Part shown: positions 1 through 64,000 of the stretch, one piece after another | How the letters are laid out: every line of letters begins with the position of its first letter | How positions within the stretch are numbered: position 1 is the first letter of the stretch | Source of the DNA: Escherichia phage ETEC-TG | Sequence record: OR786310.1 | DNA length: 64,000 nt | Direction: 5' to 3' (one strand) | Notes under the pieces: generated by a model | The model's input: only the letters and a program-made list of their open reading frames with translations | What the model was told of the DNA's origin: nothing | Databases searched by the model: none | Position numbers and translations under genes: made by a program

Positions 1-117
1 CACGAGGCCAAGTTACCAAGGAGTTATAGCAATCTTCTGGTGCTTTGAAGATGGTTTTAGTCTCCACAGTAACATTCCCATTAAGTGTTGCCAATACCAC
101 CCACCCAGCTATATGGA

Positions 118-300
118 TCATAGTGCCTCCACTTTCCACGTTTTACCCTTATCAACCAAGGTCTTTGCTACAGCATACTCCTTCCCATTAACAAGGAAAT
201 AATAAACGATAAAAGATTTCCCGATTGTTACTGTCTTAGTAACCTCTACACGTTTAACACCTTGCATGTATTTTGCCTTACCGGAATAGAGTAAAATCAT
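118..300 (-). CDS. hypothetical early protein
   Basis: ORF track; part of a tightly packed leftward gene series. Confidence 0.35.
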   Translation of the reverse strand: MILLYSGKAKYMQGVKRVEVTKTVTIGKSFIVYYFLVNGKEYAVAKTLVDKGKTWKVEAL

Positions 301-578
301 TTTGCATTCCTCTTGTTGTTGATAACATCCATAGCAGTATATGGTTTATTAGTGCCATGATACTCCAGAATCATTGGAGAGCCTTCTTGCACTACTTCAA
401 AGATACCATAAACAGAACTTTCAGCAAATACCATTTGCTTCGTTCCTTCATCATTTACAACAAGAGAAAACTTCTTGCCTGTTCCGTTGAGGATCTCGTA
501 TTTCTTGCCAGCAGTGAATAATCCAGAGTACCACTCATTATCTGTTGCTTTTACACACTTCAGAAAAGTCTTGATCAT
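297..578 (-). CDS. hypothetical early protein
   Basis: ORF track; stop/start overlap with neighbours. Confidence 0.4.
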   Translation of the reverse strand: MIKTFLKCVKATDNEWYSGLFTAGKKYEILNGTGKKFSLVVNDEGTKQMVFAESSVYGIFEVVQEGSPMILEYHGTNKPYTAMDVINNKRNAK

Positions 579-928
579 TTCTTTTTGCTCCTCTTTTTAG
601 ATTTCTCATACAAACCTAACACAGCCGCTTCTTTTGCACAAGTAGGAACTGAAGTCATTCCTCTTCTTTTTGCTTCTGGCAGTTGCAAAGTCCATATTCC
701 CCACCAATAAATTTGGTCTGCCGTGAGTGGTTCAGCCATTGGATCTGCCTCCTGCTCCTCAAGACGTTGCAACGCTTCTTCAATCTTCTCGATTGGTGTG
801 TCAAAGACGAATGCCTCCGTATCAAATTTATCTTTCTTAGGAACTGATTTGGCTACTTTGAGAACCTCGTTTTTCGGTTTCTTAGTAACGTTCTTTGGCT
901 TTGATAACTTCTTCGGTGTTTTCGCCAC
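575..928 (-). CDS. hypothetical lysine-rich basic protein
   Basis: Lys-rich N- and C-termini (MAKTPKKLSKPK..., ...SKKRSKKK); coupled to flanking ORFs. Confidence 0.4.
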   Translation of the reverse strand: MAKTPKKLSKPKNVTKKPKNEVLKVAKSVPKKDKFDTEAFVFDTPIEKIEEALQRLEEQEADPMAEPLTADQIYWWGIWTLQLPEAKRRGMTSVPTCAKEAAVLGLYEKSKKRSKKK

Positions 929-1121
929 TTACTACCTCCATACGATCTAAAAAGTCATTCACAAATCTCCAGTAACGTTGACCTGTTCTAAGATCTTCAT
1001 AGATAACCACAGGATCAAACACTTTAGATATTCCGGCAGGTTTTGGAAATTCCACTACCGTATATAAACCACCTTTTGCTACACAAGAATAGGTTACGCC
1101 TGTAATTGGATAGTTGCTCAT
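882..1121 (-). CDS. hypothetical early protein
   Basis: ORF track. Confidence 0.35.
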   Translation of the reverse strand: MSNYPITGVTYSCVAKGGLYTVVEFPKPAGISKVFDPVVIYEDLRTGQRYWRFVNDFLDRMEVVSGENTEEVIKAKERY

Positions 1122-1312
1122 TTCTTTACGTACTCCATGATTGGGGTATGGTCGCCAGTAAGCGTAACACGGCTGTAGGACACATCTTGTGTCTTCAGTG
1201 TATCAATCCACTCTAAGAAGTGTTCTTTCGCTTCTGTGTAGTTCTGTGTGCCTTTAACAACGTGTATACCATCTAGAGTTACACGGAATACCATTTGAAT
1301 AACGTCTTTCAT
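1118..1312 (-). CDS. hypothetical early protein
   Basis: ORF track; 4-nt overlap with next gene. Confidence 0.35.
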   Translation of the reverse strand: MKDVIQMVFRVTLDGIHVVKGTQNYTEAKEHFLEWIDTLKTQDVSYSRVTLTGDHTPIMEYVKK

Positions 1313-1425
1313 TTCTTACCTCCTTTGTTATCAAAATAACTTACCAGAACATCGTGAACCACACACATGGCAAAAATCAGAACAATTGTTGTCAGGACCG
1401 GATTCTCACTAATTAGTGCTATCAT
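1309..1425 (-). CDS. small membrane protein (start trimmed to internal ATG)
   Basis: GGAGGTGG RBS upstream of ATG at 1425; hydrophobic helix LTTIVLIFAMCVV. Confidence 0.3.
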   Translation of the reverse strand: MIALISENPVLTTIVLIFAMCVVHDVLVSYFDNKGGKK

Positions 1426-1732
1426 CTTTAACCACCTCCAATTGCCTTTCGAGTTTGACTTTGTTTGAGAACTGATAATGACACAACTTACATTGCATGT
1501 CAACAATCTGATCGTGATTTAACCCTACAATTTTAACTTCCTTTGCACCATCCCACTCCAAATACTCAAATCCATCCAAATGATTACTCTTGTCCAACAG
1601 GAATGCTATCTGCTGCCATTCAATCTGAATGTCATTTAAATGATATGCTGCACAGAAGATATCTTCATAGTAAAAGACGATCATTGTCATTGCTTCGTCC
1701 AGCACAACTACCTCTTGTCTTGTAAATCTCAT
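1409..1732 (-). CDS. hypothetical early protein
   Basis: TAGGAGG RBS immediately upstream of start at 1732. Confidence 0.45.
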   Translation of the reverse strand: MRFTRQEVVVLDEAMTMIVFYYEDIFCAAYHLNDIQIEWQQIAFLLDKSNHLDGFEYLEWDGAKEVKIVGLNHDQIVDMQCKLCHYQFSNKVKLERQLEVVKDDSTN

Positions 1733-1907
1733 TCTAGCCTCCTAAACGCGTCTCTGACGCACTTTTTATATATAAGATGATAAATCACCTTACCTAGTAA
1801 GTAAACTTGCTCTACGAGCCTCTTATGAAGCTTGTGTTATAGGCTATACTATTGCTACCTGTTTAAGCAAGGTTTTTGCACACAGAAAATAATTTTTAAT
1901 AAAACTC

Positions 1908-1937
1908 TTGACTTTTGTGTTCGAAGTATGCTACCCT
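1908..1937 (+). promoter_or_regulatory. sigma70-like promoter candidate
   Basis: TTGACT - 18 nt - TACCCT, same architecture as other promoters in the window. Confidence 0.3.
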
Positions 1938-1984
1938 AGAAATCTATTAACGAGCGCAGCGAGTTAAGGTTTTAAGGTTGTTGA

Positions 1985-2190
1985 TGTAGTACTCTGTACT
2001 CAAGTACTGTACTCCGTACTAGATTAATAATTATTAAATATTAATAATAAATAATTATTAGATCTAACAAACAGGTACAGTGTATCAGAACTGGTACGTA
2101 CAGATCAACTTCTATCAATTAAAAATAAAATAATAAATTATTATAAATAATACTTGATCTATAGATCGGTATGAAGTACAGTACGGAACA
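1985..2190. promoter_or_regulatory. divergent control region with GTACT repeats and AT-rich/GATC palindromes (candidate ori or regulatory hub)
   Basis: 5 GTACT copies at 1989-2020, more GTAC motifs at 2073-2186, perfect palindromes ttaataattattaa and gatctatagatc; lies between leftward and rightward gene blocks. Confidence 0.4.
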
Positions 2191-2214
2191 TCTTAACAAG
2201 AATGGAGGTGTGCA

Positions 2215-2400
2215 ATGATTAGTGAGAATCCGTGCAAATGGCATCATGTGCCTATTAAAGATTGTATGTCTTGTAATCCACGTTCTATTTATAACATTGC
2301 ATCTTATGATGATGACAATGTGTTAGACGATGATGAAGGCTGGGAGGATTTAGATTGGACTGGTTATGAAACCAAAAAGGATAAAATTATTCCTGGTTGA
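2215..2400 (+). CDS. hypothetical protein, Cys-containing, acidic C-terminal half
   Basis: GGAGGTG RBS before ATG. Confidence 0.45.
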   Translation: MISENPCKWHHVPIKDCMSCNPRSIYNIASYDDDNVLDDDEGWEDLDWTGYETKKDKIIPG

Positions 2401-2437
2401 CTTAAGATATCCTTCGTGCTAAACTAGAAGTGAGGAG

Positions 2438-2689
2438 ATGCCGATCACTCCCCATTTGGGGTTCGAAGGATATATGCAAAATAGCTTTTATTTTAGGTGC
2501 CGTGCTTGTAATAGGCATTTGACAAACCACTCCAGACGTGATAAAAATGGAGTCATCAAGGAATCAGACCTCTGTTCTATTTGCACAGGTTTGGCTTTTG
2601 ATGATAGTCCCGAAAGGGTTTATCAGCATCAATGTATAACAGACGTTCTCGTGTCAAACTTGGTAGAGGACGAACAACTAACAGATTAG
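2438..2689 (+). CDS. hypothetical Cys-rich (zinc-ribbon-like) protein
   Basis: GTGAGGAG RBS; CRACNRH and CSIC cysteine pairs. Confidence 0.45.
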   Translation: MPITPHLGFEGYMQNSFYFRCRACNRHLTNHSRRDKNGVIKESDLCSICTGLAFDDSPERVYQHQCITDVLVSNLVEDEQLTD

Positions 2690-2697
2690 GAGGAACA

Positions 2698-2946
2698 ATG
2701 TCTCTATTAGAAAAACACGTGTTTGAAGATGGTAACGGCAATGCAGTTTTTCTTTTCCATCCAGAAAAATACACATCTGAAAACAATGGTACAACTTCTA
2801 TTGTAATCACTAAAGATGTTAAAGTTATTGATTTCTTGGCTCTGATGCGAGAGATGGATCTTGAAATTAATACTTTTAACGCAGAAGCTTTGGTTGTTGC
2901 TCTTCTGGAAAAGAAAGATAGTGAAGAAGTAGCAGAATATGCTTAA
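2698..2946 (+). CDS. hypothetical protein (start moved to ATG at 2698)
   Basis: AGGAGGAACA RBS directly before ATG 2698; the track start at 2632 lacks an RBS. Confidence 0.45.
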   Translation: MSLLEKHVFEDGNGNAVFLFHPEKYTSENNGTTSIVITKDVKVIDFLALMREMDLEINTFNAEALVVALLEKKDSEEVAEYA

Positions 2947-2953
2947 ATAACTA

Positions 2954-2983
2954 TTGACAAACGTATCCTTCATATGTTAGGAT
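2954..2983 (+). promoter_or_regulatory. sigma70-like extended -10 promoter
   Basis: TTGACA - 18 nt - TGtTAGGAT; recurring motif aactaTTGACAa...TATGTTA. Confidence 0.5.
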
Positions 2984-3192
2984 ACGTTCATCAAGTGTGG
3001 TAACAGGGTCGTTGACTTTTGTTAAGAGGGGCTTGCACTGCGGTAGTGTTAGAGACTACTTCTTCAGAGGTTAGCTACCAAAGAGGAAAAGGAATAGTCT
3101 CGGCTCAAGAACTTTTACGCTGAAAGTTGGGCTTGGTCTTAGAGAATGTAGCGGTTCTCTACAATCGTCAGCGTCTCTGTTACCACATTTAC

Positions 3193-3264
3193 GGCCCTGT
3201 AGCTCAATGGGAGAGCTGTCGGCTCATAACCGATAGGTAGCTGGATCGAAACCAGCCAGGGCCA
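3193..3264 (+). tRNA. tRNA-Met or Ile2 (anticodon CAT)
   Basis: Hand-folded cloverleaf: acceptor GGCCCTG/CAGGGCC, anticodon loop CT-CAT-AA, T-loop ATCGAAA, encoded CCA. Confidence 0.7.
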
Positions 3265-3269
3265 CCAAC

Positions 3270-3341
3270 GTCTTTATGGTGTAATGGATAGCACAGGAGT
3301 CTTCTAAACTCTTAGTCAAGGTTCGATTCCTTGTAAAGACA
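3270..3341 (+). tRNA. tRNA-Arg (anticodon TCT)
   Basis: Acceptor GTCTTTA/TAAAGAC, anticodon loop CT-TCT-AA, T-loop TTCGATT, CCA follows. Confidence 0.7.
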
Positions 3342-3540
3342 CCAGAACATTTTAACATGAATTAGCTCAAGTGATTTGAACCCACTACTGATCATGGTGG
3401 CAGAGAATGAGGCAAGTATGTCAGACATTATAAACAAAGGCCACGGTTATATTAGAAGACATAAATGCTCGAAGAGCACCGTTCGTGGAGAACGGGGGTT
3501 GGTGGAGTCACCATTCATGGTAAAATGTTTTAAAAAACTA

Positions 3541-3570
3541 TTGACAACTAACATTATTTTATGTTAGATT
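3541..3570 (+). promoter_or_regulatory. sigma70-like extended -10 promoter inside the tRNA cluster
   Basis: TTGACA - 18 nt - TGtTAGATT. Confidence 0.5.
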
Positions 3571-3578
3571 ATAAGTAT

Positions 3579-3666
3579 GGAAGGGCAAATCGACGTGGCG
3601 ACGAAAACGGTCTTGAAAACCGCCGAGCTTGAAAGAGCCTTGGGAGTTCGACTCTCCCTCCTTCCG
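3579..3666 (+). tRNA. tRNA-Ser (anticodon TGA), class II
   Basis: Acceptor GGAAGGG/TCCTTCC, anticodon loop CT-TGA-AA, long variable arm, T-loop TTCGACT, CCA follows. Confidence 0.65.
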
Positions 3667-3673
3667 CCAGATT

Positions 3674-3756
3674 GGTAGATTGGTGAAATGGTAGCCACGA
3701 CAGTTTGCTAAACTGTAGTCGGAAACGGCGTGTAGGTTCGAGTCCTACATCTACCG
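3674..3756 (+). tRNA. tRNA-Ser (anticodon GCT), class II
   Basis: Acceptor GGTAGAT/ATCTACC, anticodon loop TT-GCT-AA, long variable arm, T-loop TTCGAGT, CCA follows. Confidence 0.65.
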
Positions 3757-3900
3757 CCAAGTTCTTTTTAATATAGCTTACTTTAGCAGAGTAAATCTTC
3801 GGCAAGTGGCGGTAACCACTTTACCGATAACTCATAGTTAGTGGTGTGAACACTGGCTATTTTAAAAAGAATTTAAAAAGAATTTAAATATTAGTATTTA

Positions 3901-3985
3901 GGTGAGTTAATTCCGTAGGGGTAGCGGGGCAGACTGTAAATCTGTTATCATTGCGATTCGGGTGGTTCGACTCCATCACTCACCA
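3901..3985 (+). tRNA. tRNA-Tyr (anticodon GTA), class II
   Basis: Acceptor GGTGAGT/ACTCACC, anticodon loop CT-GTA-AA, long variable arm, T-loop TTCGACT, CCA follows. Confidence 0.65.
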
Positions 3986-3994
3986 CCAAATTAA

Positions 3995-4077
3995 GATGAG
4001 TTGGCTGAATGGTTTAAGCGGCGGACTGTTAATCCGTGTTCGAAAGAACGATATAGGTTCAAATCCTATACTCATCG
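3995..4077 (+). tRNA. tRNA with class II scaffold and apparent GTT (Asn) anticodon; identity uncertain
   Basis: Acceptor GATGAGT/ACTCATC, anticodon stem GCGGA/TCCGT with loop CT-GTT-AA, 15-nt variable arm with GAAA hairpin, T-loop TTCAAAT, CCA follows. Confidence 0.5.
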
Positions 4078-4170
4078 CCAGAATTATGGACTTGTAGAGT
4101 TAAGGTAAACCCCCAGTCGCCAAGAGGCTTCTGGAATTGCAGGTATCGAATCCTGCCGAGTCCCAGCTTT

Positions 4171-4242
4171 GCTCCTATAGTATAATGGCTATTACAACGG
4201 TTTTGTAATCCGTGGATCTCTGTTCGATTCAGAGTGGGAGCA
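4171..4242 (+). tRNA. tRNA-Thr (anticodon TGT)
   Basis: Acceptor GCTCCTA/TGGGAGC, anticodon loop TT-TGT-AA, T-arm CTCTG-TTCGATT-CAGAG, CCA follows. Confidence 0.65.
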
Positions 4243-4522
4243 CCAACACAACATTAAGAGCACTGTGATTGATCGTCGTATCCTGTGCACAAGGTCTGTT
4301 CGAAAGACAGTGTTCTTAGTATTGTGTTGATCACACAAAAAAAGAGTTACCTGAAACTTGACCGGAGTAGGGTTGGATGGGGCAAAAGAAGAAGCGGCTC
4401 TCCCATCGACAGCAACGAAGAATAATATTTGACTTTGGTTTTGTATTATTTTAAGTTAGCTTACCGAACGTAGGGCTAGTCACCCAACGGGATACTCGTC
4501 ACTGTCCCACTCAATAAAACTA

Positions 4523-4552
4523 TTGACAACCAATAGTAAAATGTAGTATAGT
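4523..4552 (+). promoter_or_regulatory. sigma70-like promoter upstream of tRNA-Gly
   Basis: TTGACA - 18 nt - TATAGT. Confidence 0.5.
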
Positions 4553-4563
4553 AAAGATGTAGG

Positions 4564-4634
4564 GCGTTCTTGGTGTAGCGGTAGCATTCCGTCCTTCCAA
4601 GTCGGCGGCACGAGTTCGATCCTCGTAGAACGCT
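4564..4634 (+). tRNA. tRNA-Gly (anticodon TCC)
   Basis: Acceptor GCGTTCT/AGAACGC, anticodon loop CT-TCC-AA, T-arm ACGAG-TTCGATC-CTCGT, CCA follows. Confidence 0.65.
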
Positions 4635-4735
4635 CCAAATTATTTAATAAAGGGTTGCCAGAAAACTTTCTCTTTTACTCATGGTTTTCTCCTTCTCTCA
4701 CACCTCTTCTGGTTGCCCTTCATTAAATGATTTAT

Positions 4736-4808
4736 TGGTTTGTAGTGTAGTCCGGTAGCACACGACACTTTGACTGTCGTAGGTTTGGTTCAAATCCAGA
4801 CAGACCAG
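4736..4808 (+). tRNA. tRNA-Gln (anticodon TTG)
   Basis: Acceptor TGGTTTG/CAGACCA, anticodon stem CGACA/TGTCG with loop CT-TTG-AC, T-loop TTCAAAT, CCA follows. Confidence 0.65.
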
Positions 4809-4884
4809 CCATATAACAAAGGTGAGTCACTACCTCAAGTGTGAAGTTAAAAACGAGGAGCCGCCGAACACTTTCTTTTGCGGT

Positions 4885-4958
4885 GTACCTTTAGAATGTT
4901 ATGACGGAATTTAGCTCAGTTTGGTAGAGTGTACGCTTTGGGAGCGTATTGTCGCAGG
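4885..4958 (+). tRNA. tRNA-Pro (anticodon TGG)
   Basis: Acceptor CGGAATT/AATTCCG, anticodon stem TACGC/GCGTA with loop TT-TGG-GA, T-arm GCAGG-TTCGAAT-CCTGC, CCA follows. Confidence 0.7.
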
Positions 4959-4967
4959 TTCGAATCC

Positions 4968-5038
4968 TGCAATTCCGACCAATTAAATGTTTCGTAGTTC
5001 AATGGTAGAACCCACGACTGATAATCGTGAGATACAAG
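4968..5038 (+). tRNA. tRNA-Ile (anticodon GAT)
   Basis: Acceptor TGTTTCG/CGAAACA, anticodon stem CACGA/TCGTG with loop CT-GAT-AA, T-loop TTCGATT, CCA follows. Confidence 0.7.
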
Positions 5039-5119
5039 TTCGATTCTTGTCGAAACAACCAGTTTCCCGTTAGACTTACAGGATAAGAGTTCCACAATTT
5101 ATTGTGACGCTGGTTCGAA

Positions 5120-5195
5120 TCCAGCACGGGATACATAATAGCGGGATAGAGGAGTCTGGTCGTCCTCGCCAGTTTCATATGCTGGAGATCATTGG
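5120..5195 (+). tRNA. tRNA-Met or Ile2 (anticodon CAT), mismatched 1:72 pair
   Basis: Anticodon stem CCAGT/GCTGG with loop TT-CAT-AT, T-arm ATTGG-TTCAAAT-CCAAT, acceptor 3' TCCCGCC, CCA follows; position 1 (A) does not pair with 72 (C). Confidence 0.6.
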
Positions 5196-5333
5196 TTCAA
5201 ATCCAATTCCCGCCTCCAAATATCGCTTGCCAGCGGTATCTTTGAAGACCTTGCCTGGTTCCTTCTAAGATGGAGGGGTGCGACTCCTTAACGCACAATT
5301 ATAATAAAGCATTTCAAATTAACAGTATTTATT

Positions 5334-5357
5334 AGCCTCCTTATTGGAGGCTTTTTG
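5334..5357 (+). terminator. Rho-independent terminator closing the tRNA cluster
   Basis: Hairpin AGCCTCC-ttatt-GGAGGCT followed by TTTTTG. Confidence 0.6.
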
Positions 5358-5375
5358 CTATCTATTGAATAAAAC

Positions 5376-5404
5376 TTGACTTATTATTTTTTATATGTTA
5401 AGAT
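5376..5404 (+). promoter_or_regulatory. sigma70-like extended -10 promoter
   Basis: TTGACT - 17 nt - TGtTAAGAT, followed by TAGGAGGA RBS of the 5426 gene. Confidence 0.5.
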
Positions 5405-5425
5405 AAAGTTTAGGAGGATTTTATT

Positions 5426-5722
5426 ATGCCTAAACTAAAACGTGGTCGTGGAAGACCAACAGCCGAAATGCAACAGATTTACGCAATGGATGCGGCGCAA
5501 GCAAGTGTAAAAGAATTATTTGCAGAGCATTATTTAGAAGCTATGCGGTATATTGTTGAACTTGTTAATGATAAGGATGCAGCAAAACCTCTCCGCTTCC
5601 AAGCAGCTAAAGCTATTAAAGAGCAAGTAGAAGAATGGTTAGAAGAACATTATGAAGCTATGGAAGAAGAAACCCCTGCCGTGCAGAATACAGATGACGT
5701 TCCTAAAAAGATCGTAATCTAA
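5426..5722 (+). CDS. small DNA-binding protein with AT-hook-like KRGRGRP motif (possible small terminase or regulator)
   Basis: Strong RBS and promoter; N-terminal KRGRGRP; acidic helical remainder; sits upstream of the packaging genes. Confidence 0.4.
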   Translation: MPKLKRGRGRPTAEMQQIYAMDAAQASVKELFAEHYLEAMRYIVELVNDKDAAKPLRFQAAKAIKEQVEEWLEEHYEAMEEETPAVQNTDDVPKKIVI

Positions 5723-5738
5723 TCCCTCTCCTCTCTTG

Positions 5739-5805
5739 GGGCTTTGCCCCTCCTCCTTGTTATTTTTAACACCCCTCTCCGAAAGGTTAGGGGCTTTTTT
5801 ATTTT
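5739..5805 (+). terminator. tandem hairpins with T-runs (terminator region)
   Basis: GGGGCTTTGCCCC and CCCCTCTCCGAAAGGTTAGGGG followed by CTTTTTTATTTTT. Confidence 0.5.
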
Positions 5806-5811
5806 TAATGC

Positions 5812-5841
5812 TTGCAATTGTATATCATTTTATGATAAGAT
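5812..5841 (+). promoter_or_regulatory. sigma70-like extended -10 promoter
   Basis: TTGCAA - 18 nt - TGaTAAGAT, near copy of the 5376 promoter. Confidence 0.45.
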
Positions 5842-5862
5842 CAGATATGAGGAGGATAAAAT

Positions 5863-6033
5863 ATGCGCAATTTTGTAGTTAAAAATGATTTTAACCGTTC
5901 TTCTTATCATAAAGATAAAAAGAATGATTACACACGGGCTTGGAACTTGGAGGAAGAACTTTATGATGACAGAGAAGACTTGGGAAGAGATCCTAGCGAA
6001 GGCTCAACCAATGGAAGTGAAGAAGATAGTTAA
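5863..6033 (+). CDS. hypothetical acidic protein (not in ORF track; preferred over overlapping 5885-6100)
   Basis: ATG at 5863 preceded by GAGGAGGA RBS and the 5812 promoter; my translation gives 56 aa to TAA at 6031; the 5885-6100 track ORF lacks an RBS. Confidence 0.35.
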   Translation: MRNFVVKNDFNRSSYHKDKKNDYTRAWNLEEELYDDREDLGRDPSEGSTNGSEEDS

Positions 6034-6083
6034 CAACGCCCCTTCTCTTCCTAAAATAAAATTTTATGAGGAAGTAGAAGATA

Positions 6084-6476
6084 ATGAATCTAAAGACTAA
6101 AACTGTATTAAGTTTTGTTTTAATTGTTGTTCTTATTCTTGCCGGAATGTTTGCTTATAACAAGATACGTGAGTCTGGCTACAAAGATGGTGTTGCCTAT
6201 CAAACGCAAGTATATCAAGCAGCCCAAGCAAAAGCAAAACAAGATTTTGATGTTCTTCAAAAAAGAGCAGATGAAGAAAGAGCATTATTAAATACTCAAA
6301 TAAACAACTTGTCTAAAAACAATGCACAATTAAAAGCAGATTTAGAGAAGAAGAAACAAACGATCAACGAGGATACAACGAATTATGCAAAAACTAATTC
6401 TGGCAGTATGTCTTGCTTTGCCCCTAATGATGACGGGTTGTTCATCATCAACAAAAGTTTCCCCAGTTCTTATTGA
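6084..6476 (+). CDS. type II membrane coiled-coil protein (i-spanin-like)
   Basis: N-terminal TM helix VLSFVLIVVLILAGMFAY then coiled-coil; overlapped by a lipoprotein gene in another frame. Confidence 0.4.
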   Translation: MNLKTKTVLSFVLIVVLILAGMFAYNKIRESGYKDGVAYQTQVYQAAQAKAKQDFDVLQKRADEERALLNTQINNLSKNNAQLKADLEKKKQTINEDTTNYAKTNSGSMSCFAPNDDGLFIINKSFPSSY

Positions 6477-6711
6477 TGAGTGTAAGGCTGTAGCCATAGA
6501 AAAGGTTAAAGGTCCAGATTCGGACTTGATGGATAAAGTATCGACACCTGTGCCATACACTAAAAATCAAATTGCAAAAGGGGTTAGTAGATCTGAAGTT
6601 GTTAACAACCAAACTCAAAACAATGCTCTTTGGGAGCAAGATAGACGAAAGGTTCTAGGTTTACAAACATATATTAAAACACTGCAAGAAAAAGGTATTA
6701 TTGCTGAATAA
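6385..6711 (+). CDS. lipoprotein (o-spanin-like)
   Basis: Signal peptide with lipobox LMMTGC; overlaps 3' end of 6084-6476. Confidence 0.4.
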   Translation: MQKLILAVCLALPLMMTGCSSSTKVSPVLIDECKAVAIEKVKGPDSDLMDKVSTPVPYTKNQIAKGVSRSEVVNNQTQNNALWEQDRRKVLGLQTYIKTLQEKGIIAE

Positions 6712-6720
6712 GGAGGGAAT

Positions 6721-8796
6721 GTGGCAAAGAAAAAGGCAGCAGGTAGTTTAGCTGGAGTAGATATTGAAGTAAAGGCTCAACCAGGTAAACAGACTCTTGC
6801 AATGGATTTAATGCCAGAAGTTATGATTTATGGTGGTGCCGCTGGATGTGTTTCTGCTGAAACGGAATATCTTACAAAAGATGGTTGGAGGCAGATTAGT
6901 GAATATTCGGGAGAGGATATTTACCAATACAATCCTAAGAATAAGCGTTTAGAATTGGTAACACCTTATTTTGTAGAATACGATTTAAATGGAGATAACC
7001 TATACAGAATAACAAATGGTGTAGGATTATTCCAAGAACTTAGTATGGAACACCGTTTTGTATTCTATAAGAAAAAGAAATCAAAGAAACATTTCGAGAT
7101 TCTTGTAGGAGATCTTATTGCATTACAGCAAATAGGAAAACCCCTGCAAGGTTATGTAGAAAATCCATTCGGTAAACGTGTTCCTTTTAACATACCTGGT
7201 AAAAAGAGCACTTACTTAAAAATACACGAGGTTATTTCAACAGATGATAAGAAATATTGTTTTGAGACTCCAAGCAGCTATATTGTCTTTAGACGTGGCG
7301 ATCACTGCTTCGTTACTGGGAATAGCGGCAAGTCTCGTCTGCTATTGCTGAAAGCTTTAAAATACGCCTACAAAGACCCTTTGTTTGGTGGAATACTTTT
7401 CCGTAAGAACACCACTGCTCACCGTAAACCAGGTGGTCTGTTTACAGAAGCAAAACGTTTGTATCTTCCTTTACAACCACATGTAAAAGAAAGTACAATG
7501 GATATCATTTTTGAAGCCACTGGTGGTGGAACCCTCAAATTTGACCATTTGGAAAATGATAACGTAACAGCAGAAACAAACCATCAGGGTACACAGTATT
7601 CAATGGTAGGTTTTGACGAGTTAACCCACTTCACACAATATGAAATGCTCTATCTTCTGGGACGTATGCGTTCAGAGTCAGAAACAAGTTTCATGTTGTG
7701 CACATGTAACCCTGACGCAGATAGTTGGGTTTTGAATTGGGTGTTACCTTATCTTGATGAGGGTGGTTATCCTAGAGAAGATATGTGTGGTAAACAAAAA
7801 TATTTCATCATTGTTAACGATGAACCTGTTTTTGCTGACACACCTGAAGAACTGAAAGAAAAATATCCAGAAAACTGTTTCATGGAAAACCCTAATACAG
7901 GGGAGACAGTTGTTATTGAACCACAAACTTTCGTATTTATTGGTGGGACAATATTTGATAACCCAGAACTCATTAGGCTTAACCCTAATTACTTAGCACA
8001 GCTTAAATCACAAACAGCTATCAAAAGAGCACAGCTTCTGGACGGTTGTTGGTTTGCACGTATCCAGAAAGAATCTTTCTTTCAACGTGAATGGTTACAT
8101 AAAATATCTTATAAAGATGTTCCTAACAATCTTAAACTAATGCGAGCATGGGATAAAGCTGTTTCAGTTCCTACAGAAACTTACCGTTATCCAGACTATA
8201 CAACATCTGTCAAAATGGGTAAAGACCAAGATGGTAATATCTACATCTTTGGCGACTATGATTATGATGCTGTGGATGAGAAAAGTAAAATTTTCGGAAG
8301 GTTTCGAAGACTACCTGGGGAAAGGGATAACCTGATTCTAAATCAATGTAAGATTGATGGACCAGAAGTTACAGTAGTGCTTCCTAAAGACCCATCTGGT
8401 GCTGGGACAATAGAATACACAGAGTCTGCAAAGAAACTTATTCTAGAGGGTTTTGTTGTTAAACCAGATGCTATGCCAGGCAACAAGAAAAAACTTCAGC
8501 GTTTTATGCCTTTTAGTAGTGCGTGTCAAAACGGCTTTGTTTATATTGTTGAAGATTCTTTCCCTAATGTGGAAACTTTAACCCACTTTTATAAAGAATT
8601 GGAATCTTTCAATGGTGAAAGATCTACAGCCACTATTAAAGATGACATTCCCGATGCTGCTGCCTCTTGTTTTAATACTCTGTCAAAAGAGAATACTTTC
8701 AAAGCAGTAGCAATCCCTACAACAACAAATGCTCCTACAGGATACAGTAGAATGAACAGCGGATTTCACCAACCGTATAGTGTCCGTAAAAGATAA
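6721..8796 (+). CDS. terminase large subunit, interrupted by a putative mini-intein
   Basis: GTG start after AGGAGGG RBS; removing the insert reconstitutes Walker A YGGAAG|SGKS; Walker B-like MVGFDE; directly upstream of portal. Confidence 0.65.
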   Translation: MAKKKAAGSLAGVDIEVKAQPGKQTLAMDLMPEVMIYGGAAGCVSAETEYLTKDGWRQISEYSGEDIYQYNPKNKRLELVTPYFVEYDLNGDNLYRITNGVGLFQELSMEHRFVFYKKKKSKKHFEILVGDLIALQQIGKPLQGYVENPFGKRVPFNIPGKKSTYLKIHEVISTDDKKYCFETPSSYIVFRRGDHCFVTGNSGKSRLLLLKALKYAYKDPLFGGILFRKNTTAHRKPGGLFTEAKRLYLPLQPHVKESTMDIIFEATGGGTLKFDHLENDNVTAETNHQGTQYSMVGFDELTHFTQYEMLYLLGRMRSESETSFMLCTCNPDADSWVLNWVLPYLDEGGYPREDMCGKQKYFIIVNDEPVFADTPEELKEKYPENCFMENPNTGETVVIEPQTFVFIGGTIFDNPELIRLNPNYLAQLKSQTAIKRAQLLDGCWFARIQKESFFQREWLHKISYKDVPNNLKLMRAWDKAVSVPTETYRYPDYTTSVKMGKDQDGNIYIFGDYDYDAVDEKSKIFGRFRRLPGERDNLILNQCKIDGPEVTVVLPKDPSGAGTIEYTESAKKLILEGFVVKPDAMPGNKKKLQRFMPFSSACQNGFVYIVEDSFPNVETLTHFYKELESFNGERSTATIKDDIPDAAASCFNTLSKENTFKAVAIPTTTNAPTGYSRMNSGFHQPYSVRKR
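6847..7323 (+). other. putative mini-intein (159 aa, Cys43 to Asn201) in the terminase P-loop
   Basis: Begins CVSAETEYLTKDGW, internal S-x-x-H block (LSMEHRF), ends ...FVTGN with +1 Ser; no endonuclease domain. Confidence 0.55.
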
Positions 8797-8799
8797 TTG

Positions 8800-8828
8800 T
8801 TGACAAAAGTCACTTTAAAGTGTATTAT
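8800..8828 (+). promoter_or_regulatory. sigma70-like promoter upstream of portal gene
   Basis: TTGACA - 17 nt - TATTAT. Confidence 0.45.
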
Positions 8829-8897
8829 AACTAGATAGGTGAGGTTGTATATAATACAGCCTTGCCTTAACGATTTTATACCTGACTGGAGGAACAA

Positions 8898-10463
8898 GTG
8901 TCAACAGGAAAAAGAACGTACACTAAAAAGTCAGAATACTGGGACAAAGGTGCTGCAAATAAAGCTGCTCTCTCTCCAACAAAAGAAGCAGAGAAAGAGA
9001 AAACGTTACTCCTGTCACCTGAAATAGGAACGATCGGATTAAACTCAATCAAAGCATTTACGAATTTCATGCAACCTTATGAGACTCGTTTCCCAGAATG
9101 TATTCGCACTTTTAAAGAGATGGGTGAAGACCCTGATGTAGCTACTGCTCTTGACGCTACATATATCTTTGTAGATAGAGCATTCTTTGATTTCAAGATA
9201 AAATACAATGTAAACTCGGCAAAGTCAAGAAAAGCTGCTAAGTTTATTGATTACATGTTACGCAATATGCAAGCCCCTCTACGTCAATATGTTAGATCAC
9301 TTTTGACATATAAGCAATATGGTTTTGCATTCGCAGAGAAAGTTTATGAGTTGGATGAAGATCCTAAAAGTCCTTACTTTGGGTATTGGCGATTAACCAA
9401 ACTGGCTTTTAGACCACAAGACACCCTTCACATGGCTCAACCTTTTACATATTCGGCAGACGGACGTTCTATTCTATCTGTTAACCAGAATATCACCAAT
9501 ACGATGTTAGCTCCAGGCAATACAACTTTAGAAACTGGTATTAAAGAAATTCCTTTCAGTAAAGTTTTATTTGTTGGTAGCAACATTACAGAGAATAACC
9601 CATTAGGAGTTAGTCCGCTTTTAGCTGTATATCGTAGCTGGCGTGAAAAATCTCTTATTCAGGAATTTGAGGTTATTGGGGTATCTAAAGATTTAGGCGG
9701 TATGCCAGTTCTTAAGGTTCCAAGTGACATTCTAAACAGGGCATCTTTAGATCCTGCGGGGGATGAAGCACAATCTCTTCGAGTTCTCCAAGCCAACATC
9801 GCTAACCTGCACTCTGGTGAGCAAGCCTACATGGTGTTGCCTTCAGACGTTTATGAAGGCACAGTGATGCGTCAATACGATCTTGTATTCCAAGGTGTTG
9901 ATGGCACGGGTAAACAGTTTGACACTCAAGCACTAATCAAACAACGTAAACTGGATATTTATAACCGCTTTGGTGCGGGTGTGTTGATTATGGGTGATGG
10001 TGACGCAGGAAGTTTTGCGCTTTCTGACAACAAACAAACACTATTGTCTCATTTTATTGAGCGAGATGTAGATATTGTTGTAGAAGCTATAAACTCTCAA
10101 CTGATCCCTCAAACACTACGACTAAACAATATCTTCCTTTCTGATGAAGATATGCCTAAATTTGTCAGTGGTGAAATGGGTGATCCTGATATTGAAGTAA
10201 ATGCTAAAGCTATTCAGCAGTTGGTAGCCTCTGGTGCAATACCTTTAACCCCAGAAGTTATTAACGAGTTTCTTGAAAAAATTGGTTTTGAATATCGCAT
10301 CCCTGATGATATTGTTGCCAATAAAGAGAAATTCTTTGAATTCATGGATAACTATATGCCTGACAAAACTTCACGATCAGGAGATGGTTTAGCTACAGCG
10401 GGAACTGGAACGTCTGATACTGTTTCTGCTCTAGATCCTTCAGCACAAAACCTGTCGAATTAA
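8898..10463 (+). CDS. portal protein (putative)
   Basis: 521 aa, immediately downstream of terminase, GGAGGA RBS with GTG start. Confidence 0.55.
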   Translation: MSTGKRTYTKKSEYWDKGAANKAALSPTKEAEKEKTLLLSPEIGTIGLNSIKAFTNFMQPYETRFPECIRTFKEMGEDPDVATALDATYIFVDRAFFDFKIKYNVNSAKSRKAAKFIDYMLRNMQAPLRQYVRSLLTYKQYGFAFAEKVYELDEDPKSPYFGYWRLTKLAFRPQDTLHMAQPFTYSADGRSILSVNQNITNTMLAPGNTTLETGIKEIPFSKVLFVGSNITENNPLGVSPLLAVYRSWREKSLIQEFEVIGVSKDLGGMPVLKVPSDILNRASLDPAGDEAQSLRVLQANIANLHSGEQAYMVLPSDVYEGTVMRQYDLVFQGVDGTGKQFDTQALIKQRKLDIYNRFGAGVLIMGDGDAGSFALSDNKQTLLSHFIERDVDIVVEAINSQLIPQTLRLNNIFLSDEDMPKFVSGEMGDPDIEVNAKAIQQLVASGAIPLTPEVINEFLEKIGFEYRIPDDIVANKEKFFEFMDNYMPDKTSRSGDGLATAGTGTSDTVSALDPSAQNLSN

Positions 10464-10492
10464 AAATATTTAATATTTTTTAATTTTTCTAT

Positions 10493-10520
10493 TGACAAAA
10501 CAACAAATATCCTGTAGACT
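10493..10520 (+). promoter_or_regulatory. sigma70-like promoter
   Basis: TTGACA - 16 nt - TAGACT. Confidence 0.4.
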
Positions 10521-10556
10521 AAGATTTATGGGATATCTGTTTTTAAGAGGTTTCAA

Positions 10557-11036
10557 ATGGAACTCAATAAAGATACACTGTGGGAACTCTTCAAAACCTT
10601 CGCTGGTTTTAAAGAGAATTCTGAATCCCAACAAGATTCTATACCATCTCAAAAACCTGAAACTCTAGTCAAACAAAATAAATTTGATGAAGAAAAGATG
10701 CAGGTTATTGAGGTCTTGTATTGTCCACCTGAAGAAGACGATCTCCACGGAGAGCGCATGTCTGATTTGGAAATCAGGAAGATGGTTGACAACTTCAATG
10801 AGAATATTACCAATATTAGCGGTAATCTTGGTCATATGAAGAACACCGATAAGTTTGCTCCAATTAAAGCTTGGGTAAATGAAGTCGATTGTTACATTGG
10901 TGACGAACTCGTTGTGGAAGGAACTCCCCTCGTTAAAATCCAATTCAACGACCCTGAATTATATCAAGCTCGTAAAGACGGCGTTCTTAAAGGTTTGAGT
11001 ATAGGCGCAATGGGCGTTAAAGTCAAGAAGGACTAA
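10557..11036 (+). CDS. head morphogenesis protein (unknown function)
   Basis: Position between portal and scaffold. Confidence 0.35.
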   Translation: MELNKDTLWELFKTFAGFKENSESQQDSIPSQKPETLVKQNKFDEEKMQVIEVLYCPPEEDDLHGERMSDLEIRKMVDNFNENITNISGNLGHMKNTDKFAPIKAWVNEVDCYIGDELVVEGTPLVKIQFNDPELYQARKDGVLKGLSIGAMGVKVKKD

Positions 11037-11038
11037 TC

Positions 11039-12154
11039 GTGGCAAATACATATTTAACTAACGTAGACTTTTCAGGAAAAGCTACGGAAGAGTCACTAGG
11101 TGCTCATATTGCTTACACTTTTGATTTTCAAGGTGGAGCGGCATCTGGTTATAATACCCCCCTTTTATTTAAGTCAGACGGATCTCCAGACATAACTTTT
11201 GAAAAGTTAGAAGCTCTCACTAAAATGGGAGAAGATGTTACAGAGTTACGTAAAAGCTATATTCAACAAGTGATGGATCGCATTTCTGAAAAAGTGCGTG
11301 AAAAATTTGAAGCTGGTTGGGATTGGGTTTACGTTATTGATGCTGACTTCGATGCGAACGTTGCAATTTTCTGTTCAGATAACGGTATGTTCTCTGTTGG
11401 CTTTAAAGTTGACGGACTGAATGTTGAAGTTGAAGAGGTTGCTAAACCTGTTGTTCGTGTTACTGATTATCAAGTTGTTGATGGTGATGTAATGATCTCC
11501 ATTGATTTCTTTGAGGACGTTTTAGACGATGCTTTGAGTAATCTCGTTAAGAGTTCCTTGAAACAAAGTCAAGTTAAAGATTATTTAGTGAAAGCTCACG
11601 CTAAAGCTAATACAAACTCTGTGGATGCAGAGGCTAACCCCGCAGGTGATAAATCTGCAAACACAACTGGAATCAATAAAGGAGAAACCCCTTTGGAAAA
11701 TATCAACAAAGAAGAATTCCTGAAATCTGCTGAATTCCAAGAACTGATGAAAGCACAGATCGCTGAAGCTGTAGAAAAAGCAGCAGCAGATGCACGTGCA
11801 GCCGCAGAACTTGAAGCACAGGAAAAAATCGCTAAGGCAGAACAGGAAGCAGAAGAACTTCGTAAAGCTGAACAAGCTCGTATCGAAGAAGAATATACAA
11901 CTGTTGTTAAATCCTATTCTTTCGTAGAAGAAGACAAAGTTGAAGCTCTCGTTAAATATCTGGTAGACAATAAAGATATCGCTGAAACTATCGTCAAAGC
12001 ATTCGAAAAAGCACGTGCAGAAGTGGACGCAGTTAAGAAAGAATTTGGAACAGAACGTGGTGTTGACGTGATCAATACTCAACCTGTAGCTAAATCTTCT
12101 TCTGAACTGATTAGTCAGAAAGCTGCTGAACTTAAAAAAGCCCAGAAACAATAA
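11039..12154 (+). CDS. scaffolding protein (putative)
   Basis: Long Ala/Glu/Lys-rich coiled-coil (AEAVEKAAADARAAAELEAQEKIAKAEQEAEELRKAEQARIEEE); just upstream of capsid genes. Confidence 0.5.
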   Translation: MANTYLTNVDFSGKATEESLGAHIAYTFDFQGGAASGYNTPLLFKSDGSPDITFEKLEALTKMGEDVTELRKSYIQQVMDRISEKVREKFEAGWDWVYVIDADFDANVAIFCSDNGMFSVGFKVDGLNVEVEEVAKPVVRVTDYQVVDGDVMISIDFFEDVLDDALSNLVKSSLKQSQVKDYLVKAHAKANTNSVDAEANPAGDKSANTTGINKGETPLENINKEEFLKSAEFQELMKAQIAEAVEKAAADARAAAELEAQEKIAKAEQEAEELRKAEQARIEEEYTTVVKSYSFVEEDKVEALVKYLVDNKDIAETIVKAFEKARAEVDAVKKEFGTERGVDVINTQPVAKSSSELISQKAAELKKAQKQ

Positions 12155-12173
12155 TCTTAGGAGATTAAATTAA

Positions 12174-12572
12174 ATGGCTAAAGGAATTACTTTATCTAAC
12201 TCTCGCCAGGAATTCGGACACCTGGTTCTGGGTGGAGTGTTTAGCTCTGACCTTGGACACTGTGTACGTGAAGTTAACCTGGTTAAAACAGCAACCATGA
12301 AAATTGGTTCTATCCTGAAAGCTGACAACACTGAAGCTGCTAAAGCTGAAGCTGCCGATGCTGCTAAAGTTCTGATTTGGACTGATGCTCTGTTCGGTAT
12401 TGACGATGTAGCAGTAGGTGACACTTTCACCGCAGTTGTTGGCGTACGTGATCTTACTCTGAACCGCTTTGCAGTATACTACAAAGATGGCTCCCTTGTA
12501 GATGAAGCTGGCGTAGCAGCACTGGAAACACATGATCTGAAACTGACCGAAAAAGTCGTTTTCACTTCTTAA
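12174..12572 (+). CDS. head decoration or minor capsid protein (putative)
   Basis: 132 aa, strong RBS, host-like high-expression codon usage, adjacent to major capsid gene. Confidence 0.4.
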   Translation: MAKGITLSNSRQEFGHLVLGGVFSSDLGHCVREVNLVKTATMKIGSILKADNTEAAKAEAADAAKVLIWTDALFGIDDVAVGDTFTAVVGVRDLTLNRFAVYYKDGSLVDEAGVAALETHDLKLTEKVVFTS

Positions 12573-12593
12573 TTTTAATAGGAGATTAATATA

Positions 12594-13595
12594 ATGCCAG
12601 CAGTAATTTTAGATCAGGTTGTAGATTTCAGCCCTATGATCGAACTTCAGGATTCCCCTGATACACTGATTGCCAGCCTGAATCTGTTCAGTGTTGACTA
12701 TCATTCAACTACCGCTATTGAAATCGGTAAAGAAAAAGCTGAAGATGCTCTGATCTCCGCTCGTGAGCGTGGTGGTGAGCGTAACTTCCTGAGCATGAAA
12801 AATCCAGAACTGAAAGCGTTCCGCATTCCGTTCTTCCCTCTGGATAAAAACATCAAAGCTCAAGATATTCAATCTTTCCGTAGCTTTGCAATGGCAGGAA
12901 TCAATGACTCTCTGCGCACAGACGCTGAAGTTGTTAACCGCTATATGTCCCAGATTCTGCGTGACGTAGCAAAAACCAAAGAGAAAATCTTTGCAGAAGC
13001 AGTTATGGGTCGTGCCTATAACGGCGTAGGTGGTGCAGCTAACTCTGCATACAACTGGTATACCGAATGGGGTGCTACCCAGAAATCTGTTGCTGTAGAC
13101 TTTGCTTCTACCACTGTTTCTCCAGCAGCCACTATCGAGAAAGAAGCTCGTGCTTACATCATCGATACTAAACAAGATGGCTCTACCGCTACTCGTATCG
13201 TAGCTCTGTGTTCTCGTGAATTTTTCGCATCTCTGGTTAACTCTCCATTTGTTCGCCAGGCATATCAGTATTTCCAGGGAACTCCTAACCTTCTGCGTGA
13301 TCGCCTTAGCGGTAACATGGATGTTCAGGTGTTCGAATGGAACGGTGTAACTTACATTGAAGATATCCACGGTAACATCCCTGCTGGTGAAGCATATGTT
13401 CTGCCTATGGGTATCGAAGGTATGTTCCAGGCGCACTACGCTCCTGCGGATACTCCAGAACTGGCTAACACCCAGGCTCGTGAACTGTATACCTTCATGA
13501 TCAGCCAGCACCGCACTATTCAGCTTCAGTCTGAATTCTCGCTGCTCGCAGTTAACACCCGTCCAGAACTGGTAGTTAAACTGACTACGGCTTAA
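12594..13595 (+). CDS. major capsid protein (putative)
   Basis: 333 aa, strong AGGAGAT RBS, strong codon bias, followed by a terminator, downstream of scaffold. Confidence 0.6.
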   Translation: MPAVILDQVVDFSPMIELQDSPDTLIASLNLFSVDYHSTTAIEIGKEKAEDALISARERGGERNFLSMKNPELKAFRIPFFPLDKNIKAQDIQSFRSFAMAGINDSLRTDAEVVNRYMSQILRDVAKTKEKIFAEAVMGRAYNGVGGAANSAYNWYTEWGATQKSVAVDFASTTVSPAATIEKEARAYIIDTKQDGSTATRIVALCSREFFASLVNSPFVRQAYQYFQGTPNLLRDRLSGNMDVQVFEWNGVTYIEDIHGNIPAGEAYVLPMGIEGMFQAHYAPADTPELANTQARELYTFMISQHRTIQLQSEFSLLAVNTRPELVVKLTTA

Positions 13596-13615
13596 TAGAA
13601 CTCTGTTAAGATTAG

Positions 13616-13647
13616 AGGCTCGTCCGTGATGGGCGAGCCTTTTCTGT
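13616..13647 (+). terminator. Rho-independent terminator after capsid gene
   Basis: Hairpin AGGCTCGTCC-gtgat-GGGCGAGCCT followed by TTTCTGTTT. Confidence 0.55.
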
Positions 13648-13679
13648 TTACAATAAGAGTTTACAACGAGGAGATTGAT

Positions 13680-14024
13680 ATGTCAAACCCAGAATTGAAA
13701 CGTTACTTTAGTTATCACGAAATGATTCGTGATTTCGAATCGCTTTCACCACTGATCGATGCTGATAAAACATTAGTATCTGCGCCACCAATGTCTTTCT
13801 ATCTGAAAGATGGTCGTATTGCATTAGGTGGAAACTTCATTCACTTCCTCACGCGTTTGAGAGAAGAAACAGGTATTCTTGTGCATCCTTTTGCAAGTGA
13901 AGAACACATGGGTTACTATCTTGTAAGTTACGAAGACTATGCACCTGTAAAAATCAAAGAAGAAGTTTTAAAAGTAGAAGCGGTAGACACTCCAGCTAAA
14001 AAACGTTCCCTTCGTAAAAAATAA
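13680..14024 (+). CDS. head-tail connector/completion protein (putative; start moved to ATG 13680)
   Basis: GAGGAGATTGAT RBS before ATG 13680; the track start lies inside the terminator hairpin. Confidence 0.4.
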   Translation: MSNPELKRYFSYHEMIRDFESLSPLIDADKTLVSAPPMSFYLKDGRIALGGNFIHFLTRLREETGILVHPFASEEHMGYYLVSYEDYAPVKIKEEVLKVEAVDTPAKKRSLRKK

Positions 14025-14033
14025 GGTGGGCTT

Positions 14034-14582
14034 ATGCTGAATGCGGTAGAGTTGGCACCACTGATCCGAATTCTTGTTTATAACCCTTCTCAAGAAGTAT
14101 TGCCAGATGCAATGCTGATTCAGATCATCCAAACTTGGATTGATATTATAGGGAATGAAGATAAGGATAAGTGTGCAGTATTGTGGAACAGCTTGATTTC
14201 TGTTTTAGAGTATTTATGGAACAACGATGTTCTTAACAATAGTACTCAAACAGGAGGAGCTATGTCCCGCAGAGAAAAGATGGGTGAAGTCGAAGTTGAA
14301 GTTAAATTTAACAACGGTCAAGTAACTTATAAGTCTCCGTGGGAAGATATCTATCATAACTATTTAAATGGTCTTATGGTCATTCCTGGGTGCACGGCAG
14401 GACGAGGGGCAACCAGTAAAGTTCTTATTGGCGGTGTTGATGCTCGTGAGATTGATCGAGTAAACAGCGATCCTAACTCTGTGAATGGTCTTGGTAATGT
14501 TGCAAGTGTTGATCGTAATACCCGCAACGTTAATTATTTGCGAAATTACGGACCTGTTTCTTTTTATCGTAGGGACAAATAA
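14034..14582 (+). CDS. head-tail joining protein (putative)
   Basis: Position in morphogenesis operon. Confidence 0.35.
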   Translation: MLNAVELAPLIRILVYNPSQEVLPDAMLIQIIQTWIDIIGNEDKDKCAVLWNSLISVLEYLWNNDVLNNSTQTGGAMSRREKMGEVEVEVKFNNGQVTYKSPWEDIYHNYLNGLMVIPGCTAGRGATSKVLIGGVDAREIDRVNSDPNSVNGLGNVASVDRNTRNVNYLRNYGPVSFYRRDK

Positions 14583-15070
14583 TGGAAAGTGAGATCTTAC
14601 CAGGTGACGATACAGATTGGGAAACCATTATCAAAAAGATGATGGACCTTGAACAAGTTCAAATCGAAGCTGGTTTTTTAACAAACAAAAGGCATCCTGA
14701 ATCAGATCTCACTATTCCTGCAATAGCAGCTATTCAACAATATGGTAATGAAACAAATAACATACCTGCTCGTCCTTTTATAACAGATGGTGCTGTTATC
14801 TCACAGAACAATATCGCTAAAAAGATGAAGCAGGTTTTTGCAAATTACCTAATGAACAATGTCGGATTAGCTGTTTTTGAGCCTATAGCGAGAGCCTCTA
14901 GAGAAGGAATAGCTCAAGCGATTGCAATGCAACGTTATCGTCCTTTATCTCCTGTGACAATTAAGATACGACAAGATAAAGGCAACTATTCTAATCATAT
15001 CTTAATAGATACGGCATATATGATAAATGCAATCGAAACAAAAATCACAAAAAGCAAGTCTAAAAAATAA
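14582..15070 (+). CDS. head-tail joining protein (putative)
   Basis: Start overlaps the upstream stop; position. Confidence 0.35.
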   Translation: MESEILPGDDTDWETIIKKMMDLEQVQIEAGFLTNKRHPESDLTIPAIAAIQQYGNETNNIPARPFITDGAVISQNNIAKKMKQVFANYLMNNVGLAVFEPIARASREGIAQAIAMQRYRPLSPVTIKIRQDKGNYSNHILIDTAYMINAIETKITKSKSKK

Positions 15071-15071
15071 C

Positions 15072-15100
15072 TTGCATAAACTTTGTTTTTGATGTATACT
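15072..15100 (+). promoter_or_regulatory. sigma70-like promoter
   Basis: TTGCAT - 17 nt - TATACT preceded by TG. Confidence 0.4.
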
Positions 15101-15115
15101 AAAAAGGAGATACAA

Positions 15116-15532
15116 GTGTTACTAGATCAATTTACTCTCCTTGATCTAACTGAATACCAAGGTCGTAGACGAGTCTACAAAGAGGCAGTTGGTTCAGTTA
15201 TTGCTAACTTAGAAAGTAGTGTAGAATATGAACCATTTACTATTGAAGCGGCAAGCTTACAACCGATATCTGGTAAAACACTGAATGCACTACCTGAAGG
15301 TTACAGATCTAAGGCTCAATATAGTTTCTGGACTAAAACAGAAATGAAGGGGTTACAACAAGGAACAGAACAGTTATCAGATCAGATATTGATAGATGGT
15401 AAATGGTATTCTGTTTATTCCCTTAAAGATTGGACCAGAACATCTTTCTTAGTCCATCATCACTGTGTTGCGATATTAGACGATCAAAACAACTCCTGGT
15501 CTTATGGAACAGAAGGAGGAAACTTTGGCTAA
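15116..15532 (+). CDS. tail completion protein (putative; GTG start at 15116)
   Basis: AAGGAG RBS then GTG at 15116; the track start at 15083 lies inside the promoter. Confidence 0.35.
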   Translation: MLLDQFTLLDLTEYQGRRRVYKEAVGSVIANLESSVEYEPFTIEAASLQPISGKTLNALPEGYRSKAQYSFWTKTEMKGLQQGTEQLSDQILIDGKWYSVYSLKDWTRTSFLVHHHCVAILDDQNNSWSYGTEGGNFG

Positions 15533-16163
15533 TATTTACCAACAAATAGAAGCATACGAAAATGCCATCTACTTAAATATAGGTGGCTTCCTTCAAGAAT
15601 TAGTGGGGTTGCCAGTCTATGTTATGGATAAGCCATTCATTAAACCGGATACTCCTTACCTAGCACTACGTATTATCACTTCCAGCGATTCTGGAGGTTG
15701 GTCTTACCGAAGCTCTATTCAAAATGATATGTATTCCTACGAGATGGATAATACCTACGAGATTGAACTTGTAGCCTATCGTGGAAGACCTACCACTTTG
15801 ATGAGCTATGTTCTGGCTGCTCTCCGTGGTGCAGAGGAATTAAAATACAAACATCTCTATTCTAAAGGTCTTGGTTTTTTAGGAGCCTCTAATATAGCTC
15901 AAGCCAATACAATTGTAGACGGAGATAAGACTGAATTAAGAGCGCGTATGGTTATGACGTTCAACACTCGTATGAGTATTGAAGATATTGCTACTACACC
16001 AATAGAAGCAATCAACATGCACATCCGTTCATTCAGAGATAGTTACAATGATCCTATCCCTTTAGATTTAATTCTAAACAGGGTTTATGCAATTACTTTG
16101 GTTCCAGGCGAATACTCGTCAGTTAATCAAAATGGATCATTATTTAACAACCCTACCGAATAA
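15504..16163 (+). CDS. tail completion / sheath stabiliser protein (putative)
   Basis: Position immediately before the sheath-sized gene. Confidence 0.35.
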   Translation: MEQKEETLANIYQQIEAYENAIYLNIGGFLQELVGLPVYVMDKPFIKPDTPYLALRIITSSDSGGWSYRSSIQNDMYSYEMDNTYEIELVAYRGRPTTLMSYVLAALRGAEELKYKHLYSKGLGFLGASNIAQANTIVDGDKTELRARMVMTFNTRMSIEDIATTPIEAINMHIRSFRDSYNDPIPLDLILNRVYAITLVPGEYSSVNQNGSLFNNPTE

Positions 16164-16197
16164 ACTCATTGGAATTAAGTTTCTAACAGGAGCATAA

Positions 16198-17571
16198 ATG
16201 GCAACTTTTCGTGAAAAGGTAGCAACCGTAACTTTACTGTATGGTGCTACATCAATTCGTGAAACCCAGTTCGATATTCCCCTGATCCTTACAGGTCAGA
16301 ACGTAACTGGCGAAGCGATTCAATATTACTCTTCTTCCGATGCACTTTTGGAAGCAGGTTATGGATTAAATGATCCAGCGTATATTATGGCAGTCAAACT
16401 GTTTAACGGTTTGTTCCCACCAGATCAAGTCATGGTTGGTAAGCGTGAAGTTACAAACTTTACTCTAACTCCAATCGTAGAAGATAGTGCAACTTACACA
16501 ATTACCATCAAAAATGGTACCAAGAAAAAAGAATTTAAATTCATTGCTGATGACACTGCAACTGCACAAGAGATTGTAGTTGGTCTGACTGAAATGATCA
16601 ATGCAGATCTTGTTTATGGCCCACTGTTTACAGTAGCTAACAACGGCGCTGCAATGACTTTCACTCCAGTAGAAGGTAAGTTTGGTTCTATTGACAGCAC
16701 AGGTTTCACTCAAGAAACTGTCTATGCTAATGCTATTACGGAAGATATTGCTGCTCTGCATGATATTGATAGTAGCTGGTTCTGGACCCTTTCAGATTCC
16801 CATGAAACAGAAGATGTTCTAGCTTTGGCTGCATGGGTAGAAGAGAATGATAAAGTTTACTTCTTCTCTAGCTCTGAACCTGGAATTAAAACGAAAGCAG
16901 AAGATAACGTTCTGGAACGACTGAATGACCTCGGTTATAATAACACTTGCTTTGCTTTGTGGATGACCGATGCAGATTCTGTATTCCCAGAAGCAGCAGT
17001 TGTTGGTGCAATCTGTTCTCGTCAGCCTGGTTTAACTACTCTTCACGGTAAAACACTGGTAGGTGTAGAGATCGAGAAACTGGATCAGACTTCGGAAAAC
17101 AATATTGTTCAACAGAACGGTAACATCTATCGTAAAGAGCATGGAACTCTGTTCTATCGTGATGGATTGATGGTTAGCGGTTTCTTTGTTGACTATGTTG
17201 TTCATGCTTTGTGGTTTAAAGCTCGCACAGAAGAATCACTGTTTACACTGTTTAAACAACAGTCTATGCTGGGTGGTGGTGTTCGTGCTACTTCAAACGG
17301 TCTGGCTTTGATTCGACAAGCTGTTCTGGCTAACCCGATCCAAGTAGGTATCCTCAACGGTTCCATCGCTAATGAAGTTGTTACTTCTGAAGAGACTGGT
17401 TTGCGTGTCGATCTGAAACCTATTGTTTATATTCCTTCTCGTGCTGATATGACTGATGCGCAAATCAATGCTCGTCTGGTCGATGGAATGAAGATTGAAT
17501 ATGTTTACGCTGGCTTCTTCCATTACGTTAAAGTTCAGGTCAACGTCCTGACTAACCGTACTGCAAACTAA
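16198..17571 (+). CDS. tail sheath protein (putative)
   Basis: 457 aa, strong codon bias, followed by hairpin then the tube-sized gene and chaperone/tape-measure set. Confidence 0.5.
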   Translation: MATFREKVATVTLLYGATSIRETQFDIPLILTGQNVTGEAIQYYSSSDALLEAGYGLNDPAYIMAVKLFNGLFPPDQVMVGKREVTNFTLTPIVEDSATYTITIKNGTKKKEFKFIADDTATAQEIVVGLTEMINADLVYGPLFTVANNGAAMTFTPVEGKFGSIDSTGFTQETVYANAITEDIAALHDIDSSWFWTLSDSHETEDVLALAAWVEENDKVYFFSSSEPGIKTKAEDNVLERLNDLGYNNTCFALWMTDADSVFPEAAVVGAICSRQPGLTTLHGKTLVGVEIEKLDQTSENNIVQQNGNIYRKEHGTLFYRDGLMVSGFFVDYVVHALWFKARTEESLFTLFKQQSMLGGGVRATSNGLALIRQAVLANPIQVGILNGSIANEVVTSEETGLRVDLKPIVYIPSRADMTDAQINARLVDGMKIEYVYAGFFHYVKVQVNVLTNRTAN

Positions 17572-17572
17572 T

Positions 17573-17600
17573 ACGGCGGGGGTTAAGCCCCCGTTATCAA
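17573..17600 (+). terminator. hairpin terminator/attenuator after sheath gene
   Basis: ACGGCGGGGG-ttaa-GCCCCCGT followed by A/T-rich tract. Confidence 0.45.
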
Positions 17601-17617
17601 AATAAAGAGGATCTATA

Positions 17618-18097
17618 ATGGATAAAATGCTTACTGGCGTAATGGCCTACGACCCATCTCAAGTTATCCTTTCATTAGGTGGTTGGGAACCGTGGGGTTT
17701 TGCGGCTGATACTAAAATCGTTATTGCTAAATCTAACGATATTATCAACCCTTATTCAGGGACTGATGGTGACGTTTCACTAGCTTTGAGTCGTAACCGT
17801 TTGGGAACACTCACAATGTCTTTGCAACGCACATCTCCAGCTAACGAAGTACTTGCAACATATGCACAAACAATGTATTCTACTCGTCAAGTAGCATTCA
17901 GCGTTTACTTGGAAGACCCACGTGGCTATTACATTAGCACGATTGGATGGATTCAAAGTCAGCCTGAAGATACTATTGGCGAAATGATTACAGAGAACCA
18001 ATGGGTTATTGGTCTTAAAGATGCAAGCCTTCTGCGTAATGAAGTTGGTGTAGGTTTGAGCACCCTTAACTCAATCTCTGCTCTGACAATTCAATAA
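17618..18097 (+). CDS. tail tube protein (putative)
   Basis: 159 aa, position between sheath and chaperone genes, terminator downstream. Confidence 0.5.
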   Translation: MDKMLTGVMAYDPSQVILSLGGWEPWGFAADTKIVIAKSNDIINPYSGTDGDVSLALSRNRLGTLTMSLQRTSPANEVLATYAQTMYSTRQVAFSVYLEDPRGYYISTIGWIQSQPEDTIGEMITENQWVIGLKDASLLRNEVGVGLSTLNSISALTIQ

Positions 18098-18104
18098 TAA
18101 ATAA

Positions 18105-18126
18105 AGGGCAGAAATGCCCTTTTTAT
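18105..18126 (+). terminator. Rho-independent terminator
   Basis: AGGGCA-gaaa-TGCCCT followed by TTTTTATC. Confidence 0.6.
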
Positions 18127-18142
18127 CATTAGAGAGGAAAAT

Positions 18143-18625
18143 ATGTCACAAGAACAAGATAACACAATTCAAAAATATGCTCGACCAGAAGAAGTAGTTG
18201 AGATTCCGTTAGATGGAAACAGATCTGTTACTTTCCGTATTATGAAGTGGAGTCCATCTAAAGTGTTTGACAGGATTCCAGAATTGGGTAGTGTTCTGGT
18301 TGTTCCTATGACTATGTACAGCACAGCAACAATGTCCGCAGACGAAGACCTTGAGTCACGTATTGCTATGGCACTGATCCAACTTTTTGCAGGTTTGGAA
18401 GAAAAGAATTTAACTGTCTTTTTGCGTAAAATTTTAGATGAGGTTTATACTCAAGACGGTTATAACGTTGCAGAAAATTTTGATGAATTATTTATGGCTC
18501 ACCCAGAACTAGTGTTAGATCTTACTGCTAAAGTTCTGGAGGTAAACTACGGCCCTTTTTTCAAACGAGGTTTCGGAAAACTGTTCACACAGCTTCAGGC
18601 GATGACGAGTTTAGCAGCAAATTAA
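18143..18625 (+). CDS. tail assembly chaperone (G-like)
   Basis: Immediately upstream of the tape measure; contains slippery heptamer T_TTT_TTC. Confidence 0.55.
   Translation: MSQEQDNTIQKYARPEEVVEIPLDGNRSVTFRIMKWSPSKVFDRIPELGSVLVVPMTMYSTATMSADEDLESRIAMALIQLFAGLEEKNLTVFLRKILDEVYTQDGYNVAENFDELFMAHPELVLDLTAKVLEVNYGPFFKRGFGKLFTQLQAMTSLAAN
18556..18562 (+). other. candidate -1 programmed ribosomal frameshift site (T TTT TTC)
   Basis: Heptamer in the zero frame of 18143-18625; the -1 frame is open from 18532 to 18891. Confidence 0.5.
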
Positions 18626-18672
18626 CACCTGCGATTGAACATGCTATCGACACAGCAACGAAAACCCTTACT

Positions 18673-18891
18673 TTGAAGTGGTATGAGGTTATTCTTTGCA
18701 AAGTCGTTAAAGATACCTCGGAAACACTGAAAACATTGGATAACTACGGTGTAGATTATCTTTTAAAACTATATGAGTATTTAACATACGAAGAGTATGT
18801 TGAAGCCATGTATGTTAAAGACACTTCAATAAAGAGAAAACATCAAAACCAGACAAATAAAATGTCAGATTTGTTTAAGAAACTTGTTTAA
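18673..18891 (+). CDS. -1 frame extension of tail assembly chaperone (GT-like product)
   Basis: Open frame continuous with the -1 frame of the upstream chaperone; no convincing independent RBS. Confidence 0.45.
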   Translation: MKWYEVILCKVVKDTSETLKTLDNYGVDYLLKLYEYLTYEEYVEAMYVKDTSIKRKHQNQTNKMSDLFKKLV

Positions 18892-18911
18892 TCCAACACG
18901 AGGAACATACT

Positions 18912-20900
18912 TTGTTAGAAATTAACGCCTCCAAAATTAGTAACGTGGTTACGTTTAAGGTGGACAAGAACAGTCTCAAGGAAGCAAAAGATGCCGTGTT
19001 GAGTGTTCAGAAGTTTGCAAATAAAATGCAACCCACTATGAACATGACCAAGTTTAGACAACAAATGAAAGAGATTGAGCGTGAACTTAAGAAAGCTCAA
19101 ACTCAAAGTCAAAAACCTATGCGAGCACCTACTCCCGCTGGAGCGGGTGCTCCTGTAGGTGGATCTGGCAGACCAAGAACTCCTAAAACCCCGCAAGGAA
19201 GAGAAGAAGAAAAAGCTCGTAAAGCGGCTGAACGCGAAGCTAAAGCAGCAGCACGTAGGGAAGACTTAGGTAATCTTCGTTTGCAAAACTTTAACTACCG
19301 AGCAAAAGCATTTAGTAAAGCCAGCCCTGGCGCTATGCAAGAAGCTAGAGACGTTATGGGTAAAGCTGTAGAGCAATACAAAAAGGGTGAAATAACTCTT
19401 CAACGTATGAACCAAGCTCTTGCTCACCAGTTAGATGCCTTACGCAGATCTCATCGTGAAAAGAATGCTGAAATAGAAGACGAGGTTCGCGGTCGTCGCC
19501 GTATTCGTAGAGAGCTAGAAGCAGAAGCTAAAATGCGTATACGTATGCGAAATCGTGAACTTAGAGATATAGAACGCAACCGTAAGCGTGAATTAGCTCA
19601 ACAAAAACGTGATCGTGATCGTCGATATGGACAATTAAAAGAAGGTGCAGCAGGTCTTAATCCACGTATGATTGCATCCTCTTTGATAGGTGCTGGGCTG
19701 TTTGCAGGTGGTTCTGTAGTTGGTAACACGTTGATGAATACTAACGAAAGAATTAAACTTGTAAGTCGTGGCGCTGAAAACGTTCAGACAAACGCCAACG
19801 CTATTTTGGCAATGACAGCTTGGGGTGAACAGAACGGTGTAGACTCTGCAAATATTATTAAATCAATAGATAATATTAAAGACGTTCGTGAACGTCTTGG
19901 TAATACAGTTTTAGCCTCAAAATGGAATGAGAAAGAAGGGAAGTGGAAAGGCGGTGATAATGGCATAAATGACATTATGAACTTGTTTGGATGGAATCCA
20001 GAACAGCTTAAACCTTTACAGAACGACCCTTTAGCTTTTATTCAGGCTACTGTTAATGAAGGTGAGCGTCGAGGTATGAACTCTGCTCAAATCGGGCGAC
20101 TTCTTGAAAACCTTGGTGACGACCTTATGCACTACCAGCGCATGTTTAGTAAAAACGGCGAAGGGTATAATGAGGTATTGAAAATGCTTCAAAGAACAGG
20201 TGCAACATTAACTCAAGAACAAATAGATGCTTCTAAAGAGTTTACTCGTTTTGCTGCAACAGTTCAGCTTGTAGGTCAAGGTATGCAGAACCATTTCTTA
20301 GAGGGTTTTGTGAAAGCCTTACCTAAAGATGATTCTTGGTTGGATAACGTTAAAGTGCTAGATCAGTTTGCCAAAGATTTAGGTGAAGAACTTGGTAAAA
20401 CAACAGTTCAACTTGGTGGTTTTGCTAAAGAATTGGGAGATGGTTTCGGATCTTTTACCAATTGGCTTAAAGAAACATTCCCAGATACCTTCGGAGACAA
20501 CACAGATCCTAATAAATCTATGGTACAAAAAGCATACGAGGCAACGCAAAGTGGAGACAGTAACCCTGTAGCAGATTGGTTGTACAATTTAACAGGTATT
20601 GATACACAAGATATTGGTCGTATGTGGAGAGGAGAACAAACAAGGACACGTGCTTTTGGATTTGGTAATCCTCTTGAAGATTTACGTGAATCAGCCTATA
20701 CACCTAACGTAAGTTTGGCTCGTAATCAACCTGTTGTTGAGAATACGGTAGCAATACCAAGTGATCTTATCAAAGTTACGATCAGCCCTTCTTCCGAGTT
20801 TGGAAATATTCTTGATGCAAGAATTCAAAATAGCGGAAATAGCATTTTCCAACGTTTGTCTCTTTCAACTCTAAGTGGACAATCTAACACTGGTGGTTAA
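18912..20900 (+). CDS. tail tape measure protein
   Basis: 662 aa, Arg/Lys/Glu-rich helical N-half, follows chaperone pair, terminator downstream. Confidence 0.65.
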   Translation: MLEINASKISNVVTFKVDKNSLKEAKDAVLSVQKFANKMQPTMNMTKFRQQMKEIERELKKAQTQSQKPMRAPTPAGAGAPVGGSGRPRTPKTPQGREEEKARKAAEREAKAAARREDLGNLRLQNFNYRAKAFSKASPGAMQEARDVMGKAVEQYKKGEITLQRMNQALAHQLDALRRSHREKNAEIEDEVRGRRRIRRELEAEAKMRIRMRNRELRDIERNRKRELAQQKRDRDRRYGQLKEGAAGLNPRMIASSLIGAGLFAGGSVVGNTLMNTNERIKLVSRGAENVQTNANAILAMTAWGEQNGVDSANIIKSIDNIKDVRERLGNTVLASKWNEKEGKWKGGDNGINDIMNLFGWNPEQLKPLQNDPLAFIQATVNEGERRGMNSAQIGRLLENLGDDLMHYQRMFSKNGEGYNEVLKMLQRTGATLTQEQIDASKEFTRFAATVQLVGQGMQNHFLEGFVKALPKDDSWLDNVKVLDQFAKDLGEELGKTTVQLGGFAKELGDGFGSFTNWLKETFPDTFGDNTDPNKSMVQKAYEATQSGDSNPVADWLYNLTGIDTQDIGRMWRGEQTRTRAFGFGNPLEDLRESAYTPNVSLARNQPVVENTVAIPSDLIKVTISPSSEFGNILDARIQNSGNSIFQRLSLSTLSGQSNTGG

Positions 20901-20906
20901 TAAAAT

Positions 20907-20932
20907 ACCTCGCTTCGGCGGGGTTTTTTCGT
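20907..20932 (+). terminator. Rho-independent terminator (UUCG tetraloop)
   Basis: CCTCGC-ttcg-GCGGGG followed by TTTTTTCG. Confidence 0.65.
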
Positions 20933-20938
20933 TTCCCT

Positions 20939-20968
20939 TGACACGAAGTTTCTATATGTGTTACAATA
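20939..20968 (+). promoter_or_regulatory. sigma70-like extended -10 promoter for the baseplate operon
   Basis: TTGACA - 18 nt - TGtTACAAT. Confidence 0.5.
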
Positions 20969-21026
20969 ATCAATATGGGAAGATCTTGCATCTTCCTTTT
21001 GGCATTATCATTACTACGAGGTTATC

Positions 21027-21728
21027 ATGGCAGCAATGACTCCACAACAGTCGGTGAGAGCCGTCTATAAGGCAGAACAGGAAATCAACTCTACCGAGAA
21101 TAAAAATACCTCGGCATCTACTGTAAAGGGTGATAATGGTTTCTGCATTTTAGCAAGTGTTTATAATAGTTCAAGTGATCAATACATTCAAAACTTTAAA
21201 GCAATTACTTTCGATTCAGTCCCTGAAATAGGTGTAACTCGTGAGGCAGATGTTACAAGTTTTCCAGTAGAATCAGGATCGGATGTAAGCGACCACGTTC
21301 AAATAAAAAACAACAGATTTAAACTTTCAGGTATAATTACCGAAACACCAATTCGGCTTATGCGAGATCAATTATACAGTGCAGGTGTAAATGGGGCAAG
21401 GATTTCTCAAGCAATAGAATATCTAGATCAAATATTTGAGTCAAGACAACCAATAGTTCTTTTGACAGAACACAGAACTTTTGAAAATGTTATTCTCAAA
21501 GGTTATTCATATGATTATAAATCTGAATTTGCTATGCAATTTGATTTAGAGTTTGAACAAATCCGTCTCGTTTCTAAGGCCACTACTAACGCTATTGCTG
21601 TAAAAACAGCACCAAATAAGTCAACTGGTGGTGATGTGAAAGGTCAAGTTGCTTCTAATGGTCCTAAGTCAGATATTACAGTAAGAACTGCTGAAGCTAC
21701 TAATACCCCAACAAACAATGGAGGTTAA
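21027..21728 (+). CDS. distal tail / baseplate protein (putative)
   Basis: Position downstream of tape measure. Confidence 0.35.
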   Translation: MAAMTPQQSVRAVYKAEQEINSTENKNTSASTVKGDNGFCILASVYNSSSDQYIQNFKAITFDSVPEIGVTREADVTSFPVESGSDVSDHVQIKNNRFKLSGIITETPIRLMRDQLYSAGVNGARISQAIEYLDQIFESRQPIVLLTEHRTFENVILKGYSYDYKSEFAMQFDLEFEQIRLVSKATTNAIAVKTAPNKSTGGDVKGQVASNGPKSDITVRTAEATNTPTNNGG

Positions 21729-21730
21729 TA

Positions 21731-22144
21731 GTGACAACTTATTCTAAAACAACAAGGTCTACAAGTAATACTGGCTACAGTGCAGTTTATCTGGAGGACC
21801 ATTCTACTTATTTTGCATGGTATCTGAAAACTGAAGAGTACCCCGATCAAACATATACAGTTACATTGGATGGAGTTGATTATGACATTCGTTTAAGGTG
21901 GAACACTAGGGACGAATCTTGGCAATGTCAAATGGGATTATCTGGAGATGATCCGAGTATAAGTTTCAAAGTTACAAATGGTTTAGATCTTCTTAAACCT
22001 TATAAATATCTTGAAAGTGTACCAGATGGTCAATTGTATATAGTAGATACAGTTAAGATTAATGGTCGTCCTGGGTATACAACTACAGGTCGAGATAAAC
22101 GTTTTGTATTGGTTTATATTGATAACAAACCTAATCAGGCGTAA
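21731..22144 (+). CDS. baseplate assembly protein (putative)
   Basis: Position. Confidence 0.3.
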   Translation: MTTYSKTTRSTSNTGYSAVYLEDHSTYFAWYLKTEEYPDQTYTVTLDGVDYDIRLRWNTRDESWQCQMGLSGDDPSISFKVTNGLDLLKPYKYLESVPDGQLYIVDTVKINGRPGYTTTGRDKRFVLVYIDNKPNQA

Positions 22145-22153
22145 GGAGATAAT

Positions 22154-23164
22154 ATGGCAGAAAGAGAGTATACAAAAGCTCCTGCCCCTAATTTAAACAG
22201 GGCATACAAATTATTAATTGGTTCTGCCACAAACACAATACAGAAGAGAACTAAGAACTCGGCATTTAAATCTACAGTAGATTTGGATACCAAGTTAGGG
22301 ACAACAGAAAAATCCTCTTCTAATTTGTATTTGTTGCAAGACCATCAAATAACCTTCAGTATTAAGAAAGATAATAACAAAGATCCTAACCAAGCAGAGA
22401 TTGTAGTTTATAACCTTTCAGATGATACTGTTAACTATATAAACCGTGGTATCCGAAATAACTTGGCTGTTGCTTTAGCGGTAGGATACGAAGGTGAAGA
22501 GTTGGTTATGATCTTCAAAGGAACTATCCAGTGGGTTAGTGATACTTTTGACTCGGTAGACAGGAAAACCACTTTACACTGTTTGGATGGTGGTATTAAC
22601 ATTGCAGAAGCAAGAACAAGCCGCAGTTACCCAAAAGGAACTAAAATCAAACGTGTTGTGACAGATTTGGTAAAGGATTTAGGGACTACAGAAGGTAATA
22701 TACATGTAGACAATGACCAAACCCTATCTTCAGCAACAGCTATGTGTGGGAACACTTCACATTACCTAGAACATATTTGTAAGAGTATTGATCACAATGT
22801 GTCAATACAAGACGGATCTGTTTATGTTACTCCACGTTCCCAAATGTCTAGTGCACGTAGCGCCTACATTAGTCCTGAAACTGGTTTAATAGGAAGCCCA
22901 GAACCATTCCACAACGATATTAAACCTACTAAAAAAGTTACCAAATCCTCTAAGAAGGCAAAGAAACCTACAGATGGTGTTAAATTTAAATGCCAAATGA
23001 ATGGTGCAATCTTACCAGAAAAAACAATCTGGTTAAAAAGCCGAGATTATGATGGTCCATTTAAAGTAGTCTCTGTTTCCCACAATGGGGATAAAGAAGG
23101 TAAAGAGTGGGTTACTGAAGTGGAATGTGTATCCGTGTCTGAAATAATGACTAAGGAGAAATAA
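22154..23164 (+). CDS. baseplate hub protein (putative)
   Basis: Position before spike-like gene. Confidence 0.35.
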   Translation: MAEREYTKAPAPNLNRAYKLLIGSATNTIQKRTKNSAFKSTVDLDTKLGTTEKSSSNLYLLQDHQITFSIKKDNNKDPNQAEIVVYNLSDDTVNYINRGIRNNLAVALAVGYEGEELVMIFKGTIQWVSDTFDSVDRKTTLHCLDGGINIAEARTSRSYPKGTKIKRVVTDLVKDLGTTEGNIHVDNDQTLSSATAMCGNTSHYLEHICKSIDHNVSIQDGSVYVTPRSQMSSARSAYISPETGLIGSPEPFHNDIKPTKKVTKSSKKAKKPTDGVKFKCQMNGAILPEKTIWLKSRDYDGPFKVVSVSHNGDKEGKEWVTEVECVSVSEIMTKEK

Positions 23165-23898
23165 TGGACGCATTAAATTTTGTCACAGCAATGCGTGGCT
23201 TAATGACAGAACAATTGGCAGAAGTCCATACAGCCCTGCCAGTCCGTGTGACTGGCGTTAATTATGGTGCTAAAACTGTCACTTTAGAATCTATTGTTAA
23301 AAACACACGATCTAGTGAAGATGAAATAGATTACCCTACTTTTGAAGATGTTCCTTTTATGGTTAATGGGGGTGGGACAGGAAGAATCTCATTCCCTATT
23401 AAAGCTGGCGATTTAGGAACTGTTATATTTTCTGAAAGAGATCCTTCTAATGCACTGCAAACTAGTGGAGAAACCTCTTCATCATCCACTTTTATGCAGC
23501 CTTGTGGATTATACCCTATTTGTTTTATTCCCAAAATAGCTACAGGAACAGATTCAACAGAAGCTGTAGATTCTGAAAAGGTAGTTATTTCTAATAACAA
23601 AAACACGTACGCTTCTTTCGACCCTACAGGTAATATTTCAATATGGAATAGTCAAGGGATGAAAATAGATATTACTACCTCCGGTATTACTATTACAGAT
23701 GGCACAGGAACTTTGGATCTAAAAGGTGGTAATTTAACTTTCAAAGGCGGCGTGGCAGATATCAATGGTCTTAAAATAGATCAGAACGGTTTGATGACAG
23801 ATGGTAATGGCATCGGATTCCATACTCACACGCACACGGTTCGTAACATTCAGAGCGGTAACTCAAGTGCCGAGTCCTTAAAACCAACAGGAGCCTAA
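23164..23898 (+). CDS. baseplate central spike protein (gpV-like, putative)
   Basis: C-terminal HTHTHT histidine motif (GIGFHTHTHTV) typical of spike tips; position before gpW-like gene. Confidence 0.45.
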   Translation: MDALNFVTAMRGLMTEQLAEVHTALPVRVTGVNYGAKTVTLESIVKNTRSSEDEIDYPTFEDVPFMVNGGGTGRISFPIKAGDLGTVIFSERDPSNALQTSGETSSSSTFMQPCGLYPICFIPKIATGTDSTEAVDSEKVVISNNKNTYASFDPTGNISIWNSQGMKIDITTSGITITDGTGTLDLKGGNLTFKGGVADINGLKIDQNGLMTDGNGIGFHTHTHTVRNIQSGNSSAESLKPTGA

Positions 23899-23899
23899 C

Positions 23900-24526
23900 A
23901 TGGGAATCCCTTTTGACTTAAAACTTGGACCAAACAACGACCTCATCATGGATGATGGGGATTTGGTCCTCACTACAACCAGAACAGAAATTGCAGCACA
24001 AACTCTTGGGATAACTCTGAACACGTATCGTGGGGAGTGGTTTTTAAATACTAACTTCGGTGTTCCTTACTTACAAGAGATTATTGGTGTTGCTAGAAAG
24101 AAAGATATTGTAGACAGAATATTTTTAGCAGAGATTGCCAAAAACGTTTACATAGATACAATAAACAGTTATAAATCTGCTTATGACATGGACCAACGTT
24201 ATTATTCAATGACAGTTATGGTCACAGTTGGAGCAGATACAGTAACATCTATATTCAATACTCAACCTTCTGAAGAGTTTATTTACCCTGAAGCTGGTGA
24301 AGACAATGCAGCGATCATTTGTGAAGCTTACAGTATTGTTGAGAATTCGAATAGACTTTATCGCTTTATCAACTTTGTTGGTTTGCCACGTGATACCTAC
24401 TCTACTTGGTGGAATGAATGGTCTACAGAGTCAGCAGTGGAAAGAATCATGGTTAACGAAAAAGGTGATGCATTAGCTACAAACAATGACTTCGGTATAA
24501 CAGCTATGACAGGAGTAGAAGAGTAA
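23900..24526 (+). CDS. baseplate wedge protein (gpW/gp25-like N-terminal domain)
   Basis: N-terminal pattern DLxxDDGDLxL...EIAAQ...TxRGEWFLN..FGVPYLQEIIG resembles gpW/gp25 family. Confidence 0.5.
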   Translation: MGIPFDLKLGPNNDLIMDDGDLVLTTTRTEIAAQTLGITLNTYRGEWFLNTNFGVPYLQEIIGVARKKDIVDRIFLAEIAKNVYIDTINSYKSAYDMDQRYYSMTVMVTVGADTVTSIFNTQPSEEFIYPEAGEDNAAIICEAYSIVENSNRLYRFINFVGLPRDTYSTWWNEWSTESAVERIMVNEKGDALATNNDFGITAMTGVEE

Positions 24527-24999
24527 TGGCAGATTTAACTACGATCAAAATTTCTGATCTTACACAAACAACCTCTGTGTCTGATACAGATTTCTTTGTA
24601 ACAGATCAGGCTGGAATAACAAAGAAAACTTCTTTGAAAGTGCTGTTGAGTGGTGCAGGGGTAACTAGAAACCGTCTGAATGCACGGGGAACAGTAACTA
24701 GCACCTTGGCATTAGATATTAGTTCAGCAGAATATTTTTCTGCAACTTTATCTTCTGCAACGTGCACAATTAGTTTTACTAATATTCCAGTAGCAACAAA
24801 TGCAGTTTTAAACTTTACTTTAGCTTTGCGTCAAGGAAGTGGTGCAAATAAAGTCGTATGGCCTTCTTCTGTAAAATGGAGTTTTGGTCGCCCCCCAGTT
24901 TTGAGTTATCGTCAAGGTGCAACAGACACTTTTGAGTTTATCAGTTATGATAATGGAGCAACTTGGACAGGTAGCTTAGTTTTAGCAGGAGTTATTTAA
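24526..24999 (+). CDS. baseplate protein (unknown)
   Basis: Coupled start/stop with neighbours. Confidence 0.3.
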   Translation: MADLTTIKISDLTQTTSVSDTDFFVTDQAGITKKTSLKVLLSGAGVTRNRLNARGTVTSTLALDISSAEYFSATLSSATCTISFTNIPVATNAVLNFTLALRQGSGANKVVWPSSVKWSFGRPPVLSYRQGATDTFEFISYDNGATWTGSLVLAGVI

Positions 25000-27875
25000 T
25001 GTCAAGAGTTAAGCACAATATTGACAACACGTTTCAGTTGATTGAAGGGTTGGTTCAGTTTTTGGAAAGAAATACTGGTCTTACCATAGATCCTACGGTT
25101 CAGCACTACATTATCAACCCACAAAACGTATTGGCGAACAACAGACACTTTATTAACTGGACAGCGCAGGAAGGGCAACCAAACGGTGACGCTACTACCG
25201 AAGGTCAATCTGTGCTTATCACTGGTTTTGCTTATGCATATTTGGCTACAGGAGATAAAAAATATCTTGAATCTGCCGAGAAGTATTGGCAAGCCTATAT
25301 AGATCACTTCTTCGGGGGCCAACCTATTCCTGATCCTCCAGCTAAGTATCGTCCCAACTGGATCATCAATGGTAAAGAACCACGTTTAGCACACTACCCT
25401 CTCACAGATGATGGGTATCCTACGCACGGTGGGTTCAAAGGTAGCATGATGACTTGGATTAACGGAAGGACTGTTATTCCTAAAGGTGCGCCACATTGGG
25501 GAGAATACTTAGATAAAGCTTGGTTTGCTTTCAATGGTAATCTTGGTTGGAACTCTGTTAACGCAACAGTGTATGCAACTAACCCAGATGGTTCAACCAA
25601 CTGGAAAGAATATGGAGATCAGTGGGACGTTGAATGGATTATAGATCGTCTAGGACGTAAAGTTGATTGGGATGGTAACATTTTATCCACTGGGCATAGC
25701 TTTGCAGAATATGGAACAGTGCAACTTAAAAACGCTTCTGTGAACGGAGACTATAAATTCAACTACGCTACATGCAATCCTGTAGAACACGGTGGATATC
25801 TGCTTAAGCGTAATGAGATGTGGCATAACCGTCCTGTAAACGTTCCGGTAGAGTTAGGTTATCAAGACAATGCTTCCGATGCTGAAACGTGGTGGTGTGA
25901 TGCAAACTACTTGATGTATCAGATCACAGGAGAGAGAAAATACTGGCTTTGCTGGCAATCTTCTTTATTGTTGTGTCAAGACTACTCAAACATCGATATG
26001 TTTGATAAATTCTTCCGTAGATCTACGACAGCAATAATTCCTTTTACAGATGGTATCTCGTATGATTACTCATACCCATCTACAGCAATACCTAAATATT
26101 CTCGTGACGAGTTAGGATACACAGTAATTCGCCAAGATGTTGCAGCACAAACAACTCTAGAACAACAGGCAGTTTGGTTCAGAGTGGATCAGAATTCAAA
26201 ACTGCGTATTGAGTTTCAAGGCGTAGATGATGCAGGGGAAGGTGTTCTTTTCCGTCCAGAGTTAGAATTAAGCAAGACTAAGAGTGAAACAGACACAGTG
26301 ACATATCGTTGTGGCTTACCTCTTGGTGCAGCTAATATGACTAAGATGGATATACCTTTATCCAGTTTTATGCGCACTGAACCTCCTGGAGGTGGTGTAT
26401 ATATTATTGCTGAACCTAGAATCATTGTTGACTGGGGAAGCAATACTGTGATACAATATAAATATGCAACTGGTATTGCTGGGACAAATAGTGATCAGAT
26501 AGTTTCTGCTAATATGGATTCAGATGGTGGTTTTACTATTGGGTTTTGGTTAACACCAACTAAAACAACCAATTTAAAATCTATTACGTATCGTTCATAC
26601 GCAGATGATTTTAACATCACTATTACGGATTCCGCAGGTTGGAGATGGTGGGCCATGTTAGAAAAAACAAATTCTGCATGGGTTACTAAAGCTTTAAGTC
26701 CTGCTGATTTCAAATTAAGTACTTGGCAACCTAATCACAATGACACAGAGACAAAACCTTCGTCAATAAACCTGACTGCTGTTGATCAGATGAACATTGC
26801 ATTGGATTCTGAACCTGCAAATGGCTTGACAGGGGCAATCGACTTTTATTGCGTTAACGATATCCCATCTTTGTATTCTTCAGCCGCTGGTGATGATTAC
26901 ACAATGTATTTCAGGGTTACAGTTTCATCTGAAAATCCTTATACAGCAAAACTTGGAGATTGTACAATACTGGACTACAAACTTGACAGTTTGAATTATA
27001 CTCCAGGAATCATCCCATTTTCCAATATTAGTGATCCTAATACAGCATTATATGACGGTTGGCGTGGTATTCCTTACCCAGGTTATCAATACCCATCCTT
27101 ATATTGTTTTAAAGGGAGAGATATTGACTGGGTTCGTATGAACAACAGTATAGACTTTTTATATGATTCACAAATGTGGTTTTATAATAAGTTTGCCCCT
27201 GTAATGCCTGGGCCAATGGCACAAGCTTATGTTTGGGATCGTTGGGATGCTCATAAATATGGAAACAAAAATGAGTTCACAATGTATCATTGGAACGATA
27301 AAGCTTGGGATGGTTATGAAGCAAGAGCATTCTTCTGTGCGTGTCATACGGTATACGAACTAAAGCGACGAGGAGCCGAAGTTCCTGAAAAACTTTTAAC
27401 AGTTTGTAAAAACTGGATCAACTACCTGAAGTGGTTCCAAGATAACAACGAAGGAAGAACACCAACAATATTTTATCCCAACGGAGAAGTGGCTGCGCCT
27501 GTAGATGACTTTACAAGTCACATGTCTGCGCTCTTTATGGCGGGATGTGCTATAATGGGGATGGCTGGATATGATTCAGAAATTCCTAACATTAGAATAG
27601 TAGCAGATCGCTGTTTTGAACTTATTCAGGAAAACTATATTGTTCTTGGTCCTAATCACGTCATGAATGGTTGTTGGAGTGCTGCTCCTAGACCAGACAG
27701 TGATAACGGAGTCTTCTTTGGCTTCCACGCTGGAGAGTTGTTACGTGGTTTTGGGTTGTATGCTTTATACAAAAAACTTAATCCCCAAAATGCATTACCT
27801 GTTTTGGATTCGAGCAATATTCCTGCACTTACTGTTTTGACAATGGCAAACATTAGTGTGGACGTTACCGAGTAA
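24999..27875 (+). CDS. large baseplate/tail fibre-associated structural protein
   Basis: 958 aa in baseplate operon. Confidence 0.35.
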   Translation: MSRVKHNIDNTFQLIEGLVQFLERNTGLTIDPTVQHYIINPQNVLANNRHFINWTAQEGQPNGDATTEGQSVLITGFAYAYLATGDKKYLESAEKYWQAYIDHFFGGQPIPDPPAKYRPNWIINGKEPRLAHYPLTDDGYPTHGGFKGSMMTWINGRTVIPKGAPHWGEYLDKAWFAFNGNLGWNSVNATVYATNPDGSTNWKEYGDQWDVEWIIDRLGRKVDWDGNILSTGHSFAEYGTVQLKNASVNGDYKFNYATCNPVEHGGYLLKRNEMWHNRPVNVPVELGYQDNASDAETWWCDANYLMYQITGERKYWLCWQSSLLLCQDYSNIDMFDKFFRRSTTAIIPFTDGISYDYSYPSTAIPKYSRDELGYTVIRQDVAAQTTLEQQAVWFRVDQNSKLRIEFQGVDDAGEGVLFRPELELSKTKSETDTVTYRCGLPLGAANMTKMDIPLSSFMRTEPPGGGVYIIAEPRIIVDWGSNTVIQYKYATGIAGTNSDQIVSANMDSDGGFTIGFWLTPTKTTNLKSITYRSYADDFNITITDSAGWRWWAMLEKTNSAWVTKALSPADFKLSTWQPNHNDTETKPSSINLTAVDQMNIALDSEPANGLTGAIDFYCVNDIPSLYSSAAGDDYTMYFRVTVSSENPYTAKLGDCTILDYKLDSLNYTPGIIPFSNISDPNTALYDGWRGIPYPGYQYPSLYCFKGRDIDWVRMNNSIDFLYDSQMWFYNKFAPVMPGPMAQAYVWDRWDAHKYGNKNEFTMYHWNDKAWDGYEARAFFCACHTVYELKRRGAEVPEKLLTVCKNWINYLKWFQDNNEGRTPTIFYPNGEVAAPVDDFTSHMSALFMAGCAIMGMAGYDSEIPNIRIVADRCFELIQENYIVLGPNHVMNGCWSAAPRPDSDNGVFFGFHAGELLRGFGLYALYKKLNPQNALPVLDSSNIPALTVLTMANISVDVTE

Positions 27876-27883
27876 GGGGTAAA

Positions 27884-30037
27884 ATGAAACAAGCTATATT
27901 TACTGTCACGCGAGACAAGAGAGTAAATGCGAGTTCATTTAACTACACGACTGTTGACGGAACAGCAGTCGCTGGTAGAGATTATATTGCAAAATCGGGA
28001 ACACTTGTGTTCCCTGATGATGCTGATTCTGCTACTATTGTGGTTGAAGTATTTGAACGACCAAAGAACTCAATAGATCTTAACTTCTCCCTCCAAGTTT
28101 CAGGGATTAGTCAAAATAACATGATGGTTGAAACAACCATCAATTGTATTATAACTACTATCCAAGAAAATACTACTCCAATAACTTGGACTACAAAAGA
28201 CGTTAAAATGTTCTCTCCTATGTATTGGACAATAGATTCTCAAGCAACGGAAAGTTGTTCTATTGTATCTCATGGAGACTCTTTTACTGCAAGATTTGTA
28301 AACAGAACAACAGCAGGTTTGGCAGGGGTTATCTGGAGCACAGTTGACAAATATGACCATAAAGGTGTTGGGTATTTGCCTCACACAGATTTAAGTTCAG
28401 AGAAACTTTGGTTTAAAATGGAAATTAGTCAAAACATGCCAGGTTTTAAAGAAGAACCTTTGGTGCCGACTTTGACTGTAACTCTCCTGGATAAAAGTGT
28501 TCATTATGTCAGTTTAGGATTCTACGCTTCAGATATTTCAGAAGATGGTAAAACAGCCACAATAAAGTTAGATTTTGGTAATATCTTTTCTGGCCCTAAT
28601 AATGATATTCCTTTGGATATGAGTGCTGTAGATAATATTTTCTTCTCTTTGATTACAGCAAGGTATGAAAAAATAGAAGAGGTTGTACCTATTGACAGTC
28701 AAGAGGCTTGGTTTACTTTCACTCTTCTTGAACCTACTTCTGGTTACAGTATGATGAAAGTCAGCAACCTTGTCCAGCCTGAACATGATATTCGCATGTG
28801 CACATCTTATGATGATATGTATAACCTGACTCCAGAGAGAGTTATTTATAATACATATGCACTAGGTTATCGTGGAATGATTAACCATTACAACGGAATG
28901 TCTCACTATTATGAGTTCTCATGGAACGGAACATCTTGGGCTTTAAATAGATCTGTTTTCCTGAATCCGGCTACAGAAGCTTGGCTAAATAGTTTCCATT
29001 CTATAGCAAACGAGAAGGGCTACACGATAATGAACTCTTTAAGTTTTGAATTGATGAGCACAGTTTGTCCTGTAGAATGGGTCCAGCATGATTGGAACGA
29101 TGCTCTTGCAGCAACAGGGTATGAACCTCCTAGTTATGTGTTGTCTCCAACTATTGACGAAGGTATGGAATATTTGCAAAATGTTATTAACAAAATAGCA
29201 TCTATTTCGCAAGCTAATAATATTCCAGTTGTCATTCAAATTGGTGAGCCTTGGTGGTGGTATAATACAGCAAGTAAAATGCCTTGCATATATGATTACA
29301 CTACCAAACTGGCATTCAACACAGAAACAGGCTTATTTGCACAAGATGCAGGAACAATAGATAATTATAAAACAGGAACACCGTTTGACGAATACTATGC
29401 ATTTTTGTCTCGTAAACTAGGGTTAAGAGTTACAAAGTTTGCAACAGACACTAGAGCAACTTATCCAGGAGCTAAAGTAACATTGCTGCCATTCTTACCA
29501 TCAATTATCGGCAATGGTTTAATGGAGAAAGTTAACTTTCCGTCTGATTACTACATTCCTGAAGCTTTTGATTTTTATTGTTCAGAGTGTTACGACTGGC
29601 TTCTGGAAGGTAAAATGATGAAAGCATTTGATGCAATTACCATACCACATGAAAAATTAGGTTTTGAATATTCTGATATTCACTATCTTGCAGGTTTTGT
29701 TCCAGATGCTACTCTTGCACCTTTGTATGGCTTTGATCCTGAATCAAACTACCGCACGTATCTTTGGAAAATGATTATAGGTAACATAGTGTTGAACGCC
29801 AATAAGTTCAATGGACTTACACAATATATATGGGCCTATCCTCAAATAATGCACGATTCTATCACGGTAGTTAATTCTCAATCCCAAGTTTTCTATATGG
29901 GTAACGTGCCTTTGAACGCTTATTTACAGGATATCACTCTTAAACAGGTAAATGTTGAGATTGCCACCATAAGTGGAATTACATTAGCCACTAAATCTGG
30001 AGAAGATTTAGTAACAACACAAAAATTTTATATATAG
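27884..30037 (+). CDS. tail-associated protein with N-terminal Calx-beta-like domain
   Basis: N-terminus NYTTVDGTAVAGRDYIAKSGTLVF matches Calx-beta signature by eye. Confidence 0.4.
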   Translation: MKQAIFTVTRDKRVNASSFNYTTVDGTAVAGRDYIAKSGTLVFPDDADSATIVVEVFERPKNSIDLNFSLQVSGISQNNMMVETTINCIITTIQENTTPITWTTKDVKMFSPMYWTIDSQATESCSIVSHGDSFTARFVNRTTAGLAGVIWSTVDKYDHKGVGYLPHTDLSSEKLWFKMEISQNMPGFKEEPLVPTLTVTLLDKSVHYVSLGFYASDISEDGKTATIKLDFGNIFSGPNNDIPLDMSAVDNIFFSLITARYEKIEEVVPIDSQEAWFTFTLLEPTSGYSMMKVSNLVQPEHDIRMCTSYDDMYNLTPERVIYNTYALGYRGMINHYNGMSHYYEFSWNGTSWALNRSVFLNPATEAWLNSFHSIANEKGYTIMNSLSFELMSTVCPVEWVQHDWNDALAATGYEPPSYVLSPTIDEGMEYLQNVINKIASISQANNIPVVIQIGEPWWWYNTASKMPCIYDYTTKLAFNTETGLFAQDAGTIDNYKTGTPFDEYYAFLSRKLGLRVTKFATDTRATYPGAKVTLLPFLPSIIGNGLMEKVNFPSDYYIPEAFDFYCSECYDWLLEGKMMKAFDAITIPHEKLGFEYSDIHYLAGFVPDATLAPLYGFDPESNYRTYLWKMIIGNIVLNANKFNGLTQYIWAYPQIMHDSITVVNSQSQVFYMGNVPLNAYLQDITLKQVNVEIATISGITLATKSGEDLVTTQKFYI

Positions 30038-30045
30038 GAGTAAAA

Positions 30046-32298
30046 ATGTCAACTACAATTACTAATTTACCCGAAACATCAAAAGTTAATGGTTCTGATT
30101 ACCTGGTTTTAGACCAACCTGATAAGACTGTTAAAAGCACAGTTTCCAACTTTCTTACTGACACTGGGGTGGTTTTAGCCACCCAGTTGAAAGATACAGA
30201 TGGAGCTACCAAGTATCCAGAACTTCAGATTGCACGCTGGCGAGACGAGGGAGATATCAGAGGGTGGGGCACGGAAACAAACGGTGATGTTACCGAAGCA
30301 ATCATTGAGGCGGTAGCGGCGACAAGCGGCACTATCATTGTGCCACCTGGTGACTATGTTGCCACACCTACGCTGGCCGAAGTTCCGGCTGTGCTGAAAT
30401 TGCTGTCCCGCGCTGATTTTCGTGGCAGGTTGACCATTAATCTGCCAGCTGGGACGGTCAATCTGAACGAGCAGACAGTCATAAATTCTAACAGGAGTAA
30501 TCTGTGCAAGGTCATTGGCGTAGCGCTAAACACGAGCGTTACAGGGCTTGTTTCTGTAGCTGGGTCAAGCAAGCAATATTCGATAACTCTGTCCCTGGCA
30601 GATGCCTCGCAGGTGTCAGTCGGTGACTATGCCATCTTCAGGCACGATCTGACGGGAACTGGTTTTTTCCACATACACTGCGGGGGCTGGCGGGTAACGG
30701 CTGTGTCCGGCAATAACGTGACCGTGCTCAACACATGCGTCTTGGATTCATTCCCTTCGTCAACCGTTACCGGTGGATCAGTCTCCATTATCAAGTCCGT
30801 TCTGAAATACACCGGCTGTGATGGGATTAGACCGGAGGGCGGCGACTGTATCGGAATTATTGATAATGTCGCCATCGTGGGTGATTACAACCTTGCTACC
30901 GGCGCAGGGACAATCGGTGCTCACGGCGTAATATCCTCAACACCCGTAGTAGTCACCGACGCCGCCAACGCATCCAACAACGTAGCGAATATGGCGGCAG
31001 CGCTGGCCCTGGGACGAAATATTGCAATCAGTGCCTGGGGTGAGCAAGGGCTGGCAGTGTCGGGTCGCTCTGCGCTTGTGTGTAACTTCATCGCATCCTG
31101 TGCCAACCGTAAGCGTGGTATTTATGCGGAAGGTGCTCATATACGCGGGAAATTTATGATCGCCTCCGGAAACGGAGAGGACGGCATTATTTCAGATACC
31201 ACTGGATTTGTGCAGGCTGCATATGCCGTTTGCTCGGGTAACGGATTAAACGGGTTCTGGTCAACAAACCTCTCTCTTATTGCGGCGGCAAGGGGAGTGG
31301 CTTGCTGTAACAAAACAAATGGTGTGGAGGCAAGGGGGCAGACAAGGCTCGCATTTGATCTCGGCCTTTCCTACGGAAACGTTCTAAACGGTGTCAGCGC
31401 CTCTGATGGGGGCATGATTGACTTTGATGGCGGCATGTCAAGAGACAATCTCGTTGACGGGATCGCAGCGACATACAATGCAGTAGTTGACGCGAACAAC
31501 GCCTCCAGTACCACCAATGGTCGTTACGGTACTAACGTGACCTCCGCGTGCATTATCATTTCAGGGACTGGTACTATATCTGGGAATACAGGGGCGGATG
31601 TTCGTGATAACGGCAATGGGATGGTTGTCCGACCAGACGGCACGATCTACCCATTCACTGGGGTCGCACAGGGTAATCTGTCGCTAAGAAACACCGTCAG
31701 CGGCGCGGGGGTTGACATTGTTCCTACAAGTATAGGTGACTTAATTCTGAGCTTTAAAAACTCAGCAGGCGGAACGCTTAACCCGTTATACAACTTCAAA
31801 GCCGACGGTACTCAGTACCCTCAAAATGACGCGACGCAAAGCCTTGGGCGTGCCGCTAACCGATACAATGTCGGTTTCTTCGCTGGCGGAACACAGTCAA
31901 CTTCAGATGCCACACTTAAAGACCCTATCCGGGAGTTCAATCAGGCCGAACTTAATGCAGCAATGCGAATCGCAAAAATGCTGGGTTTCTGGACATGGCT
32001 GGATGATGCCGGAAAACGGCTTCATGCAGGGACAACAGTGCAAGCGGTACTGGAGGTGCTGGAAGAAGAGGGACTCGACTGGCGTAACTATGGTTTCATC
32101 GGATTTGATGAGTGGGATGATGAATATATCCCAGTAACCATTGAGGTAGATGGCGAAGTCGTTGAAACAGGGGAAACGAAATTAGTGCGTGAGGCTGGTT
32201 CTGTCTGGCAACTGCGCGATCAGGAATTTGACCGTTTCGTTATGCGTGGACTTTCTGAAAGGCTGAGTATTATAGAAAGTAAGCTGGATTTACTGTAA
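30046..32298 (+). CDS. tailspike / receptor-binding protein with C-terminal intramolecular chaperone domain
   Basis: Gly/Asn/Val-rich beta-helix-like repeats; STSDATLKDPIREF (S620-D621) resembles the S74 chaperone autocleavage motif; body is GC-rich relative to the genome. Confidence 0.5.
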   Translation: MSTTITNLPETSKVNGSDYLVLDQPDKTVKSTVSNFLTDTGVVLATQLKDTDGATKYPELQIARWRDEGDIRGWGTETNGDVTEAIIEAVAATSGTIIVPPGDYVATPTLAEVPAVLKLLSRADFRGRLTINLPAGTVNLNEQTVINSNRSNLCKVIGVALNTSVTGLVSVAGSSKQYSITLSLADASQVSVGDYAIFRHDLTGTGFFHIHCGGWRVTAVSGNNVTVLNTCVLDSFPSSTVTGGSVSIIKSVLKYTGCDGIRPEGGDCIGIIDNVAIVGDYNLATGAGTIGAHGVISSTPVVVTDAANASNNVANMAAALALGRNIAISAWGEQGLAVSGRSALVCNFIASCANRKRGIYAEGAHIRGKFMIASGNGEDGIISDTTGFVQAAYAVCSGNGLNGFWSTNLSLIAAARGVACCNKTNGVEARGQTRLAFDLGLSYGNVLNGVSASDGGMIDFDGGMSRDNLVDGIAATYNAVVDANNASSTTNGRYGTNVTSACIIISGTGTISGNTGADVRDNGNGMVVRPDGTIYPFTGVAQGNLSLRNTVSGAGVDIVPTSIGDLILSFKNSAGGTLNPLYNFKADGTQYPQNDATQSLGRAANRYNVGFFAGGTQSTSDATLKDPIREFNQAELNAAMRIAKMLGFWTWLDDAGKRLHAGTTVQAVLEVLEEEGLDWRNYGFIGFDEWDDEYIPVTIEVDGEVVETGETKLVREAGSVWQLRDQEFDRFVMRGLSERLSIIESKLDLL

Positions 32299-32364
32299 TT
32301 AAGAGCCGCTATCTCCTACTATGATGGCGGCAACCTTAAAATATTTACGTGGGGGAGCCACCTA

Positions 32365-32607
32365 ATGAGAAAATTTTTAATAGGTATGTTTTGTACATAT
32401 CCTGATAATAAAGTCAGTTCTACGAAAGTCTGGAACGCTGTAGGTATGTCGGTTATGACAGGCATGTTTATCTTTTTAGGAATAGAAAAAGAAATTCCTG
32501 AATGGATGGGTTGGGCTTTTGTTTTCATGATAACTCCTTCTCGCCTCATGAAAAATCTTATTGATTTACGCTGGGGCAGATCACAATCTACCAAAGAGGA
32601 TGACTAA
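32365..32607 (+). CDS. small membrane protein, holin-like (two TM segments)
   Basis: 80 aa, two hydrophobic helices, charged C-terminus RWGRSQSTKEDD, GGGGGA RBS. Confidence 0.35.
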   Translation: MRKFLIGMFCTYPDNKVSSTKVWNAVGMSVMTGMFIFLGIEKEIPEWMGWAFVFMITPSRLMKNLIDLRWGRSQSTKEDD

Positions 32608-34094
32608 TGGACGAATATGGTTTGACAGATGCGGGATTTGTAATCCCGACTTTTGACGATGTTTTAAACAACTACATGACAGCAGTAAAAAACACATTTG
32701 GTGCAGATGCAGCCACTTCGGAAGATACTGTGATCGGACAACTGTTTAGAATAATTGCATACACAGATTACACATTGTGGGAAGGTATGCAAGGTGTTTA
32801 TAATACTCAAACACTAGATGGTGCAGAAGGTATTTATCTTGACGAAATCTTTTCTAAACGCGGTTTCTATCGAGCAGGGGCAGCAGCAAGTACAGGGTAT
32901 GCCTATGTTAAGAGTAATAACAAAGCAGCTTGGACTTATGAGTTAGGCACAGATATTTACTTCAACTCTGATAGTGATATGAACTACTATGTTAGCACAC
33001 CAACTATGTTGAATGCTAAGATTGCAGCTTATCAAATCTCCCGTGCTAATGCAACAGCTACAGGTGTTCCAAATATTACTTTTTATGCACAAAGTGCGGT
33101 AGATGGAGGATTAAACAGTAAAACACTTGCACCTGGTTCTTCTACATTTATAACCGATCTTGAAACTTTTATCAAGGCGAATTTAACAGAAGCTGATCGT
33201 AGTCTTGTATTTTCTGATTCAGGTAACTTGTCAATTGGTTTTACTTCTTTAACCAGTGATACTCCAGTGGGACTAGTAACTCCTATCAAATTTTATGCCA
33301 GTGTTCCAGTTGGAACCAAATGGAGTGAAATTCCAGTAGTTGCAGCAGAGAAAGGATACAATCCTGTTGGTGTGGAGTCTATTACAGGGATATCTTCTAC
33401 CTTTACAGGTTATCTTGACAGTGGTAACTTTTATTCGTTTTCTCCTGGTCGGGATGTTGAGACAGACGCAGAATTCCGCTCTCGTTTCAATGACAACGTT
33501 GATGAAGCTAACGCAGGGACACGAGCAGCTATTGTGAAAGCTCTGTTACTTACAGATGGTGTCACTAAGGTGAAGATTTATGATAACCCTACGTTACATG
33601 ATCAAGAACACGCTCCGGCTATGACTTTCCAGACTATAGTGTATGGTGGCAGTGCAGAAGAAATTGCAAATGTTATCTATAAAACCAAACCAATCAACAC
33701 TTTGACACACGGAACAACTAACATAACAGTTACAACAGAAGATGGAGGACAAGAAATTATTCGCTTCTCTCCTGGTGCTTCTGCTATGTATTCCGTAAAA
33801 CTTGTTTATCAAACTGTCAACGGAACAACTTTAAGTGGAACAGAAAAACAAAACATCGTAGAAGCTTTACAAAACCTGCAAGCTTACTTTGAGTTAGGTT
33901 CTTCAGTAACAAACGATCAAATCAAAGGTGTTATTTATGCAGCACTTGCTTTTGGACGCTTGACTTCTCTTCGTGTTTATGTTAAACTTAATACTGAGGA
34001 TGACAGTAAATATACAGAGAATAATATAGTTCCTGCTTATAATGTTGTCCCTTCTTTTGACCTTGATAACATTTCTTACGAGTATGGAGTGTAA
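32607..34094 (+). CDS. baseplate J-like protein (putative)
   Basis: 495 aa, position, stop/start coupling. Confidence 0.4.
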   Translation: MDEYGLTDAGFVIPTFDDVLNNYMTAVKNTFGADAATSEDTVIGQLFRIIAYTDYTLWEGMQGVYNTQTLDGAEGIYLDEIFSKRGFYRAGAAASTGYAYVKSNNKAAWTYELGTDIYFNSDSDMNYYVSTPTMLNAKIAAYQISRANATATGVPNITFYAQSAVDGGLNSKTLAPGSSTFITDLETFIKANLTEADRSLVFSDSGNLSIGFTSLTSDTPVGLVTPIKFYASVPVGTKWSEIPVVAAEKGYNPVGVESITGISSTFTGYLDSGNFYSFSPGRDVETDAEFRSRFNDNVDEANAGTRAAIVKALLLTDGVTKVKIYDNPTLHDQEHAPAMTFQTIVYGGSAEEIANVIYKTKPINTLTHGTTNITVTTEDGGQEIIRFSPGASAMYSVKLVYQTVNGTTLSGTEKQNIVEALQNLQAYFELGSSVTNDQIKGVIYAALAFGRLTSLRVYVKLNTEDDSKYTENNIVPAYNVVPSFDLDNISYEYGV

Positions 34095-34096
34095 AA

Positions 34097-34726
34097 ATGG
34101 CAGTGAGTGTTGACCATGTAACAACTTGGGCCAGTATCAATGAAGATGTTAAAAACCTTCTGATTGAAGATTTTAAATCTTCTCCTAACATTGTCAAGCT
34201 CCTCTACATCGTATCCAGTGAAAAGCAAAAGATAGATCAGGCAATGATCTATCTTGCTAAACACCGCTTGATCTCTACAGCCACAGGCAAATACCTAGAT
34301 ATTCTAGGGGAAGAAATGGGGATCGAACGTAATGGCTCTGATGATGAAGAGTATAGAACAATATTAAAAATCAGGGCTTACCGCGTAGCCTCATCGGGGA
34401 CTCGTGGTGACATAATTGATATCTTCGCCCGTTTCACAGGAACAGAGCGTGAAACGCTTAATACTTACGTAGGTTTGAATAAAACCTTTGATGTGTTTTT
34501 CTACAACCTGTGTCTTCAATCTGATCAAGCTTTAGAGCAGTTGCTAAGTGTTTTCCCTATTATTAGTAGCTACCGTCTTGGAGCAAAAGCAGGATCAGCT
34601 TTTGGTTTTAGTTCTTATTATGCTACCAAACCGCCTCATGGTATTGGTGGTTTAGGTTCCCTGTACATGGAATCTACTGGGGATGAAACAGGACGCATGT
34701 GTACGCTTCTCAAGCAAATAGATTAA
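34097..34726 (+). CDS. baseplate/tail fibre assembly protein (putative)
   Basis: Position. Confidence 0.3.
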   Translation: MAVSVDHVTTWASINEDVKNLLIEDFKSSPNIVKLLYIVSSEKQKIDQAMIYLAKHRLISTATGKYLDILGEEMGIERNGSDDEEYRTILKIRAYRVASSGTRGDIIDIFARFTGTERETLNTYVGLNKTFDVFFYNLCLQSDQALEQLLSVFPIISSYRLGAKAGSAFGFSSYYATKPPHGIGGLGSLYMESTGDETGRMCTLLKQID

Positions 34727-34735
34727 GGAGTTTAA

Positions 34736-35797
34736 ATGGCGAAGCCAATATATTATCCTGACTGGGCTACACAAACTGTAACGCTCCCAGGAACTTTAAA
34801 CACAAACAAAATTAGACCTAAAGAAACGATCCGCACAGTTGGTATGGATTATGGTCAAATCATGACTTGCGAAGAAATGAACTGGATTCTTAATAATATC
34901 GGTTTATGGATTCGCTATTTGGTGGATGACTTTCTTCCAACTTTACCTAATACCTACTTGCCTTTAGTGGGAACTAAGATTACAATGGCAGGTGATGCTA
35001 CTGGTGAGGCTACTTGGAACGGTAACAAAGAAGTTACTTTATCTATCCAGGTTCAAGATAACAGTCATAATCACTTGTCGGCAAACATTACAGATGCCAC
35101 TAGTTCAACAGTAACACCAAACGTGCTGGTAAAACGTGATGCGGGTGGTGCTATTTATGGTGGCGATGTTTATGTTAACGGTACTTCCACAACAGATCCT
35201 GCAACACTGTTCTTCAAAAACTTTGCAGGACAAACAAATGGTGAGATTTCTGCCGAGTATCAAAGCGGAGGTCAGCTTTATATTTATCGTAGAAATCCTA
35301 GCACAGGTAGTGTATCGGCAGGTGTTCGTTTATATGATGCAGGTTATGTTCTAATAGATAATCCAAGATCAAACAGTGGACAAGATACTTCTAACGGAAA
35401 TGCTTTAGTTCGTTTAGATTATCTGAACTCTCGTTTGACTTCCCTTCAGAACACATTGCAGACGAATATTAACACTGTTCAAAACAACTTGAATAATGTT
35501 AACAACAACCTCTCTTCTCGTATAAACAATGTAGAAAGTAATCATCAAAGTCAGATTACAAATAACTACAACTATGCTAACGGAACCTTTGTAAGAGATA
35601 TTCGTTATACTAGCCAAGGTGTGTATTATCCACCAGGGAACGAGGTTTCTTGGACTTATATCTGTTCTTCTGGTTATGTTCTTTCTGGTATTATCGTACA
35701 GGAAACAGGACGTAGCTCTGCGGATAACATCGGTGGGGTTTACTTCAAACGCCTCCAGCGCAACGTTAACGGAAACTGGTACGATATTGGAGGCTAA
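34736..35797 (+). CDS. tail fibre protein (putative)
   Basis: Asn/Gly/Thr/Ser-rich with NNLNNVNNNL repeats. Confidence 0.4.
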   Translation: MAKPIYYPDWATQTVTLPGTLNTNKIRPKETIRTVGMDYGQIMTCEEMNWILNNIGLWIRYLVDDFLPTLPNTYLPLVGTKITMAGDATGEATWNGNKEVTLSIQVQDNSHNHLSANITDATSSTVTPNVLVKRDAGGAIYGGDVYVNGTSTTDPATLFFKNFAGQTNGEISAEYQSGGQLYIYRRNPSTGSVSAGVRLYDAGYVLIDNPRSNSGQDTSNGNALVRLDYLNSRLTSLQNTLQTNINTVQNNLNNVNNNLSSRINNVESNHQSQITNNYNYANGTFVRDIRYTSQGVYYPPGNEVSWTYICSSGYVLSGIIVQETGRSSADNIGGVYFKRLQRNVNGNWYDIGG

Positions 35798-36343
35798 ATG
35801 ATATTTACAAACTTTAAAAAATATATTCCTGAAGACCCTGAACTAAAAGAATTGGTAGAAGCAGAGAACATTCTTTTTCTTCGTTGCGATCAAGGTTACG
35901 ATTGGTATGATTTACGTAGCACAGAATTCAATAACGATAAAATGAAAGTCGTTTTTGATGATCAAAATCGTATTGTGTTTTGGAATACTGATCCTACACT
36001 ACTTTGCCCTGAAGATCTTTCTATAGCACAAGTAGATTTTAATATAGATACTTTTGAGGATATTAGGAACAAGGTTCTGGATTTAGAAACCTTAACTCTT
36101 AAGGATAAAGAGTATTCCCGTGAAGAGTTGATGACACAAGCTAGTGCAAAAATTCGCTCTTTACAAGAAACAGCGGTAGCACTTATAACACCTTTACAGT
36201 ATGCTAAAGATTTAGAAATGGCTACTGAAGACGAATTAGCTTATCTTAAAAATCTTCAAGTTTATGTAGTTAAACTAAATCGTGTTCCGCTTCAAAAAGA
36301 CTATCCTTACGCTATAGATTGGCCTACATTACCGACAGAATAA
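35798..36343 (+). CDS. tail fibre assembly protein (putative)
   Basis: 181 aa immediately downstream of fibre gene. Confidence 0.35.
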   Translation: MIFTNFKKYIPEDPELKELVEAENILFLRCDQGYDWYDLRSTEFNNDKMKVVFDDQNRIVFWNTDPTLLCPEDLSIAQVDFNIDTFEDIRNKVLDLETLTLKDKEYSREELMTQASAKIRSLQETAVALITPLQYAKDLEMATEDELAYLKNLQVYVVKLNRVPLQKDYPYAIDWPTLPTE

Positions 36344-36352
36344 GGGATCACT

Positions 36353-36688
36353 ATGGAATTTCAAGAAGCATGGGGACTTGCAAAGGATGCAATAATCCCT
36401 TTAATCGGAGTCATCTGGTTCTTTTTCAAACAAAAAATGGATAAATTCGGCTCTGATCTTGAGGAAATGGAGGAGAAAAGTCGAGAGCTAGAGAAGAAGT
36501 TGGTCTTTGTTGAATCAACTTACGCAACTAAAGCCGAACTTACCCAGATGCTAAATCAAATTAACTCTACATTAATGGCAAATAACAACACCCTTGAGCA
36601 AAAAATTGAAAAGATTATGGACCTCAAGAATGCGACTATCCAAATGATGCTAGATGACATAGTTAAACGTACACAGAATAAGGGGTAA
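36353..36688 (+). CDS. membrane-anchored coiled-coil protein
   Basis: N-terminal hydrophobic helix IIPLIGVIWFFF then coiled-coil. Confidence 0.3.
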   Translation: MEFQEAWGLAKDAIIPLIGVIWFFFKQKMDKFGSDLEEMEEKSRELEKKLVFVESTYATKAELTQMLNQINSTLMANNNTLEQKIEKIMDLKNATIQMMLDDIVKRTQNKG

Positions 36689-36691
36689 TTA

Positions 36692-39600
36692 ATGGCAACA
36701 TTCCCAACATATCCAGCAACGTCTCTCGAACAGGGCGTAGACCTGGTTATTTTCTCATCTAACCAACTCCATGATGTTATTAATGGAAGTGCTACAGAGA
36801 GTATTGAAACAGAATCAGGGTTGATACCAACCCTGAGAAAAGCCCTTGTTGACAACTTTTTCTTTAAAAGCCCATTGGATTGGGCGCAAGGCACAAACGA
36901 AACAGTTTTTAACCAACTTCGTTATTTCCAGAATGGAGTATTGAGCGGTTATTACTATGCTCCTAACGCTACATTGGTTAACCCAATCCCTATGCAAGGG
37001 ACTCCAGTAGGAGATAACAACTGGGTATTGTGGGGACTGAAAACAGAACAATTAGCAACAGAAGTCACCCCGTGGGTATACTCTGGTGCAACTGGTTATG
37101 AAACAGTAATTAGTCCTCCTTACATCTTTGATAGTGCTATTGTTACGATCAATGGTGTTATTCAGGTTCTGGGGGAAGCTTTCCGTATAGAAGACAGTAA
37201 GATCATCTTATCTGAACCTTTGGGACACGATCCTGCAACAGGACTGCCAAACAAGCTTTTTGCTTATATTGGTAAAATCGTAGCTTCAGCAGATACAGAT
37301 CCTAATCTAGAGAACCGTCTTGTTAGTTTAGAAACAAAAACGGAAGAACTAACAGAAAGCATGGATAAAGTCCCTCTGCAAGCTATTGCTCGTAAGTATG
37401 GTTTGTTAGATGATGAGGTGGCTTACGCAACAGCAGGTCAATCGTTAACAGGGATTAAAGCTCTGTATGATCCGGTAGCACAGTCTTCCTACACATTACC
37501 TCCTAACATCACAGGAACTTTAACATCCTTATCTGTTTCTGGAGTAATGACTTATTCTGGAGGATCTGTAGACCTTTCTGCACTGGCTGTTGAGCGTGGA
37601 CAGTTTGTTCATTTGCCTACAAGCTTTGGTAATAACGTAACTCTGACAGCTAAAAATCAGACGATTGGACGTGGTGCTGGTCGTTATCGTTGGGCTGGAA
37701 GTTTACCAAAAAGTATTTTGGCCTCTGATACATTGGAGACAAGCGGAGGATTAGGTCCAAATGCATGGGTTCTGACTAATACAGAAGGACTGTTAACCCC
37801 TCGTGGTGGAACATACAACGATCTATTCGATGTTGTCTACTTGTCAGAATTTGCTAACAATACAACTACCTATACCACACCAGAAGCAGCTTTCCAGGCG
37901 GCACTGTTAGCAGCAAAAGCTTCGAAAAGCAAGATTCTCGATGCTTACGGTTGCGACATGACTTTCACGACAAGCTCTTTTGATATTCAAGATATCACTT
38001 TGCGTGGTGGTGTGTTCCGTGGTCAACGCGACTATCGTGTGCAGAATGCTACAGTAGAAGGCACAACTTTCCGTAACTCTCGTGTTATGTATTGGGGTGG
38101 TGCTGTGCGCATGTTCGATTGTTTGTGGGACGGTGCTCCTCGCGCAGGTCAAGTTGGTAGCTTGGTATTCCAAGGCAACCCAATATCAGGTACTTTTGAA
38201 ATTGATAATTGTACTTTTAAAAACGGGTTATATGGCATTCTTCAACAAGGAACAGGGGAACCAGTAACACGCGGTGTCTTCCGTAACCTTACCTTCATGG
38301 ACATGCAAGGTGATGCAATAGAACTGAACGTCATCAATAAACATTATGACGATGGTTGTGTGATTGAGAATATTTACCTGTCTAATATCGATGGGACTAA
38401 CGCTCCTATTCCTCTGTCCAACTGGGGTATCGGTATCGGTGTAGCTGGTAAAGGACCATATGGTTACGGAATCCCTGATGATCAATATTGTAAGAACATT
38501 ACAATTCGTAACGTTTTTGCAAAACGTTGTCGTCAGATTGTCCACGTAGAAGTTGGTCGTAATATCTCTATCGAAAACATTCATGGCGATCCAGATCAAA
38601 CCGTATCTGTTGGGACAGGTTTGGCAACTGGCGCAGTTGTAATGTATGGAAGTAAAGACTTTACGATTGATGGTGTTTATGGAGAGCCTAAAACAGACGG
38701 TAGCACACTTGCAAGTAATATCCGTATGATTTACTTGGAGTGGGGAACTAACGCAGTTCTGGATGAAGAGGGTAATCCGGTAGTTCCGGCACAAGGCAGA
38801 CCTTCAAACCCATGCTTTAACTATTCTGTTCGTAACATTCACACCAAAACTGGGCGTGTTTTTGCGGGAGTTTCCGCTGGGCCAGGTTATGAAAACAGAG
38901 TTAGCTTTGAAAATATTCGTTGCGCTGCCTTGCAGTTGTTCGGTATAGCTTCTTGGCTTTCAATGTCTAACATCACCTGTAATATCTTCGATTGTGTTGG
39001 TCAACCTGAATCTGGTCCAGGGACATTTTATGATGGATTCTTCCGTAGAGAAAAATCTGTTCTTGAAATGGTTAACGTAAACTGTTACCCAGATGGCAAG
39101 ACGATGGTTACTGGTCGTCCACAGTGGAGCCGTTGCCGTTACTCGGATATTCATCGTGTCAACTGTAATGTTGAAGCTAATATGTATACCAATATCGCAG
39201 GTGGTATTGGAGCTATTGTAGGGACAACGGGCAAAGTTTATTACTTAGAGCCTAATCCTAGTCGAAACATTGATGGAATGCATTTCCCAACAGGGAAAGA
39301 GTTTGACAAAGGGGATATGATAGTCAAGGCGGATAATACGTTCTTCCTTGTAACAACAAGTGGGGCATATATTCCAGATATCCCAGCTTTCGGTATTCGA
39401 GCTACACAGGCAGGAGATACCTTCCTGACACAGAACTTGACTCCTAACGGGACAGCAACAAATGCTTCTTGGTTGTATCATTACCCTCTGTCAGCAGGGA
39501 CACGTATCCGTATTCCTGGCGCTGGTGTAGGTGGAGCAGATTTGGACACAGTTATTACTCGTGCACCTTATCAAGATAATGATACGTGGACTAACCCAGT

Positions 39601-39745
39601 TAAAATAGACATTGCAGATCCAATTGTAACGCCTACAAGTGCTGGAGTTAGAATTAAAACCATACCTAATGATTCCAGTAATGTTTCTGTAGGTAATACT
39701 GCGGTTATTCGCCCAACGCCAGTAGTAGATGTGCCAACAACCTAA
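36692..39745 (+). CDS. tailspike / tail fibre protein (large)
   Basis: 1017 aa, beta-helix-like composition in the tail fibre region. Confidence 0.45.
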   Translation: MATFPTYPATSLEQGVDLVIFSSNQLHDVINGSATESIETESGLIPTLRKALVDNFFFKSPLDWAQGTNETVFNQLRYFQNGVLSGYYYAPNATLVNPIPMQGTPVGDNNWVLWGLKTEQLATEVTPWVYSGATGYETVISPPYIFDSAIVTINGVIQVLGEAFRIEDSKIILSEPLGHDPATGLPNKLFAYIGKIVASADTDPNLENRLVSLETKTEELTESMDKVPLQAIARKYGLLDDEVAYATAGQSLTGIKALYDPVAQSSYTLPPNITGTLTSLSVSGVMTYSGGSVDLSALAVERGQFVHLPTSFGNNVTLTAKNQTIGRGAGRYRWAGSLPKSILASDTLETSGGLGPNAWVLTNTEGLLTPRGGTYNDLFDVVYLSEFANNTTTYTTPEAAFQAALLAAKASKSKILDAYGCDMTFTTSSFDIQDITLRGGVFRGQRDYRVQNATVEGTTFRNSRVMYWGGAVRMFDCLWDGAPRAGQVGSLVFQGNPISGTFEIDNCTFKNGLYGILQQGTGEPVTRGVFRNLTFMDMQGDAIELNVINKHYDDGCVIENIYLSNIDGTNAPIPLSNWGIGIGVAGKGPYGYGIPDDQYCKNITIRNVFAKRCRQIVHVEVGRNISIENIHGDPDQTVSVGTGLATGAVVMYGSKDFTIDGVYGEPKTDGSTLASNIRMIYLEWGTNAVLDEEGNPVVPAQGRPSNPCFNYSVRNIHTKTGRVFAGVSAGPGYENRVSFENIRCAALQLFGIASWLSMSNITCNIFDCVGQPESGPGTFYDGFFRREKSVLEMVNVNCYPDGKTMVTGRPQWSRCRYSDIHRVNCNVEANMYTNIAGGIGAIVGTTGKVYYLEPNPSRNIDGMHFPTGKEFDKGDMIVKADNTFFLVTTSGAYIPDIPAFGIRATQAGDTFLTQNLTPNGTATNASWLYHYPLSAGTRIRIPGAGVGGADLDTVITRAPYQDNDTWTNPVKIDIADPIVTPTSAGVRIKTIPNDSSNVSVGNTAVIRPTPVVDVPTT

Positions 39746-39806
39746 TGGAATAGAGGGGGATTCCCCCTCTTCTTCCAATAGAATGGTCTAATGATAGGAG
39801 AGATAA

Positions 39807-41831
39807 ATGAATTTAACAAGACCTAATAGTGCGATAGCCGATCTGGTAGAAGCTACTTATCGAAAACGTCGCAGCTTTGAGGCAGGTTTTACATTACGTA
39901 ATTCCCGTGAAGTTTTGCTGTTAGCAGCAGAAGGGAATTATTACCAATGGAAAGGAACTTTTCCTAAAGTTGTTCCAGCAAACTCTACGCCAGCCACCAC
40001 AGGTGGTATTTCTTCCCTTGCATGGCAAAGTGTTGGGACTGCTGATGATATAGCAATTATCAATGCCAAGTTTACGGCAATGCAGCAACAGATTGATGAT
40101 CTGTCGGAAACAATACCTGAAGCTGGTAAATCGGCTTATCAGATCGCACTTGATAATGGTTTTGTTGGAACAGAAGCACAATGGCTTGCTTCTTTGAAAG
40201 GGGATACTGGTGCTCAACTTAATATTAAAGGATCATTAGCAAACACTAGTGAACTACCATCCACAGGTAACGTTGCAGGGGATGGTTATATCGTAGGTGA
40301 TGTAATCTACGCTTGGGATGGTTCTGTTTGGAAACTTATTTCTTCTCTTGGGCCAGAAGGTAAATCAGCTTACGAGGTATGGTTGGCAGATGGTAATACA
40401 GGATCTGTTTATGATTTTCTTACCTCTATAAAAGGTGATAAAGGTGATGTTGGTCCTACAGGGCCACAGGGAGCACCTGGTGTTAACGCCAACGGTTTTG
40501 ATTATCGTGGGGATTTGCCTTCTACAAGTAACTTACCACAACCAAACTCTGAAAACGTAAGTCAAGCTTATTCTATCAATGGTAATCTTTATGTCTCTAA
40601 TGGGACAGCTTGGGTCAACATGGGTAATATTGTTGGTCCTCAAGGTCCACAAGGTGAGGCAGGTAAAGACGGTCTTGATGGAACAGATGGAGATGAAGGG
40701 AAATCTGCATATCAAAGTTGGCTGGATGCTGGTAATGAAGGGACAGAAGTAGATTTTATTGCCTCACTTAAAGGTCCAAAAGGAGACAAAGGTGATCAAG
40801 GAGAGCGAGGTCCACAAGGTGAACTAGGTCCACAAGGACCAGTGGGTGCAACAGGATCAGGCTTAGATATTATCGGGGTTCTGAACAGTGAAGCTGAACT
40901 TCCTCCTACCGGAGAAGTAGGTGATGCATATAAAATTAATAATGATTTATATGTTTGGGTTCAAGATGCTACGGAATGGATGAATGTTGGCAGTCTTGGA
41001 GGAACATCAATTACAGCTAAAGGTCATGTTCCGAACAGTGAAGCTCTCCCTGTTTATAATAACTATGGCGATGCCTACTTAACTGAAGACACTAGTAATC
41101 TTTACATCTATACCTACGATCAAGACACCAATTCCGCATCTTTTGTTGACATGGGAAGTATTAAAGGCGACAAAGGTGAAAAAGGGGATAAAGGAGATAA
41201 GGGTGATCCTGGAACAAACGGAACCAACGGTACTGATGGGACCAACGGTAAGGACGGCGCACAGTGGTTTGTAGCAACAACTAATCCAGTTGCAGGAGAC
41301 GGTGTTATCAATGATTACGCCTTCAATACTACCACTGGAGCAGTGTTTAAGAAAACAGATTCTTCTACGTGGACGCTTATAGGCACTCTTCCTAGTATAC
41401 CAGAAGCCCCTCAAGACGGCTTGACGTATGGTCGGTCTGATGGAAACTGGATCGAAATATCAGGATCAGATCCTACGGAAGCTATAACACCAACTAGAGT
41501 TACAGCAGGTTTCATGGAACTTGAAACAACTGCTGCCAACTCTGGAGCATCTTGGACTCCTTCTGGAACTTCCAATATGTATGTTGTTACAGTAACTGAT
41601 GCTCTGACAGTTGGAGCATGGCCTGGTGTCACTGGCTCTACAAAACCTAAAGCGTTTTCAGCAATGATTTATTTGATTCAAGATACAACGGGACACACGG
41701 TTACACTAGATGCGTCTTATGGAGCACTAAATGATACAGAAATAGCAACTGCTGCTAACGCAGTAACAATTTTGCAATTAACGTATCCTGGTGTGGGTGA
41801 TATCGTGGACATGGTTGTTGTAACACGATAA
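39807..41831 (+). CDS. tail fibre protein with collagen-like and phage-fibre repeats
   Basis: G-x-x runs (GDKGEKGDKGDKGDPGTNGTNGTDGTNGKDG); three copies of GKSAYxxWLxxGxxGTExxxxxSLKG. Confidence 0.6.
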   Translation: MNLTRPNSAIADLVEATYRKRRSFEAGFTLRNSREVLLLAAEGNYYQWKGTFPKVVPANSTPATTGGISSLAWQSVGTADDIAIINAKFTAMQQQIDDLSETIPEAGKSAYQIALDNGFVGTEAQWLASLKGDTGAQLNIKGSLANTSELPSTGNVAGDGYIVGDVIYAWDGSVWKLISSLGPEGKSAYEVWLADGNTGSVYDFLTSIKGDKGDVGPTGPQGAPGVNANGFDYRGDLPSTSNLPQPNSENVSQAYSINGNLYVSNGTAWVNMGNIVGPQGPQGEAGKDGLDGTDGDEGKSAYQSWLDAGNEGTEVDFIASLKGPKGDKGDQGERGPQGELGPQGPVGATGSGLDIIGVLNSEAELPPTGEVGDAYKINNDLYVWVQDATEWMNVGSLGGTSITAKGHVPNSEALPVYNNYGDAYLTEDTSNLYIYTYDQDTNSASFVDMGSIKGDKGEKGDKGDKGDPGTNGTNGTDGTNGKDGAQWFVATTNPVAGDGVINDYAFNTTTGAVFKKTDSSTWTLIGTLPSIPEAPQDGLTYGRSDGNWIEISGSDPTEAITPTRVTAGFMELETTAANSGASWTPSGTSNMYVVTVTDALTVGAWPGVTGSTKPKAFSAMIYLIQDTTGHTVTLDASYGALNDTEIATAANAVTILQLTYPGVGDIVDMVVVTR

Positions 41832-41835
41832 CAGA

Positions 41836-41859
41836 AGCCCCGAAAGGGGCTTTCTTTTT
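41836..41859 (+). terminator. Rho-independent terminator (GNRA tetraloop)
   Basis: GCCCC-gaaa-GGGGC followed by TTTCTTTTT. Confidence 0.65.
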
Positions 41860-41872
41860 ATGGAGGGTTTAA

Positions 41873-44545
41873 ATGTTTCCAATTCCAATATTTACTATTA
41901 TGACCAGCACTGGTGTCGTTCCTCTGCCAGCGGGTATTGTTAAAAAAGTAATCACTTTAGATTACCCAGATAATGCTGGTAATTCTAACAGCAGTTTAGC
42001 AATTTTGCTTAATGATGGTAGATTGTTTACTCAAGGCGCAAACCTTTTTGGTGAGATTGCAGATGGAACTCGTAGTGCACGATTCAATAATTTCCACTTA
42101 GCTTCTACTGTAGTAGCGGATGTGTTTACCGCAGATCGTTGTTTTGTTATTAAAACTAACAGCGGGGGATGGCAATATTCAGGATTGACAGCAGGGTTGG
42201 TAGGATCTATAGCAGCAGGTGGTACGGATGCATGTGTAACTACTTGGACCAGCTTTCCATCTGTAATAACAGGGACTATCTCTTTAGCCAATCTTAAAGA
42301 GGTTAAAGGAGGGTATAACAATACTCTTTGGTTAATGAATAGCGGTGTTCTTTATGGATCGGGTCAAAACACAGTAGGCAGTTTAGGTGCAAGCACTACT
42401 AACGAAGTTTCTACTCCCCGTCAGATAACAAGTTCAGCAGTTGCTTTTGATGCAGGTTATAACCAATGCTCTTATGTCAACAATGCGGGAACCTTGCGTG
42501 TTTGTGGAGCTAGTAAAGGTTTAGCAGGTAATAATAACACAACAACCGCTTTTGTCAATGCCACGATATCCACTACTGAAACAGTGTATGTCAAAGATTA
42601 CATCAATACAGTTTCCCAGACAATAGTTGTAGGAGATACCTCCGGTGGCGCGGGTACAGTAAACTACTTATATGTTAGATCTAATACAGAAACAACCTAC
42701 ACTAAACTGGACACCTTTGCAGCAGGTTTCTCAACATGGAAATTTCCACCAAGCCGCCACTCTTTTTTCGTTGGGATCAATAATTCCTTGTGGGCTATTG
42801 GTAAGAACTACACTGCAAACTTAGGTTTGGGATATGATTCTGCGAGCGGAGATCCACTCCAAGTGGGAAAACCAGTTAAACCTGAAGGAGTGGGTTCCTG
42901 GGATATAAACAAGCTCACAAGCGTTCATACGTTGAATATGGATATTACTAACCAATTAGGTTATCAAGGAACCTTTTTCGTTTATAACGGGGATATGTAT
43001 TATTCCGGTATTTGGAAAGATGGGAAAGCCTCGTATCTGTTCAATAGTGGTCTAAACTATAATAAATTCACACCAATAGCAAGCTCCGTGATTACGGGGG
43101 ATGTTCTGGCAACTGGCTTAACTACAGATTCTTTAGGAATTTGTATTGTAGGTGGAACTAAACAGTTGACACATTCTGTTAGCCCGGAAGGAGGTAAACT
43201 TTTCAATATTAAATACACTTCTTCTGTCCCTGCAAACATGACAATATCATCTACTGGTTTAATGACTTTCCATGCAGAAGGTGGTTTTGATGCAGGTATG
43301 ACAGCCTTAAACGCTGAAGGAACAACTTTATCAGATACCTCTGGAGGATATGCTTCAACATTGAGTGTTTACACCCCTAGCTTATCTGCGATGGATGTAG
43401 GAACAACACAAACAATGGTAGCAGAAATAACGCCAACAGGAGCAGCAAGCTTACCTGGTATGGTTGTTGAGTATACAACTACAGATCCTAATGTTGCTAC
43501 AGTAGATCCTACAACTGGTGTAATAACTGGTGTTGGTGATGGTGGTTGTAGAATTGGTTGCACAGCTACATATCAAGGTGTTGTTACCGCTTCTGATAGT
43601 TCTTATTTAACGGTGAACGCTGTTGCGGGAAAGGAGTTAGCTCCATCTCCGAGTAGTAGTTTAACGGTTCTAAACGGATATTTCAACCACTCGGCAGATG
43701 GGGCAATTACGTTCCCAATTTTATCGGGTACTGTCACACCAGCTAACTTTGTAGTTAAGGTGGATGACGTTGTAATACCTTCAAATAAAGTAATATTTAG
43801 AAATAAAGCTTTCTCTACAGTGGATAGTTATCCAGCAGGAGAATATAGACTGGCTATTGAATTTGCAAGTGCTTCAGTAGTGAATAGTGTTGATGTGTCT
43901 ATGGAAGCAAATCCAGATCTTTTAGAATTATGGGGCGGCAACAGAATTGGTTATTCTACAAGCCCAGCCTCACAATTCTTAAAAGGTTGTGCTAACTTAA
44001 GACGAATAACTTCTGATTGTTTTAGTAACACATCTTACACCGGAACATCTATAAGTGGTATCTTCTCTGGCTGTACAAGTTTGACAGCTATCCCTGAAGG
44101 ATTATTCAGTGATGCTTTATTTCCTTCAATGACAACAATGTCAAGCACGTTTGAAGGTTGTACATCTTTAACATCTATTCCTTCAGATTTATTTAAAAAT
44201 CTATCAAAAGTTACAAGATATTCTTACACCTTTAAAGATTGCACCTCTCTTGCAGAAGTTCCAGCAGGAATGTTTGATAATATTCCAACGAAAGTGACCT
44301 CTTTAACAGCTACATTCCAAGGTTGTTTAGCACTTACAGATTTTAATAAAATCTTTAATGACAACCCAGGGTTAACTGTTTGTGGTAAACGTGGAGCATT
44401 ATCTTCTTTCTTTAGTGGATGCACAAATCTTACAGGAACAGGAACAACATTAACAAATACATTAGGCGGAGTAGCTAATAGTTACCTATTCAGGTATTGC
44501 ACAAAACTTTCTGATTATAACAATATTCCTTCGGGTTATAAATAA
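41873..44545 (+). CDS. tail fibre/adhesin-like protein with C-terminal BspA-type leucine-rich repeats
   Basis: Seven approx 24-aa repeats F-x-G-C-T-S-L-T-x-I-P in the last approx 190 aa. Confidence 0.5.
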   Translation: MFPIPIFTIMTSTGVVPLPAGIVKKVITLDYPDNAGNSNSSLAILLNDGRLFTQGANLFGEIADGTRSARFNNFHLASTVVADVFTADRCFVIKTNSGGWQYSGLTAGLVGSIAAGGTDACVTTWTSFPSVITGTISLANLKEVKGGYNNTLWLMNSGVLYGSGQNTVGSLGASTTNEVSTPRQITSSAVAFDAGYNQCSYVNNAGTLRVCGASKGLAGNNNTTTAFVNATISTTETVYVKDYINTVSQTIVVGDTSGGAGTVNYLYVRSNTETTYTKLDTFAAGFSTWKFPPSRHSFFVGINNSLWAIGKNYTANLGLGYDSASGDPLQVGKPVKPEGVGSWDINKLTSVHTLNMDITNQLGYQGTFFVYNGDMYYSGIWKDGKASYLFNSGLNYNKFTPIASSVITGDVLATGLTTDSLGICIVGGTKQLTHSVSPEGGKLFNIKYTSSVPANMTISSTGLMTFHAEGGFDAGMTALNAEGTTLSDTSGGYASTLSVYTPSLSAMDVGTTQTMVAEITPTGAASLPGMVVEYTTTDPNVATVDPTTGVITGVGDGGCRIGCTATYQGVVTASDSSYLTVNAVAGKELAPSPSSSLTVLNGYFNHSADGAITFPILSGTVTPANFVVKVDDVVIPSNKVIFRNKAFSTVDSYPAGEYRLAIEFASASVVNSVDVSMEANPDLLELWGGNRIGYSTSPASQFLKGCANLRRITSDCFSNTSYTGTSISGIFSGCTSLTAIPEGLFSDALFPSMTTMSSTFEGCTSLTSIPSDLFKNLSKVTRYSYTFKDCTSLAEVPAGMFDNIPTKVTSLTATFQGCLALTDFNKIFNDNPGLTVCGKRGALSSFFSGCTNLTGTGTTLTNTLGGVANSYLFRYCTKLSDYNNIPSGYK

Positions 44546-44578
44546 GAAAAGGAGCCATTTGGCTCCTTTCTTTTATAA
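44546..44578. terminator. bidirectional terminator between convergent late and replication operons
   Basis: AAAAGGAGCC-attt-GGCTCCTTTCTTTT with A-run upstream and T-run downstream. Confidence 0.65.
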
Positions 44579-44601
44579 AAACTCTTTATAGATCAATAAG
44601 A

Positions 44602-45489
44602 TCAGAATGGAATATCATCATCGAAGTCCATTGGAGGTTCTTCTTGATTACTTGGAGTTGGTTCTGGTTGTGGTTCAGGTTTTTTAACTTCTTTCTTCTC
44701 TTCTTTCTTAGGTTGTTCTGCGGAACCACGAATGGCAGCAGCAACTTTATCAGACAAAGCTAGAACTTTACGAGCAGAGTCAATCAAATCTTCTACAGAT
44801 ACAGTCTTAATGGTATGGTCTTTACAAGCATTGAGGATAGCGTGACCAACAGATGCCCCAAGATCATAATCATTAATGTCAACGCCACGAGATTCAGCAA
44901 TTTCCGATTTCAGCGTGACAGTTGCAGATTGAACAACCCCAGCGATATCGAAAGCATCACCTTTAACACCATTACGAATCAGTTCCAGTGCACCATTTAC
45001 TGCGTGACCAGTTTCCAGACCTACAGTATCACGTTTTTTATAGGACTGCTTAGGAGCAGCATCGTTGGAACCTTTATTGCCAGAAGATTTGTTAGACTTC
45101 TGAACACCATCGGTAGACAATACTGTAATACGAGATTTTTTAGTATTGTAGTAAGTTTTACCGCCTTTATTATCAACGCGATCAATATCAATACTTACTT
45201 CTACACCTTTTTCAATAGTGATCCAATTATCACCTTCTTTGACTTGCAGGTTTTCATAACCTTCTTTCAGTTCAATGTCACCAAGAGAAATCCAAACACC
45301 TTTCTCATCTGGTTTAGCACCTTTCTCTTTCAGAACAAGAGAAGCTCGGTGAGTTGAAACAATCGTTTTTCCTTCCCAATGAAAAGTTTTAGGTTCAGCG
45401 AATTTATCCAGTTTAACGTAGTCTACGATACCAGTTGCATAAGTTACGGTTTTGCCTTTACGATCAGTTTCAGTATTAATTACGGACAT
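44602..45489 (-). CDS. SSB-like protein with host-type C-terminal tip
   Basis: C-terminus ...PPMDFDDDIPF matches the E. coli SSB tail; heads the replication block; N-terminal body not recognisably bacterial SSB. Confidence 0.55.
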   Translation of the reverse strand: MSVINTETDRKGKTVTYATGIVDYVKLDKFAEPKTFHWEGKTIVSTHRASLVLKEKGAKPDEKGVWISLGDIELKEGYENLQVKEGDNWITIEKGVEVSIDIDRVDNKGGKTYYNTKKSRITVLSTDGVQKSNKSSGNKGSNDAAPKQSYKKRDTVGLETGHAVNGALELIRNGVKGDAFDIAGVVQSATVTLKSEIAESRGVDINDYDLGASVGHAILNACKDHTIKTVSVEDLIDSARKVLALSDKVAAAIRGSAEQPKKEEKKEVKKPEPQPEPTPSNQEEPPMDFDDDIPF

Positions 45490-45505
45490 TATTATCTCCT
45501 CTACA

Positions 45506-45898
45506 TTACATTAATTTTGCACAGAAAGAGCGGAGTCTTTCCATATCATCTTGCTCTAACAGGTATTTACCTTTACCTATTCCAACTCCAATTTCACCAT
45601 TAGGGAAATGAACTATTTGCACTGGAAAACCTCCGAGTTTAATTGTGGCAGCTTTGCCTTCTTCGTCTATAACGTTTCGGATTGTATCTTGCAGTGAAAT
45701 GAATTCTTTGTTTGTAACAGTGGTTTCAATTATTTCAGATGTTTCAACACGAGCAGTTAGCTTCTTGTTTCCACCTTGAATAACCAAAATTTGAAAATAA
45801 AAAGAGTTGTCAAGACCTACAACATTTTTCTCAACTAGTGTCAAACTGGTATAGTTTCCATAAACAGTTTCAACAGCTATCTTAGAACGTTCAGTCAT
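45506..45898 (-). CDS. hypothetical protein
   Basis: Minus-strand promoter candidate upstream (TTGACA - 18 nt - TAGGAT at approx 45900-45940). Confidence 0.4.
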   Translation of the reverse strand: MTERSKIAVETVYGNYTSLTLVEKNVVGLDNSFYFQILVIQGGNKKLTARVETSEIIETTVTNKEFISLQDTIRNVIDEEGKAATIKLGGFPVQIVHFPNGEIGVGIGKGKYLLEQDDMERLRSFCAKLM

Positions 45899-45943
45899 TG
45901 AATGCTATCCTATCATAAAATGTTTAATATTGTCAAGCTTTAA

Positions 45944-46537
45944 TTACCAAGGAATATCCTCTTCTTCCAATCTGGTATCTACTTGAGGTGGACGTGGAAC
46001 CTTAACCTCTTTCACAAAACGAAGATATGGGAAACGTGTAGCAATTTTAATAACGTGTTTGGCATCTTCTCTAACGTCTTTGTGCAAGAAGCAGATCCCT
46101 GTTTCCAAGGTTGTTTCAAAATCTTTAGAATAATAACAATCCTTCCCATCAAATGCAGCCTGGCAGATGGACAGATCGAACTCATTTAGAAAGGTTGTCA
46201 TTACGCTTGGTTCCATAATCATAAGGTTGCAAAGCTGACCATCACGTTCAAACTCAAAAACGTGTTTAAGACCAGTAACACCTTCATAATTGTCAGAAGC
46301 CTCTTTGTTTCCTAGTTTACGAATATTGGTTCCCATTAAAGCAGATGCAATTAATCCTTGTATTTGTTCTTCAGTCCGATGTGCAGGAAGGGATGTATAG
46401 AAATCAAGATCACGTCCAGCAATATCAAGAATACGCCAATCACGAACAGCACCGCCAGCCAAGACAGAATTAGGATCAGCGATCTTTAATACGGTAAGAA
46501 TTTCTTTGGCAATATTGATTTGTTTTGATTTAGTCAT
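45944..46537 (-). CDS. minimal pol-beta-type nucleotidyltransferase (CCA-adding-enzyme-like head motif)
   Basis: N-terminal LAGGAVRDWRILDIAGRDLDF resembles GGAVRD...DxD of class II tRNA nucleotidyltransferases; 197 aa is far shorter than canonical enzymes. Confidence 0.4.
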   Translation of the reverse strand: MTKSKQINIAKEILTVLKIADPNSVLAGGAVRDWRILDIAGRDLDFYTSLPAHRTEEQIQGLIASALMGTNIRKLGNKEASDNYEGVTGLKHVFEFERDGQLCNLMIMEPSVMTTFLNEFDLSICQAAFDGKDCYYSKDFETTLETGICFLHKDVREDAKHVIKIATRFPYLRFVKEVKVPRPPQVDTRLEEEDIPW

Positions 46538-46748
46538 TGATACGCTCCACAGTTACTTTTACAACATCATCCATATTAATCTCATCCCCCAAGACCTCAA
46601 TAACACCTTCCTCATAAAGTCGAGCACATTCTTCCCACACTTCAGCTTCCGTCATTCCACCTGCAATCTTATTTGCAAGACCTTTAATAACATCTTCATT
46701 TTGTTCATCAACAAGAATTGAAACATTAAAGCTCACTAATTTACGCAT
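46530..46748 (-). CDS. hypothetical protein
   Basis: Start/stop coupling. Confidence 0.35.
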   Translation of the reverse strand: MRKLVSFNVSILVDEQNEDVIKGLANKIAGGMTEAEVWEECARLYEEGVIEVLGDEINMDDVVKVTVERIND

Positions 46749-46925
46749 TGTTTTCTCCTTATACTTCTAAACGGAAAGTTTCTTTAGATACAAAATCGTA
46801 TCCACCTTTTTCAAGCCAGTCATTGTAAACCTCATCGGCTTGAGACTCTATCATAAAATACCGAGTGGTAATTTCGTCTCCGACAATACGCACAATTTTA
46901 TAGCAAATCATGATACCATTTCCCA

Positions 46926-47117
46926 TTAATCTTCCTCCAGATCAATTTCATTATAACAATGTATGCAGAAACCATCATTGTGCATATGTTGTTCATAAGA
47001 CATATCTTTACCACAAGACCAACAACGGATATCCCCATCATCCCATTCACGTTCTTCTTCACCTTCAAATTCATCTGGTAGGTAAGGCATACCAAGACAA
47101 TCTAAATCGTAATGCAT
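46926..47117 (-). CDS. small Cys-rich zinc-ribbon-like protein
   Basis: CWSCG ... CIHCY cysteine pairs; AGGAGGA RBS. Confidence 0.4.
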   Translation of the reverse strand: MHYDLDCLGMPYLPDEFEGEEEREWDDGDIRCWSCGKDMSYEQHMHNDGFCIHCYNEIDLEED

Positions 47118-47130
47118 ATCTCCTCCTATA

Positions 47131-47148
47131 AAGGGGCCGAAGCCCCTT
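47131..47148 (-). other. intergenic stem-loop (GGGGC-UUCG-GCCCC on the transcript)
   Basis: Perfect hairpin between DNA polymerase stop and next RBS; UUCG tetraloop on minus strand. Confidence 0.45.
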
Positions 47149-47165
47149 ATAAAACAATGAGTTAA

Positions 47166-49763
47166 CTAGTGACAGGACGCCCAGGAATTACCCACATCGT
47201 ATCCGGCAGTAAGCTGAACGTTAAGATTGTAAAATTCTCCAGCCTTAGTAACAGCTAAAGCAGCAAGTTCACCTGCCCGACTATAGGCTGTAAACCATCC
47301 ACCTTTGGGAGATTCATGAATGTTAGCCCAAATTTGCCCTGTCTCTTTTTCCTTATTATGCTTCCATTCTTCGACTTTAGCAAGGCATTCTTTATCAATT
47401 TTCTTTTGTTCTTCAGGATCGTCTACTTTCTTCCAACCTAATGATTCGGGTGAAAACCATTTGAATTCTACAAGGTTACGAGAAACTTCAAGCTGGGCTT
47501 CATCGTGGTATGCAATCATTTGTTGCACGAAGTCTTTATTCTTCCAGTCATCTTTAAAGAAGTCAACACTTAGCCCTTCTTCTTCGATCATGTCGTCATA
47601 AATAACCATTGCACGTTTAGCACAAATAACCCCACCACTTTGGAACAGAGAGTTAAGAATCGCGTGAGCAGAACGAGTAGGAACCTTACGACCGTCAATA
47701 CCCAAAACATATTGTTTACCAGTCTTAACCCAGAAATCGTTTAAACGTTCTTTAAGACGCGCCAATGGAAATGCAGCTTCCCAGAAAGCATCGAACACCA
47801 ATTGACCTGTAAACTTGTCGCTACCAATTGTTTTAGCAACCTTGTCGGCTTGTGCACCATAAGTAATACCATACTTAACAGATTTAGCAGGACTACGTTC
47901 AAATTTACGTCCAATAGTTTCAGTGATACGTTTTGCCATCATTGTGTGAACATCGTTAGGTTTCTCTAACAACAGAGCGTTACAATATTCGTGTGGCTCC
48001 GGCTCGTACCGCCAACAGTAGTGTGATTCAATTTTTGCTTCCAAAGAGTCGAAGTCGTAGCCAATCTGGAAGTACTTAGGAACCTCTACACCAAACAAGT
48101 TACGCATCTCCCATCCAAACAAAGATGTGACACGAGGAATATTAGCTACAGACCTATGCTTCATACGAGAGGTTGCAGCATCACATGTAGCTGCTGGGGT
48201 AGGAATACGACCATCCGCCCTTACTGCGGCTAAGAAACCTTTATCATATTCTTGATCTTCCTCATCTTCTTCCCAATCAGCACCACCGCCTAAAATAGAA
48301 TTCCTACGATGCTTATACGTTAAGTATTCTACAATCTGTGTAGCATAAGGGAATTTCTCACCTAAAGCTTGCAGGTTAGGACAGATTTCTTTTTCCTGAC
48401 CTTTGGTAAAACATGGGTTAGTCAATACTTTAAGACCGCGACCCTTACCTTTTGCTATACGCTCTTGAATCTTCCTCTCCAAGGTTTCCGGTGTGCACTC
48501 CAGATGATCACAACGATCCTGACAAAAATTAGAAGACAGAGTTTGCTCAACGTAAGCTCGAATACCTTTCTGAAGTTCTTCCTCGCTCTTTTTAATCTTG
48601 GTGCCAGATTTAAGAGTCAAGTCTTTATCTTTATATTCAGACGGTACCCAACCTAATCCTACAAGCCAGTTTTTAATATGGGTAGTATCGTTCAATGTTG
48701 CAGGGATATTAGGATCACACAAAGGCTCATCTGCTGCAACTGGTAGTTTCCACTCTTTCCCCAACATAACTAACCACCAATCGCCATTCCTCTCTTCCAA
48801 ATGACCATCATGTTTCTTAGCAAAATTGATCATATGGTTAGTTGGCTCTAAGTTCTTTTTAATTTGCAACTTAGGTGGAATAAAAGCCTTAAGATAACCT
48901 TTTGTTGCTGGTTTAGGTGGCAAAATAGGCTCAACGAGTAAACGAAGACGCTCCATTTCTGCATCCAAAAAAGCAAGGTTCTCTTCTGCTTGCTTCATGT
49001 TAAAAGCAAACCCACGGTGTTCCTGGCGTGTAATAATGTCTGCTACACGTTGTTCAAGTTCAAATGGACCTTCCCATTTATCATAATCACCCCATTCTTC
49101 CATAAGGTAATTATATACGCTCGTATTGGCTTTGTTGTCATAGATACAGTAATAAAGCATATCAGCAGCAAAAGTCTTAAATCGATCTTCTTCTGGAACC
49201 TCTTTACGAAAATCTATTTTTACATCACCCCCTGCCTTTCGAGAAAGTGCTGCCAAGCTATGTCCTGATTTGCCCTCAATCTTTCGATCTGGGTTTAACA
49301 CTTTACTCAAAATCAAGGAGTCAATAAGTTTTACCTTATTTTTACCCCACGTATTATATTTAACACTGTAATCTAAACCATAAAACAGTTTTGTAGCCAA
49401 CCAGTCATAGTTGATACCGTTGTGAGCCACAGCCATTTCAACCAGATATTCAGGCTTATCTTTAAAATAACCTTCATGATTAATAAAGTCTGGGAAATCT
49501 TTTAGTTGAAAATGTGTGTAATCTTGCGCCACATACTCTTTAAGAACATATGTGTATTTACCATCTGACTCTTCATAAGGACGCCCATCAAAGATGTATT
49601 TAGGGCCATCGTGGAAAGCTACTATTTCTCCTGTTTCATGGTTCTCTAAGACAATACAGTGCATTTGAAATGTGTCTTTGAGACGATAAGGACTAGCTAA
49701 ATAATCGATAGTGTCATTATTCAACAATCCGTTTGCTTCAATATCCCATGTAAACTTACTCAC
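47166..49763 (-). CDS. DNA polymerase, family A, with 3'-5' exonuclease domain
   Basis: Exo I motif FTWDIEANGL; motif A DFDSLEAKIE; motif B RSPAKSVKYGITYG; motif C IAYHDEAQ. Confidence 0.85.
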   Translation of the reverse strand: MSKFTWDIEANGLLNNDTIDYLASPYRLKDTFQMHCIVLENHETGEIVAFHDGPKYIFDGRPYEESDGKYTYVLKEYVAQDYTHFQLKDFPDFINHEGYFKDKPEYLVEMAVAHNGINYDWLATKLFYGLDYSVKYNTWGKNKVKLIDSLILSKVLNPDRKIEGKSGHSLAALSRKAGGDVKIDFRKEVPEEDRFKTFAADMLYYCIYDNKANTSVYNYLMEEWGDYDKWEGPFELEQRVADIITRQEHRGFAFNMKQAEENLAFLDAEMERLRLLVEPILPPKPATKGYLKAFIPPKLQIKKNLEPTNHMINFAKKHDGHLEERNGDWWLVMLGKEWKLPVAADEPLCDPNIPATLNDTTHIKNWLVGLGWVPSEYKDKDLTLKSGTKIKKSEEELQKGIRAYVEQTLSSNFCQDRCDHLECTPETLERKIQERIAKGKGRGLKVLTNPCFTKGQEKEICPNLQALGEKFPYATQIVEYLTYKHRRNSILGGGADWEEDEEDQEYDKGFLAAVRADGRIPTPAATCDAATSRMKHRSVANIPRVTSLFGWEMRNLFGVEVPKYFQIGYDFDSLEAKIESHYCWRYEPEPHEYCNALLLEKPNDVHTMMAKRITETIGRKFERSPAKSVKYGITYGAQADKVAKTIGSDKFTGQLVFDAFWEAAFPLARLKERLNDFWVKTGKQYVLGIDGRKVPTRSAHAILNSLFQSGGVICAKRAMVIYDDMIEEEGLSVDFFKDDWKNKDFVQQMIAYHDEAQLEVSRNLVEFKWFSPESLGWKKVDDPEEQKKIDKECLAKVEEWKHNKEKETGQIWANIHESPKGGWFTAYSRAGELAALAVTKAGEFYNLNVQLTAGYDVGNSWASCH

Positions 49764-50557
49764 TATTCCTCCTTTCTAATGTTCTCCAGAACCCACTGAA
49801 GTTCTTTTAAACTTAAACTTCTTACTCCCGCAGTTTTACTAGCTTCAGTTTTAAGTAACGGGTAAGCCTCAATGATACGCGTTTTAAGATCAGAAGTCAA
49901 GGCTTTTAAAAAATAGGTAGATGCTTCAGATAAAGAATCTTCTTCTGATAACACTTTACCTGCACTTGCTCCCGCTCTCCTAACGGCTATATCGTAGTCT
50001 TTACTGTTACCTAATACGAATAGTCGATTCTCTCCTAAAACAACGGGAGAACGCTTCTTGTTGCGTTTAATCCATATCTGGAATACACAAGGAACATCCC
50101 AAGGTTCTCCATGAAGAATAAAAGATCCTTTTGGACATTCTTCTTCGTAAAGAAGATGCATGTGGGGATTTAGTTTGTGTGCAAAAAAGATTTTTTGAAA
50201 TGTGCGAGGCAAGATAAAACAAATACCACCTTCGTTATCCAACATTTCAGCACAATGGTTAAAGAACTTAATGGCAAGACTGGCATTTTTTCCAAACGGA
50301 GGATTACCGACAAAAGCAGTTACACTACCAACAGACTCAACAGATTGAGCTAAAAAATCTGCCTCAATACAATCTTCAAACTTAGGGTCAATATCAAAAG
50401 AAGTTATGTTTTTAAAACAAGAAGAGAAAGCTCCTTCTCCCGCAGATGGTTCTACGTAGTTAGCTTCCTCTCCAAAAATTTCTTTGATCTTATCACATAA
50501 GAACCCCGCATAAGCGGGGTTAGTGTAATATTGATCAAGTATGTTCAACTTGCTCAA
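49763..50557 (-). CDS. N6-adenine (amino-type) DNA methyltransferase, orphan
   Basis: SAM-binding motif VEPSAGEGAF and catalytic motif VGNPPFGK; no adjacent restriction endonuclease. Confidence 0.75.
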   Translation of the reverse strand: MSKLNILDQYYTNPAYAGFLCDKIKEIFGEEANYVEPSAGEGAFSSCFKNITSFDIDPKFEDCIEADFLAQSVESVGSVTAFVGNPPFGKNASLAIKFFNHCAEMLDNEGGICFILPRTFQKIFFAHKLNPHMHLLYEEECPKGSFILHGEPWDVPCVFQIWIKRNKKRSPVVLGENRLFVLGNSKDYDIAVRRAGASAGKVLSEEDSLSEASTYFLKALTSDLKTRIIEAYPLLKTEASKTAGVRSLSLKELQWVLENIRKEE

Positions 50558-50566
50558 TAGTCCTCC

Positions 50567-50998
50567 TTAGTTGTTAGCGAACTCAATAGTGAGGTCAACT
50601 TTACCATCATCAGAAATAACCATGTTTTTAGTATTTTTAAAGATGATATCTACTTTACCTTCACTTACACGACAGAATGCAACACCATCTGCAACTTTAT
50701 CGATATAATATTTGTAAGAAAGAATACCCACTTTACTACGACCAGCACCTTTTGTGAAAGAAGGGCTTACATCGAAACGGAAACCTTTAGAAGAAACAAC
50801 ACGGTAAGAACGTCCAGTTGGGATATGTTCAATAACAGAAACATTGTTCTCAACAACTTTTACAGCAAACTCTTCAGGATGATCCTCAACAATCATATGT
50901 GGGATGGCAAATGCCAACGCTTGTTTGTGTTTAATAACACCAGCACCCAGAGCACCAGCAGCTTTAACTTTTGCATTCAGATCGATTGTCATACGCAT
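50567..50998 (-). CDS. hypothetical protein
   Basis: ORF track; between methyltransferase and primase-helicase. Confidence 0.4.
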   Translation of the reverse strand: MRMTIDLNAKVKAAGALGAGVIKHKQALAFAIPHMIVEDHPEEFAVKVVENNVSVIEHIPTGRSYRVVSSKGFRFDVSPSFTKGAGRSKVGILSYKYYIDKVADGVAFCRVSEGKVDIIFKNTKNMVISDDGKVDLTIEFANN

Positions 50999-51076
50999 TT
51001 TTACTTCTCCTCTTGTTTGGTTGATGAGACAAGTATAAGTCCCTTCCGCAAAGTTGTCAACAGGTATTTTTAATAA

Positions 51077-51092
51077 AAGGGCCGAAGCCCTT
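51077..51092 (-). other. intergenic stem-loop (GGGC-UUCG-GCCC on the transcript)
   Basis: Near copy of the 47131 hairpin, directly after the primase-helicase stop. Confidence 0.45.
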
Positions 51093-52869
51093 AATAGTTG
51101 CTATCCGTAGGCAAATTAGCAGGATTGTTGAAATACTGCTCTTTGTCATGCAGAGTTGCAGTTCTAATGTCATAGTAAAACTGCCCTGCCGGACCAGTTT
51201 CCGAGAACTCACGGTTTTTTAGGATAAAGCAATGAGTCGTATTGCGTTCTACAGGGTCTTCAGCGGCTTTATCTCGTTCCAAAGCCAAGGTAATACCAGC
51301 GCCTTTAGCCAAGAAACTACTACCCATTGCATCGTCCTCTGTTAAGTGTTCATTGCCACCATTAGCCGATTTCTTAACGTGTGAGATGACGATAATAGTT
51401 ATAGCGTACTCTTTCATGATGCGCTTCAACCATGTTGCTAACTCTTCCTGGGCTTGAACATCCATACCAGAAAGCAAATCAGAATAAGGGTCGATAACAA
51501 GAATTGTTACTCCAAAATAGATGATCATCTCCAAAACTTTTTCTTTGATAGACTCCACATCTGCTCCACGATCATCACACACATAAAAACGTGGTGATCC
51601 ATCTTCTCTTTCGTAAAAATCTAGGATTTTTTCTTTATTCTCTTCCAAGATTTGAAATTTCTCTTCCGGTGTTTTCCTGTGTAGAGGAATATGCAGGAAC
51701 GAGGACAACAGGTTACGAGAATATTTCTTATAAGTTGCTTCCAAGGACAGAATACCCAAGGTATGTTCTGGGTGAGCAACAATAATATGTTTGGTGATCT
51801 CGTTCACCATCAAAGTTTTACCGATACTGGTCTTTGCCAGGATCACTGTAATCTCTTCCTCTACTAAACCACCACCCAGCATATTTGCAGCAACACGCAT
51901 AAAAGGAGGCAAGGTAATCATCTTGGATTCCAAGCATTCTAATGCAGCTTCATACAAGACATTAGAAGCATAAACACCTGCTGGGGTGTATAGACGAGCA
52001 CTCCAAAAAGCTTTTACGAAATCTTTTGCACGACCTTCTTCCAGATACTGATTGGCATCCTTAAGATCCATCTGCATACGGTAGACTTTGTTACGGGGCA
52101 GCACCTTAACAATATTTTCAAATGCCTCATTACCTGCTTTGTCATTATCCATGCAAACAATAATCTTCTTAAATTTTTCAAAGAAAGGATATTGTGCCTG
52201 AACTTGTTTATACATACTGGTTTCACCAGTTGTGCCACTAACTACTGCTGGAAGTTCATATTTGTTGTCCAAGTTTTCAGACAACATTTGATAAGCTGCC
52301 AGAGCATCGTGTTCACCACCTGTAATTACCACAGTATGAGAACGGTCTGCAAAACGAATTTGTCCAAAAAGATCTACATCTTTACCTACTTGACCAATAG
52401 GTTTACTGAAATCTTTAGGATGAATACGACGCTTAAAACCAACCAATTCTTTACCGATGGTAGTCGGATATAAACAACTTTCTACTACCATCTGATCCCC
52501 TTCCTGACGGTATTCATAACGAACACCATAGAAAGATGAAACTTTTTCTTTAATGCCTCGATAACCACGTGGGTTGGTTGATGTTTCTTGAACAATTTTA
52601 CGATGAATCTGTTTATTAAATTCCGAACCCACAATCTCCTCCTCTTCTTCTAAAACTTCACCATTTTCTCGTAACCATTCTACGCTAGGAATAGTGTATT
52701 CACACGCAAAGCACTTAGCACCTTTATGCTCTCCATTAGAATCTAATCCATAAACCATCAGGTTATTACGAGAGCGATCCTTGCCATTTTTCATGCAGCG
52801 CGGACAACCTGTATGCCCTTCCTTGCTAAGATCAACATCAAATCCATATTTAGTTATAATGTGCGACAC
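51091..52869 (-). CDS. primase-helicase (zinc-binding primase fused to DnaB-like helicase)
   Basis: N-terminal CPRCMKNG ... CFACEY zinc motif; Walker A ILAKTSIGKT; Walker B-like VIDPYSD. Confidence 0.75.
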   Translation of the reverse strand: MSHIITKYGFDVDLSKEGHTGCPRCMKNGKDRSRNNLMVYGLDSNGEHKGAKCFACEYTIPSVEWLRENGEVLEEEEEIVGSEFNKQIHRKIVQETSTNPRGYRGIKEKVSSFYGVRYEYRQEGDQMVVESCLYPTTIGKELVGFKRRIHPKDFSKPIGQVGKDVDLFGQIRFADRSHTVVITGGEHDALAAYQMLSENLDNKYELPAVVSGTTGETSMYKQVQAQYPFFEKFKKIIVCMDNDKAGNEAFENIVKVLPRNKVYRMQMDLKDANQYLEEGRAKDFVKAFWSARLYTPAGVYASNVLYEAALECLESKMITLPPFMRVAANMLGGGLVEEEITVILAKTSIGKTLMVNEITKHIIVAHPEHTLGILSLEATYKKYSRNLLSSFLHIPLHRKTPEEKFQILEENKEKILDFYEREDGSPRFYVCDDRGADVESIKEKVLEMIIYFGVTILVIDPYSDLLSGMDVQAQEELATWLKRIMKEYAITIIVISHVKKSANGGNEHLTEDDAMGSSFLAKGAGITLALERDKAAEDPVERNTTHCFILKNREFSETGPAGQFYYDIRTATLHDKEQYFNNPANLPTDSNY

Positions 52870-52881
52870 TTTGTTCTCCTG

Positions 52882-53160
52882 TTAAAATGGTTCGTTAGTC
52901 TCCATCATATATTCTGCTTCTAGTTCTTCCATATGCTTTCTAAATTGGAAAGCAATTTCTGCTACAGTTACATTTAAATCTTTTTCAAAAACTTCTGTAG
53001 AGCCTTCATAAAAACGAATACCGTCAATTAAAAGCCCTCCGTGGTAATCCCAATCACTTTCACGAGAAAGCGGGTTAGGCTCTTCATAATAGTAATCCAC
53101 CTCCACAACTAAGGCTTTCCCGTTACAAGTGGTGTATTCAAAATCAAAAGTGTTAATCAT
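52882..53160 (-). CDS. hypothetical protein
   Basis: ORF track. Confidence 0.35.
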   Translation of the reverse strand: MINTFDFEYTTCNGKALVVEVDYYYEEPNPLSRESDWDYHGGLLIDGIRFYEGSTEVFEKDLNVTVAEIAFQFRKHMEELEAEYMMETNEPF

Positions 53161-54104
53161 TATAGCTCCTCAAATAAAAGTCTACGACGCTCATTCAACA
53201 CATCAATGTGATAATGAGTCCTGACATACTTAGCTAATGCTAATCCTTTCTCCATGCAAACATCGGGAGCACTTAATAAGTATTCCGTAATATCTTTCCA
53301 CTCGGAAGGTGTTTCAGCAAAGAATAACAAATCTTTAAACTCTTGCGTATGATAATTCTCACGAGGAGAACAGATCAAAGGTAAACCCTTAGCACCTGCC
53401 TCAAGAATTTTAAGATTGCTTTTTGCATTATTAAACACGTTATCAATCAATGGCGCAAGACTGATTTGATGACCATCGTAAGATTCCATGTAGTTGGCAT
53501 ATGGTCTTACACCTTCATAAACACAAGTTGGTGCTACATTTTCTCTGATTACAGACCATTCACGACTACTTAAAACTTCAGAATCCCTACGAAAACCACA
53601 TATTGTAAGATCTTTACCAAAATCGGGCAAGATAGCCAAGTCTTGTTTATGTGTTTCACTTCCAGCCCAGACTAATGGAGTTTTGGAGTAGCGATCACGG
53701 GTCAACACAAATTGACCTTCATCGTAAGGAAGTCCATTAGGGATTATGTGCACATTATCATTGTATTGTGAAAGTTCAACTTGCAAAGCAGGTGTCGTAG
53801 TTGTAACAAGATCGCTGTGCTCTAAAAACCATTTTAAATGTTCACGAATACCTGATTCAAAAATACCTTCTAACATGTGTCCTTTTGGAATAACTAAAGA
53901 GTCATCCAAATCCATAACCATTTTAAAGCCTAGGTTTTTAAGGGCTAAAAAGCCCTGTTTACCTTTTGTTGGCACCCCGTTAAAAACGAAAACGTTGTGT
54001 TTAGGTTGTGAAGAGAACTGCCTTGAGTAAGGCAGCACTACCCTATGGAAATCGCAAACACTATAATTGATTCCGTTACGATTGTCAAGAATTATTTGTC
54101 CCAT
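53160..54104 (-). CDS. glycosyltransferase, GT-B type (paralog 1)
   Basis: C-terminal KSNLKILEAGAKGLPLICS resembles the GT1/GT4 nucleotide-sugar motif; paralogous to 54112-55059. Confidence 0.45.
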   Translation of the reverse strand: MGQIILDNRNGINYSVCDFHRVVLPYSRQFSSQPKHNVFVFNGVPTKGKQGFLALKNLGFKMVMDLDDSLVIPKGHMLEGIFESGIREHLKWFLEHSDLVTTTTPALQVELSQYNDNVHIIPNGLPYDEGQFVLTRDRYSKTPLVWAGSETHKQDLAILPDFGKDLTICGFRRDSEVLSSREWSVIRENVAPTCVYEGVRPYANYMESYDGHQISLAPLIDNVFNNAKSNLKILEAGAKGLPLICSPRENYHTQEFKDLLFFAETPSEWKDITEYLLSAPDVCMEKGLALAKYVRTHYHIDVLNERRRLLFEEL

Positions 54105-54111
54105 ACTTCAC

Positions 54112-55059
54112 CTACAAACTTTCAATAACCTGGCGTCGCAACTCATTTGCATCTGCCAGATTATAATGTGTTCGAACATGTTCAGCCAAGAACAAGCCAC
54201 GATCTTCCCGATAGTTTGGATTGCGAAGAAGCTTAACAATTTCGTAATGCCATTCTGCTTTGTTCTCTGCGTAAGCAACAGCACGAGCATCTACAGGGTT
54301 AAAATAAGGTAATACTTTAGAACAAACAATCGGAATACCTTTTGCTCCAGCTTCCAGGATTTTGAGATTACTTTTACAATTATTAAAATCATTATCTACC
54401 AAAGGAGCTATAGCAATAGCATGACTTTCGTAAACACTCATGTAATTATCTAAATCTTTTACAGCGGCTTTATATTTGGCATTTGGTAAATTTCTGCGAA
54501 TCTTAATCCATTCTTGTCCCGTGATGCTCTGTGATGCTTCATATCCCGCAATAGTAAGAAGTTCATCATCGAAAGTATTAGAGACTAGTCGTAAATCTGG
54601 TTCGTGACTAGCACCGCCAGCCCATACAACAGGGGTACCGGATGAACGATCATTTGACAAAGTGAATTGTCCACTATCAAAAGGAAGTGCATTTCGGATC
54701 ACAACAACATTCCTATTTAAGTGACGGATCTTATATGCCAAATATTCTGTAGTCACAATAACCACATCAGCAAGCTTAACCATAGCTACAATAGCATGAG
54801 TGTTTGACTCGTATAGATTTGCTAAATAATGTTCTGGATTAAGTTGGTAGAAATCATCTAAATCTACAACAATCTTAACACCTTGACGTTTCAAAGATAA
54901 AACGTATTCTGCACCTTTAGAGTGGATACGGTTAAACACAACAACATCTTTCTTAGGTTGAAGATTATGGTTGTTAAATGGCATAACAATACGATGATAG
55001 TCACAACCGCTGTGAGGTTTTGCATCAATTTTTAGTTTAGACCATTTTTTATTTGACAT
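54112..55059 (-). CDS. glycosyltransferase, GT-B type (paralog 2)
   Basis: KSNLKILEAGAKGIPIVCS; shares CDYHR, DLDD and WAG motifs with paralog 1. Confidence 0.45.
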   Translation of the reverse strand: MSNKKWSKLKIDAKPHSGCDYHRIVMPFNNHNLQPKKDVVVFNRIHSKGAEYVLSLKRQGVKIVVDLDDFYQLNPEHYLANLYESNTHAIVAMVKLADVVIVTTEYLAYKIRHLNRNVVVIRNALPFDSGQFTLSNDRSSGTPVVWAGGASHEPDLRLVSNTFDDELLTIAGYEASQSITGQEWIKIRRNLPNAKYKAAVKDLDNYMSVYESHAIAIAPLVDNDFNNCKSNLKILEAGAKGIPIVCSKVLPYFNPVDARAVAYAENKAEWHYEIVKLLRNPNYREDRGLFLAEHVRTHYNLADANELRRQVIESL

Positions 55060-55732
55060 GTGCTAGTGCCTCCTCATAGGAAATTCGGATTTTCCCATTT
55101 TTAATATCCTCTAAAGATGCTTTATATTCTTCCCAGTTAATCCCGATAGCAGCTTCTTTCTCTTCTTTTGTCAGATTAGCAAAAGGCATAGGATTGTTTC
55201 CAAAAACATCGTCTGGGTGGATATAAGCCATGATACGAAGTGGACAAGGTGTTGCCTGAATACCATGATTCAAACCAGCAGCTTGTAAACGGTGTCCCCA
55301 TTCAGCATCTTCAAAACCATAACCATGAGTGTAAGGACGGAAATAACCCATCTTCTCAACAACGGCACGAGAATACATTGCAAATTGACACATTGCAAGT
55401 TCCCAGAGAATAACTTCTCCTTTGCTTCCAACAACTTTATCTTTGAAGTACTCCGGCATACCAAAGAAATCCCATCCTCCAGAAACAGCTTGATCTACAA
55501 AGTATGTTTCCCATCCTTCCATGACTGGGTAGCAATCGTCGTCAAAAATAAACCAATAATCATAACCTTCTTCATAAAACTGGTGCATAAGTTCATTCCT
55601 GGCATAAGCTACACCTTTACGATCTGGATCGTTGAATACTCGAAAATCTGCACGTGGATCTGTTACAAGGTAGTCTTTAAGTGGACGGACACCTACAGTG
55701 ATAACACCCACTCCGATTTTAATATTTTCCAT
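55049..55732 (-). CDS. glycosyltransferase, GT-A fold (family 2-like)
   Basis: YARNELMHQFYEEGYDYWFIFDDDCYP (DxD motif) and GFEDAEWGHRL second motif. Confidence 0.5.
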   Translation of the reverse strand: MENIKIGVGVITVGVRPLKDYLVTDPRADFRVFNDPDRKGVAYARNELMHQFYEEGYDYWFIFDDDCYPVMEGWETYFVDQAVSGGWDFFGMPEYFKDKVVGSKGEVILWELAMCQFAMYSRAVVEKMGYFRPYTHGYGFEDAEWGHRLQAAGLNHGIQATPCPLRIMAYIHPDDVFGNNPMPFANLTKEEKEAAIGINWEEYKASLEDIKNGKIRISYEEALAHVK

Positions 55733-55740
55733 TTTCTCTC

Positions 55741-56304
55741 CTAAATAGTTTTACTGTGATCGTGACAGTGTAATAAATGATGTATAGACCGTTGAGGATT
55801 TGTTTGACCTAATCTGTAAATGTGAAACAGATACATTCCCCGCATCAATCCTAACCTCTTTCCTTTTTCATGTAAAGTGTGAGAGAAAATTAAGTCGAAT
55901 TGGATAGATTTTTCTTCGAAAGGAATTTCATTCCACAATGATTTTCTAAAAAGCAAAAAGAAACCTGCCAGAGGTGTTCCGAAAGGAACTTCTTCAACAC
56001 TCACTTTATGATATTCTCTTGCAATCTTAGCATATTCTATATGGTTTAGAATATCTGGATCATCGTTAATTTGGTTAGAGAAAAGCTGATAACCACTGCC
56101 TAACCTGTTACAAGTTGCACCTATTACATCAAAAGGCGGGTTTGACATAACAAGCTCTTCAAGCATAGATGGTTGATCAGGTAGGAGGAACATTGTATCG
56201 GTATCTCTTAAACACACCCAACTATCATCTGGAAGAACGGCAATGGCTTCATTGATAGCCTTGCCGATATTTCCTGTCAGATAGGGAGTAATATAATAAA
56301 TCAT
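55741..56304 (-). CDS. nucleotide-sugar transferase-like protein (GT-A-like, DxD)
   Basis: N-terminal ITPY...GNIGKAINEAIAVLPDDSWVCLRDTDT pattern. Confidence 0.35.
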   Translation of the reverse strand: MIYYITPYLTGNIGKAINEAIAVLPDDSWVCLRDTDTMFLLPDQPSMLEELVMSNPPFDVIGATCNRLGSGYQLFSNQINDDPDILNHIEYAKIAREYHKVSVEEVPFGTPLAGFFLLFRKSLWNEIPFEEKSIQFDLIFSHTLHEKGKRLGLMRGMYLFHIYRLGQTNPQRSIHHLLHCHDHSKTI

Positions 56305-56321
56305 TCTCCCCCTCCGTTATA

Positions 56322-56513
56322 TTAACTGTCGGCTACAATCCCGCGTTTAATCATTTCCTGTTGGATTTGGATGACACGATCTCGTGCTTCCATGTATTCT
56401 TTAAAAGATTCTTGAAGATGGTCACGAGCTACGTCTCGTAGCTTAATCAGTTTGTCGTTTGTCACTTCTTGAAGAGAGATTTCGCCAGTTTCATTGGTCC
56501 CAAGCGTTTTCAT
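56322..56513 (-). CDS. hypothetical small protein
   Basis: ORF track. Confidence 0.3.
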   Translation of the reverse strand: MKTLGTNETGEISLQEVTNDKLIKLRDVARDHLQESFKEYMEARDRVIQIQQEMIKRGIVADS

Positions 56514-56721
56514 TTACAACCTCCTTAATAGCTACTGCACAGTTCTTACAAATACATTGACCTTTGTTCTTAGAAATTTCAATGTAAGGTTCATTTTCGT
56601 TTTCTCCGCGTCGTGAGTCGTATATTACTGTATTGAAGCAGACAACGCAAATGTTTTTAATAACGACATATTTTTGCACTTTCTGTTTAGTGCGAAAATT
56701 GACTTCAATGACTTCTCCCAT
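56491..56721 (-). CDS. small Cys-rich protein (start trimmed to ATG at 56721)
   Basis: GGGGAGA RBS; ATGA start/stop overlap with upstream gene; CVVC and CICKNC motifs. Confidence 0.35.
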   Translation of the reverse strand: MGEVIEVNFRTKQKVQKYVVIKNICVVCFNTVIYDSRRGENENEPYIEISKNKGQCICKNCAVAIKEVVNENAWDQ

Positions 56722-57005
56722 CAGTGAATCTCCCCTAAAATGTTGTTTTGAGACATTACTGCGGAGCATTCTACAGCATCATGAGTCCTTGCAAAACGCT
56801 CCCACAATACAGCATCTACTTTAAGAACCATACAAGGATAAATACTGTCGTTGATCATGTCAATGCTATATTTATCTACATCCTTTTCATCTTCCATAAA
56901 CAAAGTAGCATATGCTTCTAAATGCTTACGGGTGTAGTATACATCCTCTTCAGTAAGACCGACAACCAGGTAACTTGCTACAACAACAGTATTATCTTCT
57001 TGCAT
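56721..57005 (-). CDS. hypothetical protein (start trimmed to ATG at 57005)
   Basis: GGGGAG RBS; start follows the SleB-like gene stop. Confidence 0.35.
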   Translation of the reverse strand: MQEDNTVVVASYLVVGLTEEDVYYTRKHLEAYATLFMEDEKDVDKYSIDMINDSIYPCMVLKVDAVLWERFARTHDAVECSAVMSQNNILGEIH

Positions 57006-57006
57006 T

Positions 57007-57528
57007 TTAACTCCCCTTTGGTAGATAGAAACCATGCACTTTATCTCGATAAACAAGACGCATATCACGTTCCCAGTGTGTCCTTATATTCCGTTTCTTG
57101 AAGTATAGAGCACCTTTAGTAACATCTAAAACAGACCGCAATTCAGGAAAATGTTTCTCTAAATAAAGTAAACGCTCCGCTATTGCTTTTGCTTCTTGCC
57201 ACTTATCTTTCTCTGTTACGTTAAAAGTTTTCGCATATGAGAATTGCCCTTTCTGGAACAAGACTCCTCTGACTGTGTTAGGGAAGTAGGTATCATTTCT
57301 TCTGTTGATTACCACATTCCCAACGGCATTCATTCCTTTTTTACCCAGACCTCGACCTTCTGCGTAAATTGCACAAGCTAATAGAATTTTATCATTATAT
57401 TGCTTTGTACATTTGTGAACTACTTTAGCGGTTTTTACGTTTGCAGCTTCGGCTTTCGCCACAACAGGTGTAAATGTAAAAGCAGTTAAGGATAGTAACG
57501 CAACTGTTACAAAGTTTTTTATCAGCAA
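57007..57528 (-). CDS. SleB/CwlJ-type cell wall hydrolase with N-terminal signal/anchor (candidate endolysin)
   Basis: Hydrophobic N-terminus; LLACAIYAEGRG motif of SleB-type hydrolases; TTG start after AGGAGG RBS. Confidence 0.6.
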   Translation of the reverse strand: MLIKNFVTVALLSLTAFTFTPVVAKAEAANVKTAKVVHKCTKQYNDKILLACAIYAEGRGLGKKGMNAVGNVVINRRNDTYFPNTVRGVLFQKGQFSYAKTFNVTEKDKWQEAKAIAERLLYLEKHFPELRSVLDVTKGALYFKKRNIRTHWERDMRLVYRDKVHGFYLPKGS

Positions 57529-57560
57529 ATTTTGCCTCCTTTTTAAGTTAACGAATTTCT

Positions 57561-57589
57561 AGTATAACACGATAGAGGCTTTATTGCAA
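57561..57589 (-). promoter_or_regulatory. sigma70-like extended -10 promoter (minus strand)
   Basis: On the transcript strand TTGCAA - 17 nt - TGtTATACT, upstream of the hydrolase RBS. Confidence 0.45.
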
Positions 57590-57609
57590 GAGGGGGATTT
57601 CTCCCCCTC
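57590..57609 (-). other. GAGGGGGA/TCCCCCTC stem-loop downstream of TerD gene
   Basis: Perfect 8-bp G/C stem; similar hairpin at 39752-39770. Confidence 0.4.
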
Positions 57610-57627
57610 AAAATCATTTGTTAATTA

Positions 57628-58230
57628 TTATGGACATTCATACCATTCTTTTTTACCACCGAAGGCCATCACCACATCGCAAATATCCAGACCAGCTTTA
57701 CCTACACCATATGCTTTCAGCTTCCATTCCCCATCTTCACGAACCAAGGAAGCCACGTGGCAGATTGTGTTACCAGCTACTTCAGGAGCCAGGAAGTCAA
57801 AATCCAGAATTTCCACATTGCGTTCGGAGTCAAAGATTTTAAGCATACCTTCAGAAGCATGACCAAAACGTTTCAGACCTGTATCATCATCAATGGTCAG
57901 AACAAAGGCAATCTCTTGTGCATCAGGAGAGATTTTAGCCAGAGTAATATCAATCTGCTCCATGCTGCCAGTCCCATCACGAACATCGTCACCAGCGAAG
58001 GTAGAACGTTCAGGATCAAACTTGTTAGCGTAGCAAACCAGATGACGTGCAGACAGCATTTCAGGATTGCCAGCGGCATTATGACGACAAACCAGTGCAC
58101 TTACATCCAGATCCAGTTTAGAATCAGATTTCCAAGAGAATTCCAGGCGCAGTTCTTTCAGAGCCGGAGCAACTTTCTTCAGGGAAATTTTTTCGCTAGA
58201 GCCTTTTTTCAGGGAAATTTTATCAGTCAT
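57628..58230 (-). CDS. terD: TerD-family protein (tellurium resistance / stress protein domain)
   Basis: Aligns by eye to E. coli TerD: N-terminal ISLKK repeats, DLDVSALVC, FVLTIDD, GEWKLKAYGVG; host-like codon usage. Confidence 0.75.
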   Translation of the reverse strand: MTDKISLKKGSSEKISLKKVAPALKELRLEFSWKSDSKLDLDVSALVCRHNAAGNPEMLSARHLVCYANKFDPERSTFAGDDVRDGTGSMEQIDITLAKISPDAQEIAFVLTIDDDTGLKRFGHASEGMLKIFDSERNVEILDFDFLAPEVAGNTICHVASLVREDGEWKLKAYGVGKAGLDICDVVMAFGGKKEWYECP

Positions 58231-58245
58231 CTTTTGTCTCCTCTA

Positions 58246-58515
58246 TTATTTAAGTGTAATACCAGTTACAGTCAATTCTACTTCCAAAAGCTTAGATGTG
58301 TTTTGGATTGATACTAATTGTGCATGATGGTTTAGTTCTACAGCGGAATAATCATTCTCCCCATCGTCTACTTTTAAATAAACAATGATTTCACTAAGGT
58401 CTAAACCATTTTCGTCAAATGCATTTTCATAGACGAAAGTATCTCCTACATCCAAATCTTTAATGGTAAGGCATCGTTTATTTACTTTTTGCTCATCAAT
58501 TTCGAAGTTTAACAC
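58246..58515 (-). CDS. small conserved protein, paralog of 59537-59815
   Basis: Shares DLDVGDTF and TVTGITLK motifs with the paralog. Confidence 0.4.
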   Translation of the reverse strand: MLNFEIDEQKVNKRCLTIKDLDVGDTFVYENAFDENGLDLSEIIVYLKVDDGENDYSAVELNHHAQLVSIQNTSKLLEVELTVTGITLK

Positions 58516-58744
58516 TTCTTCCTCCTAATGTTATCTCCGGTTTGTATATACGAAGAATTATAGCATTTTCATTTTCTTTGTCAACCCATTCTTCATAATC
58601 GGGCCATACATGAATCTCTACTCTACTTACAATATCTTCCATTCGCACAGTCCCAATGAAATACTCTTTGAGACTGCGCATAATGAAAGCTTCTCTCTCG
58701 CGCCAATAATTTTCTACGACTTGAGAGGCAAGCTCGTCGATCAT
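58496..58744 (-). CDS. hypothetical small protein
   Basis: ORF track; coupled to neighbours. Confidence 0.3.
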   Translation of the reverse strand: MIDELASQVVENYWREREAFIMRSLKEYFIGTVRMEDIVSRVEIHVWPDYEEWVDKENENAIILRIYKPEITLGGRSVKLRN

Positions 58745-59535
58745 TTTTTAGCACCTACTTTAACAACCCACTCTCCGAACTCTTCAGATAAAAGTTTGTC
58801 ATAAAGCTCTGAATCTGTCAAGTCTAAATCTTTAATGCCAATAAAACCAACATTATCATAAGCATTTGCCAGTTCTTTCAGGAAGCCAAACTTCTCATTA
58901 CCAACGCCAACCATGAACCAATAAATAGGTTTATTCTTATTCTCTTCAATAAGACGACGAACAGCACTAGGATCACCATTCTCACCATCCGTCTGGAAGA
59001 ATACAACACCAGGGGTAACGTCAGCACCTGGTTCAGATACAGCTACAACTTTTTCACGCTCTACAGACACTGTTTCAGTTTTACCAAGCAGACGATTAAA
59101 GAAGCCTTTCTTTGGAGCCTCCTCTTGTACCACTTGTTTAGTGGTAATATATTTGGTAACAGTGCCAAAATACTCATCGTAGATATCTGCCATTACAGGG
59201 GCGTAATTTGTTCCACCTCCGATACGAACATTGCGCATACATTTACCAACATAGTCATCGTAAACGTCTGCTGTTGCTGGAGTAAGCTCTTGGGAACTCG
59301 TATTAAAGGCCCACATATCAATTTGTTGATTATCGTCGAACAGCATACCAAAAGGAAGCAGTTTACCTACAAAATCACTCACTACCCCACTAGAATATAG
59401 ACCATGCATACTACCAGAAATATCTAGAGCACATGCTACACGAAGAACAATCTTACCTTCATTCAGGTTCTTATTCTTTTTCAGAGAGAAAGCAAGGTTT
59501 TCTTGACGTTTTTTCAGGCTGATTTTCTCGGACAT
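58741..59535 (-). CDS. vWA-domain protein with TerD-like N-terminal ISLKK segment (TerY-like)
   Basis: MIDAS motif DISGSM, downstream GGGTNY and TDGENGD; N-terminus MSEKISLKK parallels TerD N-terminus. Confidence 0.6.
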   Translation of the reverse strand: MSEKISLKKRQENLAFSLKKNKNLNEGKIVLRVACALDISGSMHGLYSSGVVSDFVGKLLPFGMLFDDNQQIDMWAFNTSSQELTPATADVYDDYVGKCMRNVRIGGGTNYAPVMADIYDEYFGTVTKYITTKQVVQEEAPKKGFFNRLLGKTETVSVEREKVVAVSEPGADVTPGVVFFQTDGENGDPSAVRRLIEENKNKPIYWFMVGVGNEKFGFLKELANAYDNVGFIGIKDLDLTDSELYDKLLSEEFGEWVVKVGAKK

Positions 59536-59536
59536 A

Positions 59537-59815
59537 TTATTTCTCCTTCTTAAGTGTAATATTGGTAACTTCTAAATCTACTTCCACCATATTTGTATCT
59601 GGTGGGATGCAATGAGTATAGCCTCGTTGTGCTAGTGATCCATTAATACAAATCGCACTGTTTGTGGAATTTTTAATGAACACCAAGTTATGGTAGGTAT
59701 CCAACCCTGCGTCTTTATAGGCATCATAATACATGAATGTGGCCCCTACGTCAAGATCTTCGAAAGCAATAGGTAAATCCTGACTTTTTTCTTCTTGAAT
59801 ATTGAATCTAAACAT
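59537..59815 (-). CDS. small conserved protein, paralog of 58246-58515 (start at ATG 59815)
   Basis: GAGGAGG RBS before the internal Met; DLDVGATF and VDLEVTNITLKK align with paralog. Confidence 0.4.
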   Translation of the reverse strand: MFRFNIQEEKSQDLPIAFEDLDVGATFMYYDAYKDAGLDTYHNLVFIKNSTNSAICINGSLAQRGYTHCIPPDTNMVEVDLEVTNITLKKEK

Positions 59816-60371
59816 GCATACCTCCTCTACCAATTTTGAAGCCCAAATCGTAAGCTTCCTTAGTGATCTTTTGTAACTCACTTATAGGAAGTGTTACAAG
59901 AGGATCATCTTCTTCAATTTCCATCTTGTCATCTTCTGTTTCAATGAGAGTATTATGCACTTTGTGATAAGGGTTGTCAACACGTTTAAACTTATTCTTT
60001 TCTGTGCTGAAAAAACAATCTGGATCTTCTTCACCATCACCCCAACCTTGGTTAGGATCTCCGTCAGATTGTTCTGTAGGGATTTCACCTGTAAAGTACT
60101 CTTCCAGCACCATAGCAATACCGTCCCTTGGATTTGAGGAATGCATTAAATCACAAACCTTACCCCAATCCATAGCCCATTCGAACCGTTCACGAACGCC
60201 ATTTTCATCCTCCTTTCCAGAGAAAACACAACCATAACTATCATAGTTGCCATACATCTCTTCAATAACAACACCGTCCTTCAAAAGAAAGAGATAACAA
60301 GGTGATCCGTCGAAAGAAGTAGAAAGGGCAGCTTTGCCCGATTCTTTGCACAAAAAGCTAAAACAACCCAT
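59808..60371 (-). CDS. hypothetical protein (acidic, Cys-containing)
   Basis: ORF track; in the Ter-like operon. Confidence 0.35.
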   Translation of the reverse strand: MGCFSFLCKESGKAALSTSFDGSPCYLFLLKDGVVIEEMYGNYDSYGCVFSGKEDENGVRERFEWAMDWGKVCDLMHSSNPRDGIAMVLEEYFTGEIPTEQSDGDPNQGWGDGEEDPDCFFSTEKNKFKRVDNPYHKVHNTLIETEDDKMEIEEDDPLVTLPISELQKITKEAYDLGFKIGRGGMHV

Positions 60372-60769
60372 TACAAACCCTCCTTCAGATTATCAAGAGC
60401 TACAGTGGTTTCACAAAATTCTCCATAAGCTTTATGATGTTCCAGAAAAGCTTCGGGTCCACCCCAGTCATTATCTTGTGTATTCCAGCCATCTATAAAA
60501 GCATCTTCAATGATTGTGATCAGTTCCTGTCGAGTCAACGTAATGGTATCAGGTTTCTGCGTAGTTTCCACACGGAACCCTGGTTCTTCATAAAAACCTT
60601 TAGTTATAATGGATTCTAACTCTTCTGCATCACAGAGGAAGTAGCCACAAAGATAACACCAACCGTCATCATCTTTCATTACTTCATAAACTTCACCACT
60701 TGCCAAATTAGTGAAAAGAGTAGGGTTTGTTACTGTAAGTTTTAAAAGAATACCTGTTGGATTATACAT
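60371..60769 (-). CDS. hypothetical protein
   Basis: ORF track. Confidence 0.35.
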   Translation of the reverse strand: MYNPTGILLKLTVTNPTLFTNLASGEVYEVMKDDDGWCYLCGYFLCDAEELESIITKGFYEEPGFRVETTQKPDTITLTRQELITIIEDAFIDGWNTQDNDWGGPEAFLEHHKAYGEFCETTVALDNLKEGL

Positions 60770-60934
60770 CTTCTTCCTCCTCTAAAATATGGAACCCGTA
60801 ATTACAATAATCCTGAAAGGTTTCGTGTGCAAGATCTTCTATATCCTCTTGAGACATATCATCTTCAATTTCGATATCCACAACCTCATTGCATCCACAC
60901 CAAGCAGTTTCAATATTCACTCGTAATATTTTCA

Positions 60935-61132
60935 TTACTCCTCCTCCTCATTGAAGTCAATATCTGCAAGGAGTTCGAATTTACGGAAGTTACGACAACC
61001 TTCATAAATATAACAATCACGACAAACTGCTAGAACACTTGGGGGATATATGCCTCCCATCGGTGCGAATCGTTTTTCGTCATCATAACGGACACCAATG
61101 TCTTCATCAATTATATAGATACGGATTCTCAT
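60935..61132 (-). CDS. small Cys-rich protein
   Basis: CRDCYIYEGC motif; acidic C-terminus. Confidence 0.3.
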   Translation of the reverse strand: MRIRIYIIDEDIGVRYDDEKRFAPMGGIYPPSVLAVCRDCYIYEGCRNFRKFELLADIDFNEEEE

Positions 61133-62241
61133 TTACCAAGCCCTCGTTTCACAGCAGCTACCATCCCGTCTTCCAGAGATTGAACTTCATTAATATAATC
61201 AACACGAGCAGCACGGGCTTCCGTATTGATGCGGTTAGTTTCTTCCAGCATCTTAACCAAGTTTTCCTGATCGTGACGCAGAGTTTCAATATCCAACACT
61301 TGACGGTTAGCCAGTGCTGCTGCTTCGATCTGATTCTGTGTGGCAAGATCGCTACCCAGTTTAATTGCCAGGTTAAATTCATCAAGAACGTTATTCTGCG
61401 TCTCTGCTGCTTTCATTTGACGTAAGCTCTCGATATACATTGAGAAGTTAGCAGAGTAAGCAGGAATAACATTATTTACTATGTTACGCGCAGATCGCAT
61501 TAAGCTTGCAGAAACTTTTTGCATACCTTGTACACGCGGTCCCATTTGGACACACAGTAGGCGCAATGCTTTTAAATCTGCAATACGAATCTCCAGAAGA
61601 TCCAAAGTATCTCGGATCACTTGTCGCTGTTCTACTGCATCTTCTGGAAGAGCAGCCAAAGCTTGTTCTTCTTTTTCATAGGTTGCTGTTAGAAGCTGCA
61701 TATCTCGGTTCAAACTTGCAGCATATTGTCCAATAGCTTGATGTAGCTTTTCAAGATATACCAAGGAATCTTCTTCTTTGCGAATATCCATTTGAAGGTT
61801 CTTTACCAACTCTTCAATACGGTTATTAACATTATCAAACTCCCCGAACAGGTCTTCTTTCATACCCATAACTTTTTTAATGAGTTTAGTAATACCCTTG
61901 CTTTGTTTAATAGAGTTTGGATCAAGTTGTTTTGCCTGTTTAATCAAAGCTGTAAGTCGTTCACTCATCTGATCGCCTTGATTACTACGTTGATGTTTTA
62001 ACACCTCGGCATTCAAGGAACGCAAGGTTGTTCCTGCCTCTGCCCCAATCTCTTCAATCTCTTGTCGGGTCATAGAAGGCAAAACTGGAACTTCTTGCGG
62101 TGCCGCTGGTGCATAAACAGGACTGGCATCTAACACGCTTGGAGCGAATACAGATTTACTTGCATCTGTTGTTGCAGCGAATACACTCATTTCAGACTTC
62201 TTCTGACCACCAGTAGCTGCTTTTAAAAATGGACTTGTCAT
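61129..62241 (-). CDS. TelA/KlaB-like helical protein (tentative)
   Basis: 370 aa, predominantly helical, same operon as TerD and vWA proteins; family assignment from size, composition and context only. Confidence 0.35.
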   Translation of the reverse strand: MTSPFLKAATGGQKKSEMSVFAATTDASKSVFAPSVLDASPVYAPAAPQEVPVLPSMTRQEIEEIGAEAGTTLRSLNAEVLKHQRSNQGDQMSERLTALIKQAKQLDPNSIKQSKGITKLIKKVMGMKEDLFGEFDNVNNRIEELVKNLQMDIRKEEDSLVYLEKLHQAIGQYAASLNRDMQLLTATYEKEEQALAALPEDAVEQRQVIRDTLDLLEIRIADLKALRLLCVQMGPRVQGMQKVSASLMRSARNIVNNVIPAYSANFSMYIESLRQMKAAETQNNVLDEFNLAIKLGSDLATQNQIEAAALANRQVLDIETLRHDQENLVKMLEETNRINTEARAARVDYINEVQSLEDGMVAAVKRGLGK

Positions 62242-62828
62242 TCTTCATTCTCCTCTTCTGCATCTCTTATATATGGTGAAACACCGTACTCTTTAGCTAC
62301 TTTAACCCAATCATCCCATTTATACAACCATAATTTTCCTTCAGTTCCTTCTTTATCTGATTTCAACCACATGTTAGGTTGCTTGCCTGGGTACATGCGA
62401 TTAGGTTTACGATTATAACCTCTAACACATCTTGTCGCAAACCTATCTACCAGAACAAGAACATATTTATACTCGTGGTTCAACGGCTCTTTGGAAGTGG
62501 CTTTAGGATTAGCCCCTAACTCTGCTGCCAGTTTTTGCCAATGAGCACCGTGCCTACTAAACTTACCCATACAACCATCAATAGCGTGAGCAATTTCGTG
62601 CTTCATTGTATCCACGATCATATCTCTTGTAGAGTTCTTATGCAAGTGCCAATTTACAACAACAATTTTATCTCGGTAGTTGCACCAACCGAAAGAGTTA
62701 TTCACTTTGTTTCTAACACAAGCTTTATATCCTGCTTCACGTAACATGTTGTAGTAAACAGGAAAATCTTCTTTTATTTCCTGCATCACTTCCCACCACA
62801 AGAGTTGCAAGTCTCTCTCGGTATGCAT
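62238..62828 (-). CDS. zinc metallopeptidase-like protein (HExxH, SprT-like)
   Basis: TMKHEIAHAIDG...H motif; acidic C-terminus. Confidence 0.4.
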   Translation of the reverse strand: MHTERDLQLLWWEVMQEIKEDFPVYYNMLREAGYKACVRNKVNNSFGWCNYRDKIVVVNWHLHKNSTRDMIVDTMKHEIAHAIDGCMGKFSRHGAHWQKLAAELGANPKATSKEPLNHEYKYVLVLVDRFATRCVRGYNRKPNRMYPGKQPNMWLKSDKEGTEGKLWLYKWDDWVKVAKEYGVSPYIRDAEEENEE

Positions 62829-62830
62829 AC

Positions 62831-63424
62831 TTACACCTTAAAAGCGAAATGCGTGGTCGTGGCTTCAAAATCAGGGCCAGATAAACTTGCACTGAAATCT
62901 GAAATATTTGTAATTAAAAAGCTTTTATGCATACCTAACACAGCCACGCTTTCAATATCTTCTACTAACATTTCAATCATGTTAGAAACATGGCTGAACG
63001 TATAGTTTTGTTTTTTGATGGTGTAGAAAGAAAGATTCCCACCTGCTGTATAAGATACTTCTTCAAAATCTTTAATCGTATACTGTGTCCCATCAGTAAA
63101 GAAAATGGTAGCTTTATTAGTAGCACGTTTCTTGTTTTTTGGTCCTTTTTTACGCTTATTGCGAGTAGGAAAACCATTTGGAAATACCGTAGCTACAAAT
63201 TCTTCAGGAGAAACCTCCTTACCGAAATCATAACCATAAGAAACAGCATCTATAAACTCGTCGTCTTCATTTTTAAAATAATGAAAATAGGGCCAATTTG
63301 AGAGATTATCGAGCATCTTATGCTCATCCACAGCAGAGAACGTATCCCTCAAAGCGCGTGTAATTTGCAAAGCATTAGGCAAACTTTTAACACCTGTAAT
63401 GGAAGTACGGATAGAAATTGTCAT
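62831..63424 (-). CDS. hypothetical protein
   Basis: ORF track. Confidence 0.35.
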   Translation of the reverse strand: MTISIRTSITGVKSLPNALQITRALRDTFSAVDEHKMLDNLSNWPYFHYFKNEDDEFIDAVSYGYDFGKEVSPEEFVATVFPNGFPTRNKRKKGPKNKKRATNKATIFFTDGTQYTIKDFEEVSYTAGGNLSFYTIKKQNYTFSHVSNMIEMLVEDIESVAVLGMHKSFLITNISDFSASLSGPDFEATTTHFAFKV

Positions 63425-63438
63425 TGTTTTTCTCCTTA

Positions 63439-63876
63439 TTAACGTCGCTTGCTACGAGATGAACTCTTTTTACTTAAAGGGCTATTGTAAGATTTACGAG
63501 TTGTATAGCTACTATTTGTTTTAAAAGTTTGTCTCGGCTTTTCATAAGTTTTTATCTCTTGTTTAGGCTTACCATAAAAATTAGTTTTCGGTTTAGGTGT
63601 ATTATAATGCTTATTAATAATCGTTCTGTTATCGTTATAATCCCCACTGCTACGATTACTACCGCCACTCATCATATGCCCTAACAACATACCTGTAGCA
63701 AACTCACCAACACCGCTACTACTAGAACCGCCACCATTGTTGATAATAGTTGTATCTCCGTCAGATCCTTGTTGAGCGTATTGTTGAGGAGGTTGTTGGT
63801 ATTGTGCAGGATTTGTTTCATCCTCGCAAGCTGTTAAAAAGATACAACCAATTAAAATCAGGGCTAGTTTTTTCAT
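63439..63876 (-). CDS. lipoprotein with glycine-zipper region (start at ATG 63876)
   Basis: Signal peptide MKKLALILIGCIFLTAC with lipobox; Gly/Ser-rich GGGSSSSGVGEFATGMLLGHMMSGG; basic C-terminus. Confidence 0.5.
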   Translation of the reverse strand: MKKLALILIGCIFLTACEDETNPAQYQQPPQQYAQQGSDGDTTIINNGGGSSSSGVGEFATGMLLGHMMSGGSNRSSGDYNDNRTIINKHYNTPKPKTNFYGKPKQEIKTYEKPRQTFKTNSSYTTRKSYNSPLSKKSSSRSKRR

Positions 63877-64000
63877 ATTTGCTTTCCTCGTTTTGGCTAT
63901 TAATACATCTGTGTTTGAAATCTCCAGAGAAGCAATAAAGTTGCTCTCCATCTCGGTATAAACTCACTTTACTGCCGTTGATTACGCTTGTCAATACAAA

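Follow-up and report, generated by a model that had tools for sequence, protein, structure and literature searches.

A long-armed phage tRNA with the anticodon GUU that is probably an asparagine tRNA

By textbook accounts long variable arms are confined to the tRNAs for serine, leucine and selenocysteine and to bacterial tRNA-Tyr. The nev-tRNAs of nematodes have a long arm together with glycine or isoleucine anticodons and are charged with leucine. To our knowledge the exceptions to the rule, namely the nev-tRNAs and the bacterial allo-tRNAs, are mistranslators. Both combine a long variable arm with the anticodon of a class I amino acid, and their body carries leucine, serine or alanine identity, so that the charging enzyme ignores the anticodon (for allo-tRNAs see PMC7609411). 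Short and long forms of a single isotype, served by one synthetase, occur in the tRNA-Leu of Streptomyces coelicolor; in this cellular, not viral, case a normally long-armed isotype has reportedly lost its arm (PMC6614811).

A second group of described systems comprises phage tRNAs directed against tRNA-cleaving nucleases of bacterial immunity. Examples are tRNA-Lys, tRNA-Thr and tRNA-Asn of phage T5 against AriB of the PARIS system (PMC12409363), phage tRNA-Thr against P2-OLD (PMC12445682), and T5 tRNA-Tyr against retron Eco7 (PMC11555353). These tRNAs have either base changes at or close to the position of cleavage or an anticodon stem that is shortened. Cleavage of the host tRNA-Asn(GUU) has been demonstrated for AriB (PMC12409363) and for P2-OLD (PMC12445682), both of which cut at 40|41. 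AriB has three main targets, of which Asn and Thr(UGU) are two, and the short tRNA-Asn of T5 belongs to the Lys, Thr and Asn set which was shown experimentally to rescue cells from PARIS (PMC12409363).

The window analysed here, that is, the whole stretch of 64,000 nucleotides, comes from phage ETEC-TG, a phAPEC8-like Phapecoctavirus. ARAGORN finds in it a tRNA-Asn(gtt) gene of 86 nt at 3995-4080 (all features given in this text lie on the + strand) with the anticodon at position 34. The Rfam tRNA model RF00005 matches 3995-4077 with 62 bits (gathering score 29; E=4.8e-11), which makes the gene a member of the tRNA family. An earlier note on this DNA had placed the gene at 3995-4077; these limits are exact and merely leave out the encoded CCA at 4078-4080. 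In phage ASO2A (99.2% identical) the gene is annotated as tRNA-Asn-GTT.

In the ARAGORN cloverleaf the acceptor stem consists of 7 bp without mismatch, GATGAGT (3995-4001) pairing with ACTCATC (4070-4076), and is followed by the discriminator G73 (4077); its first pairs are G1-C72, A2-U71 and U3-A70. The D arm GCTGAATGGTTTAAGC (4004-4019) has a 3-bp stem (G10-C25, C11-G24 and U12-A23) with G13 and A22 unpaired and a loop containing GG, and it is similar in sequence to the D arm GCCGAGTGGTTAAGGC of tRNA-Ser. The anticodon arm GCGGA-CTGTTAA-TCCGT (4021-4037), with a stem of 5 bp, exposes the anticodon GTT (G34, U35 and U36; 4028-4030), which reads AAC and AAU. The variable region GTTCGAAAGAACGAT comprises 15 nt (4038-4052): a hairpin GTTC-GAAA-GAAC (4038-4049) of 4 bp (g-c, t-a, t-a and c-g) capped by GAAA, and an unpaired GAT on its 3' side (4050-4052). 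The T arm ATAGG-TTCAAAT-CCTAT (4053-4069) again has a stem of 5 bp. The elements which the earlier note had folded by hand, i.e. the perfect acceptor stem, the 15-nt variable arm with its GAAA-capped hairpin, the anticodon loop CT-GTT-AA, the T-arm and the encoded CCA, are all borne out. In the alignment to RF00005 the variable region contains 12 inserted nucleotides, and this covariance model and ARAGORN give the anticodon GTT in the same register.

The tRNA shares with the class II tRNAs for Ser, Leu and Tyr a variable stem-loop of at least 10 nt, a 3-bp D stem and an enlarged D loop. Its arm geometry comes closest to that of tRNA-Tyr, in which 1 nt precedes and 3 nt follow a stem of 3-4 bp. 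Unlike these tRNAs it has the anticodon of a class I isotype. With its hairpin-bearing region of 15 nt it departs from the class I architecture of bacterial tRNA-Asn, in which the variable loop measures 4-5 nt (5 nt in the canonical form, such as that of E. coli). It also differs from E. coli tRNA-Asn in the first acceptor pair (G1-C72 instead of U1-A72) and in the D stem (3 bp instead of 4 bp). The allo-tRNAs have acceptor/T stems of 8/4 or 9/3 bp (PMC7609411), whereas those of the window tRNA measure 7/5 bp.

An independent MAFFT alignment was made with 19 long homologues and two class I tRNA-Asn, those of E. coli and Kuttervirus Maynard. With the proposed cloverleaf 99.2% of the cells in this alignment were paired, compared with 35-50% when the partners were slid against each other, and the covariation score was 0.710 compared with 0.08-0.18. 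The alternative, also considered in the earlier note, that the fold is off by a register is excluded by this sliding control, by ARAGORN and by the RF00005 alignment. Compensatory changes were found in every helix and across divergent phage families; all seven acceptor pairs covary, and the D arm and the T arm are likewise supported by covariation. The helix of the variable arm was 98.6% paired. Because all four of its pairs show changes on both sides, the covariation leads us to conclude that the variable hairpin is genuine and subject to selection.

A tRNA gene in decay that acquired an insertion by chance, or an annotation artefact, might be suspected since neighbouring tRNA genes in relatives are flagged as pseudo (Tyr-GTA and a CAT tRNA in Mt1B1_P17, Ser-TGA and Phe in phi92). 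This reading is effectively refuted by the covariation and the compensatory changes, and the Rfam score as well as the conservation of the gene, 96-100% throughout the genus Phapecoctavirus, also speak against it; we give it practically no credence.

At the hairpin the two class I tRNA-Asn show a clean gap of 11 columns, and Maynard and phi92 have the T stem and the type of D arm in common. Judged by this alignment, the hairpin looks as if it had been inserted at position 45 of an ordinary 5-nt variable loop. Descent from the adjacent tRNA-Tyr by a switch from GUA to GUU and from A73 to G73 found no support: of the 89 long GUU tRNAs described below, only 2 have a Tyr tRNA as their nearest body. 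In this phage the Tyr and Asn genes resemble each other in their acceptor stems (GGTGAGT and GATGAGT) and in their anticodon stems, a resemblance that is absent from phi92.

Asparagine identity in E. coli consists of the three anticodon bases and G73 and can be transplanted into tRNA-Lys (PMC9976931). The window tRNA has the complete AsnRS set (G34, U35, U36 and G73). It shares with E. coli asnT/U/V/W the anticodon GUU, the loop CUGUUAA and the discriminator, and a run of 19 nt (positions 25-43, i.e. the anticodon arm and the two preceding bases) is identical. AsnRS, Tgt (queuosine) and the t6A enzymes are therefore presumed partners in common with bacterial tRNA-Asn. A short variable loop is a trait of the known tRNA-Asn and not a documented AsnRS determinant. 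We consider it likely from these determinants that the window tRNA is the phage's own asparagine tRNA, charged by AsnRS and used by the ribosome. Most likely the host AsnRS would charge it, and the ribosome would use it to read AAC and AAU. As AsnRS reads the anticodon and all determinants are kept, a mismatch between anticodon and identity is not expected here, unlike in the nev-tRNAs and allo-tRNAs. Class II synthetases approach the tRNA from the side of the variable loop, and an extra arm could hinder AsnRS. Counted against the asparagine reading were G1-C72, C11-G24, G73, the Ser-like D arm and a tie between Ser and Asn in the comparison of tRNA bodies, as well as the presence of G1-C72 plus G2-C71 in long forms of T5-like phages.

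Long variable arms belong to tRNAs whose synthetases may disregard the anticodon, and the earlier note had suggested that Ser or Leu could be inserted at AAY codons. Insertion of leucine is contradicted by G73, which is a documented antideterminant for both LeuRS and TyrRS of E. coli, enzymes that need A73 (PMC9976931). For the same reason a tRNA-Tyr was rejected, which would have A73 and GUA in place of G73 and U36; only the arm geometry is Tyr-like. The RefSeq remark that the tRNA-Asn of T5 is not convertible to an amber suppressor was discarded as evidence on charging, the T5 gene being the short form.

A serine-accepting tRNA or one with dual identity would deliver serine to AAY codons and cause statistical Asn-to-Ser substitution. 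For SerRS the anticodon is irrelevant; recognition depends on the variable arm, G73 and acceptor pairs, and the window tRNA has G73, G1-C72, C11-G24 and the Ser-like D arm. G73 does not discriminate between the two amino acids, because it is also part of the asparagine set. Nor does the short arm alone exclude SerRS, since the arm of the phage's own tRNA-Ser(GCU) is comparable, with 4 bp and a GAAA cap. The acceptor stem argues against serine. Among 115 phage tRNA-Ser, G1-C72 is present in 87%, G2-C71 in 95% (109/115) and A3-U70 in 83%, and G2-C71 is invariant in the tRNA-Ser of E. coli. Of these three pairs the window tRNA shares only G1-C72, the other two being replaced by A2-U71 and U3-A70. 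The arm is not of the Ser type in orientation and length either: the numbers of unpaired nucleotides on its 5' and 3' sides are (1,4) or (0,3) in the long GUU tRNAs, with stems of 3-4 bp, compared with (1,1) in 53 of the 115 tRNA-Ser, where stems are mostly of 4-7 bp. The proposed insertion of serine is not supported, given A2-U71, U3-A70 and the arm geometry on the one hand and the full AsnRS identity set on the other, though a low level of serylation is conceivable. In the conversion of a tRNA from Tyr to Ser, Himeno et al. reportedly found in 1990 that A73G was insufficient without changes in the arm.

The bodies of the tRNAs were compared with the variable region and the anticodon masked. 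The best tRNA-Ser (0.754) and the best short tRNA-Asn (0.738) tie for the window tRNA, and short tRNA-Asn is the nearest neighbour of 58 of the 89 long GUU tRNAs, a comparison biased by the fact that the short set was retrieved via the same anticodon stem. Our conclusions on identity rest on the identity positions and the arm geometry rather than on body similarity.

The 89 distinct long GUU tRNAs were all retrieved with the pattern GGACTGTTAATCC, so that the conservation of their anticodon arm is partly built into the search; discriminators were assigned by anchoring on acceptor complementarity. G73 is found in 82 of them (92%) compared with 86% of short tRNA-Asn, and U1-A72, the pair of host tRNA-Asn and a GatCAB determinant (PMC9976931), in 52 (58%) compared with 68%. 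Pair 2-71 is G-C in 36 and C-G in 32 of the 89, compared with 44 and 55 of 108 short tRNA-Asn. Going by these positions, the long GUU tRNAs as a class have the acceptor profile of short tRNA-Asn, not that of tRNA-Ser. The long forms of T5-like phages have G1-C72 and G2-C71, which would suit serine, and also U28-A42. The serine reading is opposed by C2-G71, a known anti-SerRS element, in the 32 long forms just mentioned, by the U1-A72 pairs and by the retention of the AsnRS determinants in the family.

The same design, a hairpin in the variable loop, was also found in phage tRNAs for Thr(UGU), Cys, Trp, Asp and His, each with the proper discriminator of its isotype, and its incidence is highest in Asn and Thr(UGU). 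Serylation would not fit the hairpin in Cys (U73), Trp (G73), Thr (A/U73) and His (C73) tRNAs. In a viral sample drawn without bias, the variable region is enlarged in about 14 of 80 tRNA-Asn, that is, roughly 1 in 6 of the viral tRNA-Asn genes with this anticodon arm. Only 24 stretches were found in 185,579 cellular species genomes, the clearest ones in tRNA arrays. A BLAST search of a short query against 5,426 E. coli genomes gave only a chance match in yobD, the query being too short. A description of a long-armed phage tRNA-Asn was not found in the searchable literature. A class I isotype exists here in a long-armed version that is common in viruses and nearly absent from cellular genomes.

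In records of T5-like phages the long form was counted 291 times and the short form of T5 134 times. The downstream flanks of AKFV33 (long) and T5 (short) are identical, and short and long alleles alternate among near-identical T5-like genomes. Going by these comparisons, the long form is allelic with the short tRNA-Asn of T5 in these phages. This allelism with a normal tRNA-Asn is a further argument against serine, and so is the codon usage of the phage, about 6% of whose codons would be at risk. Taking all these points together we regard delivery of serine as very improbable.

The tRNA(GUU) gene belongs to a tRNA cluster at 3193-5218, which was delimited with ARAGORN, Rfam and the annotation of ASO2A. 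Eleven tRNAs were detected: Met/Ile2-CAT, Arg-TCT, Ser-GCT, Tyr-GTA, Asn-GTT, Thr-TGT, Gly-TCC, Gln-TTG, Pro-TGG, Ile-GAT and Met-CAT; a Ser-TGA is known from the annotation in relatives. Directly upstream lies a class II tRNA-Tyr(GTA) at 3901-3988, which ARAGORN missed and which is supported by an Rfam match of 39 bits and the tRNA-Tyr annotation in ASO2A. Since only 6 nt (3989-3994) separate it from tRNA(GUU), the two are probably co-transcribed. Upstream of the Ser/Tyr/Asn/Thr group there is a promoter-like site, TTGACA-18-TAGATT (3541-3570), by consensus match only, such sites not being more numerous than in shuffled sequence. A terminator-like hairpin with a T run (5334-5352) follows the last tRNA of the cluster, as does an annotated terminator in the corresponding position of ASO2A. 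In the open reading frames of the window with at least 150 codons' worth of amino acids, AAT and AAC account for 6.1% of codons. The tRNA would supply asparagine decoding to a phage with this demand, and it could sustain decoding when defence nucleases deplete the host tRNA-Asn(GUU).

As in the described anti-defence tRNAs, the host counterpart is a nuclease target, E. coli tRNA-Asn(GUU) being cleaved by AriB and P2-OLD, and the gene is clustered with Thr(UGU) and Tyr(GUA); the cluster of phi92 also encodes a Lys(UUU) tRNA. In contrast to those tRNAs, there is no substitution at or near the cleavage site and no shortening of the anticodon stem, but an added hairpin. The arm is host-identical and keeps the AriB site UAAUC|C and both CNG motifs of P2-OLD. 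What sets tRNA(GUU) apart from cellular tRNA-Asn would be the small hairpin of 3-4 bp, usually GNRA-capped, at position 45. It should emerge immediately above the anticodon stem on its 3' strand, at the 40|41 cut of AriB and P2-OLD. Tentatively, the hairpin may shield the tRNA sterically or mark it as non-host while the anticodon arm stays host-identical; the intact arm would still serve AsnRS, the enzymes of queuosine-34 and t6A-37, and decoding. Counted against shielding were the retention of every known AriB and OLD sequence determinant in the anticodon arm and the occurrence of the hairpin in isotypes without known nuclease targeting (Cys and Trp). A further point counted against it is that Bas34, a T5 relative, is PARIS-sensitive, its own tRNA-Asn, which may be the long or the short form, being insufficient for escape (PMC12409363).

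The RNA might also act as a decoy with little role in translation: its host-identical arm would bind and titrate tRNA-targeting nucleases, or else further host factors, and the hairpin would block productive cleavage or ribosome use. The PARIS study raised the possibility that some viral tRNAs are competitive inhibitors of AriB (PMC12409363), and the anticodon arm reproduces that of the host target exactly. In 14 of 103 viral loci having the long form, a short tRNA-Asn is encoded as well, one whose anticodon stem diverges, which would fit a division of labour. Against this, the acceptor stem, G73, T arm, GG of the D loop and CCA are conserved and covary, as expected of a tRNA competent for charging, EF-Tu and the ribosome. 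In the stretches examined, moreover, tRNA(GUU) is the sole tRNA-Asn found in Phapecoctavirus and in most T5-like phages, and U1-A72 in most environmental members suggests constraints from aminoacylation or transamidation. We hold a decoy to be improbable.

Alternatively, a functional tRNA-Asn could have a hairpin with a housekeeping role unrelated to defence, such as stabilisation of the core of an A+T-rich tRNA, processing of the polycistronic precursor or a handle for a phage factor, and the hairpin would simply be passed on by inheritance and by the exchange of genes between tRNA clusters of phages. Minimal GNRA-capped hairpins are generic stabilisers (60 of the 89 long Asn and 43-48% of Ser and Leu arms have such a cap), several isotypes with the hairpin are not known as nuclease targets, the cluster is dense with tRNA-Tyr only a few nucleotides away, and the anticodon arm lacks escape mutations. 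The viral over cellular enrichment and the peak in Asn and Thr(UGU), however, suggest selection driven by conflict, and the alternation of short and long forms in near-identical T5-like genomes argues against a general folding need. A housekeeping role thus appears rather unlikely to us.

Returning to protection by the hairpin, one may speculate that such hairpins are a general, previously unrecognised phage strategy against tRNA-cleaving immune nucleases. The exact host anticodon arm would be kept, and with it full compatibility with the synthetase, modification enzymes and ribosome, yet the tRNA would be a poor substrate for nucleases that dock on the anticodon stem and the core, such as PARIS AriB and OLD-type Toprim nucleases. 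If this is true, the long-armed phage tRNAs for Asn, Thr(UGU), Cys and Trp would form a structural class of anti-defence tRNAs, and protection by a hairpin would be a second escape route from tRNA-targeting immunity beside mutation of the cleavage site. It would then be relevant to candidates for phage therapy, for which phAPEC8-like and T5-like phages are widely used. If AsnRS charges tRNA(GUU), an additional arm is no obstacle to a class IIb synthetase, and this would be useful for tRNA engineering and orthogonal pairs.

Public records already name the gene tRNA-Asn. The long form is present in hundreds of sequenced genomes of coliphages and Salmonella phages, most T5 relatives among them, and is annotated in all of them as plain 'tRNA-Asn', and 'inconsistencies' of isotype models in phage tRNAs may have a structural basis.

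The window derives from an E. coli phage, a phAPEC8-like Phapecoctavirus (Stephanstirmvirinae), and its tRNA cluster (3193-5218) is 99.2% identical to that of phage vB_EcoM_ASO2A. The cluster is flanked by sensibly placed promoter-like and terminator-like sites, which are consensus matches only. ARAGORN identified a single GTT tRNA in the window, an 86-nt tRNA-Asn(gtt) at 3995-4080 (+) with the sequence gatgagttggctgaatggtttaagcggcggactgttaatccgtgttcgaaagaacgatataggttcaaatcctatactcatcgcca, with a class II tRNA-Tyr(GTA) 6 nt upstream and a tRNA-Thr(UGU) downstream of it. Public records label it plainly as tRNA-Asn-GTT. In the predicted cloverleaf the acceptor stem has 7 bp without a mismatch, the D stem 3 bp and the anticodon stem 5 bp, with the loop CU-GUU-AA; the variable region consists of a 4-bp stem with a GAAA cap and three unpaired bases, and a T stem of 5 bp precedes G73 and CCA. 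The Rfam tRNA model scored 62 bits (threshold 29) and placed the anticodon in the same register, with 12 inserted nucleotides in the variable region. Since both tools agree, the hand fold of the earlier note is correct, and the register error which it had considered as an alternative is excluded.

We aligned 19 long forms with E. coli asnT and the tRNA of the Kuttervirus Maynard using MAFFT. With the proposed cloverleaf 99.2% of the cells were paired, compared to 35-50% when the partners were slid by 1-3 columns, and the covariation score was 0.710 (slid controls 0.08-0.18). All four pairs of the variable-arm helix showed changes on both sides, with 98.6% of the cells paired; pair 45-55 is AU in 10 and UA in 9 sequences, and pair 46-54 is GC in 9, CG in 5, UA in 3 and AU and UG in one each. 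The structure of the long tRNA(GUU) is thus under selection. The two class I tRNA-Asn in the alignment, asnT and Maynard, show a clean gap of 11 columns. Because of this gap the variable region, with the layout G44, hairpin, N46-A47-Y48, can be read as a normal five-base loop in which the hairpin would take the place of position 45. A GNRA cap is present in 60 of 89 hairpins. The unpaired bases flanking the stem (5',3') are mostly (1,4) or (0,3) in the long Asn form (stem 3-4 bp), (1,1) in Ser (4-7 bp), (1,2) in Leu (3-5 bp) and (1,3) in Tyr tRNAs (3-4 bp).

The earlier note had proposed that a tRNA with such an arm could insert Ser or Leu at AAY codons. This recoding is not supported, as the window tRNA lacks the identity set of a Ser, Leu or Tyr tRNA. 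AsnRS of E. coli recognizes the three anticodon bases and G73, an identity set that can be transplanted into tRNA-Lys; for LeuRS and TyrRS, G73 is documented as an antideterminant (PMC9976931). All four AsnRS identity bases are present in the window tRNA, and its positions 25-43 (19 nt) match the four E. coli tRNA-Asn genes exactly. Among 115 unique phage tRNA-Ser the acceptor stem has G-C at 1-72 (87%), G-C at 2-71 (95%) and A-U at 3-70 (83%), and position 73 is G (63%) or U (28%). The 89 unique long GUU tRNAs have U-A (58%) or G-C (35%) at 1-72, G-C (40%), C-G (36%), U-A (11%) or A-U (10%) at 2-71, mixed pairs at 3-70 and G73 in 92%. This is the profile of the 108 unique short tRNA-Asn (1-72 U-A 68%; 2-71 C-G 51%, G-C 41%; G73 86%). 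U1-A72 is the determinant for GatCAB amidation of Asp-tRNA-Asn (PMC9976931), and its retention in most environmental long members is an Asn-specific signature. The window tRNA itself has G1-C72, yet A2-U71 and U3-A70. Low-level serylation is improbable but conceivable. Taken together, the sequence data are best explained by a phage tRNA-Asn which is probably functional and carries a selected hairpin insertion. Compared with described tRNA-Asn it has the documented AsnRS determinants without the class I architecture common to all of them, and it resembles class II tRNAs solely in possessing an arm. In contrast to nev-tRNAs and allo-tRNAs no conflict between anticodon and identity is expected, because the anticodon is read by the cognate enzyme.

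Long tRNA(GUU) genes (83-86 nt) were found in phi92 (Justusliebigvirus), in three genera of the Demerecviridae (Epseptimavirus, Tequintavirus AKFV33 and Novosibvirus Stubb) and in a T4-like Klebsiella phage. The 75-nt version in Maynard shares its D-arm type and its T stem with phi92. Sequence collections were scanned for a GUU anticodon arm followed by a T arm; all family members were fetched with a fixed anticodon-arm pattern, and the frequencies given for viruses and for cells should be taken as estimates. With class II spacing at least 105 IMG/VR contigs matched. With both spacings the first 80 matches listed comprised 66 short, 11 long and 3 intermediate forms, i.e., the variable region is expanded in about one in six of these. 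In 185,579 species genomes at least 24 stretches had class II spacing, the clearest lying in dense tRNA arrays or in clusters of 7-11 tRNAs resembling those of phages. No description of a long-armed tRNA-Asn in phages was found in the searchable literature; PMC12482277 mentions an unexplained isotype-model inconsistency for one phage tRNA-Asn-GTT. The long tRNA-Asn is a virus-enriched structural variant.

Two complete chromosomes and one contig of Micromonospora and Verrucosispora (L238, L239, L242) carry 90-nt long-armed tRNA(GUU) genes within arrays of 32-36 tRNA genes per ~8 kb, which also hold tRNA-Leu genes of type-I length (74-77 nt). Lone long GUU tRNAs outside any tRNA cluster occur in contigs of cellular MAGs, namely of Devosia (L253) and of archaea (L246, L240 and L241), and may be of cellular, prophage or mis-binned origin; that of Devosia combines a tRNA-Leu-type D arm (GCGGAATGGTAGACGC) with G73. 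Furthermore, 14 of 103 viral loci with the long form encode a short tRNA(GUU) on the same contig (e.g., L057, L111, L038, L036, L034, L012, L061, L086 and L044). The anticodon stem of the short copy departs from the canonical NNGGA/TCCNN, which the long copy keeps. Two differing Asn tRNAs per phage hint at non-redundant roles.

In T5-like records of the phage database the long form occurs 291 times and T5's own short form 134 times. When T5 (L009, 7953-8525) was compared with AKFV33 (L005, 279-361), the flank downstream of the T5 short gene proved identical to that behind the AKFV33 long gene, including T5 'RNA3', so the two forms are alleles at one site in near-identical genomes. Between tRNA-Cys and the short tRNA-Asn gene T5 has an extra ORF, T5.069, which in DaisyDussoix bears the annotation of a putative homing endonuclease. 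As the short allele comes with this ORF, replacement of the tRNA-Asn allele by endonuclease homing is suggested. In experiments, the T5 short tRNA-Asn was one of the Lys+Thr+Asn set by which cells and phages were rescued from PARIS (PMC12409363), and the interchange of both forms at a single locus speaks for the long form doing the same job. T5.081 (15618-16052 in T5), annotated as 'tRNA amidotransferase', is located next to the tRNA region, with no obvious link to the form of tRNA-Asn.

Two Toprim defence nucleases, PARIS AriB and P2-OLD, have been shown to target the tRNA-Asn(GUU) of the host (PMC12409363, PMC12445682). AriB cuts at 40|41 beside UAAU while a second monomer touches U16-U17 of the D-loop (PMC12409363), and P2-OLD cuts after C28 and C40 in CNG motifs (PMC12445682). 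Known phage escape tRNAs have substitutions at the cut sites or a shortened stem (PMC12409363, PMC12445682). In the long forms of T5-like phages both CNG motifs are broken by U28-A42, and the anticodon stem of the T5 short form is strongly diverged. Because the hairpin protrudes immediately above the anticodon stem on its 3' strand, one may reasonably infer that it could act as a steric or discriminatory device against tRNA-cutting nucleases. Against such a role, the window tRNA carries the hairpin with no escape change of either known kind, Bas34's own tRNA-Asn, which may be of either the long or the short form, is insufficient against PARIS (PMC12409363), and the same design is found in Cys, Trp, Asp, Glu, His and Thr(UGU) tRNAs.

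In these and further class I phage tRNAs about 1 nt precedes and 3-4 nt follow a hairpin of 3-5 bp, often GNRA-capped (e.g., in the T5-like L016 and L066 and the viral loci L023, L036-L038, L040 and L092). Among unique tRNAs the hairpin was present in 13/65 Thr(UGU), 8/109 CAU, 7/16 UAU, 5/48 Cys, 5/46 Trp, 4/53 Asp, 4/63 Glu, 2/46 His and 1/64 Lys(UUU), rough frequencies from contigs picked for having tRNA-Asn. Each hairpin-bearing tRNA has a discriminator typical of its own isotype.

Asn codons make up 6.1% of the codons in the long ORFs of the window (AAT 3.09%, AAC 3.01%) and ACA 3.09%, all three above E. coli usage. Overall, the tRNA set of the phage fits its frequent codons, e.g., ACA, GGA and AAY.

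Further tRNA genes of the cluster are unusual. The tRNA-Tyr(GTA) at 3901-3988 (+) has an odd D region with three extra bases after position 9, scores only 39 bits with Rfam, is missed by ARAGORN and is labelled 'tRNA-Pseudo-GTA' in one related record; its acceptor and anticodon stems are similar to those of the neighbouring tRNA(GUU). At the equivalent of ~3578-3668 (+) the ASO2A record has a tRNA-Ser(TGA), annotated by tRNAscan-SE, which is flagged as a pseudogene in phi92. In the window this region gave neither an ARAGORN call nor an Rfam match at the gathering score; a search starting at 3600 returned a partial, sub-threshold tRNA-Sec-like match (3600-3666, 26.5 bits). The 79-nt tRNA(CAT) at 5140-5218 (+), which is kept in phi92, has its anticodon at position 37 (loop TTCATAT), an apparent 5-bp D stem (GAGGA...TCCTC) and a seeming mismatch at pair 1-72, and is perhaps an atypical tRNA of the initiator or Ile2 type.

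What the first reader, a model, noticed from the sequence alone, without database searches (positions are those of the whole stretch)
6847..7323. Putative mini-intein splitting the Walker A P-loop of the large terminase
The terminase ORF has a 159-codon insertion that starts with Cys (CVSAETEYLTKDGW), contains an S-x-x-H block, and ends in Asn followed by Ser. Removing it joins YGGAAG to SGKSRLLL, giving a canonical terminase P-loop. It has no homing-endonuclease domain, and the penultimate residue is Gly rather than the usual His, so the splicing chemistry may be atypical.
Basis: partly seen in the sequence, partly recalled or inferred. Interest (0 to 1): 0.65.

Follow-up and report, generated by a model that had tools for sequence, protein, structure and literature searches.

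The report
Mini-intein inside phage terminase P-loop
A 159-residue self-splicing protein element (a mini-intein) sits in the middle of the ATP-binding loop of the DNA-packaging enzyme of a phAPEC8-like E. coli phage; inteins at such sites are a known kind, but this one is unannotated and belongs to a large phage family that carries the catalytic cysteines of two different splicing chemistries at once.

Summary
Window 6847-7323 is an in-frame 159-codon insert in the large terminase ORF (6721-8796). It runs from Cys1 to Gly158-Asn159 and is followed by Ser. Removing it restores YGGAAG|SGKSRLLL.

It is a real mini-intein.
- Intein-free TerL homologues run straight through the site.
- Two Vibrio phages with 88% identical exteins show a filled and an empty site.
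- A full-length relative with an extra middle domain occupies the same site in an Avunavirus TerL.
- A family profile hits the solved AceL NrdHF intein (6ZGQ, E 5e-15), and the AlphaFold model matches HINT folds with 6ZGQ first.
- Insert and extein have co-diverged under equally strong purifying selection (dN/dS about 0.05).

The penultimate Gly is a family hallmark, not a one-off.

The insert has the class-3 intein constellation (Cys138 at F:4, Thr157 at G:5, Arg70 at B:11) together with a class-1 Cys1.

Natural relatives lack either Cys1 (Pro or Ala instead) or the F:4 Cys. None was seen lacking both, though the sample is too small for that to mean much.

Pfam, NCBIfam and the GenBank records inspected do not recognise the intein. 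Splicing itself is inferred, not shown.

Verdict: new member of a known kind, of moderate interest.

The parts
6721..8796 (+). Large terminase (TerL) precursor ORF, 691 aa; 532 aa after splicing
   Evidence: Terminase_6N, Terminase_6C; 99.7% identical to TerL of Escherichia phage nieznany and other Phapecoctavirus; phrog_979, E 1.4e-216.
6721..6846 (+). N-extein (42 aa), ending in the first half of Walker A (GGAAG, 6832-6846)
   Evidence: It aligns with K354 'MIYGGSAG'.
6847..7323 (+). Mini-intein, 159 aa, no homing endonuclease domain
6847..6888 (+). Block A (C1 VSAETEYLTKDGW14). Cys1 is the class-1 nucleophile position.
   Evidence: C1, T6, E7, L9, G13 and W14 are invariant or nearly so in the family. 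Cys1 is present in 165 of 165 representatives but is replaced by Pro or Ala in 7 of 88 family members found with a pattern that left residue 1 free.
7039..7059 (+). Block B (L65 S66 M E H69 R70 F71): B:7 Ser, B:10 His, B:11 Arg, B:12 Phe
   Evidence: hhalign aligns S66/H69/R70/F71 with S65/H68/R69/M70 of AceL NrdHF. The roles of those residues are given in PMC7891396.
7252..7296 (+). Block F (K136 Y C138 F E T P142 S S Y I V F R R150). Cys138 is at F:4, the class-3 branch-point position.
   Evidence: The family Cys aligns with residue 124 (C124A) of 6ZGQ. It is conserved in 165 of 165 representatives, 78 of 78 loci and 84 of 88 unique inteins.
7303..7326 (+). Block G (H153 C F V T157 G158 N159) plus Ser+1 (7324-7326): G:5 Thr, G:6 Gly, G:7 Asn, and the +1 nucleophile
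   Evidence: TGN 130 and SGN 28 of 165.
7324..8796 (+). C-extein. It starts with the second half of Walker A (SGKS, 7324-7335) and includes the stop codon.

Best explanation
The insert is a functional, endonuclease-less mini-intein that removes itself from the TerL precursor after translation. Splicing joins Gly42 to Ser+1 and so creates the Walker A loop GAAGSGKS, without which the packaging ATPase cannot work.

It belongs to a large phage-borne intein family. The family signature is C1, [ST]xxH, Cys at F:4, and [TS]-G-N followed by S/T/C. Its closest characterised relative is the AceL NrdHF intein, which splices by the class 3 route.

Most likely chemistry (inferred):
1. The Cys138-His69-Thr157 triad takes the N-extein acyl group onto Cys138 as a branched thioester. 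It does so either by direct attack on the Gly42-Cys1 bond or after an N-S shift at Cys1.
2. The acyl group passes to the hydroxyl of Ser+1.
3. Asn159 cyclises, helped by Arg70 (B:11) rather than by a penultimate His.
4. An O-N shift makes the peptide bond.

Cys1 is a retained alternative or additional nucleophile.

Lacking a homing endonuclease, the element cannot spread by itself. It has been inherited vertically with TerL in Phapecoctavirus and its relatives.

My probability that it is a splicing intein is about 0.92. My probability that Cys138 is required is about 0.55-0.6. The confidence given is for the whole statement.
For: SHOWN BY SEQUENCE OR COMPUTATION
- Exact in-frame insert with intein termini.
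- Intein-free homologues: Vibrio phage K354 TerL (55% identical extein, 'YGGSAGSGKSRLLL') and Felixounavirus TerL are contiguous across the site.
- Filled and empty site pair: Vibrio phage 277E43-1 versus K354, exteins 88% identical, with the insert exactly between GGSAG and SGKS.
- The same site in Avunavirus 24-2-1 TerL and in IMG/VR loci L066-L071 holds 324-329 aa versions with an extra middle domain.
- Homologous inserts with the same termini occur in RtcB, PhoH, DnaB-like helicase, DNA polymerase, RNR, ThyX, a methylase and an RpoB-like protein.
- The family profile against PDB hits 6ZGQ AceL NrdHF at E 5.1e-15; other inteins score E 0.004-0.7. hhalign gives 97.4% probability.
- The AF2 model has pLDDT 75.6. 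The top 45 Foldseek PDB hits are all inteins, BIL or hedgehog domains, with 6ZGQ first (E 5.7e-6, TM 0.58-0.60).
- Intein and extein co-diverge (87 vs 87-91% and 69-70 vs 69-70% aa identity). dN/dS is 0.043-0.055 for the intein and 0.047-0.066 for the extein.
- C1, H69, C138, R149, G158 and N159 are invariant in TerL mini-inteins down to 27% identity.

FOR THE CYS138 ROUTE
- AceL NrdHF has the same S..H-R, C(F:4)..P and T-G-N|S pattern. In that intein C124 is essential, T144 and R69 are important, and G145H is dead (PMC7891396).
- The F:4 Cys is present in 165 of 165 representatives.
- In a search that left residue 1 and F:4 free, 7 of 88 unique inteins have Pro1 or Ala1 with the F:4 Cys, in intact ORFs. 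They lie next to Cys1 sisters in a neighbour-joining tree at about 5 separate places.
Against: - No experiment: splicing, the spliced junction and the nucleophile used are all inferred.
- Pfam and NCBIfam intein models do not match the insert.
- The structural model is only of moderate confidence, and I could not measure active-site distances.
- Against a Cys138-dependent route: Cys1 is conserved in 165 of 165 top representatives and 81 of 88 pattern-defined members. That is unlike canonical class 3 inteins, where residue 1 is not a nucleophile.
- Four of 88 relatives lack the F:4 Cys (Gly, Asn or His) yet keep Cys1 in intact ORFs, so the scaffold can also work by the class 1 route.
- B:12 is Phe, not the class-3 Trp.
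- AceL NrdHF is a distant relative (59 bits, against more than 113 bits for family members scored with the related profile A3).
- The Pro1 and Ala1 variants come from metagenomic contigs whose activity is unknown.
Confidence: 0.55

Rival explanations
1. It is the same self-splicing mini-intein, but with ordinary class 1 chemistry. Cys1 performs the N-S acyl shift and the thioester is passed directly to Ser+1. Cys138 merely occupies the position usually held by the F:4 Asp, in an assisting or structural role.
For: - Cys1 is present in 165 of 165 representatives and 81 of 88 pattern-defined members.
- Relatives with Gly, Asn or His at F:4 keep Cys1 and have intact ORFs.
- B:7 Ser and B:10 His form the class-1-like SxxH, and B:12 is a class-1-like hydrophobic residue.
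Against: - The F:4 Cys and G:5 Thr/Ser are almost invariant, which is unexpected for a mere substitute for Asp.
- The closest characterised relative uses the F:4 Cys as its obligate nucleophile.
- Cys1 has been replaced by Pro or Ala repeatedly in intact genes.
Confidence: 0.33
2. It is a degenerate, non-splicing HINT-like insertion that stays in the mature terminase. Alternatively, it is an inactive intein in a non-functional TerL copy.
For: - No experimental evidence of splicing.
- There is no penultimate His and no F:13 His.
- Curated intein HMMs do not match.
- Some GenBank records call it an 'endonuclease domain'.
Against: - A 159-aa domain between the fourth and fifth residues of GxxxxGK[ST] is incompatible with a P-loop.
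- This is the only TerL-like ORF next to the portal gene, and more than 130 cultured, viable phages carry the insert.
- Every residue needed for splicing is invariant, under dN/dS of about 0.05.
- AceL NrdHF, which shares the 'missing' histidines, splices in minutes.
Confidence: 0.05
3. Splicing is conditional. Cys1 and Cys138 lie next to each other in the active site and can form a disulfide that blocks splicing under oxidising conditions, so that TerL maturation becomes redox-gated. This is compatible with either chemistry and is an add-on, not an exclusive alternative.
For: - In 6ZGQ the modelled F:4 thiol is 3.0 A from the N-scissile carbonyl (PMC7891396), so a Cys1 thiol would be within reach.
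- Both cysteines are conserved.
- Redox control through catalytic cysteines is documented for the class 3 Msm DnaBi1 intein (abstract of PMC6195587).
Against: - There is no direct evidence, and distances could not be measured on the model.
- The E. coli cytoplasm is reducing.
- Conservation of both cysteines is explained more simply by catalysis.
Confidence: 0.1
4. It is not a protein-level element at all. It would instead be a group I intron, a mis-assembly, or two separate genes.
For: Other phage TerL genes in this comparison are interrupted at the DNA level (24-2-1 and 277E43-1).
Against: - A continuous open frame with no stop codon.
- Protein-level homology, and purifying selection acting on the codons.
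- The same sequence occurs in 64 independent records at 99% identity or more.
Confidence: 0.01

Closest known systems
AceL NrdHF split intein (PDB 6ZGQ; Hoffmann et al. 2020, PMC7891396), an 'unusual' class 3 intein with an MCT instead of a WCT triplet
   Same: - It is the best sequence match (E 5e-15) and the best fold match.
- The catalytic pattern is the same: B:7 Ser, B:10 His, B:11 Arg, a hydrophobic non-Trp B:12, Cys at F:4 followed by a Pro four residues later, no F:13 His, and G:5 Thr - G:6 Gly - Asn followed by Ser+1.
- It comes from a phage-like contig.
   Different: - AceL NrdHF starts with Ala1; the window intein starts with Cys1.
- AceL is naturally split, with a GIY-YIG gene between the halves, and sits in an RNR beta subunit. 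The window intein is contiguous and sits in TerL.
- Identity is only about 20%.
- The GW of block A is absent in AceL.
Mycobacteriophage TerL inteins (Kelley et al. 2016, PMC5050341), sites TerL1-a and TerL1-b in the P-loop
   Same: - They are inteins in the Walker A loop of phage large terminases.
- Splicing is needed to form the active site.
- Non-His penultimate residues are common in phage inteins. Bethlehem gp51 has Gly, and its G316H mutant splices worse.
   Different: - The TerL type differs. Here it is Terminase_6; in that study the Terminase_6 proteins had only site f, in the C-motif.
- The position within the loop differs: G|SGKS here, against K|T and one residue away there.
- It is a different intein family, with no detectable sequence relation tested here.
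Canonical class 3 (WCT) inteins: MP-Be DnaB, Msm DnaBi1, Mch DnaB1 (PMC2807308, PMC7664689)
   Same: - Cys at F:4, Thr at G:5 and Ser/Thr at +1.
- A preference for P-loops of helicase-like ATPases and terminases, and links to phages.
- The Mch and Msm DnaB1 structures rank 4-12 in the fold search.
   Different: - They lack an N-terminal nucleophile, have Trp at B:12, and usually keep the penultimate His (THN).
- The family profile does not reach them by sequence.
[quoted passage not shown]
   Same: Cys1 together with Cys at F:4.
   Different: I could not read that paper (it is not held). I therefore cannot say whether any member of the present family was among them. They were described as polyphyletic and were treated as class 1.

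Membership tests
Intein (protein-splicing HINT domain) | In-frame insertion in a conserved host protein, precisely absent from homologues | tested here: met
   K354 and Felixounavirus TerL are contiguous across the site. The 277E43-1 / K354 pair shows a filled and an empty site.
Intein (protein-splicing HINT domain) | Nucleophile at intein residue 1 (Cys/Ser/Thr), or an alternative internal nucleophile | tested here: met
   Cys1 (6847-6849) and Cys138 at F:4 (7258-7260).
Intein (protein-splicing HINT domain) | Block B T/S-x-x-H | tested here: met
   S66-M-E-H69. H69 is invariant.
Intein (protein-splicing HINT domain) | C-terminal Asn followed by Cys/Ser/Thr at +1 | tested here: met
   N159 followed by Ser. 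In the family, +1 is S 70, C 59, T 36.
Intein (protein-splicing HINT domain) | Penultimate His (usual, but not obligatory) | tested here: not met
   Gly158. Gly is found in 161 of 165 family members. Inteins without this His are known to splice.
Intein (protein-splicing HINT domain) | HINT fold | tested here: met
   AF2 model with pLDDT 75.6. The top 45 Foldseek PDB hits are all HINT domains. Confidence is moderate (TM about 0.5-0.6).
Intein (protein-splicing HINT domain) | Match to curated intein profiles (Pfam, NCBIfam) | tested here: not met
   No family at E <= 1 for the insert. The full-length relatives are also unmatched, apart from NCBIfam RtcB_rel_intein2 for Lederberg RtcB, far below its curated cut-off. 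I read this as a gap in the libraries, not as evidence against homology, given.
Intein (protein-splicing HINT domain) | Demonstrated excision and extein ligation | not testable with these tools
   Needs expression followed by SDS-PAGE and mass spectrometry.
Mini-intein (no homing endonuclease) | Splicing domain only, about 130-200 aa, with no endonuclease domain between blocks B and F | tested here: met
   159 aa. Relatives of 300-342 aa have about 170 extra residues, with LAGLIDADG-like motifs by eye ('VAVMADG', 'DEIFHWDG'), that are absent here. The type of that domain was not confirmed (no Pfam or PDB hit).
Class 3 inteins | No nucleophile at residue 1 | tested here: not met
   Cys1 is present. 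The later literature says a residue-1 nucleophile is 'not required' in class 3 inteins, rather than necessarily absent (PMC5222942).
Class 3 inteins | Cys at block F position 4 | tested here: met
   Cys138 aligns with C124 of AceL NrdHF.
Class 3 inteins | Thr at block G position 5 | tested here: met
   Thr157. T or S is found in 163 of 165 family members.
Class 3 inteins | Trp at block B position 12 | tested here: not met
   Phe71. It is never Trp in the family. AceL NrdHF has Met here and is nevertheless class 3.
Class 3 inteins | Absolute requirement for the F:4 Cys, and a block-F branched thioester intermediate | not testable with these tools
   Needs C138A/S and C1A mutants and trapping of the intermediate.
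Class 1 inteins | Cys/Ser/Thr at residue 1 that forms the linear (thio)ester | tested here: inconclusive
   The residue is present (Cys1), but its use cannot be tested. Natural Pro1 and Ala1 relatives argue that it is dispensable in this scaffold.

The most novel reading that the evidence does not exclude
The window's intein represents a large phage family that bridges class 1 and class 3 protein splicing. Most members carry both nucleophiles. They either can splice by either route, or they use an acyl relay from Cys1 to Cys(F:4) to Ser/Thr/Cys+1.

Loss of Cys1 has repeatedly produced true class 3 inteins of the AceL NrdHF type (Pro1 or Ala1 forms), and loss of the F:4 Cys has produced plain class 1 inteins.

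That would give a concrete divergent path from class 1 to class 3. It would argue against the proposal that the class 3 HINT fold arose convergently (PMC7664689). It would also provide a tractable test system in an E. coli phage.
Probability: 0.25. Interest if true: 0.75.

Novelty: new member of a known kind. Interest (0 to 1): 0.5.

Why it matters
Practical points:
- TerL of Phapecoctavirus and its relatives is mis-sized in annotation. These are common coliphages, some of them used in therapy work. TerL is sometimes annotated as having an 'endonuclease domain', when the mature protein should be 532 aa, not 691.
- Pfam and NCBIfam miss this intein family, although it has about 1,200 clusters (50% identity) at E <= 1e-10.
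- A small, cis-splicing relative of the fast AceL NrdHF intein, native to E. coli phages, could be a useful protein-engineering tool.

Conceptual points:
- The family combines the class 1 nucleophile with the class 3 Cys-His-Thr triad, and it shows natural losses of either cysteine.
- How class 3 inteins arose is debated: by divergence from a phage class 1 intein, or by convergence. This family makes the question testable with a handful of point mutants.

Tried and rejected
- Pfam and NCBIfam scans of the insert and of full-length relatives found no intein family.
- Single-sequence phmmer against PDB found nothing meaningful. Only the nine-sequence family profile found 6ZGQ.
- The search for homologous proteins returned mainly short metagenomic fragments, both with the insert and with the profile. 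They were useful only as permitted input for later jobs.
- The search for related loci with the family alignment used a pattern that starts with Cys, so it could not test variation at residue 1.
I replaced it with a hand-made degenerate DNA pattern (Y-x-F-9x-RRNG-4x-TGN). It samples only the RRNG/TGN subset, which does not include the window's own RRGD motif.
- The absence of members lacking both cysteines (0 of 88) is not statistically informative: about 0.3 would be expected by chance.
The fragment-based alignment was visibly misaligned, so I did not use it.
- The middle domain of a full-length relative gave no PDB hit, so 'LAGLIDADG' rests on motifs seen by eye.
- Tori & Perler 2011 is not held. 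What I say about it comes from other papers' summaries and from memory.
- Literature searches for an intein in phAPEC8 or Phapecoctavirus TerL found only a methods sentence in the BASEL paper.
- A strict class 3 assignment was considered and not adopted, because Cys1 is present and B:12 is not Trp.
- About 135 phage records have an extein at least 60% identical, against 133 with the intein. I did not find out what the other two are.
Full report
WHAT IS THERE

The window is a phAPEC8-like E. coli myophage (Stephanstirmvirinae, Phapecoctavirus). The ORF at 6721-8796 is 99.4-99.7% identical at the DNA level to the 'terminase large subunit' of Escherichia phage nieznany, tuntematon, Mt1B1_P17 and others. 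It is followed by the portal gene.

In that ORF, codon 43 is TGT (6847-6849), codon 201 is AAT (7321-7323) and codon 202 is AGC. The stretch between them is 477 nt, or 159 codons. It begins CVSAETEYLTKDGW, contains S66-M-E-H69 and ends T157-G158-N159.

Deleting it joins YGGAAG to SGKSRLLL. Pfam Terminase_6N then matches from profile position 1 (E 4e-19). In the precursor the match starts only after the insert.

IS IT AN INSERTION?

A tblastn search with the spliced extein against 50,697 phage records finds 1,255 records. Vibrio phage K354 TerL (55% identical) and Felixounavirus TerL (34.5%) align as one piece across the junction. K354 reads MIYGGSAGSGKSRLLL.

Vibrio phage 277E43-1 has an extein 88% identical to K354 over 132 residues. 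It carries a 146-aa insert, C...ITGN, exactly between GGSAG and SGKS. This is a filled-site and empty-site pair.

The window's insert and the Vibrio insert are only 32% identical, although their exteins are 55% identical.

IS IT AN INTEIN?

Curated libraries say nothing. Pfam and NCBIfam give no hit at E <= 1, and phmmer against PDB gives nothing.

However, tblastn of the insert finds significant or borderline matches inside other phage proteins:
- RtcB of Corynebacterium phage Lederberg (E 5e-8)
- another TerL, in Avunavirus 24-2-1 (1e-6)
- DNA polymerase, PhoH, RNR and a primase/helicase

Translating these genes shows inserts that all begin C[VLY][SD]xDTE.L[TS]..GW. They all have [LV][ST]..H and [YW]C[FV], and they all end [TC]GN followed by S, T or C.

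Most are 300-340 aa, with an extra middle domain. The Avunavirus one sits at the same TerL site (IIGGAAG|C...VVTGN|SGKS). Several sit at the equivalent position of other P-loops: PhoH (AG|TSKT) and a helicase (SG|TGKS).

A profile of nine splicing domains hits the solved AceL NrdHF intein (6ZGQ) at E 5.1e-15 over nearly its full length. It hits Mtu RecA, a BIL domain, Spl DnaX and gp41-1 weakly. hhalign gives 97.4% probability.

An AlphaFold2 model of the insert has mean pLDDT 75.6 (14-sequence alignment). Its top 45 Foldseek PDB matches are all inteins, BIL or hedgehog domains. 6ZGQ is first (E 5.7e-6, TM 0.58-0.60), followed by Prp8 and the class 3 Mch and Msm DnaB1 inteins.

The insert is therefore a HINT-fold intein without an endonuclease domain.

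IS IT MAINTAINED?

64 phage records carry the insert at 99% or more, 67 at 80-90% and 2 at 60-80%. This parallels the extein identity bands.

Against IMG/VR relatives, intein and extein identities are the same (87 vs 87-91%; 69-70 vs 69-70%). dN/dS is 0.043-0.055 for the intein and 0.047-0.066 for the extein.

Among TerL mini-inteins down to 27% identity, C1, T6, E7, L9, G13, W14, P40, H69, C138, R149, G158 and N159 are invariant.

So the element has been inherited vertically with TerL and is under selection as strong as that on the terminase. This is what one expects if failure to splice is lethal. Splicing itself is inferred.

WHAT KIND OF INTEIN?

The closest characterised relative, AceL NrdHF, was described as an unusual class 3 intein (PMC7891396). 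Its features are:
- Ala1
- an 'MCT' instead of a 'WCT' triplet
- Ser65 (B:7) and His68 (B:10)
- Arg69 (B:11), which H-bonds to the C-scissile carbonyl and partly compensates for the missing penultimate His
- Cys124 (F:4) as the essential branch-point nucleophile
- a Pro-Gly kink in block F and no F:13 His
- Thr144-Gly145-Asn146 followed by Ser
- G145H abolishes activity

The window intein has S66, H69, R70, F71, C138 (aligned with residue 124), P142 and T157-G158-N159|S.

Penultimate Gly is also documented in a mycobacteriophage intein, where changing it to His slows splicing (PMC5050341).

The difference from AceL NrdHF is Cys1. The window intein has both the class 1 nucleophile and the class 3 Cys-His-Thr constellation.

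HOW GENERAL IS THIS?

A profile search of 1.84 billion cluster representatives gives 5,899 hits at E <= 1e-3 and 1,196 at E <= 1e-10.

In the best 150 proteins I could delimit 165 inteins, because some proteins hold two:
- Cys1: 165 of 165
- block-F Cys: 165 of 165 (one displaced by one residue)
- C-terminal tripeptide: TGN 130, SGN 28
- +1 residue: S 70, C 59, T 36
- B:11: Arg in 95 of 163
- B:12: V, I, M, L or F, never Trp
- 154 are full length and 8 are mini
- 98 sit in a P-loop just before [STC]xK[ST]

The profile favours Cys at position 1. I therefore scanned IMG/VR with a DNA pattern for Y-x-F-(9)-RRNG-(4)-TGN, which leaves residue 1 and F:4 free (the scan stopped at 120 loci). Among 88 unique inteins whose N-terminus could be located:
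- 77 have Cys1 and Cys F:4
- 6 have Pro1 and Cys F:4
- 1 has Ala1 and Cys F:4
- 4 have Cys1 with Gly, Asn or His at F:4
- none lacks both

All of the exceptions lie in long intact ORFs with both exteins. The Pro1 and Ala1 forms sit next to Cys1 sisters at about five separate places in a neighbour-joining tree. One example is L127 (Pro1), 76% identical to L184 (Cys1) at the same GPFG|S.KS site. Another is L135 (Pro1), 61% identical to L177 (Cys1), with an identical N-extein.

The zero count for double loss is not statistically meaningful, since about 0.3 would be expected.

The informative point is that this scaffold has repeatedly dispensed with Cys1 while keeping the F:4 Cys, and occasionally the reverse.

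MECHANISM

Shown:
- the anatomy
- homology to an intein whose class 3 chemistry was demonstrated
- conservation of the Cys138/His69/Thr157/Arg70/Asn159/Ser+1 set

Inferred:
- the precursor splices
- Cys138 takes the N-extein as a branched thioester, directly or after a Cys1 N-S shift
- Ser+1 receives it
- Asn159 cyclises with help from Arg70

I put about 0.92 on 'functional splicing intein', about 0.55-0.6 on 'Cys138 required' and about 0.33 on plain class 1 chemistry with Cys138 as an accessory.

Conservation of Cys1 is the main argument for class 1. Part of that conservation may be mutational: from TGY, the tolerated Ala and Pro codons are two substitutions away, and Gly at position 1 inactivates AceL NrdHF. 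This last point is my own inference.

COMPARISON WITH WHAT IS KNOWN

- Inteins in terminase P-loops are well known (PMC2807308; PMC5050341). In the mycobacteriophage survey, however, Terminase_6-type TerL had only a C-motif site, and the P-loop sites were K|T and its neighbour, not G|SGKS.
- Later work states that class 3 inteins do not require a residue-1 nucleophile (PMC5222942).
- The origin of class 3 is debated. Proposals are a phage class 1 ancestor that lost residue 1, convergence from a cysteine protease (PMC7664689), and gp41-1 as a 'transition' form (PMC12245125).

I found no paper or GenBank annotation that recognises the Phapecoctavirus TerL intein. Two records call it an endonuclease domain.

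VERDICT

As an object it is a new, unannotated member of a known kind. Its family context, with both nucleophiles present and natural losses of either one, is the part worth following up.

Noticed in passing
window 7069-7095: A conserved basic run, Y-KKKK-S-KK-H, lies just after block B of the intein and is encoded by A-rich DNA. It is invariant in orthologues down to 62% identity. Metagenomic ORFs P0003 and P0004 are frameshifted exactly there, probably through homopolymer assembly errors. Its function is unknown.
   Followed up: partly
L004 1414-2259 (Vibrio phage 277E43-1); L003 1911-3257 and 3497-3913 (E. coli phage 24-2-1): Other TerL genes carrying this intein are interrupted a second time. 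The 277E43-1 ORF stops right after Walker B, at 'GFDEL'. The 24-2-1 TerL is annotated as two CDS followed by an HNH homing endonuclease gene. Protein P0044 has a second intein at 'GFDELTHY|C'.
   Followed up: no
P0021, P0023-P0027, P0033, P0038, P0044, P0046, P0050, P0060, P0069, P0096, P0099, P0167: Many database proteins carry two inteins of this same family in one polypeptide.
   Followed up: no
L195 and L207 versus L141 and L145: Inteins in an RpoB-like motif (GDKF|S.RHGQKG) exist with Cys at F:4 (L141, L145) or Gly at F:4 (L195, L207), all with Cys1. This is a natural pair for testing what the F:4 Cys does.
   Followed up: partly
L008 1430-4231 (Pseudomonas phage KIL1): The primase/helicase CDS is annotated as a join of two pieces. 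The annotators therefore removed an intervening sequence at the DNA level, although the frame reads straight through an intein (C...ITGN|TGKS).
   Followed up: no
window 6084-6476 and 6385-6711: Two overlapping ORFs lie just upstream of TerL. The second begins MQKLILAVCLALPLMMTGCSSS, a lipoprotein signal. They look like an i-spanin / o-spanin pair. The nieznany record calls the first an 'Rz-like spanin'.
   Followed up: no
window 6847-7323 versus flanks: The intein has a lower G+C content (34.4%) than the C-extein (38.4%) or the window as a whole (39.7%). Third-position G+C is similar (27.0% vs 28.4%), so there is no sign of recent acquisition.
   Followed up: yes
phage records H43 (OR525700.1) and H48 (LC483177.1, L210 1872-3971): TerL is annotated as 'large terminase with endonuclease' or 'with N-terminal endonuclease domain'. 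No record inspected annotates an intein.
   Followed up: yes

Follow-up and report, generated by a model that had tools for sequence, protein, structure and literature searches.

A modular tailspike gene in Escherichia phage ETEC-TG with a native anchor, a probably prophage-derived beta-helix body and a predicted self-cleaving S74 chaperone

Introduction

Modular exchange of tailspikes that retain a conserved anchor and an S74 chaperone was reportedly described by Schwarzer in 2012. The principle is by now established (Pas 2023, PMC10408124), so that a further instance is confirmatory rather than surprising. In the phAPEC8/phi92 group of phages, the gp143 (endosialidase) slot is the sole hypervariable receptor-binding slot. 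One occupant, the endosialidase endoN92 (gp143 of phi92, gp095 of phAPEC8), has a GH58 sialidase beta-propeller as its body; the phi92 precursor is annotated as proteolytically matured, and the gene has a backbone-like GC content of 0.38. The same slot holds the receptor-binding protein of VEcB (Justusliebigvirus; YP_009987349.1), of which the Phapecoctavirus 536P1 carries a near-identical copy. The S74 chaperone (MEROPS S74) is also found in T5 pb1 (PDB 4uw8) and K1F endoNF (3gw6), where it is attached to other receptor-binding domains: pb1 has a bullet-shaped lectin domain, endoNF a sialidase. Autocleavage of pb1 involves a catalytic serine and a lysine five residues further on, with an aspartate, an arginine and a threonine forming the oxyanion hole (PMC4690869).

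Here we describe a gene in a 64,000-nt stretch of Escherichia phage ETEC-TG (OR786310.1; hereafter the window). We consider it very likely that the gene encodes a modular trimeric tailspike in which the lineage's own anchor is joined to an imported beta-helix body from the prophage pool and to a self-cleaving S74 chaperone, the import having taken place in at least two steps.

A receptor-binding gene in the gp143 slot

The ORF list gives a 750-aa product for the gene at 30046–32298 (Table 1). An exact look-up matched the protein to WPK30732.1 of phage ETEC-TG, an identical sequence that carries the GenBank label 'hypothetical protein' and to which a function can now be given. A literature search found no paper on phage ETEC-TG or on PDB entry 9vvr. 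The phage of the window is a Phapecoctavirus, a virulent, phAPEC8/phi92-like myovirus. As judged by synteny with phi92, VEcB and phAPEC8, the gene lies between a gp142-like gene for a non-contractile-sheath protein and genes for a membrane protein and baseplate J, and in the phi92 annotation the same AGGAG precedes gp143. Both this position and the conserved N-terminal anchor identify the product as the receptor-binding protein of the Stephanstirmvirinae gp143 slot. The flanks are 95–99% identical to many Phapecoctavirus genomes, and the middle is covered by no record: 29000–33500 is covered by 0 of 128 related records, and the other fibre genes, at 36000–45000, by 66 of 71.

Table 1. Coordinates of the tailspike gene, its parts and neighbouring features in the window
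Feature	Position	Strand	Description and basis
Ribosome-binding site AGGAG	30036..30040	+	5 nt before ATG, overlapping the stop codon of the gene upstream; read from sequence
Tailspike precursor gene	30046..32298	+	750 aa; positional homologue of phi92 gp143 and phAPEC8 gp095; ORF list, synteny with phi92, phAPEC8 and VEcB
N-terminal anchor core, aa 1–56	30046..30213	+	AT-rich backbone, common to all occupants of the slot
GC-rich island	30158..32225	.	GC 0.52–0.53 vs 0.36–0.39 in flanks; maximum-likelihood change points, sliding profile, GC3
Linker and second junction, aa 57–77 (ATKYPELQIARWRDEGDIRGW)	30214..30276	+	Common to endosialidase-type and some other bodies
Receptor-binding body, aa 78–534	30277..31647	+	Cap, inserted beta domain, right-handed parallel beta-helix
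Most recently exchanged tract (approximate)	30335..32120	+	Prophage-like allele between ends common to 536P1 and VEcB
C-terminal stem before cleavage site, aa 535–619	31648..31902	+	Alignment to T5 pb1 4uw8
Peptidase_S74 intramolecular chaperone domain, aa 620–750	31903..32295	+	PF13884, PDB and Foldseek matches
Hairpin (GCCGCUAUC, 9-nt loop, GAUGGCGGC)	32305..32331	+	Directly 3' of stop codon, in 66-nt spacer

A kilobase-scale GC island begins within the conserved N-terminus

The GC content of the gene is 0.52 compared with 0.39 (0.397 across the whole window), and it forms the only kilobase-scale GC island within the 64 kb. In a 200-bp profile, GC rises from 0.32–0.37 (29500–30200) to 0.50–0.59 (30200–32100) and falls to 0.37–0.40 past 32300. 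Outside the island, 200-bp windows have a mean GC of 0.393 (sd 0.038, maximum 0.505), compared with a mean of 0.519 inside; the island holds all four of the most GC-rich 1-kb windows, and the next in rank has 0.452. The GC3 of the gene is 0.497 (0.533 in the body), whereas all other real genes of 150 aa or more range from 0.21 to 0.41. Composition is thus far from uniform, and the sharp rise to ∼50–55% GC over ∼2 kb that the initial annotation had judged by eye is borne out by both the sliding-window and the codon-usage analysis.

The same annotation took the first ∼65 codons to share the AT-rich composition of the genome. The start of the gene is indeed low in GC (0.333 over aa 1–37), but the rise begins near codon 38, and homology to the backbone breaks at codons 75–81 rather than at 65. 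Residues 38–75 still belong to the backbone, being 95% identical to phAPEC8 and having high GC1 and GC2 in every relative, as is also the case for the linker (aa 57–77). Long spurious antisense ORFs at 30354–31140 had likewise been ascribed to the GC shift. They exist at these coordinates, but the four ORFs in the island are 61–82 aa long at 1.9 per kb, compared with 1.3 per kb in the rest of the window, and 18 ORFs that reach or exceed 82 aa lie outside it; with no greater length or density than elsewhere, they were rejected as a signal.

A shared anchor joined to many bodies at two junctions

The anchor is 96–100% identical in dozens of relatives and, at a threshold of 80% identity, is present in 47 proteins. 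In 34 of these, the resemblance to the window protein ends at aa 55–57; in another 11 proteins, endosialidases among them, it extends to aa 76–78. In other phages, the same anchor carries 38 or more types of body, with two discrete points of junction. The linker peptide recurs in the solved tailspike 9vvr_A, and an AlphaFold model has low confidence over aa 1–56. At the nucleotide level, backbone homology stops at 30269 and resumes at 32365; for phAPEC8 (95%) it stops at 30269 and is taken up again at 32370. The true break lies at 30269–30286. With endoN92, the window protein shares the N-terminal 77–99 aa at 76–79% identity. Residues 1–77 would accordingly be read as the lineage's own baseplate anchor and linker, and the points at aa 56/57, at aa 77 and within the chaperone offer in-frame swap points for engineering.

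The body resembles prophage tailspikes

The closest relatives of the body are tailspikes of temperate elements that reside in the chromosome of E. coli, unlike the virulent phage of the window. A lambdoid prophage tailspike (P0001, with a TSP1/Gp66-type N-terminus) is 87% identical in nucleotide sequence, with a GC content of 0.51, and body and chaperone together are 93% identical in amino acid sequence; for a P22-like prophage tailspike (P0002) the latter value is 82%, and both prophage relatives have a GC content of 0.50–0.51. Their N-terminal adaptors are wholly different from that of the window protein and suited to siphovirus or podovirus tails, and some P22-like prophage tailspikes carry the head-binding domain PF09008. 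Further relatives occur in a Sashavirus (virulent-type), in phages VEcB and 536P1, and in Citrobacter and Leclercia. With flanks typical of Phapecoctavirus, a body close to prophage tailspikes and an anchor that is found with many other bodies, the earlier proposal that a receptor-binding module was acquired horizontally and joined to a native N-terminus is well supported. Atypical composition and codon usage, 87–98% nucleotide identity to prophage genes and the mapped breakpoints (30269–30286, ∼30335, ∼32120 and 32365) together argue for horizontal acquisition of this gene segment, and the sequence past about codon 77 would have been imported from the tailspike pool of E. coli temperate phages (GC ∼0.5).

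A two-layer history of import

Compared to the VEcB protein (749 aa), the window protein (750 aa) has the same slot, anchor, linker, beta-helix family and S74 chaperone, and the two are 70% identical overall. Considering that a subtype such as X7 comprises proteins with an amino acid identity of 30% or more to its representative across at least 60% of the receptor-binding domain (PMC10408124), this full-length identity to YP_009987349.1 assigns the window protein to RBP subtype X7 (VEcB-type). Identity to VEcB and 536P1 is unevenly distributed, however. The first ∼300 nt, the last 165 nt and the downstream spacer are 97–99% identical, whereas the centre (∼30335–32120) is a different, prophage-like allele. 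Identity to 536P1 is 96.7% over 30046–30340, 56% over 30345–31780, 80% over 31781–32120 and 99.4% over 32134–32298, while prophage L007 is 89% identical over 30345–31780 and 93–98% in many 60-nt windows. The value of only 56% over the central 1.4 kb marks a different allele, presumably with a different glycan specificity, and the GC content of the body is 0.517 compared with 0.47 in VEcB and 536P1.

These data support a two-layer history, in which an allele appears to have been replaced within a gene that already belonged to this tailspike family. In a first step, a member of the family would have entered the gp143 slot, giving the state common to VEcB and 536P1; later, homologous recombination with crossovers near 30335 and 32120 would have exchanged the centre for a different prophage-like allele. 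Since 31440–32100 is only 74–88% identical to any relative, the true donor is unsampled. None of 5,426 complete E. coli RefSeq genomes carries the window allele, the best match being 66–69% identical in nucleotide sequence over part of the region; the sister allele was found in prophages of O6:H16 ETEC genomes. It is possible, though we would rate it at rather less than an even chance, that the central allele confers a glycan specificity new among characterised tailspikes, for example for an ETEC O-serogroup other than the O6 of the sister allele, and that it came from recombination between a virulent 150-kb myovirus and a resident prophage in an infected lysogen. Rather than at the DNA motifs that have been proposed for lytic genera at the anchor end, the crossovers fall within the first ∼20 codons of the receptor-binding domain and within the S74 chaperone. 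If this placement is general, the chaperone and the beta-helix cap would be universal recombination handles joining the temperate and virulent gene pools.

A stem and an S74 chaperone with a predicted cleavage site

The initial annotation had predicted a C-terminal intramolecular chaperone of the S74 type, and several lines of evidence agree with this. PF13884 matches the C-terminal part (aa 620–677 of 750) with 35.4 bits, above the gathering score of 22 (E 1.3e-8). Sequence matches in the PDB are 4uw8 (2.4e-25), 7y5s, 6eu4 and 3gud, and Foldseek returned 4uw8 (E 9e-11) and the endoNF chaperone 3gw6 (E 5e-6). The AlphaFold model has helices at 633–643, 665–674 and 725–749 and hairpins at 685–723. 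These elements correspond to the chaperone fold, with its helical core, its beta-hairpin 'tentacle' and its coiled-coil helix at the C-terminus.

The window protein keeps the whole set of five residues that have been implicated in the autocleavage of pb1, and shares both the fold and the Asp/Arg/Thr/Ser/Lys set with pb1 and endoNF. The stem residues D595 (31828–31830), R606 (31861–31863) and T619 (31900–31902), together with S620 and K625, align with pb1 D1239, R1250, T1263, S1264(A) and K1269. S620 (31903–31905) is the predicted nucleophile and K625 (31918–31920) the predicted general base. Moreover, the annotated maturation site of phi92 gp143 (...GTINT|SDGTLK) aligns with ...GTQST|SDATLK of the window protein. 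EndoN92 and the window protein thus appear to follow a common principle, release of a C-terminal S74 chaperone at ...T|SD..TLK, although their chaperones are only ∼32% identical. The predicted scissile bond is T619|S620, giving products of 619 and 131 aa, with the serine leaving with the chaperone. The S-D pair at 31903–31908, noted at the outset as resembling the S74 cleavage motif, is correctly located in that S620-D621 opens the Pfam match, but the cut is expected at T619|S620 and not between S and D.

The chaperone (620–750), which follows the putative stem at 535–619, would drive trimer folding and then remove itself by the Ser620/Lys625-catalysed cut, in which case the virion would carry a 619-aa protein. 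By analogy with the phi92 homologue, and given the S74 chaperone, this protein is likely to be a virion-attached homotrimer, the structure model itself being that of a monomer.

Function and target of the beta-helix

The modelled central domain is a right-handed parallel beta-helix, as expected of a tailspike, with 23-residue rungs and a repeated N-G turn. The body matched no Pfam or NCBIfam family. An identity as an endosialidase (GH58) was rejected, as the Pfam search gave no endosialidase domains (PF12217/12218/12219/12195); likeness to the phAPEC8 and phi92 endosialidases is confined to aa 1–99 and the chaperone, and the beta-propeller of endoN92 has no detectable similarity to the beta-helix body. 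The fold neighbours are a mixture of hydrolases, lyases, epimerases and non-enzymatic adhesins; since the fold is generic, deriving an enzymatic mechanism from them was abandoned. From fold and context, the beta-helix (78–534) would bind and probably cleave a host surface polysaccharide, acting as a 'depolymerase'.

The substrate is probably O-antigen, most likely that of an enterotoxigenic or related E. coli serogroup. Resistance to 536_P1, the carrier of the sister allele, maps to LPS genes, and LPS is the receptor for this related phage (PMC11495123). Prophage relatives of the VEcB homologue occur in O6, O11 and O153 strains (PMC10408124). Pas et al. gave the VEcB-type subtype X7 no serogroup and raised the possibility that multi-serogroup subtypes target a non-O-antigen, the K-antigen among them (PMC10408124). 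A beta-helix of the same architecture and origin might thus be directed against a capsular (K) antigen or another exopolysaccharide, possibly as a lyase; the classic occupant of the gp143 slot is a capsule depolymerase (endosialidase), strong fold neighbours of the body include K1 capsule lyases and alginate epimerases/lyases, and a basic cluster (R355, K356, R357, Y360, R367 and K369) is almost invariant across the family. We nevertheless regard such a target as somewhat unlikely, as the nearest relatives are single tailspikes of P22-like and lambdoid E. coli prophages, a class that tracks the host O-antigen (PMC10408124), and the K15 capsule of strain 536 hides the receptor of 536_P1 instead of being that receptor, the resistance mutations lying in LPS genes (PMC11495123).

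A non-enzymatic fibre or spike that only binds is quite unlikely. The helix carries invariant acidic and basic residues (D194, D280, E333, D379, D384 and the RKR cluster), to which no role can be assigned but which are conserved in relatives of 30–90% identity, and the best full-length neighbours are enzymatic tailspikes. This gene is the likeliest determinant of the serotype-specific host range of the phage, which bears on the choice and engineering of therapeutic phages against ETEC.

Direction of transfer

The module documents gene flow between E. coli prophages and a large virulent myovirus, which probably ran from the former to the latter. Transfer from virulent phages to prophages, or from a common third pool as the source of the high GC, would fit with the unsampled donor and with the occurrence of the family in a virulent-type Sashavirus and in Citrobacter and Leclercia. 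We consider it improbable, however, as the GC and GC3 of the module fit E. coli and its prophages (0.49–0.51), unlike the myovirus backbone (0.39), and as gp143-slot alleles in related myoviruses range in GC from 0.37 to 0.52, as expected of imports of differing age undergoing amelioration. That the GC shift arose without transfer, as a composition effect of a Gly/Ala-rich beta-helix or as an assembly chimera, is effectively refuted by the jump in GC3 (∼0.3 to 0.53) and the nucleotide homology to prophage genes, even though the left edge at aa 38–75 is a genuine composition effect; furthermore, the junctions keep the reading frame and coincide with those of many other phages, and the 750-aa architecture recurs in assemblies of independent origin (one contig from NCBI and two from Logan), with the 749-aa version in VEcB and 536P1.

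The downstream spacer

The 66-nt spacer behind the gene is 98.5% identical to 536P1 and unrelated to phAPEC8, and appears to have been inherited with the 536P1/VEcB-type 3' end of the gene. A scan for consensus terminators found nothing, and promoter matches were at chance level. The hairpin in the spacer has a predicted RNA fold of −23.8 kcal/mol (z = −3.3) and may act as a weak terminator or as a motif for recombination.

A modular tailspike in a hypervariable slot

The ORF at 30046–32298, confirmed in the ORF list, encodes a 750-aa protein identical to WPK30732.1 (Escherichia phage ETEC-TG), annotated only as 'hypothetical protein'. We conclude that it is a textbook modular tailspike, in which an anchor specific to the lineage is combined with a beta-helix receptor-binding domain that was exchanged horizontally and with an S74 intramolecular chaperone. 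It occupies the known hypervariable slot of phi92/phAPEC8-like phages. The overall interpretation in the initial annotation is supported, with minor corrections. The gene order (gp142-like protein, tailspike, small membrane protein, baseplate J, DUF2612 baseplate protein, tail fibre) is the same in phi92, VEcB and phAPEC8. The slot is filled in phi92 by gp143 and in phAPEC8 by gp095, an endosialidase made, according to its annotation, as a precursor that matures by proteolysis.

The flanks of 29000–33500 show 95–99% identity to many phAPEC8-like phages (Phapecoctavirus, subfamily Stephanstirmvirinae), and the middle is covered by none of the 128 matching records in an INPHARED-derived phage collection. 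The other tail-fibre genes (36000–45000) are covered by 66 of 71 records at 95–99.9% identity. They include three large fibre/spike genes that, unlike the gp143 slot, are 95–99.9% conserved in relatives; a colanic-acid-degrading protein is annotated in relatives somewhere in this 9-kb stretch. The gp142 homologue is likewise conserved across relatives and has a backbone-like GC of 0.366. Several fibres and spikes and a variable receptor-binding protein in this cluster have been published for these phages (PMC11984140; PMC10844046).

Features of the window and of related loci, and nucleotide identity between the window and phage 536P1
Feature	Position	Description
Major capsid protein gene	12594–13595	Phage_cap_E; GC 0.464, GC3 0.41
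gp142 homologue, 717 aa	27884–30037	Upstream of tailspike gene; N-terminal Calx-beta; N-terminal and TIM-barrel domains of 'non-contractile tail sheath protein'
Out-of-frame ORF, 103 aa	31826–32137	Sense strand, within chaperone-coding region
Hairpin, 9 bp	32305–32331	Directly 3' of tailspike stop codon
Fibre/spike gene, 1017 aa	within 36692–44545	Internal Tail_spike_N at aa 302–361
Fibre/spike gene, 674 aa	within 36692–44545	Tail_spike_N and collagen repeats
Fibre/spike gene, 890 aa	within 36692–44545	RCC1-like repeats and Big_2
Window vs 536P1	30046–30340	96.7%
Window vs 536P1	30345–31780	56%
Window vs 536P1	31781–32120	80%
Window vs 536P1	32134–32298	99.4%
Window vs 536P1	32299–32364	98.5% (downstream spacer)
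Tailspike gene, VEcB (Justusliebigvirus)	L002:3846–6095	
Tailspike gene, 536P1 (Phapecoctavirus)	L004:2846–5095	
102-aa ORF, other Phapecoctavirus loci	L010:3452–3760; L011:4085–4393; L013:3651–3959; L009:4388–4693	

The body is compositionally foreign and has prophage relatives

GC in 200-bp windows is 0.32–0.37 at 29500–30200, 0.50–0.59 at 30200–32100 and 0.37–0.40 past 32300, the overall value for the window being 0.397. Maximum likelihood places the change points at 30158 and 32225; 200-bp windows in the island between them average 0.519, compared with 0.393 outside (sd 0.038, maximum 0.505). The four 1-kb windows of highest GC in the 64 kb all lie in this island, and the best value elsewhere is 0.452. 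GC3 of the tailspike gene is 0.497 (0.533 for aa 76–619) and exceeds that of all other real genes of at least 150 aa (0.21–0.41), indicating that the shift is one of codon usage and not of amino-acid content alone. The profile, change points and GC3 bear out the sharp rise over ∼2 kb noted from the sequence by eye. The antisense ORFs then ascribed to it are all four present as described, but they are unremarkable (1.9/kb in the island versus 1.3/kb elsewhere); beyond the island, the window holds 18 ORFs of 82 aa or more. The 103-aa ORF is in all likelihood not a real gene but a consequence of high GC. The capsid gene, second in GC within the window, probably reflects expression-linked codon bias rather than transfer.

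At the left break, homology to phAPEC8 (95%) stops at 30269 and that to iGC_PHA_EC001 at 30206; at the right, backbone homology returns at 32365–32370, the start of the membrane-protein gene. The backbone anchor proposed as an AT-rich native N-terminus is present, but the GC rise precedes the true junction, because in all relatives the conserved linker (aa 38–75) has a high GC content at the first two codon positions. The phage-group anchor is carried by 47 of 134 retrieved proteins, with bodies in 38 unrelated clusters, and similarity to the window protein ends at aa 55–57 (n = 34) or aa 76–78 (n = 11, including endosialidases). These junctions agree with the phi92 gp143 anchor limit set at aa 80 by Pas et al. 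(PMC10408124).

Over 30286–32288, the gene is 87% identical (93% in aa) to the tailspike gene (GC 0.513) of a lambdoid siphovirus prophage, which lies 3' of tape-measure and GpJ-like genes and adjoins cadC/cadB in an E. coli chromosome. A P22-like prophage tailspike shares 82% aa identity, and 88–98% nt identity over 30361–30720. Remoter family members (59–70% aa) occur in P22-like prophages of O6:H16 ETEC genomes, in Sashavirus 536P12 and, within the same slot, in VEcB (Justusliebigvirus) and 536P1 (Phapecoctavirus). The body thus occurs with four or more unrelated N-terminal adaptors, which serve myovirus, siphovirus and podovirus tails. Composition, breakpoints and prophage homology together support a horizontally acquired receptor-binding module, much as first proposed.

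A probable two-layer mosaic history

For lytic genera including Justusliebigvirus, conserved junction motifs have already been proposed as recombination hot spots (PMC10408124). Specific here are the unusually fresh, E. coli-like composition of the gene, a direct tie to prophage alleles at 87–98% nt identity and crossovers within the receptor-binding domain and chaperone, not at the anchor. A history in two steps is the most economical. The tailspike family would have entered the slot earlier, giving the state common to VEcB and 536P1, and a later homologous exchange, with crossovers at ∼30331–30345 and 32104–32134, would have brought in another allele, one drawn from the pool of prophages. 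Over 30345–31780, identity to the lambdoid prophage allele is 89%, and 93–98% in many 60-nt windows. The exact donor is unsampled, since 31440–32100 is just 74–88% identical to anything retrieved.

GC of the slot body is 0.37–0.38 in endosialidases (GC3 0.23), 0.42–0.43 in Ro121c4YLVW, UP17 and Ec-G1, 0.46–0.475 in nieznany, iGC_PHA_EC001, 536P1 and VEcB, and 0.517 in the window gene, the highest of the occupants compared. This range fits repeated imports of differing age, the window allele being one of the least ameliorated. The VEcB and 536P1 tailspike genes are 98–100% identical over their whole length, whereas their backbones are far more diverged (flank identity to the window ∼81–86% and 92–95%, respectively), which points to a recent whole-gene transfer between genera.

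Predicted fold, maturation and receptor

An AlphaFold monomer model, built on 65 homologues, has a mean pLDDT of 85.4 (>90 over aa 80–530). Residues 1–76 are poorly defined, which is to be expected when a trimeric, baseplate-bound anchor is modelled as a single chain. A cap and an inserted beta domain precede a right-handed beta-helix with 23-residue rungs and a recurring N-G turn, followed by a C-terminal stem and a helical and hairpin domain closing in a long helix. No Pfam or NCBIfam family was found for the body; its family comprises 249 50%-identity clusters (E ≤0.001) among 1.84 billion representatives, and the members listed are mostly tailspike-sized, with an N-terminus of variable length. 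The model supports a putative polysaccharide-binding, depolymerising spike, hydrolase and lyase both being compatible with the fold.

PF13884 (Peptidase_S74) matches aa 620–677 above the gathering score and starts exactly at the S-D pair (S620-D621, 31903–31908) that had been taken as the start of the chaperone, an assignment that was essentially right. Residues 552–748 align to T5 pb1 (4uw8, E 2.4e-25) and other chaperone-bearing fibres, and Foldseek also retrieves the endoNF chaperone 3gw6. In pb1, the Thr1263-Ser1264 bond is cut, Ser1264 is activated by Lys1269, and the oxyanion hole is formed by Asp1239, Thr1263 and Arg1250 of a neighbouring chain, so that cleavage depends on a correctly assembled trimer (PMC4690869). 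All five residues are kept (D595, R606, T619, S620, K625), and the annotated phi92 gp143 maturation site (GTINT/SDGTLK) aligns with GTQST/SDATLK. On these grounds, cleavage is predicted between T619 and S620, which would leave a mature spike of 619 aa and release a chaperone of 131 aa.

The sister (VEcB/536P1-type) allele is found in O6:H16 ETEC genomes, within prophages, and in two phages that, by their names, point to strain 536, an O6:K15 strain. The window allele, being 70% identical to VEcB, probably recognises a different glycan from this O6-associated allele, and none of 5,426 complete E. coli genomes carries it. P22-like and related prophages have a single tailspike, which in general follows the O-antigen of the host; the VEcB protein has prophage relatives in O6 (89.8% aa), O11 (66.1%) and O153 (61.7%) strains, and Pas et al. 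gave its subtype, X7, no serogroup (PMC10408124). Mutations that confer resistance to 536_P1 lie in LPS core genes (waa cluster, galU, lpcA, rfaE), whereas K15 capsule overproduction merely masks its receptor (PMC11495123).

The downstream spacer

The hairpin after the tailspike gene (z = -3.3 versus shuffles), inherited along with the 536P1/VEcB-type 3' end, was not called by a consensus terminator scan; it may be the downstream 'motif three'/terminator of Pas et al. 2023. An extra 102-aa ORF (MNEMFSQGGKGSTGILTNKQAVARHFGVKQSEVVYF...) between slot gene and membrane-protein gene is absent from the window (32299–32364), 536P1, VEcB, phAPEC8 and phi92; in each case where an S74 chaperone closes the slot gene, the ORF is lacking. 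Many Phapecoctavirus genomes carry this ORF, annotated as a tail or tailspike protein (a note in one record cites the Salmonella phage Marshall tailspike), and it resembles a free-standing N-terminal stub.
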